Positions 1 to 64,000 of a stretch of 64,000 bases of DNA are shown here, one piece after another. The notes under the pieces are model-generated. The model worked only from the letters and a program-made list of their open reading frames with translations. It was not told the origin of the DNA and searched no databases. The stretch lies in the IMG/VR virus record IMGVR_UViG_2886339191_000001, one strand, 5' to 3'. Made by a program: the position numbers and the translations under genes. The stretch comes from an uncultured virus (IMG/VR IMGVR_UViG_2886339191_000001). Its lineage: Duplodnaviria > Heunggongvirae > Uroviricota > Caudoviricetes. The stretch's first letter is position 1, and every line of letters starts with the position of its first letter.

Positions 1-255
1 ATGCTCTTCATATTCATACTCATCATCCTGGTCCTTGGCTTCTTCGGCTTCGTCATCATGTCCCTCATCTTCATGAAAGAGCCGAGCAAGAAGTACGTGG
101 CCCGTTTCGCTGCCAAGGAGGCGGCAGCCCTCGAGTTGAATCGAGCGCAGTATCGGGCCGCCAACCCACCCCCCACCGAGGAGCAGCTCATCGAGCAGGC
201 TGCGATGGCTCTGCGGATCCAGCGGGCGGCTGAGCAGCGCCTAGCGGCCGAATAG
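1..255 (+). CDS. Small membrane-anchored hypothetical protein, opposite strand to the structural operon
   Basis: 84 aa with a strongly hydrophobic N-terminal ~25 aa; converges on 241..675; upstream context lies outside the window. Confidence 0.6.
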   Translation: MLFIFILIILVLGFFGFVIMSLIFMKEPSKKYVARFAAKEAAALELNRAQYRAANPPPTEEQLIEQAAMALRIQRAAEQRLAAE

Positions 256-675
256 GTCGGATAGATCCAGGGTTGGCTCATGCGAGCGCAGGCGCGTGTT
301 CACGATCGCGTAGAGGGCCTCGTCGCGCGCGGCGCGTGCATCTTCTGCGTCAGCCTGCTTCGCGTAGCTCTCTGCGACCTGCAGGAGGTCGCGGCCCTTG
401 CCCAGCGTGTTGATCGTGAAGCCATCGGCACCGATCGACTGGCCAGCGATCGTGAGAGACAGTGCAAGCTGCTTGATGAGCACTGAGCAGGCGCGGGTGA
501 CGTTGCCGTTGGCCAGTTGGAGTGAGATGGAGATGGCCACATCGGCGAAGTATTTGTAGTCACCTTGACCGACAACGATCGGGCTCAGCGGAACCGAGCT
601 GTCGTCCCCGAGGAGGAGACGAACTTGAGCGATTGGGGATGTCGCTTCGAGGGGGGTCACGCCAGGATTCGCCAT
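241..675 (-). CDS. Head-to-tail adaptor/connector protein
   Basis: 144 aa with a 'QVRLLLGD...YFADVAI' pattern typical of actinophage adaptors; directly downstream of the capsid gene. Confidence 0.7.
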   Translation of the reverse strand: MANPGVTPLEATSPIAQVRLLLGDDSSVPLSPIVVGQGDYKYFADVAISISLQLANGNVTRACSVLIKQLALSLTIAGQSIGADGFTINTLGKGRDLLQVAESYAKQADAEDARAARDEALYAIVNTRLRSHEPTLDLSDLFGR

Positions 676-681
676 GGCATC

Positions 682-713
682 AGTCTAAGGGCCTTCCCAG
701 CAAACGCCCAGAA
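682..713 (-). promoter_or_regulatory. Late promoter motif, leaderless (TTCTG-N8-CTG-N10-TAGACT-N6-ATG)
   Basis: Same spacing as copies at 3415-3446, 5030-5061, 7423-7454 and 63577-63608. Confidence 0.75.
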
Positions 714-721
714 ATAAGTCA

Positions 722-752
722 GGCTCCCGGCGGTGTTGTCACGCCGGGAGCC
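722..752 (-). terminator. GC-rich hairpin, probable terminator
   Basis: GGCTCCCGGCG (722-732) / CGCCGGGAGCC (742-752), 11-bp inverted repeat. Confidence 0.55.
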
Positions 753-829
753 CGCTGTACGAGGAAGGAGGGGCCTGCGTACCCTCCCAGGATACTCACA
801 GAATCTTAGATTAGCCAGCTAACGCGAGA

Positions 830-856
830 AGGCCCCGGCAAATAGCGCCGGGGCCT
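830..856 (-). terminator. Terminator after the major capsid gene
   Basis: AGGCCCCGGC (830-839) / GCCGGGGCCT (847-856) just past the capsid stop. Confidence 0.7.
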
Positions 857-874
857 CTCATTGTGCGTTGCTGG

Positions 875-2071
875 CTACAGCGGGCGGGTGATCGCTCCGC
901 CAGTTCCGTTCGAGTGAACGATGTGCAGCTCGGCCCAGAGGACCGCGCCGTCGATGTTCCGCAGGCGGTACGCCAGCGAGTCGGACTCGAACGAGCCCTC
1001 GAAGGGGCTGATCGAGCCGGCGCCGACGTAGGAGCCCTGGAGGTTCTGCACGCGCAGCTCCGGGGTCTCGTATCCGCGCAGCTTGAGGAACTCGATGACC
1101 GGGCGACGGGTGGAGCCCGGCTTCGGAACGAGCGACCAGGTGTTGTCCAGAATGCGCTCGGACTCAACGAGGGTCACGTTTCCGAGGACCGTGTTGTAAC
1201 GGCCACCATCTTCGACGTAGCCACCGCTGGTGACGTGCAGCACCTGGCGGTTCATCTGGAAGTCCCAGAAGCGACGAGTCCCGATCGGCACGAACAGGTT
1301 GTAGCCTGACGCCTCGCCGATGCGGTTGCCCTTGATCTTGCGACGCGAGCGCTGGAAGATCGCTTCCTCGATGGCCTCGGGCGACAGCTTCGCGTTGGCC
1401 GGGATGGTGGTCCCGTCCGGCGAGGTTCCGGCGCTGAGTGCGCTAACGGCGGTAGCCGACAGGAGAGCGTCGAAGAACTCGGCGATCTTTCCATCGGTCG
1501 ACACGCTGAGCAGCTCGCCCGGCAGGGCCTCGAAGAAACCAACGGTGTCGTTGATCTGCGCTTCCCAGGTCCAGTCGAACCGGAGACCGCGCTTGCGGAG
1601 CTTCTGGTAGAAGCTCTCGATCCCGCCGGTCATGGAGACCATCGGGAAGAGTCCGCCCTCGGGGATGACCAGCGGCTCGCCGTGCTTGCCGAGGCCAGCA
1701 CCGCGCATGTTCGACTCGTTGTACTCGAGGTCGGGATCGGTGGCGTCGCCTTCGCCCCAGTAGAGCGAGTACAGCGCGACGGGACGGAAGTCCTTGACCG
1801 TGCGAACGCCCGCCCAGTCTCCGAGGGAGTGGACCGCCTTGTCGTACTGCGGCACGAACTCGATGTTGATGGCGTGCGTGAGGTTCACGCTCGCGTCGGT
1901 CGAGCTAACGGCCTCGCGGAGCGTTCCGTCGGCAACGTAGTCGCCGGCCATCGCGCTGCGGAAGAGCTTCTGCGCTTCCTTGACCTTGCTCTTCGACACG
2001 CCGGGCTGCGGGTGCAGACGACGGTCAAGGGTGAACTGGTCGCGGTACTCCCGCGCCTTGAACTCGGCCAT
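875..2071 (-). CDS. Major capsid protein
   Basis: 398 aa with strong codon bias; follows protease/scaffold and decoration genes; C-terminal 'LRGYETPELR...SFESDSLAYRLR' resembles actinophage capsids. Confidence 0.8.
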   Translation of the reverse strand: MAEFKAREYRDQFTLDRRLHPQPGVSKSKVKEAQKLFRSAMAGDYVADGTLREAVSSTDASVNLTHAINIEFVPQYDKAVHSLGDWAGVRTVKDFRPVALYSLYWGEGDATDPDLEYNESNMRGAGLGKHGEPLVIPEGGLFPMVSMTGGIESFYQKLRKRGLRFDWTWEAQINDTVGFFEALPGELLSVSTDGKIAEFFDALLSATAVSALSAGTSPDGTTIPANAKLSPEAIEEAIFQRSRRKIKGNRIGEASGYNLFVPIGTRRFWDFQMNRQVLHVTSGGYVEDGGRYNTVLGNVTLVESERILDNTWSLVPKPGSTRRPVIEFLKLRGYETPELRVQNLQGSYVGAGSISPFEGSFESDSLAYRLRNIDGAVLWAELHIVHSNGTGGAITRPL

Positions 2072-2487
2072 TATGCGGTCACTCCGATCTTGATGGGGCG
2101 AACGGTCCCGCGAACGAGGTATCCGCTCGGCTCGTTGACGACACCGAAGTAGGTGTTGCCGGTAGCGGTGATGCTGAGAGTGCCATCGGCCGCGACGAAG
2201 TACACCGGTACTCCGGGGACGGTTCCGGCGACAGCACCAGTGATGGGGAACTCGAAGGTTCCGGTCGTGTAGACCGAAGACTCGAGTGCGCCCTGGCCGT
2301 TGTCACCCTGCGGGAGGCCCGAGATGGTGATGCCGGCGACAGTGATCGAAGTCTTCTGTCCGGGCGTTCCGCTCAGGGTCACGCCGGGGCGAGTTCCCTG
2401 CATGACGGCGACGCGAGGAAGCGTCGGGACGGCGAGCGTCCATACCTCACGGGTGGATTCGATGTCTGCGAAGACTTGTGCGCCCAT
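2071..2487 (-). CDS. Capsid decoration/cement protein
   Basis: Small Gly/Thr/Val-rich protein between scaffold and capsid; likely start MGAQ at 2487 overlaps the upstream TAA (TAATG). Confidence 0.65.
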   Translation of the reverse strand: MGAQVFADIESTREVWTLAVPTLPRVAVMQGTRPGVTLSGTPGQKTSITVAGITISGLPQGDNGQGALESSVYTTGTFEFPITGAVAGTVPGVPVYFVAADGTLSITATGNTYFGVVNEPSGYLVRGTVRPIKIGVTA

Positions 2488-3407
2488 TAGTTCCACTCCA
2501 TTCCGAGTGCGTAGCTTTCGTTGTCCGAACCGGACTCAACGCGGCGTCCGCCGGTGTTGGTCGACTCGGTGAGAGACGTGATGGCTTCTGCCTTGATCTT
2601 CTTGGCGTCTTCGAGCGCAGCGGTGATGTCATCGCCCTTCGCAGCGGCGGCCAGGAGGGCCGTTTCCTGCGTGGGGAAGACATCGGCCTTGCTGACCAGA
2701 TCGGAGGCTGCCGCGTATGCCGCGATCGCTTCCGTGATGGTCGGCTCTGCCTCAGTGCCGGCGGCCTTGGCGGCCTCGGCAGCTTCGGCAGCTAGCTTCT
2801 GCTCAGAGACGAACGCGAGGACCGGGGCGAGAGCTTCGGCTACTGACTTGTCGACCAGTGCCTTCATTTCCTCGGGGGTCATGCTTTCCTCTTTTCTTTC
2901 GTCTGCCAAGGCGGCAGTACGGGCTGATTCGAGGAGCGACATTGCTCTCTCGGAAACTTTGTCGCCGAGGCTGGAGCCTTCAAGGCCGCCGTAGCCCACC
3001 ATGTCGACGCCATTGGTGCGGTGGGCGATCAGCTCGGTGATGTTGCCCTCCTTGTCGGCCTTGCCGAGCGCGAAGATCGACAGGGCAACGTGCGGGGCAA
3101 CCTCTTCAACGAAGTCGGCGTAGCGGGGGAGCGGCAGAAGCTCGGAGACGAGGGCACCATTCGGGCCTTCGTTCGGGTCCCAGCTAGCCCCGTCAGGGTA
3201 GGTGCCAAGGAGGTCCCGCGGGTCGCGGTTCTCGTCATGGTTAATGTAGGCCTTCATGCCGGCCGGGAAGGCGACGGGGCCGTAGTTCTCGAGGACCTGG
3301 GCGCTGTACTTGCCGCTGGAGCCCTGGCCGGGGACGGCGAGGATTGCGCGCCAACGGCCGGTCGCCGTCTTGGTTGCGGGCTGCGCTGCTTCGATAAGTA
3401 CCTTCAC
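2487..3407 (-). CDS. Capsid maturation protease / scaffolding protein fusion
   Basis: N-terminal protease-like domain ('PGQGSSGKYS...AYINHD...RDPRDLLG') plus Ala/Glu-rich helical C-terminus; between portal and capsid. Confidence 0.7.
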   Translation of the reverse strand: MKVLIEAAQPATKTATGRWRAILAVPGQGSSGKYSAQVLENYGPVAFPAGMKAYINHDENRDPRDLLGTYPDGASWDPNEGPNGALVSELLPLPRYADFVEEVAPHVALSIFALGKADKEGNITELIAHRTNGVDMVGYGGLEGSSLGDKVSERAMSLLESARTAALADERKEESMTPEEMKALVDKSVAEALAPVLAFVSEQKLAAEAAEAAKAAGTEAEPTITEAIAAYAAASDLVSKADVFPTQETALLAAAAKGDDITAALEDAKKIKAEAITSLTESTNTGGRRVESGSDNESYALGMEWN

Positions 3408-3414
3408 GCAGCCA

Positions 3415-3446
3415 ATCCTATGCGAACTCCCAGGAAACGTCCAGAA
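3415..3446 (-). promoter_or_regulatory. Late promoter motif, leaderless (TTCTG-N8-CTG-N10-TAGGAT-N7-GTG)
   Basis: Conserved spacing with the other copies. Confidence 0.75.
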
Positions 3447-3459
3447 AGCAAAAAGCCAG

Positions 3460-5022
3460 CTATTTTGAGATGCCCTTCTTACGGACGTCGTTTCCGTTTA
3501 CGCCACTTCCGCCTGCCGGATTGTTCTTGCCCTGGTCGGGAGCTGCAGTGGATTTGTTGAGGCCCTGGTCGGCTGGGGCTCCTGGAGCACCGGGCATGAC
3601 GGTCGGGGGCGGAGGCGCATTGGCTGCCTTGATCTTCGACTGCGCCTTGAGGGAGGTGAGAGTGTTCGGCTGGATCCAGTCGATGGGCACTGCGTTGCCC
3701 GTGATTTCCAGCAGCTCTGAGATGCGCTCCTCGATGGGGCCGGGCAGGTAGAGGCCGCTGTCGAGCGCGAGGATCAGCGCCTGCAGCTCGCGGTATTCTT
3801 CGCTGGCGTCCGAGAGAGAAGAGAAGAAGACGTCATTGGCATCAAGCTCGGCGCCCATCCAGGTCAGGACGCGGCGGTCGAACTCAACGTGGCGGCTGCG
3901 GCGGCTCTCCATGGCGAGTCGGGTGGGGAGGTCGAGGGTGGCGGCTGAGCCGTATCCGCCAGAGCCGGATGCGCCGGGGTTCGAGGAGATGGAGACGACG
4001 GATACCTCGAGTGCCGAGGCGACGATCGCCAGGAGGGCGTGTCCCGAGTCGAAGTCGTAGCCCTTGCCGGCAGTGGGCAGCGGGGTGAGCGCGTTGGCGC
4101 CGATCAAGGTTGCGCCAGCGTCGGATGGCGTGGCGATCCGGGCGGCGGCGTTGTCGGTTTCCTTCTTGGAGCCGGTAGCGATCTGGAAGGCGAACTGCGC
4201 CATCGCGTCCGACATGACCTTGCCGTTCATCACGAAGTCGCGGTAAATCTTGGCCCAGGCGTATGCGGTCAGGCCATCGGGAGCACCGAAGGCCCAGCCG
4301 ACCTGCGTGTTGACGTGCTGGTCGAAGATAACCTTTTTCGTCGGGGCGATTTCATCATGCTCGACCTTGATTTTGAATCCTGGCTTGTTGCGGCGCTTGT
4401 CGGCCAGGTCGGTATAGATCCACTCCTTGACGGATTCGCCCTCTCGCTTCCTCGAGTAGTCGGTGTAGTCGATCCGGTAGGCGATGATTTCGTCTGCTCG
4501 CAGCGGGTTGAATGCGATCGAGCCAACCTGCTCGATGAAGGTGGGCTCGAGGGAGTGGTCGGACGGGTCGCCGATGACGAGGTATATCGAGTCGGTGAAC
4601 AGCGCGCTCTCACGCTCGTCGTGGGCCTGCGGTCCGAAGAAGTTGCGCTGGTTCAACAGGTCGGCGACGTATTTCTTGGTCTGCTTCGTATAGCCACTAC
4701 CGCTCGGCAGCGCGTTGTCGCTGTAGTGGATATTGCCACTCCAGATGTTGTTAGTTCGCAGCCGCATGCCTCGCTGCATGTGGACGTTGCCGAGGGACTC
4801 GCGGAGCTTCCGCGACCACTCCTTGAGTTCGTCGAGCGAGGGGCCAGTGTGCAGGTCTCCCATTCCGCCGATGACCTTGGCCCAGCCGATGTCTTCCCCA
4901 GCGAGCATCGCGTTCCAGGAGAGCTGCTCGCGCAAGCTCTGGTTGATCGTCTGCGACTGGTCGAGGACTGTTTCGAGGAGTCCGACACGTTCTTCGGAGA
5001 GTTTCAAGGTGTTTTCGGCCAT
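3460..5022 (-). CDS. Portal protein
   Basis: 520 aa directly after the large terminase; size and synteny fit. Confidence 0.8.
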   Translation of the reverse strand: MAENTLKLSEERVGLLETVLDQSQTINQSLREQLSWNAMLAGEDIGWAKVIGGMGDLHTGPSLDELKEWSRKLRESLGNVHMQRGMRLRTNNIWSGNIHYSDNALPSGSGYTKQTKKYVADLLNQRNFFGPQAHDERESALFTDSIYLVIGDPSDHSLEPTFIEQVGSIAFNPLRADEIIAYRIDYTDYSRKREGESVKEWIYTDLADKRRNKPGFKIKVEHDEIAPTKKVIFDQHVNTQVGWAFGAPDGLTAYAWAKIYRDFVMNGKVMSDAMAQFAFQIATGSKKETDNAAARIATPSDAGATLIGANALTPLPTAGKGYDFDSGHALLAIVASALEVSVVSISSNPGASGSGGYGSAATLDLPTRLAMESRRSRHVEFDRRVLTWMGAELDANDVFFSSLSDASEEYRELQALILALDSGLYLPGPIEERISELLEITGNAVPIDWIQPNTLTSLKAQSKIKAANAPPPPTVMPGAPGAPADQGLNKSTAAPDQGKNNPAGGSGVNGNDVRKKGISK

Positions 5023-5029
5023 GCAGCTT

Positions 5030-5061
5030 ACTTTAGGCTAGTTTTCAGCCCATTCACAGAA
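5030..5061 (-). promoter_or_regulatory. Late promoter motif, leaderless (TTCTG-N8-CTG-N10-TAAAGT-N7-ATG)
   Basis: Conserved spacing with the other copies. Confidence 0.75.
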
Positions 5062-5071
5062 ACTTGGCCAG

Positions 5072-6886
5072 CTACAACGGGCTGCCCACGCTGTTTCTCT
5101 TCTGGTTCAACAGTTCCCAGGGGTCACGGAAGTACGTGTCTCCCCTTTTTGCCTGGTTGATCGGGTCGTCGATGCCGGGAAGGAGCGCTGCGGCATAGCT
5201 GCAAGTGTCCGCCGCGTCAGGAGACTTGAACCCGCGCTTCTTCATCGACTCCTTCGACTCAATCAGGATGGCGCCGTGGGGTAGGGACTCCTCGTAGATG
5301 ATGTCGCCGAGCTGCTCGATCAGCAGGGCATCGTTCGGGTCGATGTCGATGGTGCCGTGTTCCATGCGCTCGCGCAGCTTGTCGTACTGGTGGGCGCGGT
5401 CGTTCTTCCAGACCATGACGTCAGGGCTTGAGCGGGATCCGAGCATCTCCACGATGATGTAGGGCCGCACGGCACCTTTCAAGTCGATCGAGAAGAGCGC
5501 GTCGACGAGGCCCTTACCAACACCGGATGCGTCAATGCGGACCTGGGTGACGCGCTGCTCGAGCGCGTGCTGATGGACAAGGGTTGCTTGCCCGACGGTC
5601 TTGACGATGTTGCCGTTGCCGTCGTTCTCCACGCGGTCGGAGAACGGCCGGCCGCGGAATGACTCGATGAACCGGATCCGCATGCCGTCGACGACCCCGA
5701 CATCCCCCAGCTCACTTGTGACGTGGCCGTCTTCGTGGGTGACCTCGACCCACTCGTACATGAGCCCGGACTCGGAGGTGTAGCAGAACGTGGAGTCGCC
5801 GGTCTCGGCGCGCGCGACGTCGACGGCGAGCACCCGACGGGAATCGTCTGCCACGAAGCATGTCGCGTCGCGTCCCTTGCCGAGGGCGAACTCGGTGAAG
5901 AGGTTGTTGCCCGAGTCGTAGGCGAACATCCCGAGGACACGCGAGCGGTAGCGCGGGGAGTCTTCGCCGTACTCCAGGCGTTTCTCCTCGACGTAGGTGG
6001 GGCCGGATAGCGCGCGGAGGGCGTCGGCCGACATTCCGAGCCCAAAGGGCAGCTTGTCGTGCTCGGCTTTCCGCTCACACCCTTCGACGCAGCGCCCGCC
6101 GCCGTGGAAGTTGGGGGAGTCCAGTACGGAAATAGCGTGCAAATCCCAGCTCGCGCCGTACTCTTCGCCAGTCTTGTCGTTGATCTTGCCGGAGAAGATC
6201 GCGCCGAGCCGGGAGGCTGGGTTCGTCGGGTTGGCGATGAGGAGTCGGCGTGAGGTGTCGTTGGAGGTGATGTTGGAGAGCGAATCGATCATGGCCTCGT
6301 TGAGGCCGACCGCCTCGTCCCCGATCGCCAGGACGTACTGCGCGTGGATTCCCTGGAAGGCGTCTTCCTTGTGGTCCGGGGGCTTGCGGCCCTGGGCGAC
6401 GAGCACGCCAAGCGAGGTCTTCCACTCGTCGTTACCGGTGATGTAGCCGGGCAGTGCATGGTCGGGCCAGCCCGTCGTGTCCTTGCCGTCCTTCTGCAGC
6501 CGTAGGTACTCCTTGTTGCGCTCGATGCTCTTGGCCATGAGCCCGCGGATTTCCCGCCAGAGAATCGCCTTGACCTGGGCGGCGGAGGGTGCGGTTGTGG
6601 CGACGAAGGAGCTGCCGAGGGGATGAATGTCAATCCACCATGCAACTAGCACTGCCGAGAGGAAGGACTTGCCGACACCATGGCCGGCGCGGACGGCGAT
6701 CGACTTCTTAGTGCCGCGGGCGATCGCGTAAGCAATCTCGCACTGCTTCCACCAGAGGTCGACACCGAGAATGTCCTTGGCCCAGAGCACCGGATCGGTG
6801 AGGTACTGGGCCTTGCGGGCGTCTGTCTCGAGGCCGTCGACAACTCGGGGGAGCAAAGAGGCGAGGTAGCCAGTGTTGGCGCTCAT
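5072..6886 (-). CDS. terL: Terminase large subunit
   Basis: Walker A 'AGHGVGKS', Walker B 'AIGDEA', 'IANP' coupling motif, nuclease 'AVDVAR' and 'SPDAAD'. Confidence 0.92.
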   Translation of the reverse strand: MSANTGYLASLLPRVVDGLETDARKAQYLTDPVLWAKDILGVDLWWKQCEIAYAIARGTKKSIAVRAGHGVGKSFLSAVLVAWWIDIHPLGSSFVATTAPSAAQVKAILWREIRGLMAKSIERNKEYLRLQKDGKDTTGWPDHALPGYITGNDEWKTSLGVLVAQGRKPPDHKEDAFQGIHAQYVLAIGDEAVGLNEAMIDSLSNITSNDTSRRLLIANPTNPASRLGAIFSGKINDKTGEEYGASWDLHAISVLDSPNFHGGGRCVEGCERKAEHDKLPFGLGMSADALRALSGPTYVEEKRLEYGEDSPRYRSRVLGMFAYDSGNNLFTEFALGKGRDATCFVADDSRRVLAVDVARAETGDSTFCYTSESGLMYEWVEVTHEDGHVTSELGDVGVVDGMRIRFIESFRGRPFSDRVENDGNGNIVKTVGQATLVHQHALEQRVTQVRIDASGVGKGLVDALFSIDLKGAVRPYIIVEMLGSRSSPDVMVWKNDRAHQYDKLRERMEHGTIDIDPNDALLIEQLGDIIYEESLPHGAILIESKESMKKRGFKSPDAADTCSYAAALLPGIDDPINQAKRGDTYFRDPWELLNQKRNSVGSPL

Positions 6887-7416
6887 CCCTGCTCGATTCG
6901 CCGTTCGATGGTGTCGACTGCGGCGGGCAGCGCCATGAGGAATACCTCGTGAAGCTCGGCACTGGGGACGGCGGGGTAGCGCCGGGCCAGCTCATCGGCT
7001 GCGGAGAACATGGTGGCCTGGATTGCGGCGAGCATGATGCGTGCCTGGCCGTCGAGGACGATGTTCGCAGCTTCCTCGGGGCTCATGCGGTGCTTGGCGA
7101 GGGCGTCCTGCTTCATCTTGAGCGCCTGGAGCGCGGCCTTGATGTGCTGCACGCTACCGGCAGCGACCCACTCACGCAGCGAGGCAAGGATGTCGTTGAT
7201 CGACTCCAGAATGAGCTGCTCCTGCTCGAAGAACGTCGCCCAATTGCGGGACTCAAGCAGGTCTCGCACGCGCTGTATCGTCTGCTCCGGGGGGATCGTG
7301 CCGCCAACGGCCGCTGACATCTCCTTGCCGCTGAGACCGTCTGAGGCGGCGCGCAGGAGCTTGCGGTCTATAGGCCCGTTGGCCAGCCCACGGCTATATT
7401 CCAGCTCTTTGCTCAC
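6883..7416 (-). CDS. Probable terminase small subunit
   Basis: 177 aa helical protein with HTH-like N-terminus; overlaps the terL start. Confidence 0.55.
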   Translation of the reverse strand: MSKELEYSRGLANGPIDRKLLRAASDGLSGKEMSAAVGGTIPPEQTIQRVRDLLESRNWATFFEQEQLILESINDILASLREWVAAGSVQHIKAALQALKMKQDALAKHRMSPEEAANIVLDGQARIMLAAIQATMFSAADELARRYPAVPSAELHEVFLMALPAAVDTIERRIEQG

Positions 7417-7422
7417 CGCGCC

Positions 7423-7454
7423 ATTCTAAGGCAACTCCCAGCGAACGCCCAGAA
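7423..7454 (-). promoter_or_regulatory. Late promoter motif, leaderless (TTCTG-N8-CTG-N10-TAGAAT-N6-GTG)
   Basis: Conserved spacing with the other copies. Confidence 0.75.
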
Positions 7455-7455
7455 A

Positions 7456-7483
7456 CCCCCGACAGGGCCAAGTCTGTCGGGGG
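7456..7483 (-). terminator. Terminator after the DGQHR gene
   Basis: CCCCCGACAG / CTGTCGGGGG 10-bp stem followed by TTTCT on the minus strand. Confidence 0.7.
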
Positions 7484-7490
7484 CTGGTCT

Positions 7491-8861
7491 CTACTTCGCC
7501 GCCTTGGCGCGTGTCAGCTCGGGGCGGAGGATCGCATCTGTCTGCTCATCAGTCAGTTCTTCGGGTTCGGGCTCGGGAGCTGGCTTCGGGCGAGCCTTCG
7601 GCTTGGCGTCGAGGAACTTCGGCCCATCAATTGCCCAGCTCACGAAGTGGTCAACGACCTGTACGGCGTCCTGCCGGCGCGAGGAGGGAGCAGACATGCC
7701 GGGCACGAAGCTCGGCATCCCAACCCGCTCCAGGAGCAGGCTATTCTCGTGGATCGGCACCTCCAGGTGCGGGGCAAGCTTGGCGAAGAAGTCCTCCACC
7801 ATCTGCGCTGAAAAGGCGTGCTCTACTGTCAGGTTGTGATAAGTCGCAGCTAGGATCCGCCAGAAGACTGGCGAGCCGAGCAGCGAGGTCTCGCGGAGCT
7901 GGTCCGGGGTGATCTGCCCGTTCAGGATCGCAGCTAGTGGCGGGAAGGAGCGCACGAGCAGGTCGAAGAACTCCTCAGAGTTCACCTCGACGTCGCGGTC
8001 GCTCATCTGCGACTCGACCCGCTTACCGATCCGGCCCTCATAACCCACACTGAGCGCGCGCACGGTCTCGATAACGTGCTTGGCGGTGGTGACGTAGGGC
8101 GACTTCTTCGGCAGCCGGTCGGTTTCTTTCTCTGTGCGGTTGGTGAGAAGCGGGTGGTTGAGTACGTTCTCGAGGGCGCGGTTGACGGCCTTGCGTGAGT
8201 CGAAGCGCGCACGGACGGAGGCGGTAATACCCTTCGCGTTCTCGGCAATGTCGTAGAACGCCTGGCGGTACTTTGCCGGGTCGCCCTCGACCATCACTTG
8301 CACGGGAATGTGTTCGCTGGTGAATCGCTTGGCCTGCAGTTCAAGCCCGGCCTTCTTCTTCTCGAAGTCGCGGAGTGCGTTGGTGTCCTGGTTTCGGCGT
8401 GCCGAAATGATCGACTCGCTGGTCTTGGCGATGTCCGCGTTGATCCCGTCCAGCGCCTCGTACATGCCAAGAATGCGGTGCTGGCCGTCCAGGATATGTA
8501 AGTCACTGGTGGCAGTGCGCTGGTAGCTGATGCTGCCGAATGCAATGCCAGCGTCCTCGGCGGTCGCGGATACGAACTCGAAGGGGCGCTCTCCGCGGAG
8601 GATGATGCCTGGCACGACCCACTCGGGTGCGCTACGCAAGTAGGCAGCAAAATCGGAGGCGTGCTTGGGTGTGATGCGCCGGTTTCCGACGGTCAGTACT
8701 GCGGGGTTCGGCCGCGGGACGAGCGCAAGGATCTGCAGCAGGGAGAGGTCGAGGAGATAGTTGGTCCGGCCGCCCTGGATGAAGCGGGTCCCGTAATAGA
8801 CATCAGTCGTGCTGTACCCGGTAGCGGCAGGCAGCGCGGATAAGTCAAGAGTCATGATCAT
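7491..8861 (-). CDS. DGQHR-domain (DndB / ParB-superfamily) protein
   Basis: 'NRRITPKHASDFAAYL' and 'LHILDGQHR' motifs; 456 aa. Confidence 0.8.
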   Translation of the reverse strand: MIMTLDLSALPAATGYSTTDVYYGTRFIQGGRTNYLLDLSLLQILALVPRPNPAVLTVGNRRITPKHASDFAAYLRSAPEWVVPGIILRGERPFEFVSATAEDAGIAFGSISYQRTATSDLHILDGQHRILGMYEALDGINADIAKTSESIISARRNQDTNALRDFEKKKAGLELQAKRFTSEHIPVQVMVEGDPAKYRQAFYDIAENAKGITASVRARFDSRKAVNRALENVLNHPLLTNRTEKETDRLPKKSPYVTTAKHVIETVRALSVGYEGRIGKRVESQMSDRDVEVNSEEFFDLLVRSFPPLAAILNGQITPDQLRETSLLGSPVFWRILAATYHNLTVEHAFSAQMVEDFFAKLAPHLEVPIHENSLLLERVGMPSFVPGMSAPSSRRQDAVQVVDHFVSWAIDGPKFLDAKPKARPKPAPEPEPEELTDEQTDAILRPELTRAKAAK

Positions 8862-8925
8862 TCCGATTTCTATAGGTCGATATATCCGTGTATTACAGTA
8901 TTGCGCCGTAAATCACAGTGTTACC

Positions 8926-8955
8926 ATCCTGTTACTAGCTGGCTAAGTTTGTCAA
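8926..8955 (-). promoter_or_regulatory. SigA-like promoter for the DGQHR gene, with the palindrome in its spacer
   Basis: TTGACA (8955-8950), 18-nt spacer containing TAGCCAGCTA, then CAGGAT. Confidence 0.55.
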
Positions 8956-9065
8956 GCCCTCACGTATATGGACAGGGGCAAGTCTGTGTAGAGTCTCAGG
9001 AAGAGCGCGGCCACATTCACCGGGCTTGGTATTGAAAGCTAAAACTAAAGAGGACGTCAACAGCC

Positions 9066-9311
9066 ATGCAGCAGAACACCACCGCCCCACTTCCCGCAAT
9101 TGGCGGAGATGACTTCATCGTCTACCCCGGGAGCAATGGAACGGTGTTCATCGAGCGCGTGAGGCCATCAGGGGTGCGTGATGGCAACTCGATCTTCCAG
9201 TTCGATGCCCGCCATCTCTTCACGATCATGTTCCCGCTGGTGTTTCAGCTCATGGTCACTGTCCACCGCGTCCCGATCGGCAAGCTCATGGCCATGTTGC
9301 ATCTCGGGTGA
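9066..9311 (+). CDS. Hypothetical protein (isolated plus-strand gene)
   Basis: 81 aa with AGAGGA upstream; followed by a bidirectional terminator. Confidence 0.55.
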   Translation: MQQNTTAPLPAIGGDDFIVYPGSNGTVFIERVRPSGVRDGNSIFQFDARHLFTIMFPLVFQLMVTVHRVPIGKLMAMLHLG

Positions 9312-9317
9312 TCGAGT

Positions 9318-9354
9318 AAAAGAAAAAGACCCCCACAACGAGGGGTCTTTTCTT
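9318..9354. terminator. Bidirectional intrinsic terminator
   Basis: AAAAGACCCC...GGGGTCTTTT with A and T tracts, between convergent genes. Confidence 0.8.
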
Positions 9355-9373
9355 CGCCTGGAACGTTAGCCAG

Positions 9374-10021
9374 CTATCGGCTGAGTGCCACCTGTGGACC
9401 GCTCTGGCCGAAGCGCTGATCGACGTAGGCGTACAGGTCCTCGAGCGTGCCGGTGTTCGGGATGGTGACCTGGAAGTCGTCGCTGCTGACACCGCTTTCG
9501 CTTGAGTGGCTGTCGGTGTTGGTGGCAATGCTAGGGCGGTCGACCCAGGCGGTGATCGGGGAAGCGCCGACGATGCGATCGAACATCGTGACCTCGTTCT
9601 GGAAGCGGACGCCCGTGAGGACAACGCTGTGGCCCTCAGCGACGGCTGCGTTCATGCGGCGTACCGCAATGTCGGTCCAGACGTCTTTGCCGAGGAGGTC
9701 GCGGCCGACCTCGGTGCCAAAGCGCTGCAGGAGCCCGCGGACTTCCGGCTCCTTCTTCGCCTCGACGTACCCGACCCGGCCCACCAGGTCTGCGTAGCGA
9801 ATCTCCTGTGTCTCCCTGATGCGAGAGAAGCCGAGGCGGGTGCTCATCTCCTCCTGCATCCGCACTCCGATGCCGATGAGGGGGTTGAGGGTCATCATCG
9901 CCGCGTGGAGTGGGTCGGACATGCCGAACTTGACGAAGCCGTACTTGTTGACGAGGCGGTCGGCCACTTCGTCCTTGCCTGAGCGCAGGCGCCCGCCGAG
10001 GCCGATTACTTGGGGGGTCAT
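9374..10021 (-). CDS. Deoxynucleoside monophosphate kinase
   Basis: 'VIGLGGRLRSGKD' P-loop, 'RGLLQRFGTEVGR', 'VRFQNE', 'HSSE'. Confidence 0.88.
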   Translation of the reverse strand: MTPQVIGLGGRLRSGKDEVADRLVNKYGFVKFGMSDPLHAAMMTLNPLIGIGVRMQEEMSTRLGFSRIRETQEIRYADLVGRVGYVEAKKEPEVRGLLQRFGTEVGRDLLGKDVWTDIAVRRMNAAVAEGHSVVLTGVRFQNEVTMFDRIVGASPITAWVDRPSIATNTDSHSSESGVSSDDFQVTIPNTGTLEDLYAYVDQRFGQSGPQVALSR

Positions 10022-10572
10022 TTGAGCGCCTCCATGACGGCTTCGCGCCAGTTGAACCAGCCACGGAGCCGCACGAGGCCCTCGGTGTGGCGGTTGTGGG
10101 GTTGGGATACGAGGATCTGCGTCCAGGTCGGGGTAGCGATGCCAGTGATTTCGCCCTTGTCGTCGAAGAGCACGTCGCCACGGATCATCGTCTTATCGGA
10201 GGTGATGATAGTGCGCCTGGACCACTCGGTGCCGAGGTGGTCTTCGACCCAGCGCAGTTTGTCGGACGCGCAGGTCGGGTTGGAGACCCAGGGGCTTGTG
10301 ACCAGGAAGACCTCGTGCCCGTCCATGACCATCTCCTGTAGCGCGCGGATGGCGCCCGTGATGGGCTGCAGCTCGGCGTAGAAGGAGTGCTCAGCCATGA
10401 TCGCGTGGATGATCTTCTTCTCAGCCGGCGTGCGTCCGGTCGTGAGGTCGAAGCTCTCATGCTGGTGGGAGCGCGGGATATTCTCGGCTCCCTGAGTGCG
10501 GTTGAGGGCCGAGTCGTAGCGGCTGGACCAGTCGGCGATCGTGTCGTCGAGGTCTACGAGAATTCGGGTCAT
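10018..10572 (-). CDS. 5'(3')-deoxyribonucleotidase (NT5C-type HAD)
   Basis: Start MTRILVDLDDT (DxD motif), 'FLVTSP', 'DKLRWV', 'GDVLFDDK'; the track ORF's N-terminal extension overlaps other genes. Confidence 0.88.
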   Translation of the reverse strand: MTRILVDLDDTIADWSSRYDSALNRTQGAENIPRSHQHESFDLTTGRTPAEKKIIHAIMAEHSFYAELQPITGAIRALQEMVMDGHEVFLVTSPWVSNPTCASDKLRWVEDHLGTEWSRRTIITSDKTMIRGDVLFDDKGEITGIATPTWTQILVSQPHNRHTEGLVRLRGWFNWREAVMEALK

Positions 10573-10895
10573 GCGCTGTATCTGATCTTCTTGGGTGGGT
10601 AGTCGCCGAAGCGGACTTTGGCCGCAACCTTCTGCTTGCGGAGGTAGGCGCGGCGCTCCATCAGGTGGTGCGCTGCAGCGATTACTTCTGCCTCGCTGGG
10701 AACCCAATAGAGGTTGCACGGGTCTGTTGTTTGGATAATGCCGTAGCTGTCGCTGATCCATCTCGAGCCGCACCAGGTCTTGGTGCGGAGCTGGATCATC
10801 GGCTGCTCCCCGAGGTGGTGGTAGACCCGGAAGAACTGGCCCTCGGGCAGTTCCGGCATGGCGGCAGGCTCGGGCGCCGGGCGACTGTTCTTCAT
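10569..10895 (-). CDS. Hypothetical protein
   Basis: ATGA-coupled within the operon. Confidence 0.6.
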   Translation of the reverse strand: MKNSRPAPEPAAMPELPEGQFFRVYHHLGEQPMIQLRTKTWCGSRWISDSYGIIQTTDPCNLYWVPSEAEVIAAAHHLMERRAYLRKQKVAAKVRFGDYPPKKIRYSA

Positions 10896-11095
10896 CCGGT
10901 GATCCTTCGGTAGGAGGTGAAGTTGTCGGCCAGCTCGTAGCGCTTCCGGCCGGTCTGGCCGGACTCGAGCGTGTAGAGGGCACCGTTGGCGCTGGCGTTC
11001 TCGTGGATGGCGGTGATCTTCCAGGTCAGGGCGCCGGGGCTCTCGACCAACGTCACGTAGTCACCGACCTGTGGGGTGTCCTGGTCGGAAGTCAT
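10892..11095 (-). CDS. Hypothetical protein (small beta-rich)
   Basis: Start MTSDQ coupled to the upstream stop. Confidence 0.55.
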   Translation of the reverse strand: MTSDQDTPQVGDYVTLVESPGALTWKITAIHENASANGALYTLESGQTGRKRYELADNFTSYRRITG

Positions 11096-11274
11096 TCGGT
11101 CACCTCGGTGCAGCCCATGTCCTTCATCATCTGATCGAAGAATTCCTCCGTCATCATGAGGCATCCCCGCTCGTTGATGTGGGGGACGTACTGGCGTCCA
11201 TCGGGGGCGATGTAGGTGCGCTCGCGCGGGGTGCGGAGCGTCTCACCTTCGCGGTACTTCTCATCGGGGGTCAT
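11092..11274 (-). CDS. Hypothetical protein
   Basis: 60 aa, coupled on both sides. Confidence 0.55.
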   Translation of the reverse strand: MTPDEKYREGETLRTPRERTYIAPDGRQYVPHINERGCLMMTEEFFDQMMKDMGCTEVTE

Positions 11275-11438
11275 GCTGCGGCCTGTTCGTGGTTGTCGAT
11301 CGGGCGGAGGGTGATGACACCGCTGGTGGGGTCACTGTAGACGAGGTAGATGCCGGGGGCGGGTGGCAGGTACTTGGTCAGCGAGACGCGCCCGCGGGTG
11401 TCGGGGAGGACGGAGCCGAGGGGCTTGTTGGCGCTCAC
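11271..11438 (-). CDS. Small AbrB/SpoVT-like DNA-binding protein (not in ORF track)
   Basis: MSANKPLGSVLPDTRGRVSLTKYL...GVITLRP (55 aa); 'D-x-R-G-R-V-S-L' pattern; GTGA and ATGA overlaps on both sides. Confidence 0.55.
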   Translation of the reverse strand: MSANKPLGSVLPDTRGRVSLTKYLPPAPGIYLVYSDPTSGVITLRPIDNHEQAAA

Positions 11439-11857
11439 GAGATGGTCTGCCCGAAGTAGCGATCCCCGACGATGATCTGCGGGTTGGGGTTGTGGGCGCC
11501 GGTGTAGCCGCCGTAGTGGAGTCGGCCGGAGTGGGTGCGGCCAAGGTGGGCCTCGAGGCCAGCGAGCGTATTGGGCTCGCAGATCTTCGTGCGGAGCGTC
11601 TGGATGACGCGCGGGTCGGTGATCTTGACCTGGGCTTCGGTCGAGTAGCGACCCTGGACGACCTTCGGTTCGAGGAGCAGCTCGATTGGGATGTAGCCGG
11701 CGGCGATTGCCTTGGTCTCGAAGTTGTGGTGCTCCTTGCTGGCAGCGATGGCGCGCTGGCCGGCTTCGATGATCTGCTTTTCGAGGAAGGCGATTTGGCT
11801 GCGCAGCTCGGCCTTGTTCATGGCCTTGGTGTCGGTGAGGATGGGCGAGTCGGTCAT
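11435..11857 (-). CDS. Hypothetical protein
   Basis: Start MTDSP with AGGAG upstream, coupled to the DnaQ stop. Confidence 0.6.
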   Translation of the reverse strand: MTDSPILTDTKAMNKAELRSQIAFLEKQIIEAGQRAIAASKEHHNFETKAIAAGYIPIELLLEPKVVQGRYSTEAQVKITDPRVIQTLRTKICEPNTLAGLEAHLGRTHSGRLHYGGYTGAHNPNPQIIVGDRYFGQTIS

Positions 11858-12621
11858 GCTGTTACTCCTTCTGGGGCGGGTGTTGGGGTGGTGTCGTGTG
11901 TGGGCCATGAGGTCTCCAGGACCGCGGTCGGGTCAGTGCCTTTGCGGAGCCACTTCTGCAGGTCGGCCTGCTGAGTGGCGTACCAGCCGCGCTGGCTGTT
12001 GTGGAGCTGCGCGACGGACTGCGTGGGGGTTGTGGCGACCTGGGGGGCGTAGCGGGCGAGGACTGCCTGGATGATCCGGCCGGAGGCGATGGCGTCGAAG
12101 GAGGCGTCGTGAGCCTGTTCCTCGGTGAGCAGAATGCCGTACCGGGCGGCGGTAGGGGTGAGCTTGCGCTGGCCTTTGCCTTTGAGGAAGCGGTTGAAGT
12201 GCTTGTCGAGGACCAGGGAGTCGAGGACCTTGATTCCGTTCTCGCCGAAGGGGAGCGGTGCGACTGACTGGCGGCGGAGGTGGGCGTTCAGCATCGAGAG
12301 GTCGAAGCTGATGTTGTGGCCGCCGAGTGGGAGCGGATTGGGGTTCTGCGGGCCGCAGAGTGCATGTATGAGGCTGGCGATTTCGAGGGTCACCGCGTCG
12401 AGGTCCTGGCGGATGCCGGGGGTTTCGGCGAGGCGTTCGGTGGTCCAGCCGTGGACGTCGGAGGCGCCTGTGGGGATGTCGATGCCGGGGTTGACGATCC
12501 ATTCCTGCTCGCGGGCGACGGTGCCGTCGGCGGTGAGGAAGCCGAAGTAGGCGGTGACGATGAGGTCGTTGGCGGTGGAGACTCCCGAAGTTTCCAAATC
12601 GAATACGGCCATGTCGATCAT
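11854..12621 (-). CDS. DnaQ-like DEDDh 3'-5' exonuclease
   Basis: 'FDLETSG', 'GHNISFD', 'AHDASFD'. Confidence 0.9.
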   Translation of the reverse strand: MIDMAVFDLETSGVSTANDLIVTAYFGFLTADGTVAREQEWIVNPGIDIPTGASDVHGWTTERLAETPGIRQDLDAVTLEIASLIHALCGPQNPNPLPLGGHNISFDLSMLNAHLRRQSVAPLPFGENGIKVLDSLVLDKHFNRFLKGKGQRKLTPTAARYGILLTEEQAHDASFDAIASGRIIQAVLARYAPQVATTPTQSVAQLHNSQRGWYATQQADLQKWLRKGTDPTAVLETSWPTHDTTPTPAPEGVTA

Positions 12622-12887
12622 TCGGACACCACCCAGTCGGCCAGTTCGCGGACCCAGGCGTCTACCTCAGCGGCGTATTCGGGCGCCTGCTCGCGCACCT
12701 TGAGGACGAGCTTGCGCTGGGCTTCGGCCAGGCCGGAGATAATGCTGAGGGTATTGGTGTCGTGGTCAACGGTGCCGCCCTGGTTGGGGATCGGGGTGCC
12801 GCGCGTCTCCAGCTCGAAGTCGGCGAGGTTGTTCATCACTCCTTCACGGATCTGGAGGAGGATTCTGGCTGGCAGTTTGTCGGTCAT
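12618..12887 (-). CDS. Hypothetical protein
   Basis: Start MTDKL, coupled. Confidence 0.55.
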   Translation of the reverse strand: MTDKLPARILLQIREGVMNNLADFELETRGTPIPNQGGTVDHDTNTLSIISGLAEAQRKLVLKVREQAPEYAAEVDAWVRELADWVVSE

Positions 12888-13033
12888 TTTGTGGGCTCCG
12901 CGAGGATGAGGATGTACAGGACAATGACGGCGACGGCCGCCACGGGGGCGAGGGCAGTGCTGGCGGCCCGAATGATGCGGGCTGCGCGCTCGCGCTTGCG
13001 CCAGGCGCGGATGTCGAGCTGCTTGGCCTTCAC
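12884..13033 (-). CDS. Small membrane protein (not in ORF track)
   Basis: 49 aa, basic N-terminus then a hydrophobic stretch 'ALAPVAAVAVIVLYILIL'; coupled on both sides. Confidence 0.5.
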   Translation of the reverse strand: MKAKQLDIRAWRKRERAARIIRAASTALAPVAAVAVIVLYILILAEPTK

Positions 13034-13275
13034 TGGGCAACTCCGGTGAGGGCTTCGACGATCGCGTCGCGGAGGTCGTCCCAGGACAGCGCGGGGTCGG
13101 CGCTGTCGAGGGCGTCTTCGATGTTGCCTTGCCAGCCGCTATTGCCGAGGGGGCACTTGCCGGAGAAGCCTTCGCCTTCGTCCAGGAGGGCGGTGAAGAT
13201 TTCAGCGAGGTAGCCGCCGAGGGTGGTGACGCCCTCCACGTCGTCCTGCTCGATGTGGGCGGTGAGGACGCTCAT
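13030..13275 (-). CDS. Acidic hypothetical protein
   Basis: 81 aa, coupled. Confidence 0.6.
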   Translation of the reverse strand: MSVLTAHIEQDDVEGVTTLGGYLAEIFTALLDEGEGFSGKCPLGNSGWQGNIEDALDSADPALSWDDLRDAIVEALTGVAQ

Positions 13276-13970
13276 GCTGCGGCCTCATCGGTGGTCTGGG
13301 GGAGCAGGTCGTGGGCGTTGCGGGGGCTGGTCTTGGCGGGGGCTTCGTCGTCTTCGAGGGTGACCTTGAAGGAGGTCCGCGCGGCGATGTGGAGGATCAC
13401 GATACCTTCGGCTTTGGGAAACTTAGTGGCGAAGGAGCCGCGGGAGGCGAGGAGCGTGAGGGAGCGTTCGATCCAGCGGTCGCTGTACGGGCCGGCGTAG
13501 AGGACGGGGACGACGCCGAGGCCGAATACCTTGGTGTGGTCGATCGCGTCGAAGCCTTCGGCGGTGTGTGCCCAGCGGTGGGCGTTGAAGAGGGAGAAGC
13601 GCTTGTCGCCGTGGGTGAGGCCGTAGCCGCGCTGGATGCCGGAGCCCCACCATTCGCCGTAGTGGGTGCCTTCGCCGAGGGTTTCGACGAGCCTCTCAGC
13701 GTTGTCGCTGACCCAGCCGGCGAAGCCGTAGTTGTCGGTGGTCTTGCCGGGGGTGATGAATTTGTTGCGGGACTGGGCGTAGACGTGGTGCTCGACGTCG
13801 GGGGTGGCGTGGTTGACGACGATGGCGGTGCGGTCGTAGTCGGGGAAGAGGTTTACGCCGCGGGGGTGTCCAACGATGGCGATAGCGGCGTTGGTTCCGT
13901 CGAGCTTTTCTGTGATGAGTATGTCGCGGTTGAGCCTGGCGATCTTCGGGAAGGGCTGGAATTCGGTCAT
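13272..13970 (-). CDS. RNA ligase (Rnl2-like nucleotidyltransferase)
   Basis: Start MTEFQPFPKI; 'TEKLDGTN' (motif I), 'AQSRN', 'YGEW', 'EGIV'. Confidence 0.85.
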   Translation of the reverse strand: MTEFQPFPKIARLNRDILITEKLDGTNAAIAIVGHPRGVNLFPDYDRTAIVVNHATPDVEHHVYAQSRNKFITPGKTTDNYGFAGWVSDNAERLVETLGEGTHYGEWWGSGIQRGYGLTHGDKRFSLFNAHRWAHTAEGFDAIDHTKVFGLGVVPVLYAGPYSDRWIERSLTLLASRGSFATKFPKAEGIVILHIAARTSFKVTLEDDEAPAKTSPRNAHDLLPQTTDEAAA

Positions 13971-14086
13971 GACTGGTATCCGATCTTGGTGGGTTTGTCG
14001 CAGATAGGGCATCCGAAGATGTCGGGCCTGGTGGTGAAGGGGCACATTTGCTGGCCGCATCTGCAGGCTGGGGGCGGAAGGAGCAT
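13967..14086 (-). CDS. Small Cys-rich (zinc-ribbon-like) protein (not in ORF track)
   Basis: 39 aa with CRC and CPIC; coupled on both sides. Confidence 0.45.
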   Translation of the reverse strand: MLLPPPACRCGQQMCPFTTRPDIFGCPICDKPTKIGYQS

Positions 14087-14265
14087 CAGCGGGCGAGGCG
14101 CTCTGCTTCGTAGCGGCGGAGGTGTTCGCCCTTGAGGAGCTGGACCTGGTTGAAGTAGGTGCGGGCGTCGGGGGTGGCGCCGCGTTCCTGGGCTATGCGG
14201 GCGGCTTCGCGCTTGCGGAGCTGCTTGGCGGTTAGGGGCTGGCGCGGGGGGTTGCGGAGGAGCAT
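14086..14265 (-). CDS. Small basic hypothetical protein
   Basis: 59 aa starting MLLRNPPRQ, with TGATG overlaps. Confidence 0.5.
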   Translation of the reverse strand: MLLRNPPRQPLTAKQLRKREAARIAQERGATPDARTYFNQVQLLKGEHLRRYEAERLAR

Positions 14266-14537
14266 CAGGCGGTAGCTTTGGTGCCGCTGTAGTCGGTGGG
14301 GGTCTTCTGTGGGACGCCGTGGAGGGCGATGGCCTGGTTGGTCCAGAACTTCGCCTGCTCGAGGGCGGTGAGGGCGAGGGACTGTTCGCGGTTGACGTGG
14401 GTGTTGTCGAGGATGAAGCCGGCCTGGAGGCTGAACCGCGCGCGGCTCTGATGGAGGGCGGCTGCTGCGGCTTCGTTGGCGAGGGTGTCGAAGCGGGAGA
14501 GGACTTCGTTGCGGTGCTGGGGGGTGGTGGCGGTCAT
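14265..14537 (-). CDS. Acb2/Tad1-like helical-hairpin protein (putative cyclic-nucleotide sponge)
   Basis: 90 aa with C-terminal 'REQSLALTALEQAKFWTNQAIA'; first gene of the leftward early operon; AGGAG RBS. Confidence 0.6.
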   Translation of the reverse strand: MTATTPQHRNEVLSRFDTLANEAAAAALHQSRARFSLQAGFILDNTHVNREQSLALTALEQAKFWTNQAIALHGVPQKTPTDYSGTKATA

Positions 14538-14580
14538 GTGGACTCCTGTGCATTTAGCGGGCTATTTGCGGCTGTTCCCC

Positions 14581-14609
14581 ACTCTGGGGCATGCGGGGCA
14601 GTTGTGCAA
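14581..14609 (-). promoter_or_regulatory. SigA-like promoter of the leftward early operon
   Basis: TTGCAC-17 nt-CAGAGT, with the palindrome at 14555-14564 just downstream. Confidence 0.55.
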
Positions 14610-15043
14610 GAAAGGGGGGGAAGGAATTTTTTTAGGAGGCTATTGCTTCGCGGTGGATGGTGGGGTAAGTGGGGCAATGACGGCAGTGATGAGGGGATTT
14701 TTTTCACACCTGCGCCCGCCCTGTTTCTGCGCCCCCTGGTGCGCTAATCGGAGGTGTTTGCGTCGCGCGCGTGTTTCCTTGTTTTGGTTTTTTTCGAGCG
14801 TGTGTGTGTGTGGGTGTGTGCGCCCCCCCGTGTGTCGCGCGCGCGTCCTTCTTTCCGCTAGCCTTCCCACTAGGTCGATTTGACTTTGGGATAGCGGCCG
14901 GGGTAGTGTCATGTTTGTTGGTTCGGCCGGAGGGTTCGGCAGGGTCGGCGGTTCGGCTTTATCGCCGGAATGGACACGCTCATCTCCCCCCGTGGAGTGT
15001 GCGGAGGACTTGTTTCCCTATTCCTATGGCAACTAGGCTGGAC

Positions 15044-15072
15044 TTGACAGGGCCTAGTGAACGTGCTAGGTT
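15044..15072 (+). promoter_or_regulatory. Strong SigA-like promoter P1
   Basis: TTGACA-17 nt-TAGGTT with extended -10 TG. Confidence 0.8.
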
Positions 15073-15078
15073 AGTGTT

Positions 15079-15300
15079 TGTAAGGCAAGCGGTTCGGAAA
15101 GTTCGGGCCGCGGATTATTTAGTACGTCACGGCACGCCATGACTCGCATCGGGTTGAATTGTCACACAACAGGGCATCGGACGATGAGCACGAGGATATG
15201 GCTGTACGTGAAAGCTACGCCATGCAATACAGGCTGGACACACCCACGATTCCCAGGATGAGGGTGGAGGACTTGTCTCCTTAGCCATATCTAGGTCAAC
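15079..15300 (+). ncRNA. Candidate structured ncRNA, or 5' domain of the larger RNA
   Basis: Downstream of P1 with no convincing ORF; hairpin GCGGTTCGG-AAAG-TTCGGGCCGC; long-range GATATGGCT / AGCCATATC. Confidence 0.4.
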
Positions 15301-15309
15301 TAGGTGGAA

Positions 15310-15338
15310 TTGCAAACGGCTAGCGGATGTGCTAGGTT
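15310..15338 (+). promoter_or_regulatory. Strong SigA-like promoter P2
   Basis: TTGCAA-17 nt-TAGGTT with extended -10 TG; part of an imperfect direct repeat with P1. Confidence 0.8.
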
Positions 15339-15344
15339 AGTAAA

Positions 15345-16155
15345 CGTAACAAGCCAGAACGGAATGTCGGGAGACGTACCTGAAAGGTCACAAAGTAGGC
15401 CCGAATATGGGCAAAGTACGCCAGAACTCCGACATACCTGCAAAGTATGGCGGTCGGCTGGTAAGGATTCTGACTCCCCGGTGTGACTACACCGGCTAAT
15501 GAGCCAAATGTGTAGCGGTAGCTACCAAAGGATCATGCGCAAACTCCGTTGAAATACACGGTATGCGGAATTGGTGAACTGGTGTTCGTCGAGTAAGCGG
15601 GTTGCTCCCGCTACAGCCTCGGCCTAAGCCAACTGACAAACCGCACAGACATGGTGAGGAATCGAAACGAATCGCACTTAGCATGCGACCAACGTTCTAA
15701 CACCCACATAGAAAATTAGCTGGCAATATGCCACAGAACCCGACTTGCAAAGAGCGTTCTGGCCAGCTATCAGGGCAGGGGGCGCGAAAGCGGCCACCCC
15801 ATACCCACATTGCAATAGACCGCCCCCGATCGAATGTCAGGGGGCAAGTCGTCAGGCCACCGTATCTGACACCAGAAGACTGACAACGGACTTCTGTAGG
15901 CATCCACTTTGAATGATGCAGCCTTTGCAGGGCACCCCTACGGCGCTAAATAACTACCAACCGAATGAACGCTCAACGTGCCGCGATTGACTTGTCTCGC
16001 CGCGATTCGGACCGCGAACTGAGAAACGCAATGAGTACCAATTCTTTAGCACGAACAAGGCGCGGCTAACACAGCCGCGGATCGGCCACGGAGCACAGTG
16101 GCAGGCCCACGCCCTCACCTCAGAGTGAGCATCGGTTAGACCGAGCGTGGGCCAC
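15345..16155 (+). ncRNA. Candidate large structured non-coding RNA (~810 nt)
   Basis: No credible plus-strand CDS; more than 12 hairpins and several 7-9 bp long-range complements; GAAA loops; begins right after P2. Confidence 0.55.
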
Positions 16156-16198
16156 GCAGTACAGCCCACCAAACCCACAACACCCCAAGGAGCACCCC

Positions 16199-16378
16199 AT
16201 GATGCAGTCCCTCGTCGGCAAAGCCGTATCTTTCAACGAATTCATGCCCGACCTCGAAGGCTTCGACGCCCAGGGGACTGTAACCCGCGTCAACGTGAAC
16301 TACGTCTACGTCACCGCCGAAGACGGCTCCATGCACCGCCTCGACCGCACCATCGATTCCTACGAGATTGGACAGTAG
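16199..16378 (+). CDS. Hypothetical protein (59 aa, not in ORF track)
   Basis: AAGGAG RBS; MMQSLVGKAVSF...EIGQ; phage-like codon use. Confidence 0.65.
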   Translation: MMQSLVGKAVSFNEFMPDLEGFDAQGTVTRVNVNYVYVTAEDGSMHRLDRTIDSYEIGQ

Positions 16379-16610
16379 AACCATGCCCACGCCCAACATG
16401 CAGAACCGCCGGCCGAACCCGAAGTCTTCCAAGCCCGCCAAACGCGCCACACAGGCCCGGAATCAAGCCCGGACCCTCAAGTACCAACCCACCACTAAAA
16501 ACCGCTAGGTTAACCACACAGCCCCGGCAGCAGCACACCTCTCACAGACGAGGTGCCGGGGCGCGACCCGCCATTAGCGGGCTATCTGAAATAAGGCCAA
16601 GGAGCCGACT

Positions 16611-17057
16611 ATGTTCTCTGCCATCATCAACACCCCCGGATACCTCTCCGAGCAAGAAGAAGTCCCACTTTTCGACACTGCCCGTGAAGCGTGGAAGTAC
16701 CTCGAAACCGAGTACCAGCAGCAGTGCGACGGCATCGACGCCTATGCCAGGCCTCGCTCGATTCTCCAATTCGCCACGGCATGGCAGCAGAACGTCTCCG
16801 GCTACGTCTACACCTCCACGCCCGGAATCGGCCACGACAACGACCTCGGCCGCGTCTTCTCTGTCACCGACGTCCCGAACCCGTGGATCCAGCCCGAGCC
16901 TGCCCAGAACCCCGAAAGCGTCCAGTGCTCGTCCTGCGGACAGGACTGGTCCCGAACTGACCTCGCTGAGGCCGTAGAGCACACCCGCTACAGCCACCCC
17001 ACCCCGTCCGACCTCCTCGCCGCCTTCTACACCATCATCGACACCAAGGGACTCTGA
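16611..17057 (+). CDS. Early hypothetical protein
   Basis: AAGGAG RBS; 'NTPGYL' motif; CxxC near the C-terminus. Confidence 0.7.
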   Translation: MFSAIINTPGYLSEQEEVPLFDTAREAWKYLETEYQQQCDGIDAYARPRSILQFATAWQQNVSGYVYTSTPGIGHDNDLGRVFSVTDVPNPWIQPEPAQNPESVQCSSCGQDWSRTDLAEAVEHTRYSHPTPSDLLAAFYTIIDTKGL

Positions 17058-17060
17058 GCC

Positions 17061-17684
17061 ATGACAATCCAGCGCACCTACAACACGTCCGCCCCGTACA
17101 TCCCGACCGCAGCAGAAGACCCTAGCGACGGCGCAGCAGTCCTGCGTCTACTGGCAGAGTCCCCGCTCGACTTCCACACCTGCCAGCCCTGCGACGACGG
17201 CAGCATCGTCATCATCTCCGCTGGTGGCGGCATGGGTGACATTCTCGACACCTCCAACGCCGTCGCCCTCACCGAACTGGCCGCATCGTGGACCGGTGCC
17301 CACGTCCACCACGGCATGTATGACTACACCTCAGTCTGCATCGAGCCGTCGCTCTGGGCACCCGAAGATGAGCACCTCATCGACATGCTCGACACTGCCC
17401 GGAGCTTCGCCGACTACCCCATCCTCGACGAGTCCGACTACTCAGAGCGTGAGCTGGCCGCATTCACCGAAGAATTCGCGTGGAACACCTCCCGGCTCTA
17501 CGACGGCCGCGACGAAACGCACCCGCTCTACGCCAAAGCAGGCGAAGTCGCCATGGACCTGTACTACGGCTACTCCGACCCCGGCTACATCTCGATTGAG
17601 CACGTCGAGCGGTGCTGGCGCTTCGCCGCCGACGACTCGGCCCGTGAGTTCCAGAACTGCACCACCATCCACCACCACCAGTAG
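17061..17684 (+). CDS. Acidic early hypothetical protein
   Basis: 207 aa, D/E-rich, 'DYPILDESDYSERE'. Confidence 0.7.
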   Translation: MTIQRTYNTSAPYIPTAAEDPSDGAAVLRLLAESPLDFHTCQPCDDGSIVIISAGGGMGDILDTSNAVALTELAASWTGAHVHHGMYDYTSVCIEPSLWAPEDEHLIDMLDTARSFADYPILDESDYSERELAAFTEEFAWNTSRLYDGRDETHPLYAKAGEVAMDLYYGYSDPGYISIEHVERCWRFAADDSAREFQNCTTIHHHQ

Positions 17685-17698
17685 ACAGGACACCGAAA

Positions 17699-17854
17699 AT
17701 GTGCGAGGACTACCCCTGCTGCGGCCACGAGCCCGGCGACTGTAACGGCCAGCTCTACGGCTCCGACGAGTCGATCAAGAACGACGAGATGGCCCGAATG
17801 ATCCGCAACGACCGCTATGCCATCTGGGGCCGCATGTCCCAGGACGACTACTAA
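17699..17854 (+). CDS. Small Cys-rich protein (not in ORF track)
   Basis: MCEDYPCCGHEPGDC..., 51 aa. Confidence 0.55.
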   Translation: MCEDYPCCGHEPGDCNGQLYGSDESIKNDEMARMIRNDRYAIWGRMSQDDY

Positions 17855-17885
17855 CCCGTCAAGTCACTAGACACCAAGGAGCAAC

Positions 17886-18557
17886 ATGAGCACCAACTGG
17901 AACACCAACGACGACTACACCATCCGCTGGGCCGAGACCGAGGATCCCCGCGTCCTCCTCGTGATGATGCTCGACTCTGAGCCGTCCAGCCCCGACTATG
18001 ACGGTCAAGCCCCAACCCTCATGGCCTACGAGTACGGATCCCGTGCCGACTTCACGCAGATCGGCGGCAAGTCCGACATCCCCGACGCTTGGGAGCGTGC
18101 GTTCAAGGAGTGGCGCGACGAGGCTCTCGCCGACCGTTTCGTCCGCATCTTCCACGGCGTCCGAGCTGTCCACCACCTCAGCAGCAGCGTTGACCGCTAC
18201 TCGTGGGCCATCGTCTTCGACGCTCCCGACTGGAGAGCCGACATGGGCATCGAGGACAGCACCGAACTCACCCGCGACGACCTCTCCTCCGACGTGGAGG
18301 CATACCTCGACAGCGACGTGTACGGCATCGGCTACGCCGTCTCCACCACCCGAACCACCACCGAGCTGCCCGTCGATTTCGCTGGCGATACCCCCACCGC
18401 CCAGGACTGGGACATGACCATCGAGTGCTGGGGCTTCTACGGGCAGGACTACGCCCAGTCCGAGGCCGAGTCCGGCAACTACACCTCCACCGACCTCCCC
18501 CCGATGCTCGACCACACCGACCCCGCAAACCCCGACAAGGAGCTACAGAGCGCATGA
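17886..18557 (+). CDS. Acidic early hypothetical protein
   Basis: 223 aa; AAGGAG RBS; 'YLDSDVYG...CWGFYG'. Confidence 0.7.
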   Translation: MSTNWNTNDDYTIRWAETEDPRVLLVMMLDSEPSSPDYDGQAPTLMAYEYGSRADFTQIGGKSDIPDAWERAFKEWRDEALADRFVRIFHGVRAVHHLSSSVDRYSWAIVFDAPDWRADMGIEDSTELTRDDLSSDVEAYLDSDVYGIGYAVSTTRTTTELPVDFAGDTPTAQDWDMTIECWGFYGQDYAQSEAESGNYTSTDLPPMLDHTDPANPDKELQSA

Positions 18558-18706
18558 AGTGCAAACACCCCGGCACCAACCACTCCACCGACATCACAAC
18601 CGTCTGGCATGGAGCCCCGGCCCCGCTCACCCTCTGCGGCTACCACGCCTCAAAGATCAGCCCCGCAACCTTCGCCGAACTACGAGCCACAGGAGTAATC
18701 AAGTGA
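18554..18706 (+). CDS. Small hypothetical protein
   Basis: 50 aa starting MKCKHPG; coupled. Confidence 0.5.
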   Translation: MKCKHPGTNHSTDITTVWHGAPAPLTLCGYHASKISPATFAELRATGVIK

Positions 18707-19005
18707 GCACCTTCCCCCTCGACAGCCTCACCGCAACCGAACACAAGGCCCTCCGCAACGAGGACCGCGACAGCCACCCCTTCGGGCCGATCCTCGCCCC
18801 CTACACCGGCAGCGCCGCCGTCCGCCACCTCGCCATAGCACCGACCCTCACCGATCGCCGCCGACGCATCCGAGCCCGCAACCTCCGGGACGCGGCACAG
18901 ATCGGAGCCCTGATCGTCCTCGGCATCACCGCAATGGTCATCTGTCGCTGGGCCATCATCATCATCGACGCCATCGCTCACACCCCCCTCTTCCCCGGCA
19001 ACTAG
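18703..19005 (+). CDS. Membrane hypothetical protein
   Basis: GTG start with AGGAG; C-terminal hydrophobic helix. Confidence 0.55.
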   Translation: MSTFPLDSLTATEHKALRNEDRDSHPFGPILAPYTGSAAVRHLAIAPTLTDRRRRIRARNLRDAAQIGALIVLGITAMVICRWAIIIIDAIAHTPLFPGN

Positions 19006-19047
19006 CACCAGCCCTAACCCACCAGCCACAACCCAACAAGGAGCATC

Positions 19048-20484
19048 ATGAGCCACATCACCGACACCCTCACTAACAATTGGGCTGCAAACATGGCCGA
19101 CGGCGGTTCCCGCCACCTATCCAAACGCCAGTCCTCCAACGTCACCGTGGCAGGAGACGCCATCCAGTCCTACGGCTGGTGGGAGATGGCACGCCTCCTC
19201 CGCAACCCGAAGACCCGCCAGGCCGAGCGCTTCCTCGTCAACGGTGACATCTACTCCGTGACCACCAGCAGGCAGCAGTCCACCGTCCGCCACGCCATCT
19301 CCCGCACCGACCTCCCATCGGTCATCATCCCCTTCTCGGTCCTCGACGAGGCGGGCATCGACAAGGCCAGCATCACCATCCTCGAAGCCACCGCCGACTG
19401 GACCGAGACCACCGAGCACCGCCACATCGACATGCCCAACTCGGCGGTCTGGGAGTACGAGTACGAGACCATCCCCGGCACCGGCGTCTACGTCCACAAC
19501 GCCACCGGCGAATCCCTCCCCAGCCAACATGCCTACAGCCACGAGACCTACTGCTACGTCAACGAATACGACGACCGCAAGGCCGCCGCCGTCGGCCCGA
19601 TCGACTGGCAGGACAGGACCGGCCCGAACGGCTACGACGCAGTGAAGGCACGAGAGGACGCCTTCGACGCCGAGTGGACGAAATACCCAGCTATCAGCAA
19701 GTCCACCGGACGCAAGACCCTGCGCACCGCCAAGGGGAGCTGGCACCAGTGGGAGGTGGTCGCCGATGACTCCGAAACCAACCCGAGCGGCATCGCTTAC
19801 CGCCGCGAGACCCTCCGCCACTGGCTCGGCGAGTCGCTCATCACCGGCAGCGTCCGCTACCAGACCACCATCAAGTGCGACCGCTGCACCGGATCCGGCA
19901 CCTACGACGGCGACACTCGCAACGTTTTGACCCCGGTCATCGGCCCGCAGACCCGAGAGTTGGGCGGCAACCTGCCCCGCTACTGGCTCGACCGCCCGAC
20001 CTGCAACCTGTGCTTTGGCGAAGGTCGCCGCACGATCACCAAGACCCGCACCTCCCGCTACCTCTCCGGCTTCGACTCCAACGAGACCCGCGTCAGCTAC
20101 TTCTTCTGCGAACTGCCCAAGCACTCCAAGGCAACGACGGTGCAGGAGGCATACGCAGACCTCAAGCCGGCGACGGTCAAGACCGCCGAGGCCCTTGGCC
20201 GCACCGTCCACCGTCAGGGCGACATCTACGCCGTGCCGATCACCACCATGACAACCGCCGACCTCACCCGCCTCAACGCGGTCCGCAGTAAGAAGACGCA
20301 CATCCTCGGTACCAACCACCGAGCCACCGAGGTGGCCATGGTCCGCAACGGCAAGGCGACCCTCACCTACGCCAGAGGCACCCTGACCCATGCCCCCCTC
20401 AACCGCGACCCCGACCACAAGCGAGTGACGATCGGCAAGAGCTGGCACCTCCTCCTCAAGAACACCGTCCCGGTATCCGCCTAA
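19048..20484 (+). CDS. Large early hypothetical protein with a DnaJ-type Zn-finger pair
   Basis: 478 aa; 'CDRCTGSG' and 'CNLCFGEG'; C-terminal 'RQGD...H...H...DH'. Confidence 0.75.
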   Translation: MSHITDTLTNNWAANMADGGSRHLSKRQSSNVTVAGDAIQSYGWWEMARLLRNPKTRQAERFLVNGDIYSVTTSRQQSTVRHAISRTDLPSVIIPFSVLDEAGIDKASITILEATADWTETTEHRHIDMPNSAVWEYEYETIPGTGVYVHNATGESLPSQHAYSHETYCYVNEYDDRKAAAVGPIDWQDRTGPNGYDAVKAREDAFDAEWTKYPAISKSTGRKTLRTAKGSWHQWEVVADDSETNPSGIAYRRETLRHWLGESLITGSVRYQTTIKCDRCTGSGTYDGDTRNVLTPVIGPQTRELGGNLPRYWLDRPTCNLCFGEGRRTITKTRTSRYLSGFDSNETRVSYFFCELPKHSKATTVQEAYADLKPATVKTAEALGRTVHRQGDIYAVPITTMTTADLTRLNAVRSKKTHILGTNHRATEVAMVRNGKATLTYARGTLTHAPLNRDPDHKRVTIGKSWHLLLKNTVPVSA

Positions 20485-20552
20485 CCGCGCCGCGCCACCC
20501 ACCCCCACCCCAAAGCCGCACGATCCAGCACCACCAAACAAAGGAGCACTAC

Positions 20553-20759
20553 ATGACCACCACGACGCTCAATCGCCCCATCGTCACCACGGCCCCCGCC
20601 GCGCCCCTGACCGACCGTGAGGCCGACGCTCTGCTCACCCAGTCCGCCACGCTCGAACGCCCCAACAAGGTCAAGGGCACCCCGCTCCTCAGCAGCAGCA
20701 ACGGCGCCTTCGCCACCAGCAGCAGCCGCGCCTGGTCCCGAGGTGGTGCCGTGGACTAG
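20553..20759 (+). CDS. Hypothetical protein
   Basis: AAGGAG RBS; 68 aa. Confidence 0.55.
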   Translation: MTTTTLNRPIVTTAPAAPLTDREADALLTQSATLERPNKVKGTPLLSSSNGAFATSSSRAWSRGGAVD

Positions 20760-20857
20760 CGGTACCCCGCACAACCGCCCCGCCGCGAAAGACGCCGCCG
20801 GTTCACGACCGGAGCGGGGCACGCATCACCACTCACCCCAGCAGAAAGAAGCACATC

Positions 20858-21403
20858 ATGACCACCATCCCCACCCACGGCGGCACCCCACACCCACACC
20901 AGAGCCCAGTCATCCTCAGCGTCGAACACCACGACCTGACTACCCCGCAGCCCACAACCACCGACCTCACCGTCACCACCACCGCAACGATCAGCCGCGA
21001 GACCATCCGCGAGGTTCTCGAAGACCTCGGCTGCCCCTACGACTGGGCCAGCTACGTCGAGACCTCCGACCCCGAGACCACCGACCACGACACCGCCATC
21101 ACGATCGGCTACTGGGAGGACGGCGAGCAGCGACCCCCGCACCTCGCGCTCAAGAGCGGCACCACGATCACGCCGTACAAGTCCCGCCCCGACTTCACCC
21201 TCACCTACACGATCAAGAAGCTGACGTGGCAGCAGATCGCCGACGCCATCCGGGACCTGTCCAATGGCCTCATCACCGACTACAGCTACCAGGTCCGCGC
21301 CGCCAACGATTACCTACACGACCCCGACGACGCAGACGGCGACGCCGAGACCGGCGACCTGATTGTCCAGTGGGCGGCCTTCGGGGAGCTGGTCTTCGGG
21401 TAG
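20858..21403 (+). CDS. Acidic hypothetical protein
   Basis: 181 aa; C-terminal 'DAETGDLIVQWAAFGELVFG'. Confidence 0.7.
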   Translation: MTTIPTHGGTPHPHQSPVILSVEHHDLTTPQPTTTDLTVTTTATISRETIREVLEDLGCPYDWASYVETSDPETTDHDTAITIGYWEDGEQRPPHLALKSGTTITPYKSRPDFTLTYTIKKLTWQQIADAIRDLSNGLITDYSYQVRAANDYLHDPDDADGDAETGDLIVQWAAFGELVFG

Positions 21404-21409
21404 CTAAAA

Positions 21410-21441
21410 GGGGCCGCGAAACGCACCAGCTAAGCGGCCCC
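21410..21441. terminator. Hairpin, possible terminator
   Basis: GGGGCCGC / GCGGCCCC after the 20858..21403 stop; the T tract is only on the minus strand. Confidence 0.4.
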
Positions 21442-21489
21442 CGAAACGGTCCCAAAACGACCGTTCCGAGCAGCACTAACGCTCGTAGG

Positions 21490-21550
21490 TAGTATAAGAG
21501 TATATATAGTATATAATAATATAGTTAAAAGAATAGATAGAGATAATAGC
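21490..21550. other. Extremely AT-rich tract, candidate replication origin unwinding element
   Basis: TAGTATAAGAGTATATATAGTATATAATAATATAGTTAAAAGAATAGATAG in a GC-rich genome; intergenic. Confidence 0.45.
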
Positions 21551-21796
21551 TGAGGTACAAAAATGCTGGTTGGCGGCCACTTAGGTCCAAACGAAAAAAA
21601 GGGCATAAGCTCATATAGCTGGCTAAATACGTTGATCCCCAACTGAAGCGTTATGCCGCCAACCCCGACCTCACCGTTATGGGCCATAGCAAATCTAGAC
21701 TATGCTAAACTGAATTCCCCACTAAAATATGGCTATAAGGTTAGAATGTCACTAATAGCCAGCTAACCGTAGTCACACCCGAAATAAGGAGCAAAA

Positions 21797-22045
21797 TTGG
21801 CCCATATCACGAACGCCCAGATCGGCGACAATATCCGCATGATGAGGAAGCGACGGAACCTCACGCAAGCTGAATTCGTCACCGAGCTGAACGTCATCGG
21901 CACGCCCGGCAAATGGGACCAGAGCCGAGTGTCTGCCATCGAGACGGGGCGCATCCTCATCTACGCCGATATGGTCGGCTACCTCGCCGAAGCCCTCGAC
22001 ACTACGACCGGCGCTCTGCTCGCCCCGGTCGCCGCCCACACCTAA
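21797..22045 (+). CDS. XRE/Cro-C1 family HTH transcriptional regulator
   Basis: 'IGDNIRMMRKRRNLTQAEF...QSRVSAIETG'; TTG start after TAAGGAG. Confidence 0.85.
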   Translation: MAHITNAQIGDNIRMMRKRRNLTQAEFVTELNVIGTPGKWDQSRVSAIETGRILIYADMVGYLAEALDTTTGALLAPVAAHT

Positions 22046-22079
22046 CCATCCGTCCACCCACCAACAGGGGAGCGCAACT

Positions 22080-22319
22080 GTGACCATCCAAACGACCGCC
22101 ACGGAGAAGGCCGCAGCCCGCGGTGAGGCAATCGTCAGCAGCGACCAATACGACCACGACACGCCGCACACCGACGTGCAGGACGCGCTTAGCGACTTGA
22201 TGCACTACTTCGACACGGTGCAGGCCAGCGACGACCACGACCTCACCATCACCTTCGAGGACATCCTCAACTCCGCACGGTTCATCTACAACGACGAGAA
22301 AAGAGACCCCGCATCATGA
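22080..22319 (+). CDS. Hypothetical protein
   Basis: 79 aa, 'DALSDLMHY'. Confidence 0.6.
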   Translation: MTIQTTATEKAAARGEAIVSSDQYDHDTPHTDVQDALSDLMHYFDTVQASDDHDLTITFEDILNSARFIYNDEKRDPAS

Positions 22320-22669
22320 CGATCGTCACCATCAGCGCAGAGCCCAACCGCGACACCTTCCAGGCACCGTGGCCGGTCACCTTCGACGGCACCACCGGCG
22401 AGGTGATCCACGGACGGCCCGATGCGATCAGGCTGATCGGGTTCGTCCACCCCAGTGACAGCTTCAAGATGATCGTCTTCGGCAACGAGGTCACGCCGAA
22501 CAAGCTCTCCGCCATCATCGGCCTCGTCCCGGTCTACTCTGATCCTGACGGGCACTTCTTCGGCACCGAGGCCCCCGTCCGCGCCGCCTCGGTATTCACC
22601 GGGGAGCGTGCGCCCCTCGACGCCGCCAACGACCTGCTGGTCGCCGCGCTGGATCGGATCAAAGCATGA
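22316..22669 (+). CDS. Hypothetical protein
   Basis: Coupled ORF. Confidence 0.6.
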   Translation: MTIVTISAEPNRDTFQAPWPVTFDGTTGEVIHGRPDAIRLIGFVHPSDSFKMIVFGNEVTPNKLSAIIGLVPVYSDPDGHFFGTEAPVRAASVFTGERAPLDAANDLLVAALDRIKA

Positions 22670-22974
22670 CCCGCCACTTCCGCCACGACGACGAGGGCGA
22701 GAGCACCGCCGCCGCGTTCGATACCGCCCGGCGTAAGCACGAGACCGACACGCTACTCACGCAGGCCGAGCAGTACCTCGCCGGCCTCGCCGACAGGGAG
22801 GCCCGGCGCGAGGAGGTTCTGCTCCGTCATGGCTTCGACATCGGCACCCGCCAGGAAGCCATCACCATGACCGGCCCGTACCAGGACCAGGCCAACGCCG
22901 ACCGGATCGCGCTGTTCTTCATGGAGCGCCGGATCGGATTCACCAAGCTCGAACGCAAGGGAGAAGACGCATGA
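22666..22974 (+). CDS. Hypothetical protein
   Basis: Coupled ORF. Confidence 0.6.
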   Translation: MTRHFRHDDEGESTAAAFDTARRKHETDTLLTQAEQYLAGLADREARREEVLLRHGFDIGTRQEAITMTGPYQDQANADRIALFFMERRIGFTKLERKGEDA

Positions 22975-23405
22975 CAATCCACATCACCAAAGACCAGGCC
23001 ATCGAGTTCCTCAACCAGGCGGTCGCCGCGAAGGGGGCGGACTTCAAGTACAAGACGGGATACAAGTCGGGAACGGACCCCGACGCACGGGGTTGCCACT
23101 ACGTCCGAGACGGTGCGGTGTCGTGCATCGTCGGCCACGCCCTGAGCTACGCCGGGGTGCCGGTCGCGTTCCTCGACAAGATGGACGACCAGGAGCGCTG
23201 GCCCCGTGAGGGCGAAGACGACGACAGCGACTACCCGCAGGTAACTGGCACAGGCATCGGCCAGATCGCCCAATTCCTCACGGAGGAGGTCACCATGGAC
23301 GCCGACGCACTGGATATGTTGGTCCGGGTGCAGCGCTGGCAGGACGTCGGCGAATCCTGGGGCAGCTCAGTCACCGACGCCATCCGCATCGGCAAGGGGG
23401 CCTGA
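22971..23405 (+). CDS. Hypothetical protein
   Basis: 'CHYV...SCIVGHAL...QRWQD...WG'. Confidence 0.65.
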   Translation: MTIHITKDQAIEFLNQAVAAKGADFKYKTGYKSGTDPDARGCHYVRDGAVSCIVGHALSYAGVPVAFLDKMDDQERWPREGEDDDSDYPQVTGTGIGQIAQFLTEEVTMDADALDMLVRVQRWQDVGESWGSSVTDAIRIGKGA

Positions 23406-23497
23406 TGAACGGCGACGACGACGAGTGCGAGGGCCACGAGTCGCTGAACGGCGACAGTATGGGCGTCACCATGTACTGCGACGGGAGCTGCGCGTGA
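23405..23497 (+). CDS. 30-aa Cys/His peptide (not in ORF track)
   Basis: MNGDDDECEGHESLNGDSMGVTMYCDGSCA; TGATG and GTGA overlaps. Confidence 0.5.
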   Translation: MNGDDDECEGHESLNGDSMGVTMYCDGSCA

Positions 23498-23715
23498 GCC
23501 CGATCCCGCCGACCACAAGGCCGCTGCGCACCATCCGACCGGAGGGCACCTACAGCACGATCCGGGTGGGTGACGGGATGGTCGAGACCATCCTGTTCGC
23601 CCCGAACGGAGGCGACGCACTGGCCACGATGCGCAGCCACCACGGCATCACGCAGATCCAGGCCGAGCACATCGAACGCATCCAGCAACAACTCAACAGC
23701 AAGGAGCACTCATGA
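23494..23715 (+). CDS. Hypothetical protein
   Basis: GTG start, coupled. Confidence 0.5.
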   Translation: MSPIPPTTRPLRTIRPEGTYSTIRVGDGMVETILFAPNGGDALATMRSHHGITQIQAEHIERIQQQLNSKEHS

Positions 23716-24614
23716 CCATCCACCCCAGCAATGCCGAAGCCCGGATCACGTTCTCGATCCTCGCCGAACCTGGCACAAGCATCCTCCCTGACTTCATCGC
23801 CGAGAACGACGGCGACTGGTCGCGGGCTCTGGAGTCGGCCCTTGAAGGACGCGGCCCGCAAGCGTGGCAGCCCCACCTCTACCGGATCGCTGAGAGCGTC
23901 GAAATGGTGCGGCGCACCGCCGCGCGGTTCAACATGAGCATGGTCTTCCCCGGCGATGACGCCTGGCCGGTCGGCCTGAACGACCTCGACTCACCGCCCG
24001 CCATGCTCTACGTCCGAGGCGACGCCTCCATCCTGAACGACGCACCCGCCATGGCCATCGTCGGAGCGCGAGCGGCAACTGGCTACGGCGAACACTGCGC
24101 CATGGAGTTCAGCGCGGGGCTCAGTAACCAGGGCGTGACCATCGTCAGCGGCGGGGCTTACGGCATTGACGGCATGGCGCACCGAGCGACCCTCGCCGCC
24201 AGCGGCAAAACTGTCGCCGTGCTCGCCGGGGGAGTGGACCGCTTCTACCCGGCAGGGCACGAGGCGCTCCTCACCCGAATCGTCGAGGGTGGCGTGGTCA
24301 TCTCCGAGCTGCCGCCAGGATCCGCACCCACTAAGTGGCGCTTCTTGCAGCGCAACCGAATCGTGGCGGCAATGACTCAGGCGACGTTGGTGGTCGAGGC
24401 GGGCCACCGCTCCGGCTCCCTGAACACCGCCGGTCACGCCGTGCACCTCCGTCGCACCGTCGGCGCAGTGCCCGGCCCGATCACCTCCGCCGCATCCGCT
24501 GGATGTCACCGCCTCATCAAGGAGGGGCACGCCATCTGCATCACCAGCGCCGAGGAAGCGTTCGACCTCATGCCCATCACCGCCGACACCGAAGAGAAGG
24601 AGGCCCGAAAGTGA
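23712..24614 (+). CDS. dprA: DprA/Smf DNA-processing protein
   Basis: 'AIVGARAATGYG', 'IVSGGAYGIDGMAH', 'FLQRNRIVAA', 'VVEAGHRSGSL', 'AVPGPITS...GCHRLI'. Confidence 0.95.
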   Translation: MTIHPSNAEARITFSILAEPGTSILPDFIAENDGDWSRALESALEGRGPQAWQPHLYRIAESVEMVRRTAARFNMSMVFPGDDAWPVGLNDLDSPPAMLYVRGDASILNDAPAMAIVGARAATGYGEHCAMEFSAGLSNQGVTIVSGGAYGIDGMAHRATLAASGKTVAVLAGGVDRFYPAGHEALLTRIVEGGVVISELPPGSAPTKWRFLQRNRIVAAMTQATLVVEAGHRSGSLNTAGHAVHLRRTVGAVPGPITSAASAGCHRLIKEGHAICITSAEEAFDLMPITADTEEKEARK

Positions 24615-24757
24615 AGACATTCACGTCGATAGTAACCATCCGCTGTGAGTCACTGGAGCAGGCCGAAGTGGTCCTGGCCGAGCGCCTCGCCCACGACGAG
24701 GACTACGGTTTCGACTACAGCGTGACCGAAAACGGAGCAACGGAGGCAACCGCATGA
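24611..24757 (+). CDS. Small hypothetical protein
   Basis: GTG start, coupled; 48 aa. Confidence 0.5.
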   Translation: MKTFTSIVTIRCESLEQAEVVLAERLAHDEDYGFDYSVTENGATEATA

Positions 24758-25011
24758 CCGAGACCACCACACCACTCACCGAGCCAACCACCGGCCAGTA
24801 CGCCCTGTTCGGCCGGTACGTCGCCGCCCTCCTTGGCGCCAACACCGAGTGGGATTCAGCAGCCGACTACCTCGAAGAGCAGGCCATCGCCGCAGCGAAC
24901 CTGCTCGGGGTGTCGGTAGGCGACCAGAGCCCAGCCGAGCTGACCCTTTGGCGCGGCGTCGCTGACCAGGTTGGCGTGTACTACGACGAAGACGAAGGAG
25001 AATACGCATGA
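24754..25011 (+). CDS. Hypothetical protein
   Basis: Coupled ORF. Confidence 0.6.
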   Translation: MTETTTPLTEPTTGQYALFGRYVAALLGANTEWDSAADYLEEQAIAAANLLGVSVGDQSPAELTLWRGVADQVGVYYDEDEGEYA

Positions 25012-25328
25012 GCACCTGCACGATCACCCTGCCCAACGACGAGACCATCACCATCGACGAGAGCGAGTACGAGGTGTCGAACGGCAACCTGCACCTCGCC
25101 CCCTACGCCGCCGTCAGCTTCCTCGAAGATTGGTGCCCAGCGCAGACCGCCGAGACTGGCAACCTGTACGCCTGGTCCGCTGTCGGAGAGTCAAGCTCGG
25201 AGCCGCTGGTCATCGCCTTCTCGGACGGCGACGACATCAGCTTCGAGTGGTGGTTCACCGACGTTGACACCGGCTGGTTCAACCTCGCAGACTTCCGCAG
25301 CTACATCGAGTTCGAGGTGAACAAGTGA
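25008..25328 (+). CDS. Acidic hypothetical protein
   Basis: Coupled ORF, very D/E-rich. Confidence 0.6.
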   Translation: MSTCTITLPNDETITIDESEYEVSNGNLHLAPYAAVSFLEDWCPAQTAETGNLYAWSAVGESSSEPLVIAFSDGDDISFEWWFTDVDTGWFNLADFRSYIEFEVNK

Positions 25329-25900
25329 GCGTCCTCGACCTCGAAGCGACCGCAGCGGCCCGAGCCGCCAACCCGACCCTGAGCGTCTTCGACACGGGGG
25401 AGATGCTGGAGCCCACCTACGCTTACGGACTCGCCGAAAAGCGAGACGGTTACTGGAAGACCGGCACGGTGGACTTCGACAACGACGAGGGCGCTACGGT
25501 GTTCACGATCTTCGCCCACCCCAGCACGATCGACGACGACACCACGCTAATCCAGATCGACACGCTGGCCGGTGACAAGTTCCGAATCATGCTGAACGAC
25601 GGCACGGTCTACTTCGGCAACCCCCAGCGGGAGGCCGAAGACGACACTATGTGCTGGAAATGCTGGGGCATCATCCCGCCGGAAGGGGTCACCATGGTCC
25701 CCGACGACGGCGAGCTGTGCGACTGCAAGCCCGAGAGCGCCCTGGTCGAGAAGCTCATCGGCCAGTACGACGCCAACCAGGCCGAGTACGACTCACACCC
25801 CGAAGACGAGCAGGTCGGTAAGGTCTACGAGACTTATGAAGACAACCTGATAGAACTCAGCCACGCACTAATCCATGCTCTACGGAAGGACACCAAATGA
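25325..25900 (+). CDS. Acidic hypothetical protein with CxxC and CxC
   Basis: 191 aa, coupled. Confidence 0.6.
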   Translation: MSVLDLEATAAARAANPTLSVFDTGEMLEPTYAYGLAEKRDGYWKTGTVDFDNDEGATVFTIFAHPSTIDDDTTLIQIDTLAGDKFRIMLNDGTVYFGNPQREAEDDTMCWKCWGIIPPEGVTMVPDDGELCDCKPESALVEKLIGQYDANQAEYDSHPEDEQVGKVYETYEDNLIELSHALIHALRKDTK

Positions 25901-26283
25901 AGAAGTTCATCAAGACCCACAAGGCAACCCTGATCGGCGCGACCGCAGCGCTTCTCGTCGGAGTCGGCATTGGCGGTGCAGGCGGTGGCACTCCAGCCCC
26001 CGCTGTCGCCGAGGCGCAGACCAAGACGGTAACCGTCACCAACGAGGTGACGCCTCCCGTCTGCGCCGATGCACTCGACTCCGCCGAACGCCTTATGGGG
26101 CTCGCCTCTGAGGGCTTTCAGCTCAGCAGTGAGGCGATTACGCTCATCAGCCGGTTCGACTTCGACGGCGCAAACGCCAAGAGCGCAGAGATGGGCGCCA
26201 TGGTGGGCCAGATCGGTGCCGAGCGAGCGAATTTCGATGGCCTCGACGCTGAGTGCCGGGCGAGCGGAGGAGACGGCGCATGA
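25897..26283 (+). CDS. Secreted or membrane-anchored protein
   Basis: Basic N-terminus plus a hydrophobic signal-like segment; one Cys pair. Confidence 0.65.
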   Translation: MKKFIKTHKATLIGATAALLVGVGIGGAGGGTPAPAVAEAQTKTVTVTNEVTPPVCADALDSAERLMGLASEGFQLSSEAITLISRFDFDGANAKSAEMGAMVGQIGAERANFDGLDAECRASGGDGA

Positions 26284-26615
26284 ATAGCCCGCTAATCCGT
26301 ACTGTCATCATCCACAACTACAAGCCGATCCCCGGCCGAGCCAAGACGGGCGGCTTCGACTTCGCCCCTGAGGGAAGCGACTACGAGGCAGACCTCCGTG
26401 TGCAGTTCGACCTCCAGACCGACACCGCCCACCACGACTACACGCCAACCCACGAACACCGGCTCATCCGGCTTCGGGTGCCGGATTACTTCAACTCCGA
26501 GCAGTTGACCAACTACATCGACAACCTGCTCACCCTGTTCGAGATGGGCATGTACGACGACACCAACAACGACCTGGGGAAGCACATCCCCACGAAGGAG
26601 GACACCCATGCCTGA
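26280..26615 (+). CDS. Hypothetical protein
   Basis: Start MNSPL, coupled. Confidence 0.6.
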   Translation: MNSPLIRTVIIHNYKPIPGRAKTGGFDFAPEGSDYEADLRVQFDLQTDTAHHDYTPTHEHRLIRLRVPDYFNSEQLTNYIDNLLTLFEMGMYDDTNNDLGKHIPTKEDTHA

Positions 26616-26937
26616 CCTCACCGGCTACTGGGCCAAGTACGACACCACCCTCAAGCGAATCCGCGACGAGAAGCCGAAGGACCTCGCCGAGCTGAAAGTG
26701 ATCCTCGACGACTTCGAGCCTCCTTCCTCTGGCGTCGCATTCTTCCCGAACGCCGCCGACGACCAGCTCGATGACGCCCTGATCGACGCGGGATGGCGCA
26801 TCCACTACATCGAGAGCGACTACCTCTGGGAAGCGAAGAGCCCCACGGGCTCCCGCATCCACTTCACTGAGGGCGACGTCCACGATGGACCCTGGGCGCC
26901 ATGGCCCAAACCAACCGAAAGCGAGACCCCCGCATGA
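26608..26937 (+). CDS. Hypothetical protein
   Basis: AAGGAGG RBS; 'HFTEGDV'. Confidence 0.65.
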   Translation: MPDLTGYWAKYDTTLKRIRDEKPKDLAELKVILDDFEPPSSGVAFFPNAADDQLDDALIDAGWRIHYIESDYLWEAKSPTGSRIHFTEGDVHDGPWAPWPKPTESETPA

Positions 26938-27503
26938 CCCGCATAACCCCCGAAGCCGACGCCGCAGTCGAGAACGCCGGCCGCAAATGGATCGCCTACA
27001 AGATCGAGATGCTGGGGCTCGAATCCCGAGTCCGAGCCCGCATCGAGGCCGACATGGAGGCCGCGATCAGCGGGCACAGCCTGGAGGTAGCCCGCGCCCT
27101 TCGAGCCGCCCTCGACATCGGCGCGACCAAAGTGGCGCTCCGCAAGGTAACCAGCAAGAACCCCGGCACGATCGAGAGCTTCCTGGCCCTGCTGGACCCC
27201 AAGAAGGAGGCAGTGACCGTCAAGTCACTAGATGGGCTCAAGCTCTTCTGGGGCTTGCTCAACGGCACGCTCAACATCACCCTCGACTCCGCGACGATCG
27301 TCACCACCGAGTTCGACCGGGGCAACCCGCTCGACTGGAGTGCTCTGTTCGAGGTGTTCGTCCGGCCTGGTGACGGCAAGGTGCTGATCGACGCGATCGA
27401 CACCTCGGGCCAGGTCGGCGCTGGCGTCACCGAGTGGCTGCGTGCCGACCGAGCCAACGAGGAGGCGGTGATCGCATGGGTTACGGCCAACCCGCAGGCC
27501 TGA
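26934..27503 (+). CDS. Hypothetical protein, paralog of 27894..28199
   Basis: Shares 'GATKVALRKVT' with 27894..28199. Confidence 0.65.
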   Translation: MTRITPEADAAVENAGRKWIAYKIEMLGLESRVRARIEADMEAAISGHSLEVARALRAALDIGATKVALRKVTSKNPGTIESFLALLDPKKEAVTVKSLDGLKLFWGLLNGTLNITLDSATIVTTEFDRGNPLDWSALFEVFVRPGDGKVLIDAIDTSGQVGAGVTEWLRADRANEEAVIAWVTANPQA

Positions 27504-27742
27504 TTGCCGTCCCGCCGCTGCCCACCCCGCCGCTGGCGCCAGTGCTCGACATCTGGGCGCTGAACCGCGGCGACCGGGTAAACGTCGCAGGTAAGATCCG
27601 CACCGTTGACAAGGTGGTGCTCAGACCCACCGCCGGGACGCTCGTTCGCTGGCAGGAGGGCAACTGGACGGAGGCCCCCGGCCCATACAACAGCGCCCAC
27701 TTCCTCGAAGCCGTCGGTGCTCACCTGGAGCAGGCCGCATGA
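27434..27742 (+). CDS. Hypothetical protein (start uncertain)
   Basis: ORF ending EQAA, coupled downstream. Confidence 0.45.
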   Translation: MAACRPSQRGGGDRMGYGQPAGLIAVPPLPTPPLAPVLDIWALNRGDRVNVAGKIRTVDKVVLRPTAGTLVRWQEGNWTEAPGPYNSAHFLEAVGAHLEQAA

Positions 27743-27893
27743 CGTGCGACCAGTTCGACGACATGGTGCGCGAGTACCGGCTCGAGGAAGCCCGAGACGA
27801 GGAGGCCAACGAGGACGACCACTTCGCCGAGTTGGCGGAGCAAGAAGCGGAGCTGCTGTGGAGACAGTAGCCCATAGGCAGAAGGAGAAACGC

Positions 27894-28199
27894 ATGACAC
27901 TTACAGTAGGCTTTGTCGGCATGAACACCCACCAAGCAATCGAAGAAGCCGGGCGCGTTTGGCGTTCCACCATCACACCGATCCCCGAGGTCAAGAAGCG
28001 CATCCGGCGTGAGGCTGAGGAGAAGATCGAGCGTGAGATTGCTGAGCGCCGCGAAGTCGCCGCCCGAGCGATCAACTACGCGATCGACCACGGAGCTACC
28101 AAGGTGGCCCTCCGCAAGGTCACCACGAAGGACCACTACGGCTTCGAGGAGTACGTCAGCCTCGGTGCCGAGCTGGCCCGCGAGGAGGCTGCGGAGTGA
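27894..28199 (+). CDS. Hypothetical protein, paralog of 26934..27503
   Basis: AAGGAG RBS; 'GATKVALRKVTTK'. Confidence 0.65.
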   Translation: MTLTVGFVGMNTHQAIEEAGRVWRSTITPIPEVKKRIRREAEEKIEREIAERREVAARAINYAIDHGATKVALRKVTTKDHYGFEEYVSLGAELAREEAAE

Positions 28200-28371
28200 C
28201 CGGGAGCTGGCAGGACCCGAAGATGGGCGCTGCGTTCCACAAGCTGCACGGCGGCTCGCCGAAGCACAATGCGGTGCCCGAGATGTTCGAGTCGGGATGG
28301 GAGGCAGGGCGCATCGCCTTCGCCAAGGAACTCGCAGCGACGGATCCCACCGTGATCGACGGGAGCGCCAA

Positions 28372-28608
28372 GTGAGCACCGACACACTGGAGGAGGTCGA
28401 CCTCGACGTCAAGGTCACCGACGCTGGAGACCACGACCTCTTCGCCCACTACTGCCGGAAGGCCGACATCGAACGCTCCATGTTCGAGGGCATCGACATC
28501 ACCGCGCTCTGCGGCAAGAAGTGGCGGCCCAGCCGCGACTTCGCCGCCTTCCCGGTGTGCCCCGACTGCAAGGAAATCTGGGAGACGATGCAGGTGACAC
28601 CAGAATGA
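28372..28608 (+). CDS. DUF3039-like Zn-binding protein
   Basis: 'GDHDLFAHY...ALCGKKWRPSRD...PVCPDCKEIW'. Confidence 0.8.
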   Translation: MSTDTLEEVDLDVKVTDAGDHDLFAHYCRKADIERSMFEGIDITALCGKKWRPSRDFAAFPVCPDCKEIWETMQVTPE

Positions 28609-30137
28609 AGCTCACCCCACGGCCCGACCAGGAGGAGAAGATCCAGCGCGTCCTCCGGGAGCCCACCCAGGGCGCGCTGATCGCTGACGACATGGGCAAG
28701 GGAAAGACGCTCATGGGAGCTGAAATCCTGACCCGCTCCGATTGGAACCGGGTGCTCATCACCGGAGTGCGCGATACCTCCAAGCAGTGGGCCGCGACGA
28801 TCGACGGGCAGAGCGACGGCCGCGTGAAGCTGCGCGTCATGAACTCACTGGTCGGCGGGGAGAAGAACTGGGCGGCCTTCATGGAGGGAGAGCCTGGCGT
28901 CTACTTCGCCGGGATCCAGTGGCTCACCAGCCGCGACTGGGAGGTCATCCAGACCCTCGACCACAACGGCAACACCAAGCCCGTCTTAGACAAGAAGACG
29001 GGGTTGCCGACCGGCAAGGTCGAGTCGCAGAGCGTCCACAAGGAGCTGTTCCGCCGGCGCCTCAACACGAAGAAGCGACACATCGACGCCGTGATCTTCG
29101 ATGAGGTCCACAAGATGCAGAACCGCCACTCGCAGGCTGCTCGCTCGATCACCTCGATCAAGAGCGACTGGCGGATCGGGATGTCCGGCACATTCATGGG
29201 TAACAACTTTCAGGGAGCCTGGAAGGTCACCCGCTGGATCTGGCCGGACCTCATCGACAACTCTTTCGTCCGCTGGCGACATGTCTGGTGCTCGCTCGAG
29301 TACCCCACCGGCCCAGGGGGAGACCCGATCCGCGATCGCTTCGGCGCTCCGACGGAGAAGGTCGTGGGGGAGAAAGACGAGGGTGCCTACGTCGCCCAGC
29401 TCCCCTGCTACATCCGGGACGAGCCGGATCCGGTGCCGCTACCGCGGATCGTCAAGGTGAAGCTCACCCCCCAGCAGAGCGCGCAGTACCTCTCGATGGA
29501 GGACAAGTCGATGGCATGGGTGCCGTCCAGCAAGCTGATGGGGCGAGAGCCCCTCCTGGCCGACCTGACGATCACGCAGCGACAGCGACTCCGCACGATG
29601 ACACTCGGCGAGGTTCGCCTCGACGAGGACGATCGGGTCACCTTCGACATCGACACGCCTAGCGCGAAGCTCAACTCGCTCAAGTTCATCATCGACAATA
29701 TCTGGCAAAATATGCCCGTCCTGATCGGCTGCTACAGCGTCGACTTCGTTGACGTGGCCACAGCGCGGCTGCAGCGTGCCGGCTACGGTGCGGTCGCCTG
29801 GCACGGGGGCATCCCGCCTAAGAAACGGGAGGACATCAAACAGCGCTTCATCGCCCGAGACCCAACTGCCCGCTATCTGGTTTGCACCATCCCCAGCATC
29901 GGAACGGGCACTGATGGCCTGCAATTTGCATGCTCTAAGCTCGTATGGCTCGAAGAATCAGAGTCACAGATCGATAACGAACAGTTCGTCAAGCGGTCAT
30001 TCCGTGATGGAATGACTACTGACTTCGGAGAATTCGAGCACGTCAAGATCGTCGCCGAGGGAACGATCGACGAAGGAATCATCATGCGGCATGACGCTGC
30101 CTCGCAGTCAATGCGCAACTCACTCCGGGCTGCTTAG
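28605..30137 (+). CDS. SF2 (SNF2-like) helicase
   Basis: 'ADDMGKGKT', 'IFDEVH', 'MSGT', 'GTGTDGLQ'. Confidence 0.88.
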   Translation: MKLTPRPDQEEKIQRVLREPTQGALIADDMGKGKTLMGAEILTRSDWNRVLITGVRDTSKQWAATIDGQSDGRVKLRVMNSLVGGEKNWAAFMEGEPGVYFAGIQWLTSRDWEVIQTLDHNGNTKPVLDKKTGLPTGKVESQSVHKELFRRRLNTKKRHIDAVIFDEVHKMQNRHSQAARSITSIKSDWRIGMSGTFMGNNFQGAWKVTRWIWPDLIDNSFVRWRHVWCSLEYPTGPGGDPIRDRFGAPTEKVVGEKDEGAYVAQLPCYIRDEPDPVPLPRIVKVKLTPQQSAQYLSMEDKSMAWVPSSKLMGREPLLADLTITQRQRLRTMTLGEVRLDEDDRVTFDIDTPSAKLNSLKFIIDNIWQNMPVLIGCYSVDFVDVATARLQRAGYGAVAWHGGIPPKKREDIKQRFIARDPTARYLVCTIPSIGTGTDGLQFACSKLVWLEESESQIDNEQFVKRSFRDGMTTDFGEFEHVKIVAEGTIDEGIIMRHDAASQSMRNSLRAA

Positions 30138-30158
30138 CCCGCTAATGGAAGGATCTGT

Positions 30159-30728
30159 ATGACTACCGCTACTGTCACCACACTCGCTCGAACCCAGCCC
30201 AAGAGCCGCGGGAGAACCCAGGTCGAGCGCCTCAAGAACACGATCGAGATAGAGAACATCGAGCGGCTGCGCAAGGAGGGGGCCAACCGAGCCCCGCGCT
30301 TCTCGGCGCAACACAAGTTCGTGCTCATCCTGCTCCTGTCGTTGGCGCTGTTCATGGCCGCCGCCTCCTTCATCACCTCCTTCAACGGCCTGTTCGGTGC
30401 CGCAGCGTGGGCGATCGGCGACAAGACACCGTGGCTCCAGGTCGCCGCCCCGGTGATGTTCGACGTGGCAATCATCGCCTTCACCTTGAAGCTGTTCATG
30501 GACCGCGAGGAGGGCGTCTCCATCCGCTCTAACTGGGCCTGGATCGGTGTCCTCGCCGCGGTGAGCGCTACGGCGAACGTCTTCCATACGCTGACCGTCA
30601 CCACCGCCACCACGCTCCCTCAGCTCGTGATGGGCTGCGTCATCTCCGGCTGCTCCCCGTTCCTCCTGGCTCTCGTCATCGACGTCGCCGCCTCCAAGGT
30701 ATTCAAGCGCCCCGAGGCCGCCAAGTGA
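30159..30728 (+). CDS. Multi-pass membrane protein (DUF2637-like)
   Basis: Four hydrophobic segments; 'SFNGL', 'PVMFD', 'ANVFH'. Confidence 0.65.
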   Translation: MTTATVTTLARTQPKSRGRTQVERLKNTIEIENIERLRKEGANRAPRFSAQHKFVLILLLSLALFMAAASFITSFNGLFGAAAWAIGDKTPWLQVAAPVMFDVAIIAFTLKLFMDREEGVSIRSNWAWIGVLAAVSATANVFHTLTVTTATTLPQLVMGCVISGCSPFLLALVIDVAASKVFKRPEAAK

Positions 30729-30931
30729 CCGCCCGCGCTGAGCGGAAGCTCCTGCGCCGGCTGGGCCGAGCGCTCGAGTTGCAGCGACACTGCAAGACCG
30801 ACCAGATTATCGCCGGTCATCCCCACCTCGCGGGGCAGAGCCAGTCGAAAATCGCCCAGCTCGAGGCCGAGCGCGAGGCCTGCTGCAAGCGGCTCGACCG
30901 CTTGGCGCGGCCCCACGTCGAGACGGTGTAG
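30725..30931 (+). CDS. Hypothetical protein
   Basis: Coupled ORF. Confidence 0.5.
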   Translation: MTARAERKLLRRLGRALELQRHCKTDQIIAGHPHLAGQSQSKIAQLEAEREACCKRLDRLARPHVETV

Positions 30932-31076
30932 CTATCCGTTTCAAGTTCTCAGTAGAGCTGCGCGTAGAGCGCACGCCAAAGGAGGTCGAGGAGCCCACTG
31001 GCCCCGAAGGGACCACATCCAGCCACGAGCTGGCATATCAGCCGAGCTACATCGGATTCAAGGCGAACGAAGGAGA

Positions 31077-31364
31077 ATGATGGACCAGGAAGAAAAGCAC
31101 GAACTGCTCAACGGCTACGACCAGTGGAAGCGTCGGGTTGGCCAGGCCGAGCCCGACGTGTCACCGAACGCATATCTGCTAACCCTGCATACGGAGAAGA
31201 TGTTCACCGCTTTGGCCGAGGCAGTCACCAGCGCTAATGCGTCAGTCGAGAGGCTCGAGAGCATCATTGTGGAGGAGCTGAACAGTGGCGACAGCGGCAG
31301 CGGGGAACTCACTACCGGGTTGCAGTCGATCGTCGCCGAGCTGCGTACCATCCGCTATCCGTGA
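31077..31364 (+). CDS. Hypothetical protein
   Basis: AAGGAG RBS; 95 aa. Confidence 0.55.
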   Translation: MMDQEEKHELLNGYDQWKRRVGQAEPDVSPNAYLLTLHTEKMFTALAEAVTSANASVERLESIIVEELNSGDSGSGELTTGLQSIVAELRTIRYP

Positions 31365-31678
31365 TGAGTGCCTCAAAGCGAAAGGCCCAACAGTTCATCC
31401 GTAACACCGCCGACCGTGAGTTCGAGGAGGCGCACCTGGACGGCTTGATTCTCAAGTGCAGGCAGCCCGGCTCCTGGAAGTATTACATCGGCTTCAAACC
31501 AAGCGATAGGCCAAGCCCAGAAGGAGCTGCCCGGCTCTGTGGGGGTGTGCCTGGCGTGTCCGAGAAGTGCCCGCTAATTGAGGCATGCAGGGCCTTCGCT
31601 CACAACCTTCCACCCGGCATCGCCGATGGCGTGTGGGGCGGTCAGGTCTGGATTGATGGCGTGATTCAGACCGACTAA
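31361..31678 (+). CDS. whiB: WhiB-family transcription factor (divergent)
   Basis: Four Cys ('LKC', 'RLC', 'KCP', 'EAC') plus a 'GVWGG' turn; the usual CxxC is expanded to C-x9-C. Confidence 0.75.
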   Translation: MMSASKRKAQQFIRNTADREFEEAHLDGLILKCRQPGSWKYYIGFKPSDRPSPEGAARLCGGVPGVSEKCPLIEACRAFAHNLPPGIADGVWGGQVWIDGVIQTD

Positions 31679-31935
31679 AAATTAGTCAGAAAAACCTCTT
31701 GTGTTTTGCTGGCTAAATACGCTACCTTAATAGTCACAGGTAGTCACAGTGACTGCCTCCCGAGTGAACGGAGGTCAGAGTGTTCCAGCCAGACACCGTT
31801 AGGAGGTAAGTCGCTCCCCCTGTTAGAGACCAATCCAACAAGGAGTGACCACCATCAACAGGCCATGCAGGACCCGGCCGGGGTAGGTAGCAACACAGCT
31901 ACCTTCCCGGCCCTCAACACGAACGGAGCAACAAA

Positions 31936-32919
31936 ATGAGCATGACAGAAGACGAGTTCAGGGACTTCCAAATCGCCCTCCTCAACCCCCGCACCACCCG
32001 CGACGCACAGACCGAGGTCGGCGCATCCAACCTCGCCAATCCCTGCGACCGCTGCCGCGCCTACGAAATCACCGGCGTCGAGCGCAGCGACCCAATCATG
32101 GACGGAGCCTGGGGCGGTCGAGTGATCGGAACCGCGATCCACTCCCACATCCAGCACAACGTCGAGACCGCAGCCGCCACGGCCAACGAGGTCGGCGATG
32201 ACCTCGCCCAGATCGGGTGGCGCTACCCCGGACTCGAATCAGAAGTCAAGCTCGTCATCGGTGAGCTGCTCCCTGGTCGTGTCATCACCTCCACCACGGA
32301 CCTCTGGGTCCCGAGCCGCAACGTCGTCGGCGACTGGAAGAACACGGACCTCCGCAAGCTCGCCTTCATCCGTGACGCTCTCGGCATGATGCGCGGCGCT
32401 GGCCCCATCTTCGGCCGCGACCACGACCACGTTCTCGTCTACCAGGAGAAGGAGCCCGGCCTGTTCCGCAAGGCAATCAAGGGCGTCTCCGAGCGTATCT
32501 ACGCCGACGAAATCGAGCACGCCAAGTACAAGCTCACCCGCAACTCGAACCAGCTTCACATCTACGGCCTCGGGCTCGAGAACCGCGGCGAGAAGGTCGA
32601 GCAGGCGTTCATCGGATACATCGCCCGCGACTCGGCCATGACGGTCGACAACCGCGAGTCCTCCCGCTACCTCGAGGAGGGAGCCCCGCGCGGCATCGTC
32701 TCGATCGCCTTCAACTACAGCCACGACTACGCAGCCGGGCTCTGGAAGAATGCACAGGCCATGGCCTCAGCGCTCGACTCCGGTGCCAAGCAACCGCTCG
32801 ACTACATGCCTCACCCGGCATGCGGCGTCTGCGTCGGAGAGGCGAAGCGCGAAGTCCGCGCCTCCGTCACCGTCGCACCCCCCGTCGAAGCGATCGACCC
32901 TTGGCTGACCGCAGCATGA
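31936..32919 (+). CDS. Cas4/RecB-like PD-(D/E)XK exonuclease
   Basis: 'GASNLANPCDRC', 'GTAIH', 'TDL...VGDWK', 'QLHIYG', 'CGVC'. Confidence 0.8.
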   Translation: MSMTEDEFRDFQIALLNPRTTRDAQTEVGASNLANPCDRCRAYEITGVERSDPIMDGAWGGRVIGTAIHSHIQHNVETAAATANEVGDDLAQIGWRYPGLESEVKLVIGELLPGRVITSTTDLWVPSRNVVGDWKNTDLRKLAFIRDALGMMRGAGPIFGRDHDHVLVYQEKEPGLFRKAIKGVSERIYADEIEHAKYKLTRNSNQLHIYGLGLENRGEKVEQAFIGYIARDSAMTVDNRESSRYLEEGAPRGIVSIAFNYSHDYAAGLWKNAQAMASALDSGAKQPLDYMPHPACGVCVGEAKREVRASVTVAPPVEAIDPWLTAA

Positions 32920-33734
32920 GCGCAGTCCAGGACGGCATGGTGGCGGGAGGGCTAATACCGTCAACGTTTACTGAGGCCCAACGGAGTCGGATAACTTTTA
33001 TTACGACCCCGCCAGCGAACGAGACGGCAATTTGGAAGTGGCTGAATGACCCCCTCAACGAGTCTGATATAAAAGCAATTGCTTCTCTTTACCTCCTGTC
33101 GGTTGTAAAACTCCGCCAGCGGTCTGAAACCCGCGAAAAGGAGCGGGAGGTAGTCGCGTCCCCACGTCCAGAAACCACCTCAGTGCGACCCACGCCTGCA
33201 CCTAGCAAGTCAGAAGGAATGCGTCAGAGGTTACGAGAGTCTGGTGTTCCTGCGGGAAAGTTGCGCAAGGGTGACCCGGTCATCGTCGGTGACACATTCA
33301 TCAATGAGGCTTGGTTCCAACTTGCAAGCGGGAAGAAGTGGCTTAGCAATAACCCAGAACTGCTTGGTAAGGCTGAGGCCATTGCGCATGAAGTCCAGGC
33401 TGAATGGCAAAAGAGCTCGGGGAGAAGCGACCCTGGAGTCATGTTTCGGCAGCAACTTTCGTCCACTATTTCAGATTATGGCAAAGGCCTCCGGGCGAGT
33501 TGGGATGCCAAGCTACTATCGGAGGAATTCGCAGTCGATGGAATAAGTGTGAAGTGGGGCTCAGCGACTAAAGAGCAGCATCGCAAACGCGCAGACTCCC
33601 TTGAGAAGCATGCACTTGGTACCGCAAGGACCGCAGCACTCCATCTTGCAGCCATACGAGATATTGACAACATCGGAGCACATAATCTCGACGACGTATT
33701 CAGTAGCGTTAACCAACGAAGGGACACGCCATGA
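32916..33734 (+). CDS. Hypothetical protein with atypical, lower-GC codon usage
   Basis: 272 aa, coupled on both sides; many A/T-ending codons. Confidence 0.65.
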   Translation: MSAVQDGMVAGGLIPSTFTEAQRSRITFITTPPANETAIWKWLNDPLNESDIKAIASLYLLSVVKLRQRSETREKEREVVASPRPETTSVRPTPAPSKSEGMRQRLRESGVPAGKLRKGDPVIVGDTFINEAWFQLASGKKWLSNNPELLGKAEAIAHEVQAEWQKSSGRSDPGVMFRQQLSSTISDYGKGLRASWDAKLLSEEFAVDGISVKWGSATKEQHRKRADSLEKHALGTARTAALHLAAIRDIDNIGAHNLDDVFSSVNQRRDTP

Positions 33735-34036
33735 GCGTCATTATCAACATCAGCATCGCAAACGGCGCGGGTCACCGCCACCTCGAAATCAACCGGCTCA
33801 ACCCGGAGCAGATGAAGATGGACGGCCCGCACCGCTCCCGCGACGACATCGCCAACTACGAAGTTATCGTGCGGGATGGGGGCCGAGGTCCATACCCAGC
33901 TCGCGCAACGTTTTACCACCGCTACGGCGACTCGGAGATGCACCTGTTCGGCGAGGCCATCCAGGCGCTCATCGGCGTCATCCCGCAGCGCAAAGCACCC
34001 ACCCCAACAACGCAGTCCGAAGGGAACACACCATGA
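33731..34036 (+). CDS. Hypothetical protein
   Basis: Coupled ORF. Confidence 0.6.
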   Translation: MSVIINISIANGAGHRHLEINRLNPEQMKMDGPHRSRDDIANYEVIVRDGGRGPYPARATFYHRYGDSEMHLFGEAIQALIGVIPQRKAPTPTTQSEGNTP

Positions 34037-35340
34037 GCCAGAACATCCAAACCCTCACCGTCTCCAACTTCAAGGGGATCCGCGGGGAAGTCACCCTCCA
34101 CCCATCGGGCGAGTCCTTGATCGTCCTGTCCGGCGCGAACGGGCAGGGCAAGTCCTCCTTCATCGACGGGATCCGCGAGCTGTTCGACCCGCAGGGCGCG
34201 AAGGAGACCGCGCTGCCCATGAATATTGACGCCGATGGCAACAGCTACGCCGAATTCACCACCGCGACCGCCCGAGTCCGACGCACCTGGAAGGAGCAGG
34301 GCAACGCCGGCAAGCTCCAGGCATGGGAGCGCGACGAGAACGGCATCGAGAAGGTCGCCGCAACCACCCCAACCCAGTTCATCCTGAACGCCACTGGGGG
34401 TGCGATCTTCGACGCCGAGAGCTTCATCAATCTCGACGACAAGAAGCAGCGCGCCGCCCTCCTCGCCCGAGTCGAACTTCCCTTCGACCTGGATGCCCTA
34501 GCTGCCAAGCGTGCCCAGGCATACGAGGCCCGTCGGGACGCGAAGAAGGAGGTGGACACGCTGGCCGCTCAGGTCGCCGGCATGCCACCGATCGACGTGA
34601 CGCTGCCGGAGACGGAAACCCCGTCGTCGGAGATTCTCGCCGCACTCGACAAGGTGCGAGAGCACAACGCTCTCGTGCAACACCAGGGAGCAGTAGCGGC
34701 AAGCGCCACCGCTCAGCGCCAAGCCGCCCATGGCGAGGTGGAACGACTGGCCGAGGCGTTCGCCGCTGCGCAGGTCGCAGCGGGTGCAGCGGTGGCTGCC
34801 GAGAAGGAGGCGGCCATCGAGGCGGCGAGCATTGAGCCGAAGGACGAGAGTGCGCTGGTCGCCCAGCTCGCTGCAGCCGACACCACGAACGCTGCGATCC
34901 GGGCTCAGGCGGTCCGCCGCAAGGCCGATGGGGAGCTGACCGCAAAGCGCGAAGCTCACGCTCTGTGGGATGGGCGTGTCGCATCGGTCGACAAGATCAA
35001 GGCGGACGGACTTGCCGGAGCGAAGTTCCCGATCGAAGGCCTCTCGGTCGACGACGACGGGATCACCGTCGGCGGGATACCGTTCCGCCAGTTGAATGAC
35101 GCCACCAAGGCGCAGGTTGCCTTTGACCTGGCCACCGCCGCCCAGCCGGACGTTCGCCTGTTCTACATGAAGCAGGGTGACCTGCTGGACCGCCAGAGCC
35201 TCACTGGCCTCGCCGAGAAGGCAGCAGGGCGCGGCTACACGCTGCTGATGGAGCGTGACCGTGACGAGTCCCGCCAGTTGTTCGGGGCGACGTTCACCAA
35301 CGGCCAGGCGAGCATCAACACCGCCGTGGTGGCCGCATGA
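34033..35340 (+). CDS. SMC/Rad50-like coiled-coil ATPase
   Basis: 'VSNFKGI', Walker A 'GANGQGKSS', long Ala-rich coiled coil. Confidence 0.8.
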   Translation: MSQNIQTLTVSNFKGIRGEVTLHPSGESLIVLSGANGQGKSSFIDGIRELFDPQGAKETALPMNIDADGNSYAEFTTATARVRRTWKEQGNAGKLQAWERDENGIEKVAATTPTQFILNATGGAIFDAESFINLDDKKQRAALLARVELPFDLDALAAKRAQAYEARRDAKKEVDTLAAQVAGMPPIDVTLPETETPSSEILAALDKVREHNALVQHQGAVAASATAQRQAAHGEVERLAEAFAAAQVAAGAAVAAEKEAAIEAASIEPKDESALVAQLAAADTTNAAIRAQAVRRKADGELTAKREAHALWDGRVASVDKIKADGLAGAKFPIEGLSVDDDGITVGGIPFRQLNDATKAQVAFDLATAAQPDVRLFYMKQGDLLDRQSLTGLAEKAAGRGYTLLMERDRDESRQLFGATFTNGQASINTAVVAA

Positions 35341-35657
35341 GCGTCGAGCTGATCGCGCAGAAGATCCTTGCCGACAACTTTGGCCAGCGCGCTGAGGAGG
35401 TTGACATCCGCCAGCTTCTCGAGCAGGCAGCACGCTTGGGTGAGAACGAAGGCTCATCATTCGAGGCAGCCAAGGTGTGCCTCTGCCCCGAGTGGTTGCC
35501 ACGCGAAGAATATCCGCACGTCTACGACTACTGCCCGTTCTATTGCTCAGACTGCAATTACGACTCGCACCGTTGTAGAGGTTGTGGGGAAGAACTCCAG
35601 CACAGCGACCTGGGGGGCCACTTCGCGCAGCACAAGGAAGACGGCGACTTCGAGTGA
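35337..35657 (+). CDS. Cys-rich hypothetical protein
   Basis: Several CxxC motifs. Confidence 0.55.
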   Translation: MSVELIAQKILADNFGQRAEEVDIRQLLEQAARLGENEGSSFEAAKVCLCPEWLPREEYPHVYDYCPFYCSDCNYDSHRCRGCGEELQHSDLGGHFAQHKEDGDFE

Positions 35658-35854
35658 GCCGGCCAGACGAGCGCCGCTACTTCGGCCCGTGCCAGCGGTG
35701 CGGTGTCGCGTCCAAGACAGAACGCCGCCACCCACTGTGCAAGGACTGCCGCACCTTGCTCAACAAGGCCGAGGCAAGTGCCTGGAAGAGACCACTCCCC
35801 ACATGTAGTGGTCAAGAAATGACCGAAGCAGACTTGCTTGCATCTGCCAGCTAA
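35654..35854 (+). CDS. Small Zn-finger protein
   Basis: CQRC and CKDC; GTG start, coupled. Confidence 0.5.
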   Translation: MSRPDERRYFGPCQRCGVASKTERRHPLCKDCRTLLNKAEASAWKRPLPTCSGQEMTEADLLASAS

Positions 35855-35890
35855 TCGAACCAGAATTACAAACTCAAGGAGGAACCACCC

Positions 35891-36808
35891 ATGACCGACA
35901 CATCCACCCTCGCCCCCGCGGCACCGACCCTGCTCTCCCTCAGCTCGCTCGCTGACATCATCGGCATCGAAACGTCCGACAGCGTGGAGGTTGGCTTCCC
36001 GTCCTGCATCGCCGTCATCGGCGATGCTGGAGCCGGAAAGACCACCCTCGCCGGTGGCCTCGTCAAGATCCCTGACTTCAAGGACAAGAAGATCGCCTAC
36101 ATCGACGTCGAGAACGGAACCTCCGTTTGGGCGCTGGACCCGCAGGTGATGCACGCCGTGAAGACCGGTCAGATCACCCGCTTGCCGATCAAGAAGACTG
36201 ACCCGATGAAGGCCAAGCCGCAGCTTGACCGGCTCCTCGGCTACGTCGACGAGACCGGGCAGAAGCAGATTGGCGCGCTATTCTCCCCGGCGTTCGACTG
36301 CGACATTATCGTGATCGACACCTTCGACACCTTCCAGGACATCGGGTTCCAATACTTCATGGCTACCTGCAAGAACGCGGCCGGAGTGCAGGATGCGCTG
36401 GCCGCCTATGGCAAGCTCGCCCCCTGGACAAACGATGTCCTCTGGGAGCTGCAGCTCGGCAAGCCCTTCGGCCTCGTGCTCTCGCACGGCATGGAGAAGA
36501 AGGACAAGAAGACCGGGATCGACAAGCTCACCATGAAGCTCGCGGGGTCCGCCAAGGAGAACGTCGCCTCGATCCCGGACCTCGTGGCCTACATGGGGTG
36601 GCAGGAGAACGAGAACGATGAGGAGCCTCGTCGCCCGCACCTCGTCGGCCACATGAGCCAGAGCCCGGACGCCACACTCAAGAACCGCTATGGCTTCACG
36701 GAGCCGATGTGGGACTTCACACTCCCGAAGCTGTTCGCAGCGATCAACGCGAAGATCGACGCCTCCAAGGCGATCGTCGACGCACACACCACCAGCACCA
36801 ACAACTAG
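35891..36808 (+). CDS. AAA/RecA-fold ATPase (Sak4-like single-strand annealing protein)
   Basis: 'GDAGAGKTT', 'YIDVENG', 'IVIDT', 'KNRY'; AAGGAGG RBS. Confidence 0.8.
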   Translation: MTDTSTLAPAAPTLLSLSSLADIIGIETSDSVEVGFPSCIAVIGDAGAGKTTLAGGLVKIPDFKDKKIAYIDVENGTSVWALDPQVMHAVKTGQITRLPIKKTDPMKAKPQLDRLLGYVDETGQKQIGALFSPAFDCDIIVIDTFDTFQDIGFQYFMATCKNAAGVQDALAAYGKLAPWTNDVLWELQLGKPFGLVLSHGMEKKDKKTGIDKLTMKLAGSAKENVASIPDLVAYMGWQENENDEEPRRPHLVGHMSQSPDATLKNRYGFTEPMWDFTLPKLFAAINAKIDASKAIVDAHTTSTNN

Positions 36809-36825
36809 TAGGAGGATCACACAAC

Positions 36826-37587
36826 ATGGCACTTTCACAGGCAGTCCTTGACGCATTCAACAAGGGCAATGGCGGAGGCCGCTCGGCGGCCCTGCCCGAC
36901 AACACCAGAGTCCGGGCGGTCATCCAGCCGTCCACCAAGTCGATCGGCTACATCGAACGCCAGCCCTTCTCTACGAAGGCTGAGTCGCCGAACAGCCGCC
37001 TCAACGCGCTGCGCATGCGGTTTGTCGTCCCCGAAGGCGACCAGCATGCCAACCGGAACTTCTTCTCGAATGTCCCGGAGCTGTTCGAGCAGTGGTCCGA
37101 CAAGGCCCAGGGCTTGGTGCCGTCGTACCAGTCGATCGGACTCGTCCAGGCGCTCGGTTACTCGGTCGAGGACATCGACGAGAACACGCTCAAGAACCTC
37201 ACCGACCGTGAGCTGCTGAACAAGGCAGTTGAGTTGGTGCTGGGCGTGGAGGACGACCCGAAGTTCAACCCGGCCGACGCGGACCACGCCGAGGCGGCTG
37301 CGAAGAACCCGCTAGCCGCGAAGCGCAACACGATCAAGTTCATCAACCAGGCCCGCGCCTCCTCGGGGCAGCCGGCGAGCAGCGGATCCACCAGCCGCAT
37401 GCACGCCGCACCTCCGGCAGCCGTCGCACCGGGCGCTCCGGCGAACGACCCGTGGGCCGCAGCGCCGCCCGCTGGCCCGAACGCATCCACCGCCGCCCCG
37501 GTGGCAACGAGCGCCGACCCGTGGGCTGCAGCCGCAACTGCCGACCCGTGGGCTACTGCCGCCGGGGGAGCACCGACACCGCTGTAA
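36826..37587 (+). CDS. Probable ssDNA-binding protein
   Basis: Follows the Sak4-like gene; OB-like core and flexible tail with three 'DPWA' motifs; AGGAGG RBS. Confidence 0.65.
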   Translation: MALSQAVLDAFNKGNGGGRSAALPDNTRVRAVIQPSTKSIGYIERQPFSTKAESPNSRLNALRMRFVVPEGDQHANRNFFSNVPELFEQWSDKAQGLVPSYQSIGLVQALGYSVEDIDENTLKNLTDRELLNKAVELVLGVEDDPKFNPADADHAEAAAKNPLAAKRNTIKFINQARASSGQPASSGSTSRMHAAPPAAVAPGAPANDPWAAAPPAGPNASTAAPVATSADPWAAAATADPWATAAGGAPTPL

Positions 37588-37601
37588 TAGCGGGCTAAAC
37601 C

Positions 37602-37674
37602 TGGCCGCCGTCATCACCGACACTCACTCCCCGTGTGGGAATCGCCAATCGGTCGAGATGAATGACGGCGGCCA
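37602..37674 (+). other. Long hairpin immediately 5' of the tRNA-like element
   Basis: TGGCCGCCGTCAT (37602-37614) / ATGACGGCGGCCA (37662-37674) perfect 13 bp, with inner ACCGA/TCGGT. Confidence 0.6.
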
Positions 37675-37677
37675 TGC

Positions 37678-37789
37678 GGGACCGTGGCCAAGTGGCACGG
37701 CGCCGGACGGCAGACGACAGCGGATAAGTCCTTGAATGCGGCCACGCACTGTATCGGAGAACGGAGGTTCGATCCCTCCCGGTCCCACC
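37678..37789 (+). ncRNA. tRNA-like RNA with a 55-nt domain in place of the anticodon arm
   Basis: Acceptor GGGACCG/CGGTCCC then A-C-C; D arm GCC-AAGTGGCAC-GGC; variable loop AGAAC; T arm GGAGG-TTCGATC-CCTCC. Confidence 0.75.
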
Positions 37790-37864
37790 CGCCTCATCCC
37801 CACCCGGCCCGAACCGGTAGGGGCGGGGCTCACTCATCCCATCACTACAGAACGGAGGCCCTGA

Positions 37865-40351
37865 ATGGCCAGAAAATCACTCTCCATCCAAGACCACGCA
37901 CTCGAGGCCGTCGAAGCTGGTCTCAGAATCACTCTGCTCAAGCCGATGGGCAAGGTGCCGATCGCCAAGGGCTGGCAGGACAACCCGCTGGACAGTATCG
38001 AGACCGTGTTCGCAGCGTTCGCCGAGCGCCCCCAGGCCAACTACGGCATCGTCACCGGCTACGACCAGCTATTCGTCGTCGACCTCGACGGAGCTGACGC
38101 GATCACATGGTGGAAGGACCAGGGATTCCTCCAGGGGCCGAGCACAAAGACCCCCCGCGGTGGCATGCACATCTTCTACCGCGCCCCGGACGGCATGGAG
38201 ATTCAGACTAACGCTGGCAAGATCCACCCCAAGGTCGACATTCGTGGCGTCGGTGGGCAAGTCGTCGGGCCAGGCAGCATGGTCCCCGCCGGCACCTACA
38301 AGGGCGACCTAGCTGCGATCGCTGACGCCCCGGAGGCTCCAGCCGAGCTGCTGGCCATCATCCCCGAGAAGACCGCCTACACGCAGGTCGAGCACGTCGG
38401 AACCCAGGTCGAGGAAGCATCTGAGAAGGAGCGCTCGAGCGTCGCCTGGATCGCCCGACGCCTGCAGGCGCTCCCGGACGTCTGGGTTGAGGGAGCGGGC
38501 TGGCACGATTCCGTCCGCGACTCAGCCATGTGGCTCTCGAGAATGGTCAACAGCACCGCCTACGCCATGACCGAAGACGCAGCCGTGACGATCCTCCTCA
38601 CCCACACCCCGACCTACGGCTCGGAGTGGGGCGACGACAAGATCCTCGAGCAGTGGGTCTCCGCACGGACCCTCACCGCAGGCCAGTTCGCCGAGCCCCC
38701 GACCGACGACGAAGAGGTCCCCCGACTCCTTCCACTCATCAAGGCGCAGGAAGGCGTGCCCGAGTACGACTCCCGCGGGCGCCAGTTCATGGACCTGGTG
38801 TGGTCTGACGCGCCCAGCGACACCGAGGGCGCGCGCTGGGATCGTAGAAGGCAAATCCTCCTGGAGTCATTCCGGGCGGGGCTCCCGGTCCAGCAAGCCT
38901 TCTCACTCGCCGCGGGCTCCATCGCTGCCGAGACGATGATGCGCGAGTACGACGGCCGCCTGATGCTGTTCAAGGAGACGAAGAAGGCGCACCGCGAGTT
39001 CGTGACCGAGCAGACGACCGGGCTCACAGCGATCGAGCCAGATGCTGCGGATGCCCCAGTGGCGGCCGCCGTATCTGGCAAGGTCGACCTGCTCACCGAG
39101 GCTGAGCGCACTTACATGGCGTCGGAGGAGGCGCGCTGGTTCGGAACCCGCTACATCGAGTGGATCAAGGAGTCGCTCAACCTCTCGAACCTGCCGTACC
39201 ACCGTCTACACCTATGGATGATGCTGTCGGTCACCTTCGGGCTAGTCGCCTACGTCCCCCGCGAGGGCAAGAAGCTCGGGGTGAACCTCTGGGGCATCAT
39301 CATCGGTGAGTCCTCTAGCGGAAAGACGGAGGCGCTCGAGAAGTCCGAAGCAGTGACAGATGCGTTCTTCAAGGAAGACAGCCCGAACCTCGGCGCTGAC
39401 GCCACCACGGAGGCCCTGCACGACGCGCTGATTGGTCGGGACGGCAAACCCAGCTACCAGGTCATCGATGAGGCTCACGGACTCCTCGGCGAGCTGTCGG
39501 GGGCGAAGGGATTCCGTGGCGACCTTATTACCCGGTGGACCGAGTTCTTCGAGGGGCGCGTGCGCGCATCGCTCCGCAGTACGAAGAAGGAAATCTCCGG
39601 CAAGTCGGCCACCACCTCCTTCTCGCTGCTGATGCAAGGCACGACAGCGAAGATGGCCAAGGCGATGAACACCGCGCTCTGGGAGTCCGGCTTCCTCGTC
39701 CGATCGCTCTTCGTGATCGGTGAGAACATCACCCCGAGTGAAGACGACCTCGACGTTCGGTTGGTAGATGGAGACGCCGACCAGGCTTACAACGGCATGC
39801 CGCGCCAGTGGGCAGCCGAGTGGTCGAACATCCACAGAAGGCTCGAGCGGTACGGCGATTTCCCGATCAAGATGGAGTTCGCCCCCGAGGCGCTCGCCCG
39901 ACTGAATTCCGGGATGAGGCGAATGCGCGCCGAGTTGAAATCGAGGCCGAACCAGGTCGCGCTCAAGCCCTACGCGGCCCGCTTCCCGAACACTGTGCTC
40001 AAGATGGCGGCACTGGTAGCGCTCAGCGAAGCGAGGCCCCAGGTCGAGATGCGCGACGTCGTGATCGCTCTCCACGCCAGCGAGGAATTCCTCAGCGCGG
40101 CGATCATCATGGCGAAGCTCACGACCGATTCTGAATTCGCCCAAGCCGTTGACGGAGTAGAGCGGCTCATCACAGATGGCGGCGGGAGGCTCGAGCTATC
40201 CAAGGTCTACAAGGCCCTGCCCGTCCCCGTCTGGGAAGCCAACAAGCTCGTCGATCAGCTCATCGCTGAGAGGCGGGCAATCAAGCGCCAGGAGACGTCC
40301 GGGGAGTTCACCCTCTCACTCATTCAAGACACAGAAAGGAAAGCAGCATGA
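37865..40351 (+). CDS. Bifunctional primase-polymerase with C-terminal helicase-like (DUF3987-type) ATPase
   Basis: 'NYGIVTG...VVDLDG', 'KTPRGGMHIFY', 'DIRGVGGQVVGPGS'; 'GESSSGKT', 'IDE'. Confidence 0.88.
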   Translation: MARKSLSIQDHALEAVEAGLRITLLKPMGKVPIAKGWQDNPLDSIETVFAAFAERPQANYGIVTGYDQLFVVDLDGADAITWWKDQGFLQGPSTKTPRGGMHIFYRAPDGMEIQTNAGKIHPKVDIRGVGGQVVGPGSMVPAGTYKGDLAAIADAPEAPAELLAIIPEKTAYTQVEHVGTQVEEASEKERSSVAWIARRLQALPDVWVEGAGWHDSVRDSAMWLSRMVNSTAYAMTEDAAVTILLTHTPTYGSEWGDDKILEQWVSARTLTAGQFAEPPTDDEEVPRLLPLIKAQEGVPEYDSRGRQFMDLVWSDAPSDTEGARWDRRRQILLESFRAGLPVQQAFSLAAGSIAAETMMREYDGRLMLFKETKKAHREFVTEQTTGLTAIEPDAADAPVAAAVSGKVDLLTEAERTYMASEEARWFGTRYIEWIKESLNLSNLPYHRLHLWMMLSVTFGLVAYVPREGKKLGVNLWGIIIGESSSGKTEALEKSEAVTDAFFKEDSPNLGADATTEALHDALIGRDGKPSYQVIDEAHGLLGELSGAKGFRGDLITRWTEFFEGRVRASLRSTKKEISGKSATTSFSLLMQGTTAKMAKAMNTALWESGFLVRSLFVIGENITPSEDDLDVRLVDGDADQAYNGMPRQWAAEWSNIHRRLERYGDFPIKMEFAPEALARLNSGMRRMRAELKSRPNQVALKPYAARFPNTVLKMAALVALSEARPQVEMRDVVIALHASEEFLSAAIIMAKLTTDSEFAQAVDGVERLITDGGGRLELSKVYKALPVPVWEANKLVDQLIAERRAIKRQETSGEFTLSLIQDTERKAA

Positions 40352-40773
40352 CGACATACAAAGCAGACGAGGACCTCAGAAGGAAGAGAATCGTCGCACT
40401 GACCACCGCGAAGCACCACGTCGGACGCAACTACACAGACCGCGATGCGAAGATGGCCGCCGCCGAGGAGCTGCTCGCCTACCAGGCGTTCACCGCAGTG
40501 CAGATCGCTGAGTGGCTCGGGCTCAGCCCCTGGGCGCTCGAAGGCAAGGGCGGGGCAGCGGCGTGGGGGGTCTCCGCGCTCAACGCAGAACAGCTCGAGA
40601 TTGCGGTCATGCTGGCCGAATGCGGCCTTGAGGGGACCAAGCCGAAGACCCTCATTTATGAGGCGCACACCGTCAAGGAGATGTCGTTCGACATGATCGG
40701 CGGGCTTCTTGGGACCCATAAAAATACTGTTCGCCGGATAGTAAGAAGGATCGAAGGGGAGCCCTGGACATGA
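40348..40773 (+). CDS. HTH DNA-binding protein
   Basis: Two HTH-like segments: 'TAVQIAEWLGLS' and 'SFDMIGGLLGTHKNTVRR'. Confidence 0.65.
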   Translation: MTTYKADEDLRRKRIVALTTAKHHVGRNYTDRDAKMAAAEELLAYQAFTAVQIAEWLGLSPWALEGKGGAAAWGVSALNAEQLEIAVMLAECGLEGTKPKTLIYEAHTVKEMSFDMIGGLLGTHKNTVRRIVRRIEGEPWT

Positions 40774-41180
40774 CCGCCGTAATCCCCCTCGCCTGCTGGC
40801 CGTTCCCGGTTCCCCCGGTGGTCATGGCAGCGATCAAGGTGGCGAAGGAGGGGCTGTGCAAGCGTGATGGCGTCGAGTTTATGATTCAGCTCGCGCCGGC
40901 AGTGCCGGCAAGTCCATCCCGCGTGCTCTCTTTCAAGGGGCCGACACCGTTCGCATGCGATGCGGCGAAGCTTCGTCACTGGGATAACCCCGAGGAGCTG
41001 GCCTACTGGATCGAGTGGGTCATTGACGAGTCGAAGCCCGTAGCGCTCGGCTTCACTATGGCCGACTGGCTGGCTCAGACCTGGCCCGGCACGAAGCAAA
41101 TTGCCACTTCACTTCGATATGTAGAGCCAGGAGGGGGATTCTTCGATGAGCAAGAGCGATGGATCGACCTCCCCTACTGA
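40770..41180 (+). CDS. Hypothetical protein
   Basis: Coupled ORF. Confidence 0.55.
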   Translation: MTAVIPLACWPFPVPPVVMAAIKVAKEGLCKRDGVEFMIQLAPAVPASPSRVLSFKGPTPFACDAAKLRHWDNPEELAYWIEWVIDESKPVALGFTMADWLAQTWPGTKQIATSLRYVEPGGGFFDEQERWIDLPY

Positions 41181-41823
41181 GGAGGAGCCCGAAGGCGAAC
41201 CCGGCATCACAGTCGTCGAGCCGATGACCGAAGTGGAGCCGACATCGGTCACAGCGACGAGCCCGAAGCGCTACATCGCTCCGGCGCTCGGCGCTGGGTT
41301 CGAGGTGAAGTGCGGCACCTCAAAGACGCTCGAGACTCGCCCCGCATTCAAGGGCGGCGCAAAGGCAGGCGACACGCGACCCGACATCGAGGTAACGCAC
41401 CTCTGGATCCAGGGCTGGGTGCCGCAGGCTGCATGGTTCCGGCTGCACTTCAAGAACAATCGCTTCGAGGAAGCGATGGTGTGGGACGTAGCGGGATGGC
41501 CCACCGAGCTGCAGTCGGACTACGCCCCGAGTGCGCTGATCGGAAAGAGAGTGAAAGACGAGCCGGAATGGGCTTGGAAGGAGCGGATGCAGAAGCTCGA
41601 CAAAGACGTCCATAACCGGGACTACGACTACAACGACGGGGAGTTCTGGCTAAACCACCAGCCCCGCAGCGTCAAGGTCGCCGGCGAGTTGGAGGAGTGG
41701 CTGGCTGACCTGATTCCGGGGTTCGAGCCCCGGAAGAAGCCGGTCAAGAAGGTAACGCAGGAAGAGAAGCAAGCGACGGCAACCGCCGTCGAACTTATTG
41801 AGATGGGAACGTGGATCGGATGA
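41146..41823 (+). CDS. Hypothetical protein
   Basis: 225 aa with phage-like codon use. Confidence 0.6.
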   Translation: MSKSDGSTSPTEEEPEGEPGITVVEPMTEVEPTSVTATSPKRYIAPALGAGFEVKCGTSKTLETRPAFKGGAKAGDTRPDIEVTHLWIQGWVPQAAWFRLHFKNNRFEEAMVWDVAGWPTELQSDYAPSALIGKRVKDEPEWAWKERMQKLDKDVHNRDYDYNDGEFWLNHQPRSVKVAGELEEWLADLIPGFEPRKKPVKKVTQEEKQATATAVELIEMGTWIG

Positions 41824-42299
41824 GCTACAACATAACGTCGAACGATTTGGACCTGGCTGACGACAGGACGTATGAGGATTACATCGTGCGATCGGCGTTC
41901 CAGGACGGGAAAATCTGGACGCTCATGCTGGAGCCCGAGCACATCGACCGCACGCACGAGTCGATACTCAAGATCAAGTCCTCTCTCGAGCAGCAGCTCG
42001 GGCAGGCAAAGCTTTTCCAGAAGGGCGGAGATGAGAACTGGCGTCGGCGCATCACGAACCTCCTCCGCATGACTGAGACCTACATCGCGGACGTAAAGAG
42101 CGAGGTAAAGCGCCTCGACCGCGAGGAGTACCGGGAGAGCGCCGAGGGCGAGCGTGACCGGTGGAAGAGCATCGCCGGGCTACTCGTTGACCTACTCCAC
42201 GCGAACCCCGCACTCAAGCTCATCCAGACCCCCGCCGGCATGAACGCCGCTGAGTGGGGCACAATCCGCACTGAGAAAAGAGAGCAGGCCGCAGCATGA
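41820..42299 (+). CDS. Hypothetical coiled-coil protein
   Basis: Coupled ORF. Confidence 0.6.
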   Translation: MSYNITSNDLDLADDRTYEDYIVRSAFQDGKIWTLMLEPEHIDRTHESILKIKSSLEQQLGQAKLFQKGGDENWRRRITNLLRMTETYIADVKSEVKRLDREEYRESAEGERDRWKSIAGLLVDLLHANPALKLIQTPAGMNAAEWGTIRTEKREQAAA

Positions 42300-42742
42300 G
42301 TGCCGCACGAAGGCTGCTCGCGTTGGACCCTGGCGAAACAACAGGTTGGTCGATATGGAGATATGGCGACGAGACCCCGCTGACGCACGTCGAGCACGGG
42401 ATGCAGGCCGGCGGGCTCCGTGGCTTCATCCAGCTCATGCACGAGCGCGACGGACAGTTCGATGAGGTCGTCGCCGAGTCGTTCATCCTGGACGGGCGCA
42501 CCGCTTTCCCGAACATCACCCCGCTGCGCATCGAGGGAGCCCTGGCTGCCCTCTGGCATGGCCCGGTGACGCTCCAGCGCAACGTGTTCAAGCGACATGC
42601 TCCCGACGCCCTGCTCAAGGAGCTGGGGCTGTGGTGGAAGGGTCCTGGCCATGACCGAGATTCTGCCAGGCACGCGATCGCCTACCTTCTTGGCAAGAAG
42701 CACATGCCAACGCTGCTGTCGATCTACCCGCTGCCCGAATAG
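42296..42742 (+). CDS. RuvC-like Holliday junction resolvase
   Basis: 'LALDPGETTGW', 'VAESF', 'HDRDSARH'. Confidence 0.8.
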   Translation: MSAARRLLALDPGETTGWSIWRYGDETPLTHVEHGMQAGGLRGFIQLMHERDGQFDEVVAESFILDGRTAFPNITPLRIEGALAALWHGPVTLQRNVFKRHAPDALLKELGLWWKGPGHDRDSARHAIAYLLGKKHMPTLLSIYPLPE

Positions 42743-42747
42743 CCAGC

Positions 42748-42788
42748 AAAAAGAAGCCCCCGTCCACTGGACGGGGGCTCTTTTTTTA
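42748..42788. terminator. Bidirectional terminator between the replication and lysis arms
   Basis: AGCCCCCGTCCA / TGGACGGGGGCT flanked by A and T tracts. Confidence 0.9.
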
Positions 42789-42880
42789 TGCCCTGGCTGC
42801 GTGCTTGCAGTTGCAGGAGTCGCAGGCTCCACTATGCCCACAGGGGGCTTCGCACTGACCATGCCTACATGCGCACATCG

Positions 42881-43162
42881 CTACGAGAGGTTGGCCTTGG
42901 CAAGGAAGTTGCTTGCGGCGAGCAGGACGGCACCGATGGCGGCGACGAACAGCGCCGGGGTGCCCTCAAGAGCGCCGGCGACGACTAGGCCGACAGTTCC
43001 GCCAATACCGATCCACTTGCCAGACTCATAGAGAATGCCGCGGACGTGCTTCGGAATCTGCGGAACGAGTACCTTCTCGGCACTCTGCACAAGCGAGTTG
43101 TCTGCGGCCTCGTCGATCGCGTTTGCGACGTTCTCGAGGTCTTTGGGGGTAACTTCAGCCAT
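42881..43162 (-). CDS. Holin-like membrane protein
   Basis: 93 aa with two C-terminal TM segments ending 'LAKANLS'; AGGAG RBS; end of the lysis region. Confidence 0.6.
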   Translation of the reverse strand: MAEVTPKDLENVANAIDEAADNSLVQSAEKVLVPQIPKHVRGILYESGKWIGIGGTVGLVVAGALEGTPALFVAAIGAVLLAASNFLAKANLS

Positions 43163-43183
43163 GCTATTTCTCCTCTGTTTTGG

Positions 43184-43258
43184 TCATTGACACGAGTCGC
43201 ATTGCAGCTCGTCCATCGGGTCGACGGGTATGAAGTAGGGCTCTGTTGAATTGTCCAT
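43184..43258 (-). CDS. 24-aa acidic peptide with C-terminal CxxC (not in ORF track)
   Basis: MDNSTEPYFIPVDPMDELQCDSCQ*; possible leaderless promoter TTGAAT-17 nt-GAGAAT-6 nt-ATG. Confidence 0.55.
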   Translation of the reverse strand: MDNSTEPYFIPVDPMDELQCDSCQ

Positions 43259-43309
43259 TGCTCTATTCTCGGACGATTAGCTGGCAAATTCAACAAATGC
43301 GGCACTGGC

Positions 43310-44602
43310 CTAGAGCACTCGCAGATTATTCCAGACGTTGTTCGCGGTCGTGAAGCTCAGCATCCCGCTCTCGCTTTGCTCGCCCTTGAGGTTGGTGTAC
43401 CAGGAGGAGCCCCGATCGGATGCCGGGCCGACCATGATCCAACGCGAGTCACCAGACTGTTGAACGCGCAAGGAGTGCCAGTGGCCGCAGACGAGAATGC
43501 GCGCCTGCGACACGGGCATGTTCCCGTGGCTCTGACCCTTCCACCACTCGCCGATCTTGTCGGCACCAGATGCCTGGTGGGAGTGAACGAGGCCGATGTC
43601 ACTGCCGGAGGTCTGGAAGTAGAGCGACTCCATGTAGGGCTCGGGGGTCTGCACGGTGACGTGGCCGAAGGCGGCTGGGTTAAGCGTGAGGGCGTTGCCG
43701 AGGATCTTGGCTACGGCCAGTCCGTAGTCGGAGTGCGCGTCACCGGCCGGAGACTTCGGGCCGATGCGGTGCGCTCCATGGTTAGAGGAGACCGCGGCAT
43801 AGCGGATGGAGGGCGCGAGCGGGGCGAGCATCTGCAGGCCCTTCTGCATAGCGAACGCTGCCTCGACAACCTGGTGCGGGAGGTCAAGGTCGTTGGTGCC
43901 GAGCTGGGCCGACGTGGAGTAGATGTTCTCGATGATGTCGCCGGCATCGAGAATAGCCACCTCGCGGGGCCTGAACTCCTTGACGAACGCCGCGGCCTTG
44001 GAGAAAGACTCCATCACCTGCTCCATCGTCTCTTTAGAGCCCCCATTCCAGTCGACCTTGCCGAACTGAAAGTCAGTAGGCACGAGGACGAAGCTCTCAT
44101 GTTGGAAGGCAACGGGCTGAGGGACGTAGGTGAAGGAGCGGATGGCCTCGATGACGGACTCGTGGCTGACGAGCCGCTCGTCAGCTTCCTTGGTAGAGGG
44201 CTTGAGCGTCGCGCTGAATCGGTTGGAATAGAGGGTTTTAGTGACCTGATCTTTGGTGTGTTGGGTCCAGACGGAATTGCCAATTGAGTAACCAAAAGCT
44301 TCCGGGTCGAATCCGTCAACGCGCAGCCGATCAAGCCAAAAACTCAATGGCAAGATCCGATCTGCGACTACTTGGTACTTCAGATTGCCACTTTTATCTT
44401 GGTCGAAATCATCACGGATAGCATCACTGTTGTTGGAGTCGACGGCAAAAGCGCTATCTTTGCGCGCCCGCTTCTTCCACTTGTTCACTGTGGCGCTGCT
44501 AATTGTCCACTTGGCCGCGATAGCCCTATCCGAGAGGCCACTGTGTAGGTCGGCAATGAAATTGGGATCGTCAAGGAGCTGAGTGCTGCGGGGGTCTAGC
44601 AA
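43310..44602 (-). CDS. Metallophosphoesterase (Mre11/calcineurin-like) with N-terminal HTH
   Basis: 'TDFQFG', 'GDIIEN', 'SNHG', 'HSH', 'GHWH'. Confidence 0.85.
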   Translation of the reverse strand: MLDPRSTQLLDDPNFIADLHSGLSDRAIAAKWTISSATVNKWKKRARKDSAFAVDSNNSDAIRDDFDQDKSGNLKYQVVADRILPLSFWLDRLRVDGFDPEAFGYSIGNSVWTQHTKDQVTKTLYSNRFSATLKPSTKEADERLVSHESVIEAIRSFTYVPQPVAFQHESFVLVPTDFQFGKVDWNGGSKETMEQVMESFSKAAAFVKEFRPREVAILDAGDIIENIYSTSAQLGTNDLDLPHQVVEAAFAMQKGLQMLAPLAPSIRYAAVSSNHGAHRIGPKSPAGDAHSDYGLAVAKILGNALTLNPAAFGHVTVQTPEPYMESLYFQTSGSDIGLVHSHQASGADKIGEWWKGQSHGNMPVSQARILVCGHWHSLRVQQSGDSRWIMVGPASDRGSSWYTNLKGEQSESGMLSFTTANNVWNNLRVL

Positions 44603-44613
44603 TGTGGCGTCTC

Positions 44614-44952
44614 CTATTGTTTGCGAAGTTCCTTGAGCTGTTCAGCGGTAAGCGTCTGCTCGAGGTCTGGCCAAGCTTCGGGGGTGATGCCGTTCTGGGT
44701 GAGAAGAAGGTTGGCGCGAGCGAGGGCTTGTTCACGGATGCGTCGCTTGTTGAACTCGTCGTCAGCGCGATCGTTTGCCTCGTCACGCTCGACGACAGCA
44801 TTGCGACGTTGTTCTTCGAGGGAAGTGTTTTTTGCGCGCTCGCGCCCTGATGCACCAGAGAGTTGCTTGAAGATTCCACTGATGAGAGCCACAAGCACAG
44901 CGGCCCCTCCAGCGGTCCCAAGATATGAGGCGACCGTCTGCGTTACGTCCAT
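44614..44952 (-). CDS. Lysis-cassette membrane protein (TM plus coiled coil)
   Basis: N-terminal TM; downstream of the endolysin. Confidence 0.65.
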   Translation of the reverse strand: MDVTQTVASYLGTAGGAAVLVALISGIFKQLSGASGRERAKNTSLEEQRRNAVVERDEANDRADDEFNKRRIREQALARANLLLTQNGITPEAWPDLEQTLTAEQLKELRKQ

Positions 44953-44955
44953 GAG

Positions 44956-45402
44956 CTACGCCAGTTTCGGCGCGAGTTGAAACTTCCGAATCTCGAGGAA
45001 ACGCTGGACAAAAGTGAGCATGAAGCAAATGGTGAATGAAATTCCTAGAAGCGATGTGCCGAGAGTTACAGTAACCGCCACGTACATCGCCAGTCCCGTG
45101 AAAATAGCAATGATCCCGGCACGTTCTAGCCACCAAATACCTGGCAAAACGGCCAGCGCGCCAAGGAGCGAGCCAAAACCGATGAAGGCCCCGAGGATTG
45201 CAACGAGTGAATGCCCCAGCACGTCCTCAAGCTTGTCAGGAGCGGCAAAGATCACACTTCCGCTCGCAGATAACAGCGTGACGTAGATCACGAATTGCAG
45301 CAGGCGTATTACTCGCGGTTCTGCAATGAGCATGAAAGCTCTGGTGCTGTGCTTAATAAGCTGCTGAGCGCTGGAACCCACAAGCCGAAAGGGGGTCGAC
45401 AT
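44956..45402 (-). CDS. Four-TM membrane protein (holin candidate)
   Basis: Start MSTPF directly after the endolysin stop; four hydrophobic helices. Confidence 0.7.
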   Translation of the reverse strand: MSTPFRLVGSSAQQLIKHSTRAFMLIAEPRVIRLLQFVIYVTLLSASGSVIFAAPDKLEDVLGHSLVAILGAFIGFGSLLGALAVLPGIWWLERAGIIAIFTGLAMYVAVTVTLGTSLLGISFTICFMLTFVQRFLEIRKFQLAPKLA

Positions 45403-45403
45403 C

Positions 45404-46435
45404 CTAGAAACGCCCATCGTTGAGTGCGCTCTGCAGCGCCCTGATGGACTGCGGGCCGATGATCTTGTCGATCTTGCCGCCGTAGTAACCAAGTGCCTTT
45501 AGGGTGAGCTGCAATCGCTCGCGCGTGTTTGGGCCATCTATGCCATCGGGGAACGCACCGGTTCGCTTCTGTTCGGCGCGGATCGTGTTTGGCCCCCGCA
45601 CTCCGTCTGGATCTACGTCAAGGGCGCGTTGCTCAGCCTTGGTGGTGAGCAAGCCCATCTTGCCGTCGACAACAAGTTTGTTCGACTGCGCCAAAGGTGT
45701 CGCGTCACCTGTGAGCTGCGCAAGCCTGCCGACGACCTGGGGGCCGGCCGTGCCAACGTCAACGGAGAGGCCCTGGTCTTGCTCGAACTTGCGCACGGCG
45801 GCCGTGGTGAGCTGCCCGTAGTCGCCATCTGCGCCCGTTGCGCCGAGGTTGTAGCCCAGCTTGATGAGCGCGGTTTGGATCTGCGAAGTAGACCAGGACG
45901 AAGCGTTCCAGCCTTGCGCGACCGAAGTGCCGCCATTCACGCCCGCCATGGCCAGAACGCTGGCTCCGAGGATCTGGTTAGCACGGTGGACGATTGTTCC
46001 GTAGTCTGTGGTACCCGGGCACATGGTCGCCACCCAGTGATTGTGAGGGAAGACGTTGACCATCCACTGCAGGGATGACCAACCACGCCTGCGGGCGATG
46101 TCAGCGCAGAGCTGCGCAGAGTTTTCAAGGACAGCGGCACTTGGGGCTACGCGGTTACCGTTGCCATCGAGCCAGCCACCTTCATGTTCAATCGAGATAG
46201 TGTGCTGATTGGCGTAGGTATTGCCGTCCGAGAAGGGGTAGTCCTTTTCCTGCACGTACTGGTGGATGGCAGATGGCCCTACGCCGTAGGTTGCGGAGGC
46301 TTTCCTGCTCGAGCTGCTGAAAGTAGTGTCTGTGGTCCTGAGCGTGCCAACCATCCAGTGCAGGGTGATGAATCGCTTCTCGATGCCATTCTGGGGATAG
46401 AAGTTCGGGGAACCAATCCAGGCGACATCGACCAT
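45404..46435 (-). CDS. Endolysin: N-acetylmuramoyl-L-alanine amidase with peptidoglycan-binding repeats
   Basis: 'ITLHW', 'ISIEHEG', 'PH...ATMCPG'; repeated 'DGxxGxxT' motifs. Confidence 0.92.
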   Translation of the reverse strand: MVDVAWIGSPNFYPQNGIEKRFITLHWMVGTLRTTDTTFSSSSRKASATYGVGPSAIHQYVQEKDYPFSDGNTYANQHTISIEHEGGWLDGNGNRVAPSAAVLENSAQLCADIARRRGWSSLQWMVNVFPHNHWVATMCPGTTDYGTIVHRANQILGASVLAMAGVNGGTSVAQGWNASSWSTSQIQTALIKLGYNLGATGADGDYGQLTTAAVRKFEQDQGLSVDVGTAGPQVVGRLAQLTGDATPLAQSNKLVVDGKMGLLTTKAEQRALDVDPDGVRGPNTIRAEQKRTGAFPDGIDGPNTRERLQLTLKALGYYGGKIDKIIGPQSIRALQSALNDGRF

Positions 46436-46545
46436 TACTCGTCCACTCCAAGTTCGCTCGCCAGTGGGTCGCCCATTTTGAGGGGCTCCGCATCAAGGTG
46501 CTCAAGCTGCTGTGCGAGGATCTGGCCTTCTGTGAGGTCTGACAT
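46435..46545 (-). CDS. 36-aa acidic peptide coupled to the endolysin (not in ORF track)
   Basis: GGGAG RBS; MSDLTEGQILAQQLEHLDAEPLKMGDPLASELGVDE*; TAATG overlap. Confidence 0.5.
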   Translation of the reverse strand: MSDLTEGQILAQQLEHLDAEPLKMGDPLASELGVDE

Positions 46546-46600
46546 TTTTCTCCCTGGTCTATACATTCACCATACAACAAACGCCCAGGAATCGTCCAGA

Positions 46601-47266
46601 TTACGCAAAGGCGGTCCAAGTGTAGGTAACACCAGCAGCAAGCGCGCCACCCGACCAATTGGCAATCCAGAGATTGAAGCCATCCTTGGTGCGGGAATTG
46701 GCTGCAAGCGTGGGGCGTGAGTTATCAGCCGTAGCTATGACATTTGAGGGCACTTGAGTAAAGGTGCTCGATACGTAGGTAATTGGTATTGCCAGGGTTT
46801 GACCCGGAGCAATGGAACTGGCAGTAACACCAGAGCCGCTTGCCATTTTGACTGAGGTAATTGCGGCATAGGCGCCTGCAGTGGAGGTAAATACGACCAT
46901 GGAAGAGGTCACCGCATTCCAGCACGTCGCGCCGGCCAGGGTCTTGATCTTCGTGTAAGTGCTGAGCGCGGTGATGAAAGTAGTCACGTTGATTGCTGTG
47001 CAGGTCCCGATGAGGCGCCATTTGCCATCGGGGTGCATGGTGAATTGCGCGCCGGCGCTCAGCCCAGAGTCATCAGCGATGAGCACTGCGAGCGTGCCGG
47101 CCGGCAACGAATCAGCGTTCAGGCTGATCGCGTTCAAGGCGGCCAATGTTGGAACGAACTTCACCGGAAGGGCTTGATTGATCGAACCCGCAAACGTGGC
47201 AAACAAGTCGGTGAGCCGACCGATTGGCCCCGAGGAGGGGTATGTGATGATTCCTACTTTGGCCAT
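46601..47266 (-). CDS. Minor tail protein
   Basis: Thr/Ser/Ala-rich with a lectin-like C-terminal beta domain; end of the tail module. Confidence 0.65.
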   Translation of the reverse strand: MAKVGIITYPSSGPIGRLTDLFATFAGSINQALPVKFVPTLAALNAISLNADSLPAGTLAVLIADDSGLSAGAQFTMHPDGKWRLIGTCTAINVTTFITALSTYTKIKTLAGATCWNAVTSSMVVFTSTAGAYAAITSVKMASGSGVTASSIAPGQTLAIPITYVSSTFTQVPSNVIATADNSRPTLAANSRTKDGFNLWIANWSGGALAAGVTYTWTAFA

Positions 47267-47289
47267 TAGCTGGCTCCTTACGTTGTTAG

Positions 47290-47520
47290 TTAGCTAGGTT
47301 CGGGTGGTGCGGCGCCGGCTACGGCGGAAGCTTCATCCTGTGTGAGCCCTAGATCGACAAGCTTTGCGAGGGCTGATGTCAGCAGAACATCGGGCGTGAT
47401 CATCACGCTGAGAACGCAGGCTTCCCCTGCCCGTGAAGCTGCAAGGTCAGAAGCCTCTTCAATAGACATTGCTTCCAAAGTGAAGCTCTCAACTTCTGTA
47501 GTGACATTCCAAACAAGCAT
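47290..47520 (-). CDS. Small tail-associated protein
   Basis: 'KLVDLGLTQDEA'; AGGAG RBS. Confidence 0.55.
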   Translation of the reverse strand: MLVWNVTTEVESFTLEAMSIEEASDLAASRAGEACVLSVMITPDVLLTSALAKLVDLGLTQDEASAVAGAAPPEPS

Positions 47521-47528
47521 TTGTTCTC

Positions 47529-50441
47529 CTATAAAATTTCAGCATCTAGAGCAAATACACCATTGCCGCCAATATTTGCGGCAAGAAGAGCTGGCCGATA
47601 TGCAGTAGCAGTACCCGCGTGCAGAATGCTTAGATAGCAGCTTTGGAGACCCATTCGAGAGTAGCCCGTACCACCAGTGACGGTTAGATCGTAAGTGCTT
47701 CGGTCAGTAATGATGAGGTTGACCAGTTTTACAATCACAGGCGTAGTACGCATCGTGACTGGATAAGTTACCGAGATGAGACTGGTGCCAGCACTTTGAG
47801 ACAGACCTACTCCCAGAGAAACATAGGCTTGAAGATTTGCTTGCCAGTAATACCGCAGGCAAGCACAAAGCTCTTGGCCAATCTCGGGTAACTCAAATGG
47901 AGTTGCAGTGATGCCAGCTTCAAGTTTTACGTTACCAACAGTCCCACTTGTAAACTCAACACATACGTCTCCACTTCCGTTCAGAGCCACAGTGACAGGG
48001 CTAGATGAGAACACTGGAGCAGTGGCTCCAACGACGTAAACACGACCCTTGCCCGTCCCAGACCATGAGGCAGTATATGTACCTGCTGGCATGTTTGCTC
48101 TTTCAATCTTTTGACAGATTTGGAGATTTGTCGGAAGCGTAACCAATTGCCCCTGAGGAGAAGAGGTGTAAGTGGCCGGAGACCCCCAATAGCTGTAGCT
48201 AGCATGTGTCGCTCCTGCCCAAGAAACCCCTGAGGTTACCGACGGGTCAACGTAGGTCGTTTCGGCAGGAGCTCCGGCTGGAGAAGTGTTCTTTTCTACT
48301 ACTCGAATAGCGTCCCAACGAATTTGCCCAGCCGTGTTTCCAAGGTAGAGGCGAACAAAAGCTTGAGTTGCAGTCAATGGCACAGTCACTTCAACCGACA
48401 CTCGTGTAGGAGTATTTATAGTGTTTGGAACCTGCGGGCTGTGGTACATCTGATACCCTCCCGCAGGTGTGTTTGTATGAACAACGATGGCTCGCTCCCG
48501 AGGGAGCAATACGCCTGTATTTGCGTCAATTTCTCCTGTATGGCTAGTTCCTGTCATCGCACTTTTGACATTGCCTGTTGCGCTAATAACGTAGGTGCGC
48601 CCTGGGGTCATTCCGTGCCGAAATGTCCCCCCATTGTTGCCAACGAAACCAAAGTCAACATAAGAATCAGTCCCAGTTGGGCTATAGAGGTTGACAGACT
48701 TGGTCCCGTATGCGGCCCAAGTGGTATCACCAACATCGAGCGTGCAATTCGTTCCGCCATAATCAAGTCCTGGCGTAGCTCCCTCGTTACTCGGGTTCAT
48801 AACTTGATTGGCATACTTAGAAGTCACTTGCCACCTGTCAAAGCCGAAGCCTTCTGGAAGAATTACCGCATTGCTAGTAGTGCCGCGTTGGTTAGTGCGA
48901 AATGCACCATTGATGATCTTGTTCTGAGCTGGTACGCGCGCGGCCAACGAGCGCGGGGTCACAAGTTTTGTCGTCGAAGTTCCAGCCATGGCATCTGCAT
49001 CGGAGGCGAAACTGCCAACGTCAAGAATGGCTTGACCGTTGTTCTGGTAGGCCTGTCCTGCGACGTCGAGCATGCCGTTTTCACGGTATTTGCCGACACC
49101 CATTCCAATTGCGCCATCCCAGTGCATGAAGATGGTTGACGTTGCGACTGTGCGGGTTATGGAGCTTGTAGAAAATACATCAATGACCTCAATCAGCACC
49201 TCCCAGGATTTGGCTACCCCGTAGGTGCCGATCAGCCGAGAACCCGCAAAGGTGATGCCGCCAGGGGTGACTGTGGCGATGTTGGTGTAGACGCTTGCCC
49301 CACGAGCCCTTGTCGAGATTCGGTAAGTGAGCGAGTTTTTTTGGGTGCCATTTACAAGCGACTGAACAGCAGTATTCAGCGTGATCTTGATGTACGTGCC
49401 ATCGTCTCGGATGGTTCCATCCACGTAAGCACGCTGCAGTGTCAAGGTTGTGGCATCGATCGTTGGCGCGATGTAGGGCAGCACGGCGATAGAGCTTGTA
49501 GTGGAAGCAGACTGGCCCCGAGAGTCCGTGACGGAAGCGGCCATGGATAACGTGCCGGAGCCGCTCAGCGCGGCCGTAGTGCCCGATATCGAATTGATTG
49601 TTTGTCCATCGACGGTGATCTTGTACGAAACAATCGTCGAGCCGTAAATTCCTGCAGATCCGACAATGCCGAGATTCAATTTGGAGAGCTGCTGCACATA
49701 AGCCCCAACAACAGAGTTGACGGCAGCAACGTTTTCTGATCGGCTGATCGAGCTGATGCTAGGCACAACACTGGATGGGACGTTGAGGGTAAACCCAACT
49801 GCAGTTGTTCCGATTAAGGAGCCCCCCGAGTACGTGTTGGTTGTCAGCGCACCAGCGCCACTCATTGCATTGGGAATCTCGTTTAGCAATCCCAGGGGGG
49901 GCGTCCACGATGTCGAACTGCCAACGCCACTGGCGATAGTGCCGGATTGCGAACCGAACGAATAGGTCACCGTATGAGTGAAAGAGGACGACGCAGGATT
50001 TGTGTAAATCGTCACGGGCGAGTTGGCAACCATTGGGCTGGGCGAAAAGGTCGAATTAGACGCGCGCGCGATTGTTGGAAGACCTTCTGAGCTGCTGCAG
50101 CTTGCGCTCCCGATTGTGCCGGGACTACTCGAGCTTGCCGAAAAGCTGTAGCTGCGTGTGCCGTCTGAGTTGTGACCGATATTGAATTGACCAGAGCCGA
50201 GCGACTTGGACTGGCCAGCGGACAGATCGTAGGAGTAGGAGCCGGAAGCGGTTTGCCCTTCGATATTGACGGACCAAGAAGAGTCGACATCGTAACGATA
50301 AGAGCGTGATCCGCTGTTGTAAAGCGTCAGCGACCAGTTGACTGTCGAGTAGTTGCCCGCGATGTTCTGGCTCGCTAAGGAGGTGCTGAGTTGGAGCTGA
50401 AAATTTGAGCGTCCCGAAAAATTGCCTGCTGCGTAACCCAT
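47529..50441 (-). CDS. Tail fibre / receptor-binding minor tail protein
   Basis: 970 aa; N-terminal DUF859-like region ('SQNIAGNYSTV', 'LPTIARAS'); 'NKIINGAF' and 'KLEAGITATPFE...CLRYY' fibre motifs. Confidence 0.8.
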   Translation of the reverse strand: MGYAAGNFSGRSNFQLQLSTSLASQNIAGNYSTVNWSLTLYNSGSRSYRYDVDSSWSVNIEGQTASGSYSYDLSAGQSKSLGSGQFNIGHNSDGTRSYSFSASSSSPGTIGSASCSSSEGLPTIARASNSTFSPSPMVANSPVTIYTNPASSSFTHTVTYSFGSQSGTIASGVGSSTSWTPPLGLLNEIPNAMSGAGALTTNTYSGGSLIGTTAVGFTLNVPSSVVPSISSISRSENVAAVNSVVGAYVQQLSKLNLGIVGSAGIYGSTIVSYKITVDGQTINSISGTTAALSGSGTLSMAASVTDSRGQSASTTSSIAVLPYIAPTIDATTLTLQRAYVDGTIRDDGTYIKITLNTAVQSLVNGTQKNSLTYRISTRARGASVYTNIATVTPGGITFAGSRLIGTYGVAKSWEVLIEVIDVFSTSSITRTVATSTIFMHWDGAIGMGVGKYRENGMLDVAGQAYQNNGQAILDVGSFASDADAMAGTSTTKLVTPRSLAARVPAQNKIINGAFRTNQRGTTSNAVILPEGFGFDRWQVTSKYANQVMNPSNEGATPGLDYGGTNCTLDVGDTTWAAYGTKSVNLYSPTGTDSYVDFGFVGNNGGTFRHGMTPGRTYVISATGNVKSAMTGTSHTGEIDANTGVLLPRERAIVVHTNTPAGGYQMYHSPQVPNTINTPTRVSVEVTVPLTATQAFVRLYLGNTAGQIRWDAIRVVEKNTSPAGAPAETTYVDPSVTSGVSWAGATHASYSYWGSPATYTSSPQGQLVTLPTNLQICQKIERANMPAGTYTASWSGTGKGRVYVVGATAPVFSSSPVTVALNGSGDVCVEFTSGTVGNVKLEAGITATPFELPEIGQELCACLRYYWQANLQAYVSLGVGLSQSAGTSLISVTYPVTMRTTPVIVKLVNLIITDRSTYDLTVTGGTGYSRMGLQSCYLSILHAGTATAYRPALLAANIGGNGVFALDAEIL

Positions 50442-50443
50442 GT

Positions 50444-52006
50444 TTATAGGCTCCTAACGACTGTGCCACTGCCAAGTTTTTCGAGTTTGTGGTTTCCCAA
50501 AACGACCTCAGTGCCAACAAAAGAGTTCACGAATAGCTGACCGGAGTTCCAGTAGGAGACCACAGCCCCGCTTTCGATCATCTCAATACGATCGGGCTTA
50601 AGTGCGAGTTGGAATGGTGAGCCTGGGTTGCTGATAATTGCGCCAGTCGGGCCGAAGGAGTAAAAGGTCTGCATGGCCGCGAGATTGCTTGATGTGCTGC
50701 TTAGCCCGTTAGCCACCTCGGCGACTTGGCCGGCAAGAATTGTCACCGTGCCGTTGGCAGAAAGGTTTAGGTCCCGGCCCACTGTGGGAGACAATTCGTT
50801 TACGGTCAGGGATCCAGCCACTATGGAGGTCGCGCCAATTGTTCCTGCGGTTATGAGGCCACCGTTCAGCGTGCCTACGGTTGCGCTGCCGAGGTCAATT
50901 GAAGAGATTGTCTCGTGGGATATGGTCTGCACAAGCCATGCGCCACCAATCCACTGCCACTGGGCAATAATGTTGTTCGCAGTATTGTGCCTGAACCAAA
51001 GATCACCCTCGACGACTCCATTGACCGTCGGAGTAGTGTCGGCCCAAGTGAGGTTATTGCCCGTGGTACTGACCACCGTGAGCAGTGCTGGAGTCAAGTC
51101 TCCTGCACTGACGCCGACGATAGTGGTAGTCGAGCTTGGGGACGGCAAAGTGGCCGCGCCGAGGCTGTCAATGGCAATAAGGCGGACGTCGTAGGAGGCA
51201 CCAACAATCAACCCAGCGATCTGGATGCTGCCACCACCTCGAACTAGCGCCGAGCCCATGCGGATCCAGGCTGCAGCGCCACTAACCGAGACCTCCGCGT
51301 AAGTGTAACGAAACTGAGAAGAGGGCAATGCTGACCCAAACAGGCCATTCCAGGCGGCCACCAGCATGCCAGCGCCAGAGCTGAGAGATGGTGAGTTCGG
51401 TGTAGCCATAACTGTGAGGGTCGCTGGGGTGGTTGCAAGAACGTAGTCGCTGAGCACGCTGGAAACGCCCCACGCAGATATTGCAACCACGCGGATTTGA
51501 TACTGAACACCAACTTGCAGAGCATCAACCTGAACATTTGTGCTTGGGCTGGTCCCAAGCATCAAGTAGCCCGGGCCGTAACCGATCGTTGTGGTGTCGC
51601 CGTTAGCGATGCTGCCATCGGCATAGAAGACACGGCCCCAGACTTGGTAAATCGTAGGGATGAGTGGGTTTCCGTCGACGTCCAGGTCGCTCGGGACGAT
51701 AGACACATTCAGTCGCCCGTATGGTGCTCCGCTTGTATCGAAGTAAGTCGAGGGGGCGACCGTCAAAGCGGTCGCGGCAAGAGTCGCGGGAATCCGCTGC
51801 ATTTCGTATTGAGCGGCGATCTGGGCCTGCACGGAGTTGGCTGAGGCAGTGATGGCATTGCCGGCCATCACGATGGCTGTCTCGCTGTTGTTGGCGAGAA
51901 TCTGTCGGCGAGTTTCGTCGTCGCGCAAGAACTTATCGATGCGCCGAGCCCATGGCTGTGCCGCTACGGGAAGCCCATTATCAGTAAGCACATCGCTCAT
52001 GCTCAC
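50444..52006 (-). CDS. Minor tail protein with fibronectin type III-like repeats
   Basis: 'YQIRVVAI' and 'YDVRLIAID' motifs; start may be 52000. Confidence 0.75.
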   Translation of the reverse strand: MSMSDVLTDNGLPVAAQPWARRIDKFLRDDETRRQILANNSETAIVMAGNAITASANSVQAQIAAQYEMQRIPATLAATALTVAPSTYFDTSGAPYGRLNVSIVPSDLDVDGNPLIPTIYQVWGRVFYADGSIANGDTTTIGYGPGYLMLGTSPSTNVQVDALQVGVQYQIRVVAISAWGVSSVLSDYVLATTPATLTVMATPNSPSLSSGAGMLVAAWNGLFGSALPSSQFRYTYAEVSVSGAAAWIRMGSALVRGGGSIQIAGLIVGASYDVRLIAIDSLGAATLPSPSSTTTIVGVSAGDLTPALLTVVSTTGNNLTWADTTPTVNGVVEGDLWFRHNTANNIIAQWQWIGGAWLVQTISHETISSIDLGSATVGTLNGGLITAGTIGATSIVAGSLTVNELSPTVGRDLNLSANGTVTILAGQVAEVANGLSSTSSNLAAMQTFYSFGPTGAIISNPGSPFQLALKPDRIEMIESGAVVSYWNSGQLFVNSFVGTEVVLGNHKLEKLGSGTVVRSL

Positions 52007-52030
52007 TATTCTTGCAGCTTATTGTCAGAA

Positions 52031-54118
52031 TCAGGTCTGACGCAATGGCGCACCAGCAAATTGCAAGTCAGTTCGAGTGGCCCACACCGCATCGAAGTCA
52101 TCAAATGTGCGCAACGCCCACACCGCATCGAAGTCGTCCATGGTCGTGTCAGCAACTGCGGTGAAGCTCGTACCGCTTTCACCGGTTGGGGCGGTGATGA
52201 CTCGGTAGACCGAGTCGCCCGAGCGAAAACGGGACCCAGCGATATCGCCAGGCATCAGGCCAGGATTGTCTGTAGTCCCGCTGATATTGACAACGGGGCG
52301 AGAGAACATCGGCACGGTCTCACTGGCAACTCGATCGGCCATGTCGCGGGTCTGGACATAAGCGGTGTCGATGGTCACCCCGACCTCCCCCGAGGCCTCT
52401 GTGGAGCTGAGCCCTGTGAGATAGGTGAATTTCTCTTTGCGGTTGATGATGCCCGTGCCGCGCACGCGCAGCGTGGAGTAGTAGGTGCTGTCGCCGGAGC
52501 CCATGGAAATTGCAAAGGGTGCCAGTGTGGGCTCATTTGTTCCAGAGGTGATGGTGATGATGATGGTGTCGAAGTTGTCACCCACCTTGACCGTCACTGA
52601 TCCGCCAAGCTGAGTCCAGACCGCCGGATCCAGGGTTTGGATCGATCCTGCTCCACCGTCCACGCTGCCTTGTCCCATGACCGTGTAGACGGAGCCGGCC
52701 GCGCCGTCGGAGGGGGCAACCTCCTTGACACACACTGGCTGCTCTACCGAGACCAGGGAGCCAAGGACGGGGACCTCGATCGTCGTGACCGAGCCGGAGT
52801 CGACTGAGAGGATCGCAGCGTCCATGGTCCAGCCGGCATCCGAGGAAGTGCCTGTCGCGTCGTCGTAGCTGGCGGGTGGGTAAACAAGCGCATTTACAAG
52901 GTAGCGAGAGTTGTAGTTGAAGACCTCCACGGACTGTGCAAGCTGCGAGGCGTCTGCAGAAGTTCCAATCTGTGTTACGTCGCTGCCATTGAATGAGCGA
53001 GTTCGTGGGAGTCGAATGTAAACGGCATCTCCCAGGTCGCTCAACTCAACTCCTTGGGCTGCGCAGAACTCCTTCACGCGGGTCAAAACGTTGTCCTTGA
53101 ACCCGGGTACGGCAACGGGCCGCTCGGCAATGCCAATATCAACGTTCAACGGGCGAGTGACTCCGACGCTCGCAAGGAGAGTGGCAATGTAGCCGTCTAG
53201 TGACCCAACGAACGGGGCGACACGACGGACAACGTTCAGTCGCGCTATGACCGACATGCTGGTGATTGAAACGGTGTTGCCGTCACTGGTCGGGGAAGAG
53301 ATTCCGCCTTGGATAATCGCCCGCCCCGAGTCGAGTACGGTCAGCTCTCCGCCGCCGAGCAACATGGAGTCATCGAACTCGCGGATGCCAAGCTGCACCG
53401 TGGTCGCGCCACCCGTGGTGTCTGCTGGTGAGAGTGGGCTGGCATTTTCAGAAATCGTGTACGTGGTCAAATTCTCTACCGCGTAGTACGGGCCGGGCGC
53501 GTTGCTGAGATTGCGTGTGGTGCGGATCGAGCGCGAGCCGTTCGTTGCCCCCTCCCAGTAGTAGAAGTCTGTCGATCCCAGCGCGACTTTGCTGTCACCG
53601 ACAAATGGCATCTGCCCATTGGGCATGATCGAGCCAAGCTTCACATCGATCAGTGTGCCCGCTGTGCCATTTCCAAGTCGCAGGACTAGCGTCCAGTTGG
53701 TGGCAGCATCGATTGTGATGGTGGCAAGGGTCGCGGTCCAGGCGGTAGTCGTAGAGAAAATGGCTCCGGTGATGTTGTCTGCCGTCACCTGACTCTGGCC
53801 ACGCCGAAGCCCCAGAGTGCAGCTTGTCTCGATCGCGCTCGTGCGGATCCAGATGCGCACATCAAATGTGCCAGCCGGGATCGCCAGGGAAGAATCGTTG
53901 ATTGTAACGACCGCGGCTCCCGCACTCGCGCGCGTAAAGCGCAAGAACTGCTCTGTCTCGTCGGTGCGGAGTATCGGCGCCCCCAGGGTTGCGCTCGTAG
54001 AGCTCCAGAGCCGACGCTGGAGGGTCGCATGAGGAGTAGCAAGATAGTTGAGAGACAGCGGCAGGCCGATCGCATAGCGCGGCAGTGGAGGCTGCTGAAT
54101 GCCGATATTTACAGCCAC
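52031..54118 (-). CDS. Minor tail protein (tail tip/hub)
   Basis: 695 aa; synteny downstream of the tape measure gene. Confidence 0.7.
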   Translation of the reverse strand: MAVNIGIQQPPLPRYAIGLPLSLNYLATPHATLQRRLWSSTSATLGAPILRTDETEQFLRFTRASAGAAVVTINDSSLAIPAGTFDVRIWIRTSAIETSCTLGLRRGQSQVTADNITGAIFSTTTAWTATLATITIDAATNWTLVLRLGNGTAGTLIDVKLGSIMPNGQMPFVGDSKVALGSTDFYYWEGATNGSRSIRTTRNLSNAPGPYYAVENLTTYTISENASPLSPADTTGGATTVQLGIREFDDSMLLGGGELTVLDSGRAIIQGGISSPTSDGNTVSITSMSVIARLNVVRRVAPFVGSLDGYIATLLASVGVTRPLNVDIGIAERPVAVPGFKDNVLTRVKEFCAAQGVELSDLGDAVYIRLPRTRSFNGSDVTQIGTSADASQLAQSVEVFNYNSRYLVNALVYPPASYDDATGTSSDAGWTMDAAILSVDSGSVTTIEVPVLGSLVSVEQPVCVKEVAPSDGAAGSVYTVMGQGSVDGGAGSIQTLDPAVWTQLGGSVTVKVGDNFDTIIITITSGTNEPTLAPFAISMGSGDSTYYSTLRVRGTGIINRKEKFTYLTGLSSTEASGEVGVTIDTAYVQTRDMADRVASETVPMFSRPVVNISGTTDNPGLMPGDIAGSRFRSGDSVYRVITAPTGESGTSFTAVADTTMDDFDAVWALRTFDDFDAVWATRTDLQFAGAPLRQT

Positions 54119-54975
54119 GAGCCGACCTCCACAAGCTTTGCCGCAGCCGATACTTCAGCACGGACGTTGACCGTTGATAGTGCGGTAACGGTGGGTTCAT
54201 CGGCGAAGGCGCAACCAGAGTTACCGCGGCCCGAGATGTACCCACCTCCATCGGGCATGTCATTGCTGGGAAGGACCTGGAGGATCAGAGCGGTCAGAAG
54301 AATGCTGTCGCCAACCGCACCAGCGAGCTGTATGTCAACACCGCTGACCCCAACGAATGTGTCTACCACTCGTTGGCCGGCGAGCCCGAGCGGTGTTAGT
54401 TTGCGCGCTGCGCCACCGACAGGTGTTACTTGCACGCCTGCTGTGCCGGTGGCGGAACCGTGAAAGCCAGCCCATAGCTTGAATCCTGGCGGGATCGGCA
54501 CGTAGATCGAGCGAGGGGTGGTTGCTGCCGTGAAGGTGTAGACAGCGGAAAAAGTCGGATAACCCTGAGTGTTCGTCGGGGTTGCGACGGCGGACGGCCG
54601 AGCATCAACAAACATAGAGGGAGCATCCGAAGCCGCCAGGGCCGCATGCCCGAGGTTCACCGGAGCAAGGTTGAGTTCCATCTCCATCGGGTCGAGGAAG
54701 TAGATGAGGTTAGAAGCCACCATGAATTTGGCCAAGGGGTCGTTGTCGTAAACGTGCCCTGCGTAATCGAGAATCGGGCGCATCTCGAGGCGGCCAGCGA
54801 CAGGCCAGCTCATCTCGTACTCGGCATGCGTAGTGCGGGATCCAAGGATCGCCGCCCCTCCGTTGACGAAGTTGAGCTGAGTGGTGAACTTCTTGCGCGA
54901 GAAATTTGCTGAGGTAGCGGGGGCCTTCACCCATTGCTCGTGCCCACGGGTGCCAAACCACATTTGCTGTGCCAT
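54109..54975 (-). CDS. Minor (distal) tail protein
   Basis: Directly after the tape measure gene; 288 aa. Confidence 0.7.
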   Translation of the reverse strand: MAQQMWFGTRGHEQWVKAPATSANFSRKKFTTQLNFVNGGAAILGSRTTHAEYEMSWPVAGRLEMRPILDYAGHVYDNDPLAKFMVASNLIYFLDPMEMELNLAPVNLGHAALAASDAPSMFVDARPSAVATPTNTQGYPTFSAVYTFTAATTPRSIYVPIPPGFKLWAGFHGSATGTAGVQVTPVGGAARKLTPLGLAGQRVVDTFVGVSGVDIQLAGAVGDSILLTALILQVLPSNDMPDGGGYISGRGNSGCAFADEPTVTALSTVNVRAEVSAAAKLVEVGSWL

Positions 54976-57900
54976 CTATTTCACTCCTGCTCTGACAAGT
55001 CGTGCATTCGCGGCGTTCGCGGCCTGCGCGATGACACCATCGCTCACCGTGAGCGACCCAGCAAATTCCTGGAAGAGATTGCGGAAGAACATCCGGTCGG
55101 AGGCGGACATCTCCGATACTGCGGAGGAGCCACGGCCCGAGGCAGCAGGCATATTGCCGCCGACTGGTCCTCCATTGGCGTAACCACCGAGCGATCGTTG
55201 GTGCATGCGAGCCAAGTTTTCGACCCCGTAGTACCGAACAGATTCTTGTGGGAAGACGTACTCACCAGCATGGACGATTCCGCGGGCGTCGTACTTTCCA
55301 CCGCCACCGGTATAGCCGCCCTGATCGAAGAACTTCATGCGAGTTCCAGAATTGAGGGTAGCGCCACCAGAGTTTTGGATGGCTGCACTGATCGGGTTGT
55401 TCTGGAAGTAGTTAACAAAACCTGGCCGCATGCCTGCAGCCAGCAAAGCGCCGGTTCCATACAGCTCGTTACGGTCCCAAGTTGCCTCGATCTTTACCGA
55501 TCCCTTTGAGAGGTTGATAGCGTCGAGGGCTGCCTGCAACGCCAGCTTGGCATCGTAATTACGGCCATCGATCGTCACGGTCCCGCGGCCCTGGTCAATA
55601 GCGGCAAGGGCCGCGCTGAGGACTTTTTTGGCGGGGATATTAGTGCCATTGATGGTGACTGTCGCCGTTGACTTGTTGACGGAGCCAAGGAGCTGCATCA
55701 GTTCATCACCAGCTCCAACTGTGTTGCCGTCGATGTTGACTGTGCCAACTGATTTGTTGATGCTGGCGACGATTTGATCGCGCGCAAGTTCAGCTTTTAC
55801 GATCTTGCCGTTGATCGAGACGTAACTTTCACCGCGCTCAATTGCCTTGAGCACGTCGCCAAGAGCCTGACTTGCTCCCTTCGTCTGGCCGCCGATCTTT
55901 ACTTTCGGAGCCTTCTCGTCGATGCCCGTATAGAGCTTTTTTAGTGCATCGTTGACGAGTATCGTGTCGCCGTTGAATACAATCGTTTTTTCTAGGTTGA
56001 GCCCGGCGTCGGCGATGAGCTTCGCCATCAATGCCTCAAAGTCGAATCCTGAACCGACGCCGCCGCCGCCTCCTCCTCCGCCCCCGCCACTTGCGTTTGC
56101 GGCTTTTAGCTTGGCCTCGAACTCGGCTATTGCTGCATCTACGCCCGTGATATCCAAGCCGACGGTGATGTTACGTGGGATGCGGTTGATTGCCAGCGTC
56201 ATGTCATCGAAGGAGCTGGCGTAATCGAGGATCGCGGAACGGGAGAAGCCGGCCTGGGTGGCCTGTGCAATGAACTGGGCCTTGAGTTCGGCAACCTTCT
56301 TCTTGAGCTGGTCGGCCGGCATACCCGTGGAGGCATAGGTGCCAATCAGGTCTTGGTATTTAGAGACCAGATCAGTGATGACTCCACGGTTTTCGATTGC
56401 CGCAGCAGAGTTACCAGTAAGGCTCGTCGACGAAGCCTCCTGTGCATCAGACATCTCTTTTACCGCTTTGGTCTGATCCCCATTGGCCGAACTGAGGTCA
56501 GCTTGGGCAGCGGCCGTATCGGAAGCGTTCTTGGCCAAGTCAGCCTGAATCTTCTTGACCCGCTCAGCATCTCCGTACATTGTGGCGACACGCAAGTAGT
56601 ATTCGCTGTTGCTCTTATCTGCCGCGAGCTGAGAGAGAGTGGCGTTGGCGTCGCGGCCCTTTTGGTTGGCGTTTTCGATTGCCTCGGCGGCGCTGTCAAT
56701 TTTCTCTTTCGCATCAGCGGAGTTGCTGGCGATATCGAGCCAGCTTTTGGAAAGGCCGTCCAGGGAAGTTTGAGGGGCAAACCGCATCTCGTTCATGCGC
56801 CTGAAAACCCCAGACAAGTCATTGCCGTAGTCCGCGAGAGTGCGGATTTGCTTAGCGGCCCCGCTGGCAGATTTGCCCACTCCGCCGACACCCTTGGAGG
56901 CACCGGCGGCCCCAGACTTCATGGCAGCCAGCATCGCGTTGACATCAGCGCCAGTTTTGTTGGTAGCAATAGCTACCCCAGTAAGCTGGCCCATGGTGGC
57001 CAGAAGTGGTGTGAGCTGCGCGACGGAGGCGAAACCCCCAGCGATGAGTGCGGAGAAGAGGGCAGAGATTTGTCCGGCAGCGGCTGGGCCGGATCCAGCA
57101 GACTCGACGATATTTGTCAGGACAGAGCTGAGGGCAGATCCACCAAGAGCAGCAGTGGCGCCGCTGCTGACGAATGCGCCACCGAGAGTGCTGAGGTCTC
57201 CGACGAGCGACTGCGCAGCGATGCTTTGCTGGAAGAATCCATCGATAGTTTTCTTGGACTCGTCAACGAAAAGCACTGCGGCAGCTCCGGCACCGGTAGC
57301 GGCATCGGCCTGCGCTCTTAACGCGGCCGTGGTTTGTTCTGCGGAAACCCCAACTGCATTGTTTGCAGCCGCTTGTGCTGCTGTTGCTTTTGCTGAATCT
57401 GTGACGGTGGTTTTTATAGCACTTGCACCTTTGGCCATGTCAAAAAATGCTGGTGCCGCAGACTTTAGCCTTGTAAGGTCTTCGTCTGATATGGCTCCAA
57501 TTTTTATCCCAGATGACGAGAGTGCGCGGTCATTACTCAGCCCAGCTTTGAGACCAGCCAAAAGCATGACGAGCTTTTCACGGCTAATTTTTAGCTGATT
57601 TGCCATGGAGTCCGTGAGCTGTGTCACGTAGTCAGCTCCACCCTTGACGGGATCCCCGATGGATGCTTTCAGCAGCGCGGCCGGGTCGCCACCAAAGCTT
57701 TGGATAGCTCGGTTGCCGGCATTGTCATCAAACAGTTTCTGCACTGTTTTGTTGTTCGCAAGCTCGTTGGCAAGAGCCGCTTTGGTGTTCTCGCCGTAGG
57801 CAATTGTCTGGTTTCTGATCTTTTCCGTGGCGTTAGTGGTCCCGCTATTCAGCTTGACCTGTGCCCCAGTGGCGCTCTCAATGCCGCCCACCCAATCTTT

Positions 57901-60615
57901 TGCTGCAACGGTTGTGTCTTTGACGGTGGTGGTGATGGTGGTGATTGCTTTGCCGGTTTTTGCATACTCAGCCTGGTCTTTTGCCATGGCCGTGCTGATC
58001 GAGCTTGAGTCACCGAAAAACTCTTTGGCCGCAGCACCTGCTGTCTTCTGTGATTCGCTGAATTGGACGAGCGCCGCTGCGGCAGTGCCGATAAGGACAA
58101 TCAGCGCACCAATGCCCGTGCTGATGAGTGCAGCTTTCAAGCCAATAGAACTGACTGTTGCGAGCCGCTGGGCACCCGCAAGCCCATTTGTGGCGACTAT
58201 GGCAGTACCGGTTGCCGCCGCATTAGCGCCCGTGGCAACCGTGCTTGCAGCGGTAGCGGCAGTAGCGGCTGCGGTTGCTGCAGTTTTTGCTGCCGTAGCT
58301 GCGGTTGCCTCTAGCATGAAAGTTCGCAGAGCGAGAAGTGATCCAGTAAACCGCGCTGTACCGGCTGCTGCGAGTGCAATCACACCAGTAAGGGCAACGA
58401 TTGCAAGAGCTGCAAAAATGAAAGGTTGGTTGCTTTTTTCTCCCGCGAAATCGCTGATTAGTCGGAAAAAATCAGTCAGAGATAGCACCAGGTCATTGAG
58501 CGGTCCCTTTGCCGCCCCGCCGATGGAGGCGAACATGGCGGTTATCGTGTTGCTGAGGATTGTTAGCTTGGCGGCGAGAGTGTCGTTCGTGATGCCGTAC
58601 TGGGCGCTTAGCTCGTCGGCATTCTTGAATCCATCGGCAGCGTTCCCGAGCGACTGCTGGAGGATGTCGGTGTTCTGAGCGAGCTTGAGTAGCGCGGGGA
58701 TATCGCGGGTGCTAGTGAGGCCGAGGGCTTGCAGAGTGGCGATTGCGCTGTCGCCAGAGGCGTTGACGCCTGTGAGTAAGTCCACAAGGCTCGAGCCGGC
58801 GTCGGCCTTGAATGCTGCGCGGAACTGGTCACCCGTTTGCCCAGAGAGCGCGCCAAACTTTGCAAGGGCGGCCGTGTCTCCGTTGATTGCTTCTTGGATT
58901 GAGATAAATAGCCGGGTAACCGTCGAGCGCGCAGCCTCTGGGGCAATTCCGATGGAGGCAAGCGCACCAGAAAGTCCGATGACTTCATCGGTAGTGAGTC
59001 CGACCGTGCCAGAGATACCGGCGATGTTCTGGGAAATGGCGATGATCTGCGACTCAGTGGCGACCGAGTTGACACCGACCTTGAGGATGGAGGAGGCGAG
59101 TGCTTCGTAGTTGCTGTTGACGTCGGGCAAAAGTTGGTTGAGACGGCCGAGCGCGGTGCCTGAAGCCTCAATGGTTACATTTGTCGTTGCCGAGAACTGA
59201 GCGGTGACTTTGGTGAAATGCGTAAGGTCATTAGCGGCGATGTTGAGCTGGCCACCGAGAGTACCGATCGCAGATAGGTCACTAAACGAGACTGGGATTG
59301 ACTGGGACAGATCAATAAAGTCAGCCTTGAGCGACTGTGCGGCCTGCCCAGTCGCGCCGACTGTGCGCTGCACCTGGGCGAAGTCTTTCTCGAAACTGAT
59401 GGCAGCGCCGGCCGCAGCAGCGAAGGCGCCCACCAGAGCCGTACCAGTTATAGCCGCCGCGAAGGAGACATCGTAGAGTGCGTAGCGCACTCGTGGCAAT
59501 CGACTTTCGTCAATACCTAGAAATGCCTTTTTTGGGCCACCACCTGGCTGATCCTCAGCAGCCTGGAGGGCCTTGGACGCAGCTCGGCTTTTCTCTTTGG
59601 CAGCAACGACGCGGTTGGTCGCCTCGAGCTGCGCCTGCAGGTTTCCGGGAGAGCTACGCTGAACGGCCTGCAGCTCCTTCTCTGCGACAGTGAGCTGGGT
59701 GGTAGCAAGCTGCGCGCGTTTCTTGGAGGCAGCGACGACCCCGTTATCCCTGACATCCTTATCGAAGGCGTTGTCCAAATTGATCTTTGCGACTTTGCCC
59801 CTGGCGGCATCGAGCTGCTCCTGCAGCTTGGCCTTCGCTGCAGTAAGCCGGGTGGTTTCAGCAGCGGCCTTGGCCTCTTCAGCGGTGAGACGCTGCGTGG
59901 CGGCGCGCTCTTCCTCCATAGCTGCAGCGACATTCCGAGAGGCATTTGCCAGCGTAGGCAAAGAGGCGTCTTTCTTTTCCAGGCGAGAAAGTGCAATCTG
60001 TGCGGAAGCCAGGTTGGTAGATGACGTGGCAGCGCGGAGCTGTGCAGCCCCAAGCGCCCCGAGCTTGGCAATCTGCTCGTCTTCACCGTTTGCGCTCTGA
60101 ACAGTGGCAATGCGTTTCTCAGCGGTGGCGATTTCGCTTGCTGCCGTCGTGAGGACGTTGGCATAGCTTGCAGTACGAGCAGCAATCGTGGCGAGCTTAT
60201 CGAGCTGGTCACTGCCCCTCTCCTTGTTGGGATCGAGCTTCTTGCCCGGCTCGTCACCGGTCAGTGCGTTTTTGCGGAAATTCGAGTAGGCGCGGGACGC
60301 ATCATTGACTTCCTGGACGCGCTTGGTCCATGCAGCGGAGCCGCGGATTGTCGCCGACTCTTCTGTATTGAGAGAGCGAGTCAGCTCGCCAACCTGAGTT
60401 GTGAGAATTGTGACTGCAGTCTTGTTTCCAAGAAGGTCTTTCTCAAGCTTCTCTAGTGCCCTTCCGGTTGCCTGAGTTTTGCCTTCAAGGCCGGCCATGC
60501 TTGTGATCGTGCCGTCAAGACTTTTCTCGAGTCCCTTGAGCTGATCGAGGGCCTGAGCGAGCCCAGTGATGATGAAGTTCAGACGTGCTTCAAGGCTGAA
60601 ATCTTCGGCGGCCAC
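54976..60615 (-). CDS. Tape measure protein
   Basis: 1879 aa, Ala-rich and helical; TP901-type core ('FEKDFAQVQRT...IGTLGGQL'); C-terminal 'GGYTG...GIVHAGEYV'. Confidence 0.93.
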   Translation of the reverse strand: MAAEDFSLEARLNFIITGLAQALDQLKGLEKSLDGTITSMAGLEGKTQATGRALEKLEKDLLGNKTAVTILTTQVGELTRSLNTEESATIRGSAAWTKRVQEVNDASRAYSNFRKNALTGDEPGKKLDPNKERGSDQLDKLATIAARTASYANVLTTAASEIATAEKRIATVQSANGEDEQIAKLGALGAAQLRAATSSTNLASAQIALSRLEKKDASLPTLANASRNVAAAMEEERAATQRLTAEEAKAAAETTRLTAAKAKLQEQLDAARGKVAKINLDNAFDKDVRDNGVVAASKKRAQLATTQLTVAEKELQAVQRSSPGNLQAQLEATNRVVAAKEKSRAASKALQAAEDQPGGGPKKAFLGIDESRLPRVRYALYDVSFAAAITGTALVGAFAAAAGAAISFEKDFAQVQRTVGATGQAAQSLKADFIDLSQSIPVSFSDLSAIGTLGGQLNIAANDLTHFTKVTAQFSATTNVTIEASGTALGRLNQLLPDVNSNYEALASSILKVGVNSVATESQIIAISQNIAGISGTVGLTTDEVIGLSGALASIGIAPEAARSTVTRLFISIQEAINGDTAALAKFGALSGQTGDQFRAAFKADAGSSLVDLLTGVNASGDSAIATLQALGLTSTRDIPALLKLAQNTDILQQSLGNAADGFKNADELSAQYGITNDTLAAKLTILSNTITAMFASIGGAAKGPLNDLVLSLTDFFRLISDFAGEKSNQPFIFAALAIVALTGVIALAAAGTARFTGSLLALRTFMLEATAATAAKTAATAAATAATAASTVATGANAAATGTAIVATNGLAGAQRLATVSSIGLKAALISTGIGALIVLIGTAAAALVQFSESQKTAGAAAKEFFGDSSSISTAMAKDQAEYAKTGKAITTITTTVKDTTVAAKDWVGGIESATGAQVKLNSGTTNATEKIRNQTIAYGENTKAALANELANNKTVQKLFDDNAGNRAIQSFGGDPAALLKASIGDPVKGGADYVTQLTDSMANQLKISREKLVMLLAGLKAGLSNDRALSSSGIKIGAISDEDLTRLKSAAPAFFDMAKGASAIKTTVTDSAKATAAQAAANNAVGVSAEQTTAALRAQADAATGAGAAAVLFVDESKKTIDGFFQQSIAAQSLVGDLSTLGGAFVSSGATAALGGSALSSVLTNIVESAGSGPAAAGQISALFSALIAGGFASVAQLTPLLATMGQLTGVAIATNKTGADVNAMLAAMKSGAAGASKGVGGVGKSASGAAKQIRTLADYGNDLSGVFRRMNEMRFAPQTSLDGLSKSWLDIASNSADAKEKIDSAAEAIENANQKGRDANATLSQLAADKSNSEYYLRVATMYGDAERVKKIQADLAKNASDTAAAQADLSSANGDQTKAVKEMSDAQEASSTSLTGNSAAAIENRGVITDLVSKYQDLIGTYASTGMPADQLKKKVAELKAQFIAQATQAGFSRSAILDYASSFDDMTLAINRIPRNITVGLDITGVDAAIAEFEAKLKAANASGGGGGGGGGGVGSGFDFEALMAKLIADAGLNLEKTIVFNGDTILVNDALKKLYTGIDEKAPKVKIGGQTKGASQALGDVLKAIERGESYVSINGKIVKAELARDQIVASINKSVGTVNIDGNTVGAGDELMQLLGSVNKSTATVTINGTNIPAKKVLSAALAAIDQGRGTVTIDGRNYDAKLALQAALDAINLSKGSVKIEATWDRNELYGTGALLAAGMRPGFVNYFQNNPISAAIQNSGGATLNSGTRMKFFDQGGYTGGGGKYDARGIVHAGEYVFPQESVRYYGVENLARMHQRSLGGYANGGPVGGNMPAASGRGSSAVSEMSASDRMFFRNLFQEFAGSLTVSDGVIAQAANAANARLVRAGVK

Positions 60616-60661
60616 CGGTCACTCCCTCTCTAACGATTCACTGAAATACTACAGTCAACCT

Positions 60662-61914
60662 TCAGGAAACCCTCAGAGAGTCCATGATTTCCTTCCGGCG
60701 CTCCATCTCCGCTTGGTAGTACCGGTCCCGGTAAGTGACGAAATCGCTGTCGTCAGTTGTGTACGGCATCGGGCGGAGGGTTGAGCCAGGCGGCTTCTTA
60801 TATGCGTCGTCTTTGCGCTTGCCCTCCTCGAAAATATCGACCGCTTTTGTTGCCTCACAAGTGTCTTCTTCTATGCGGAAACGGATATGCGGGTCGTCGC
60901 TGTGGCAGATATAGACAGGCAGGCCACAGTGGCATCGCTCAGACTCAAGGGTCTGTACCGCCTCGATGAGGAGGTAGTCCCACTCGCTCCACTGGGCGTT
61001 TGTCGGATTGCGCTTGCGGAATAGAAACGCCGTTGGCGGCAACTTCGCGGAGATTGCCGCCTTGATGATCGAGACGTACCTGGCACCGGCGCTAGATGCC
61101 AGGTAGCCCGCTAAAAATCCGCTTGTGCGATGGCCGACTCAGAGATGGCGTTCCTGAACTGCAGGTCATTGACCGCTGCGAAGAACTTTGAGGACTGGCT
61201 GATCGGCATGAAGTCGCGGATTGTCTCAATCTCTTCTAGCGAGAGCTTCGTGCCAGAGCGACCATTCCTGTTGTCGCGGAATCGCCCCACCATGTCAAAG
61301 GCCAGCTCAAGGAGCTGCTGCTCCTCGAACTCATCCTGTCGATCCTCGGGGATCCCCTTTTCGGTAAGCCCGAGAGTCTTCCGTGCTCGTCGTGCTGCCC
61401 CACGAGCGATCTTGTAAGGAATGGCGCGCAGCTCGATTGACAGCGACTCCTTGTTGACCAACGCCCGGACCTCATCGGCCGCCATGTCCATCTCAATCTG
61501 CTTCGCACGCAAGGGCGCCATCTGCTCGAGCAGGGCAATGCGCTCACTGATTTGGCGCTCTCCTTCTTCGATCTGGTCTTGAATCTCGCCGGCGTCTTCA
61601 GCATTGGCCTTCTTGATATCGCGCTTGAGCTTGGCGACAACTTTCTTGAGTTCGTCGACGCCGCTGCCGTTGCGCTCAGCCTGGTCGAGAATGTTGCGGA
61701 GCTGGCCAAGTGCCGCTTCGATGCCAATGAGCTTCTCGCTATTTACTTCGTCGTAGCCGAGGTCAATTTTGACTGTCCGCATATCGCGGTTCTTGATGTT
61801 GTCGATCAGACTGCCGGATTCGATGAAGGAGGCCTTGGCCTCTTCGATAATTTCCTCCACCTCGTTCCGCTCGACATTGATGTCGTCGGAAGTGGTTTCC
61901 AGTGCGTCGGTCAT
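60662..61914 (-). CDS. Tail assembly chaperone, long (G-T) form via -1 frameshift
   Basis: GGATTTT at 61120-61114 just before TAG; the -1 frame stays open into ORF 60662..61042. Confidence 0.8.
61111..61914 (-). CDS. Tail assembly chaperone, short (G) form
   Basis: Start MTDAL after GGAGGAG; between tail tube and tape measure genes. Confidence 0.8.
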   Translation of the reverse strand: MTDALETTSDDINVERNEVEEIIEEAKASFIESGSLIDNIKNRDMRTVKIDLGYDEVNSEKLIGIEAALGQLRNILDQAERNGSGVDELKKVVAKLKRDIKKANAEDAGEIQDQIEEGERQISERIALLEQMAPLRAKQIEMDMAADEVRALVNKESLSIELRAIPYKIARGAARRARKTLGLTEKGIPEDRQDEFEEQQLLELAFDMVGRFRDNRNGRSGTKLSLEEIETIRDFMPISQSSKFFAAVNDLQFRNAISESAIAQADF

Positions 61915-61982
61915 TGCTCCTCCAAGCATTGTGGGCTGCCTCCCAGCCATTTCCCAGTGTAGGCCGGAAGCCTTTAGCCAGC

Positions 61983-62014
61983 AAAAAACCCCGCCGCTCG
62001 AAAGCGACGGGGTC
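61983..62014 (-). terminator. Terminator after the major tail gene
   Basis: ACCCCGTCGCT-TTCG-AGCGGCGGGGT followed by TTTTT. Confidence 0.85.
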
Positions 62015-62029
62015 CTCTGTGTGTTGAAG

Positions 62030-62791
62030 TTACGCCGTGGTTGTGATTACGACCGCGGTCGACGCAAGCGCGCCCGGGAAGGTGACGCTGATGTTTGCCG
62101 TACCCACCGCGATGCGCTGCACGATGCCGTGCTCGGAGACGGTGGCCTTGCTCGGGTCGCTGGTGACCCACTTCGCACCGACCGTGATGTTCTTGCCCTG
62201 GTAGATCGCCTTGAGGCGAGCGACAGAGCTGACGATGCCCGAAGCGGCACCCGCCACAATGGACACCGTAGGGGCAACTGCGGCCGCTGGAGCGACGATT
62301 CCACGCACTGCCATGTCGGACTGCGGAAGTAGCTCGACAACCCACGAATAGCTGGATGCGCCACGCACGTCGCTCGGGGCGTCCGTAAGGACGTGCCAGG
62401 CGTTGTACTCGTGGCCCGCAGCAAGAGCCGACGAGGCGCTTTCCACCGGGCGGTTCAGGAAGATGATGTCGCTTCCAGCGGGCTTTATGCCCACCTCGGC
62501 AGCACGGAACGTCGAGGTAGTGTCGCTGTCCTGCGCCTTGAAGCACGAGAGGCTGCCACCGAAATCGCCGTTACCGGAGGTCTTGGCGCCTGCAGCGTCC
62601 GCGAAGGAGCGGTCATCTGCAGACAGGCTCGCCTTGGTGTTGAAGTTGGTGCCGTCAAGCTTTGCGGCATCCGTGATGTTGATGAATGTCGCTGCTTCGG
62701 TAGCGGTGATTGCCTTGATGTTGGCAACCGCAGTCGCCGGGGCGAAGAACCACGCGAGGTTCTTGTTGGTGAGTACGCGCTTGTTGGGCAT
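62030..62791 (-). CDS. Major tail (tube) protein with C-terminal Ig-like domain
   Basis: C-terminal 'WVTSDPSKATVSEHGIV...GTANISVT' (Big_2 pattern). Confidence 0.85.
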   Translation of the reverse strand: MPNKRVLTNKNLAWFFAPATAVANIKAITATEAATFINITDAAKLDGTNFNTKASLSADDRSFADAAGAKTSGNGDFGGSLSCFKAQDSDTTSTFRAAEVGIKPAGSDIIFLNRPVESASSALAAGHEYNAWHVLTDAPSDVRGASSYSWVVELLPQSDMAVRGIVAPAAAVAPTVSIVAGAASGIVSSVARLKAIYQGKNITVGAKWVTSDPSKATVSEHGIVQRIAVGTANISVTFPGALASTAVVITTTA

Positions 62792-62802
62792 GTCTGGATT
62801 CC

Positions 62803-63387
62803 TTAGAGGAGGATCGCGTCTTCAACGCTGATGGACTTGGTGACGAGGGAAACCTCGATGGTCTGGTTGTTGCCGTCTCCGTACATGTCGATCGGGTGAT
62901 CTGTTTGCACGTAGAAGGCGTTGTACTTCTGGCCCGCCAACGCAGCAGAGTTGTATGCGAATCCGATCCGGCGGAAGGCGATGTAGCGCACGCCGCGCGC
63001 ACGGATGTTGTCGTTTGCCAGGTTGTAGTTCGAGTCTGTCGCGGCGCTGAGCTTGTCCCGGAAGATGGTGAGCTTCGCGTCGTAGTTCTGACTGGTCGGG
63101 ACGACGGAGTTGCCGCTGGCGTTGATTGCTTTGTCGCCGTCGGTCTCGGAGCTGCTCTGGGCGAGCTTTGAGTCGTCCTTCACCGAGAGGGTGATGTTTC
63201 CGCCGGCGCCTGTGTATCCGGCGCTGGAGCGGTCAACGATGGACAGGTACTCGTTGACTGCGGCTGCGGTCAGGACGCCGATCTTGAAAGATCCGGCCAC
63301 GCCGATCGACTGGGGATCACCGAGAACCTCGACAGCGGGTATAAGCACCCATGCCTCGGTGTCCGCTGCAATAACTTTGTCGGCCAT
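62803..63387 (-). CDS. Second tail-tube-like protein, paralog of 62030..62791
   Basis: 'SAALAGQKYNAFYVQTDHPID' aligns with 'SALAAGHEYNAWHVLTDAPSD'. Confidence 0.7.
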   Translation of the reverse strand: MADKVIAADTEAWVLIPAVEVLGDPQSIGVAGSFKIGVLTAAAVNEYLSIVDRSSAGYTGAGGNITLSVKDDSKLAQSSSETDGDKAINASGNSVVPTSQNYDAKLTIFRDKLSAATDSNYNLANDNIRARGVRYIAFRRIGFAYNSAALAGQKYNAFYVQTDHPIDMYGDGNNQTIEVSLVTKSISVEDAILL

Positions 63388-63569
63388 TAGGAGGCCACCT
63401 CTCTTTTGCTCTTCGTGGTGACGGGGGCTCCGTCATTGGATTCGGTTTCGGGGGTGACCTCGGGCTCGGCCGTAACTAGCCGCAGCTCGGGAAACAGGTT
63501 TGCAACAGCATCGCTGTACTGGCCCACCAGACCGGTGATTTCGTGCTTGTAGGACTTGAGTTCGCTCAT
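63387..63569 (-). CDS. Small hypothetical protein (60 aa, leaderless)
   Basis: Start MSELK 7 nt after the late-promoter -10 box; TAATG coupling downstream. Confidence 0.65.
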   Translation of the reverse strand: MSELKSYKHEITGLVGQYSDAVANLFPELRLVTAEPEVTPETESNDGAPVTTKSKREVAS

Positions 63570-63576
63570 ACAGCTA

Positions 63577-63608
63577 AGTGTAGAGAAACCTACAGCGATT
63601 TTCCAGAA
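63577..63608 (-). promoter_or_regulatory. Late promoter motif, leaderless (TTCTG-N8-CTG-N10-TACACT-N7-ATG)
   Basis: Conserved spacing with the other copies. Confidence 0.75.
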
Positions 63609-63618
63609 ACGCGGTATG

Positions 63619-64000
63619 CTACCCGGTCGACATGTTGATCGTGGTCGCCATAGCCGCAACTTTGGAGAAGATCGCTGGGCGGCTGATGGTGCGTGTGGCT
63701 GACCCATTCGAGGCATACGGCATGCGAATTGGGGTGGCGTTTCCATCGCTCGGTATCCAGTTGACCAGACGTTTGACAACCTCCCTGAACAGCGCGTTTA
63801 GCGATTTACGGTCTCCGGCGTAGCAGCCAACAACAAACGTCATCGTGTAAGGGATGTCGTCTTCGCCGTCGCCCATCGAGCGGCCACCGCCATTGAGCGC
63901 GAACGGGGCACCGACAGACAACACAATGTAGGGCCGCGCCTTGCCAACAGAATCGAGCAAGACATCTGCATCATCTGGGGCCATGTCCAAGATCCGTCCG
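63619..64000 (-). CDS. Tail terminator/completion protein (5' end probably beyond the window)
   Basis: 'RPYIVL...FVVGCYA...RLVNWIP'; upstream of the tail tube genes. Confidence 0.65.
   Translation of the reverse strand, partial: GRILDMAPDDADVLLDSVGKARPYIVLSVGAPFALNGGGRSMGDGEDDIPYTMTFVVGCYAGDRKSLNALFREVVKRLVNWIPSDGNATPIRMPYASNGSATRTISRPAIFSKVAAMATTINMSTG

Follow-up and report, generated by a model that had tools for sequence, protein, structure and literature searches.

A non-coding stretch of about 810 nt at the head of the early genes of an actinobacterial prophage has, in our analysis, very probably been selected for its RNA fold. The preliminary description had proposed a large structured non-coding RNA behind an early promoter, and this was upheld by comparison, since the fold is kept in a second prophage, that of genome G140. 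The DNA analysed (the window, 64 kb) represents almost the whole of one prophage of ~66.7 kb. From translations read by eye, the prophage is flanked on both sides by host genes, with an integrase-like ORF at 65255-66397 in window numbering, past the window end. The minus strand encodes the head, packaging and lysis functions, whereas the early and replication genes occupy the plus strand between 16199 and ~42.7 kb; the structured region sits at the point where the two arms diverge (Table 1). The early arm of 27 kb is co-directional and ends at a U-tailed terminator at 42755-42779. At the protein level, the GenBank relatives of the prophage belong to distant phages, chiefly of Microbacterium, Arthrobacter, Gordonia and Streptomyces, and ARAGORN found no tRNA genes in the 64-kb window.

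Table 1. Features of the promoter region, the structured RNA and the first early genes, in window coordinates.
Feature	Position	Strand	Remarks
P1, promoter-like TTGACA-17-TAGGTT	15044-15072	+	near copy of P2; from repeat comparison
P2, promoter-like TTGCAA-17-TAGGTT	15310-15338	+	CTAG-rich surroundings
Structured RNA, ~810 nt	15345-16153	+	5′ end inferred from P2, 3′ end from last helix
5′ conserved block: hairpin with GAAA loop, linker rich in A, GCCC hairpin	15378-15412	+	20/22 letters as in G140
Hairpin with loop 15438-44 complementary to loop 15924-30	15433-15449	+	two double changes in stem
Variable region	15455-15710	+	aligned reliably to G140 only at the GUUCG word (15584-88) and at hairpin 15597-15611
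Central domain: two stacked helices including an internal loop, a possible pseudoknot (UGCC/GGCA), followed by a GNRA-capped stem with AC bulge	15717-15800	+	blind model failed here
UGUCA-loop hairpin, GCAUC hairpin, UUGCAG-loop hairpin (kissing partner)	15822-15933	+	
Three-way junction with conserved words UGAACG and ACGUGCCGC	15961-16010	+	within 151-nt metagenome piece
3′ domain: hairpin flanked by CAAGG and GAUCG, second hairpin with GGAKCACA in its loop, and a three-way junction at the end	16061-16153	+	
Linker, C/A-rich, single-stranded, with Shine-Dalgarno site 16187-92	16155-16198	+	no U-tailed terminator
First early gene, 59 aa	16199-16378	+	RBS-led; no family above cut-off
Second early gene, 41 aa, basic peptide	16383-16508	+	no Pfam family

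Third-position GC bias revealed no gene-like ORF over 14538-16135, which bears out the non-coding gap reported earlier ahead of the first RBS-led gene, and no small ORF common to the window and G140 stretches was seen when the ORF lists were compared by eye. All 12 of the complementary segments checked from the preliminary description were in place, and the further local hairpins that it had named appeared in the stem list and in the folds. Its claim that such segments are unusually dense was likewise borne out: there were 16 local perfect stems of at least 6 bp against 7.9 ± 2.4 in shuffled sequences (maximum 13) and 8 long-range stems of at least 8 bp against 3.0 ± 1.8 (maximum 7), both exceeding all 60 shuffles. 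Long-range stems of 6-7 bp were not enriched relative to shuffles. The folding z-score, a check suggested there, was -3.4 with 20 shuffles or -2.5 with 9 shuffles; since 2 of the 14 other 811-nt windows of the prophage also reached -2.5, the region is not singled out by folding energy alone, and the G140 counterpart gave only -1.0. GNRA and T-loop-like loops were not significantly enriched (p 0.09-0.68), and T-loop richness was accordingly dropped as a hallmark of the RNA. The modest folding z is consistent with a reading in which the stretch, instead of forming a single RNA, is a series of small hairpins that act independently as signals for processing, pausing or stability, or else is a control region by the promoters that works at the DNA level. 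We consider this improbable in view of the comparison with G140.

The G140 prophage was found with a profile of 16 close portal proteins, as the one close prophage among 400 family genomes, and both prophages come from near-complete host genomes (99.98% and 100%). Its terminase is 78% identical, its DndB-like protein 73% and its early genes 50%. At the same divergence point G140 has a gene-free gap of 1,372 nt. On its early strand, a TTGACA promoter-like site precedes ~770 bases rich in hairpins; next comes a linker rich in C and A, and then an RBS with the first gene. This ~770-nt counterpart is syntenic with the window RNA and 46% identical to it in a global alignment. The best local alignment between the two scored 60, against 34 ± 4.5 (maximum 50) in 200 shuffles, and a chain of collinear words scored 43.9, where 200 shuffles reached at most 39.1 and 224 real windows at most 35.2. 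Judged from these sequence comparisons, the two stretches are homologous despite their 46% identity.

Conservation of the fold was then assessed with covariance models and by hand. A model built blind from window 16040-16160 alone (R2) ranked the G140 segment first in 90 kb, with 20.3 bits and E 7e-4 under a rough calibration, the next match reaching 11.5 bits; nhmmer with the same piece returned nothing at E<=20. In the R2 alignment, which is fitted to the structure, 12 of the 36 pairs were double-changed and 3 were broken, compared to 0-3 double changes in slid registers. A second blind model (R1, 15712-15850) recovered just a 16-nt piece in G140 (E 3.3), probably because G140 has insertions there. 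In a table compiled by hand, 18 nested helices from 15378 to 16152 kept their order, with offsets within 82 nt of G140, and 82 of their 83 pairs were kept (53 unchanged, 27 changed on both sides and 2 turned into G-U by a single change), the remaining 1 being broken. All four single changes in the full 22-row table were to or from G-U on the plus strand, which fits an RNA on that strand, and a loop swap from GAAA to GAGA was seen between the window and G140. One helix has identical flanks on both sides (5/5 and 5/5) and keeps 7/7 pairs with 4 double changes. Two helices of the hand table (15734 and 15900) were placed by pairing alone, it covers 14 entries compared to the 37 stems of the window's own centroid fold, and its nominal probability of 4e-10 is inflated because the helices were picked with both sequences in view.

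The homologs behind this comparison were one full-length sequence (G140) and two short fragments, the latter being 151-nt contigs from a glacier-metagenome run (X2), located only within the RNA; the parts that they leave uncovered carry no weight either way. The first of these corresponds to 15954-16104 with 6 differences, 5 of them at one hairpin tip. The second corresponds to 15689-15733 and then replaces all 6 pairs of helix 15734-39/15756-61 with the length unchanged (ungapped on 15734-15763, by hand). In X2 the top 2 of the 7 pairs of hairpin 16061-79 are broken, though a GNRA-capped tip is available as an alternative. When the two stretches were aligned by sequence only, at 46% identity, consensus folding gave no plus-strand signal (z -0.9 to 0.6). 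When helices were positioned by identity, blind to pairing, 6 of 34 could be placed; of the 17 changed pairs 4 could still pair, a number also reached in 4 of 100 shuffles, and the reverse direction gave no signal. Region 15455-15710 had no reliable alignment to G140. Since alignment-only tests have little power at 46% identity, more weight was placed on three other results: the blind model of the 3′ end, the helix swap in X2 and a matched indel in two distant loops.

These loops, 15438-44 and 15924-30, form the best-supported long-range contact, which the pairing map of the preliminary description had missed. Lying ~480 nt apart, they are complementary at 7/7 positions in the window and 6/6 in G140; each loop is one base shorter in G140, a matched one-base indel, and double changes are found in both stems. 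Overall, the RNA shows two three-way junctions and three candidate long-range contacts, two sequences being too few to fix the full fold. From the pairing map proposed earlier, we retain the terminal junction together with the hairpins that start at 15822 and 16061, while three pairs have no counterpart in G140. The proposed 9-bp pair 15353-61/15755-63 is displaced by the local helices 15717-24/15762-69 and 15734-39/15756-61, both kept in G140 and the second also in the metagenome fragment; it is one of three options arising from three CAGAAC copies, and the relatives keep the local option. For the suggested pairs 15568-75/16037-44 and 15364-73/15427-35, G140 offers only 3-4 bp each, and pair 15511-18/15608-15 competes with a local hairpin kept in G140. 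The pairing of 15583-89 with 16051-57 retains a 5-bp core in G140. In both phages, the GUUCG word at 15584-88 has two possible partners, 16052-56 (5 bp) and 15966-73 (8 bp, with one double change), which could constitute a switch, or one of which could be a contact between molecules. Two apparent kisses, 15741-48/15844-51 and UGUCAG/CUGACA, were rejected because their register is not kept in G140.

The preservation of helix order and spacing over 780 nt (offsets within 82 nt), the complementarity of loops 480 nt apart through a matched indel, and the G-U-type changes and GAAA to GAGA swap, which fit RNA on one strand, all argue against a mere string of independent signals. In favour of such signals, besides the modest z, are the lack of alignment of 15455-15710 to G140 and the occurrence of a terminal-type stem alone before an early gene in another locus, L179 (E 0.04), and at window 16521-16562.

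In agreement with the earlier statement that no catalogued family applied, Rfam was empty at gathering scores across the window; only two chance matches were returned around the RNA region at E<=10, and the G140 counterpart gave no real match. The reported lack of intron hallmarks was also confirmed, as no Rfam intron model matched at E<=10 in the window RNA or the G140 copy, and the test for group I and group II introns found no catalytic-core match in Rfam and no interrupted gene. A ribozyme or intron-derived catalytic RNA, cutting or joining its own transcript, appears very unlikely: the size, multi-way junctions and pseudoknots do resemble those of catalytic RNAs, as described in the accessible part of PMC5737381, and an RNA ligase gene lies near the RNA in both prophages, but the Rfam models of introns, RNase P and small ribozymes match neither homolog at E<=10, no gene is interrupted, and there is no gene-like ORF inside.

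Among large phage RNAs, ROOL (RF03087) averages 581 nt and is often found near tRNA genes, and both ROOL and GOLLD are described, in the portions of these sources available, as forming RNA-only cages through kissing loops (PMC5737381; bioRxiv 10.1101/2024.12.08.627333). Like ROOL, the window RNA is large and phage- or prophage-borne, combines low sequence conservation with kept helices and a variable region, and has candidate pseudoknots and kissing loops that would join its 5′ and 3′ parts. Unlike ROOL, it heads an early operon without a tRNA in the window, and between these two cage formation has been shown for ROOL only. It resembles GOLLD (RF02032) in its ~800-nt size, its prophage location and the better conservation of its 3′ part than of its 5′ part, and differs from it in having no tRNA neighbours. 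The ROOL model gave no match at E<=10 in the window region or the G140 copy, and its whole-genome scan was empty, but the controls of that scan gave no signal either, so it carries little weight. For the GOLLD model (416 positions), the region in the window, the whole genome and the copy in G140 all lacked a match at E<=10. By these Rfam covariance models, the RNA is neither GOLLD nor ROOL.

The nearest working analogue is the Pleft RNA of phage L5, which occupies the same genomic position and has no sequence likeness to the window RNA. In the Cluster A mycobacteriophages L5, D29 and StarStuff, a ~500-nt non-coding RNA is encoded between Pleft and the first gene; it is the most abundant phage transcript, is stable, ends before the first gene in ~90% of cases, is toxic to the host, and is in part apparently needed for lytic growth, as given in the accessible text of PMC5712189. 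In both cases a temperate actinophage has a long non-coding stretch running from the early lytic promoter, here a putative one, to the first gene, with no obvious terminator. In contrast to Pleft RNA, for which abundance, processing and toxicity have been shown, the window RNA is known from sequence alone, and it is longer (~810 vs ~500 nt); within that same text no fold is proposed for the L5 RNA. Alignment of the two scored 33 against 28 ± 3.5, and a model built with both homologs, R3, found no match in L5. A further likeness is to conAn2, HK022 put and EAR, where an RNA element also opens a very long operon and a small protein gene comes next (PMC8191782, in part); here, unlike there, few intrinsic terminators lie downstream, the hosts and elements are other ones, and conAn2 was compared by description only. 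Likened to the large ornate phage RNAs in its working and to L5 Pleft in its position, and failing each model and similarity test, the RNA is in our assessment a new family.

As far as searched, the RNA looks confined to one clade, since, apart from weak matches, it was not detected in distant loci, virus records or L5. BLASTn with the RNA region gave no match in 50,697 phage records or 72,556 plasmids, and a core piece gave 2 chance matches at E 6. At the family level, 10 of 400 genomes had just 23-49-nt BLASTn matches, G140 not being among them, and none of 31 genus genomes matched. Exact-pattern scans of viral contigs returned 0, 5, 112 and 2 loci, all chance on follow-up, and those of metagenome contigs 0 and at least 118 loci, again all chance (38 of 118 with short flanks only). 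With nhmmer, no RNA copy was detected in 26 loci found via the 478-aa early gene or in 12 found via the portal profile. With R3, the 48 loci from more distant phages yielded only 2 weak matches. Of 5 whole virus records, 4 (portals 34-39% identical) had nothing at E<=1 and the fifth reached E 0.125. R3 also matched 2 of 150 family genomes, both in the model by construction. L179 was not counted as a homolog, as it matched in the terminal module only (E 0.04) and has an ORF upstream. The portal profile matched in 3/401, 1/2, 2/32, 3/371 and 5/401 genomes of overlapping samples, these being the one close prophage in G140 and otherwise distant ones, and metagenomes held ~15 protein clusters with 62-69% portal identity at the protein level. 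More distant prophages were found that have the early arm and no detectable copy of the RNA. Literature searches of open-access main texts, motif supplements such as that of PMC5737381 aside, returned no description of such an RNA in Microbacteriaceae phages.

GC-rich stems like the terminal stem of the RNA were observed alone between early genes, at window 16521-16562 and at L179 11094-11144, and are possibly a recurring processing or stability module.

Upstream of the RNA, the promoter P2 named in the preliminary description is present in the sequence together with its near copy P1, and a sigma-70 consensus scan called neither (0 found). CTAG occurs 9 times in 495 nt around the window promoters (14850-15345; overall 0.9/kb) and 7 times in 285 nt around those of G140 (L174 6540-6255; overall 0.7/kb), so that its density near the promoters is ~20-35 times that of the rest in both prophages. 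The CTAG-rich surroundings are likely operator sites, and we infer that P1 and P2 would be repressor-controlled lytic promoters. The P1-P2 spacer (15073-15310, ~240 nt) holds a hairpin with GAAA (15089-15111) and repeats of the P2 upstream sequence, and a hairpin-bearing spacer likewise lies between two promoter-like sites in G140. Two contigs of another family genome, G200 (L004 and L012), are similar to the region of promoter P2 across ~35-50 nt and do not include the RNA. Downstream, C or A makes up 37 of the 44 nt of the linker in the window and 34 of 44 in G140, and the terminator scan found no U-tailed terminator directly 3′ of the RNA, which means that the RNA may be the leader of the early operon.

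Our tentative preference is for a stable free RNA that acts in host takeover. The ~810-nt stretch would fold as a single RNA into a compact three-dimensional particle, its 5′ and 3′ halves tied by loop-loop and pseudoknot contacts. It lies where the first product of the putative repressor-controlled lytic promoter is expected, and would accordingly be made first on induction or infection. By analogy with L5 Pleft, most transcripts would end, by cleavage or release, within the C/A-rich linker that follows the last helix, and the stable free RNA would accumulate, with a minority of transcripts continuing into the early genes. The free RNA might then work in trans as a scaffold or decoy for host RNA-binding machinery during takeover, possibly self-assembling via complementary loops as in ROOL and GOLLD. 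We favour this reading because of the L5 Pleft precedent and the ROOL and GOLLD cages formed via kissing loops; the scarcity of intrinsic terminators downstream, which leaves little for a cis antiterminator to act on, was counted on the same side. At the 3′ end of the RNA we found no terminator and no sign of a cleavage site.

Close behind comes the possibility that the RNA is a cis-acting leader, which would stay on the early transcript and alter the elongating polymerase or shield the message of the 27-kb arm, perhaps with the small basic peptide. Such a leader might allow read-through of Rho-type or structure-dependent stops, or block 5′ decay. The position of the RNA between promoter and first RBS in both prophages, without a terminator behind it, is consistent with this, as are the one-directional course of the arm up to its U-tailed terminator and the C-richness of its first 6 kb (C/G 1.35-1.82). 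Rho-loading RNA is C-rich. The scan for terminators, which requires a U-tail, speaks against a leader, with 1 terminator-like site on the plus strand over 16.1-36 kb and 10 on both strands compared to 15.3 ± 4.1 in shuffles; 36-42.7 kb was covered by the hairpin list only. Terminators of GC-rich hosts may be without a U-tail. That a basic peptide is the second gene in both prophages also supports a leader, and a precedent is provided by conAn, a large RNA element that heads a long operon together with a small protein (PMC8191782, in part). Nonetheless, related basic peptides are present in two prophages in which the large RNA was not detected (L176 and L178), and the early arms of more distant prophages run without a detectable copy of it.

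The 41-aa peptide is a candidate RNA-binding partner; an Atlas search with it gave nothing at 0.9 or above. Its counterpart in G140 has 24 aa and occupies the same place (L174 5295-5221, minus strand). Small Arg/Lys-rich early peptides of 24-46 aa with a motif of the type R..AR.[LVI]K were seen at these two sites, window 16383-16508 and L174 5295-5221 (-), and at L176 9130 (+) and L178 9191 (-). They are reminiscent of arginine-rich RNA-binding peptides such as lambda N.

Rather unlikely, in our estimate, is a more elaborate form of the free RNA, a phage RNA machine of a new class unrelated to GOLLD and ROOL: as the first lytic product it would form, via co-varying loop-loop contacts and possibly with the basic peptide, a defined multimer that, in the first minutes after induction, captures a host machine such as RNA polymerase, Rho, the ribosome or a defence nuclease. 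If true, such a multimeric machine would supply a structural mechanism for the long early non-coding RNAs of actinophages, for example the toxic Pleft RNA of L5. Few bacterial RNAs are of such size and folding complexity, GOLLD and ROOL being the known phage-borne ones. The RNA described here has a defined place in the phage programme and a specific long-range contact that paired changes can disrupt and then re-establish; given this position and contact, and the near-complete host genomes, the strains, if in culture, look amenable to induction, deletion and structural studies. The findings also suggest that long folded RNAs recur at the head of actinophage early operons, the abundant Pleft RNA of L5 being the tested precedent.

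Elsewhere in the prophage, a GT/GC alternating tract occurs at the divergence point, at window 14770-14850 and at L174 6700-6520 in G140, and is possibly a genome end or packaging region. A DndB-family protein (PF14072, 108.7 bits) is encoded at 7491-8861 (-), directly upstream of the terminase genes, and is 40-44% identical in distant relatives, compared to 73% in G140. The tail and lysis region, 46500-61000 (-), has a lower GC content (52-60%) and weak codon bias relative to the remainder of the prophage. In the more distant prophages, an AT-rich non-coding stretch that appears origin-like follows the basic-peptide gene (L177 10940-11200, L178 9000-8700 (-) and L176 9400-9700), and those of L177 and L178 have a word in common by eye.
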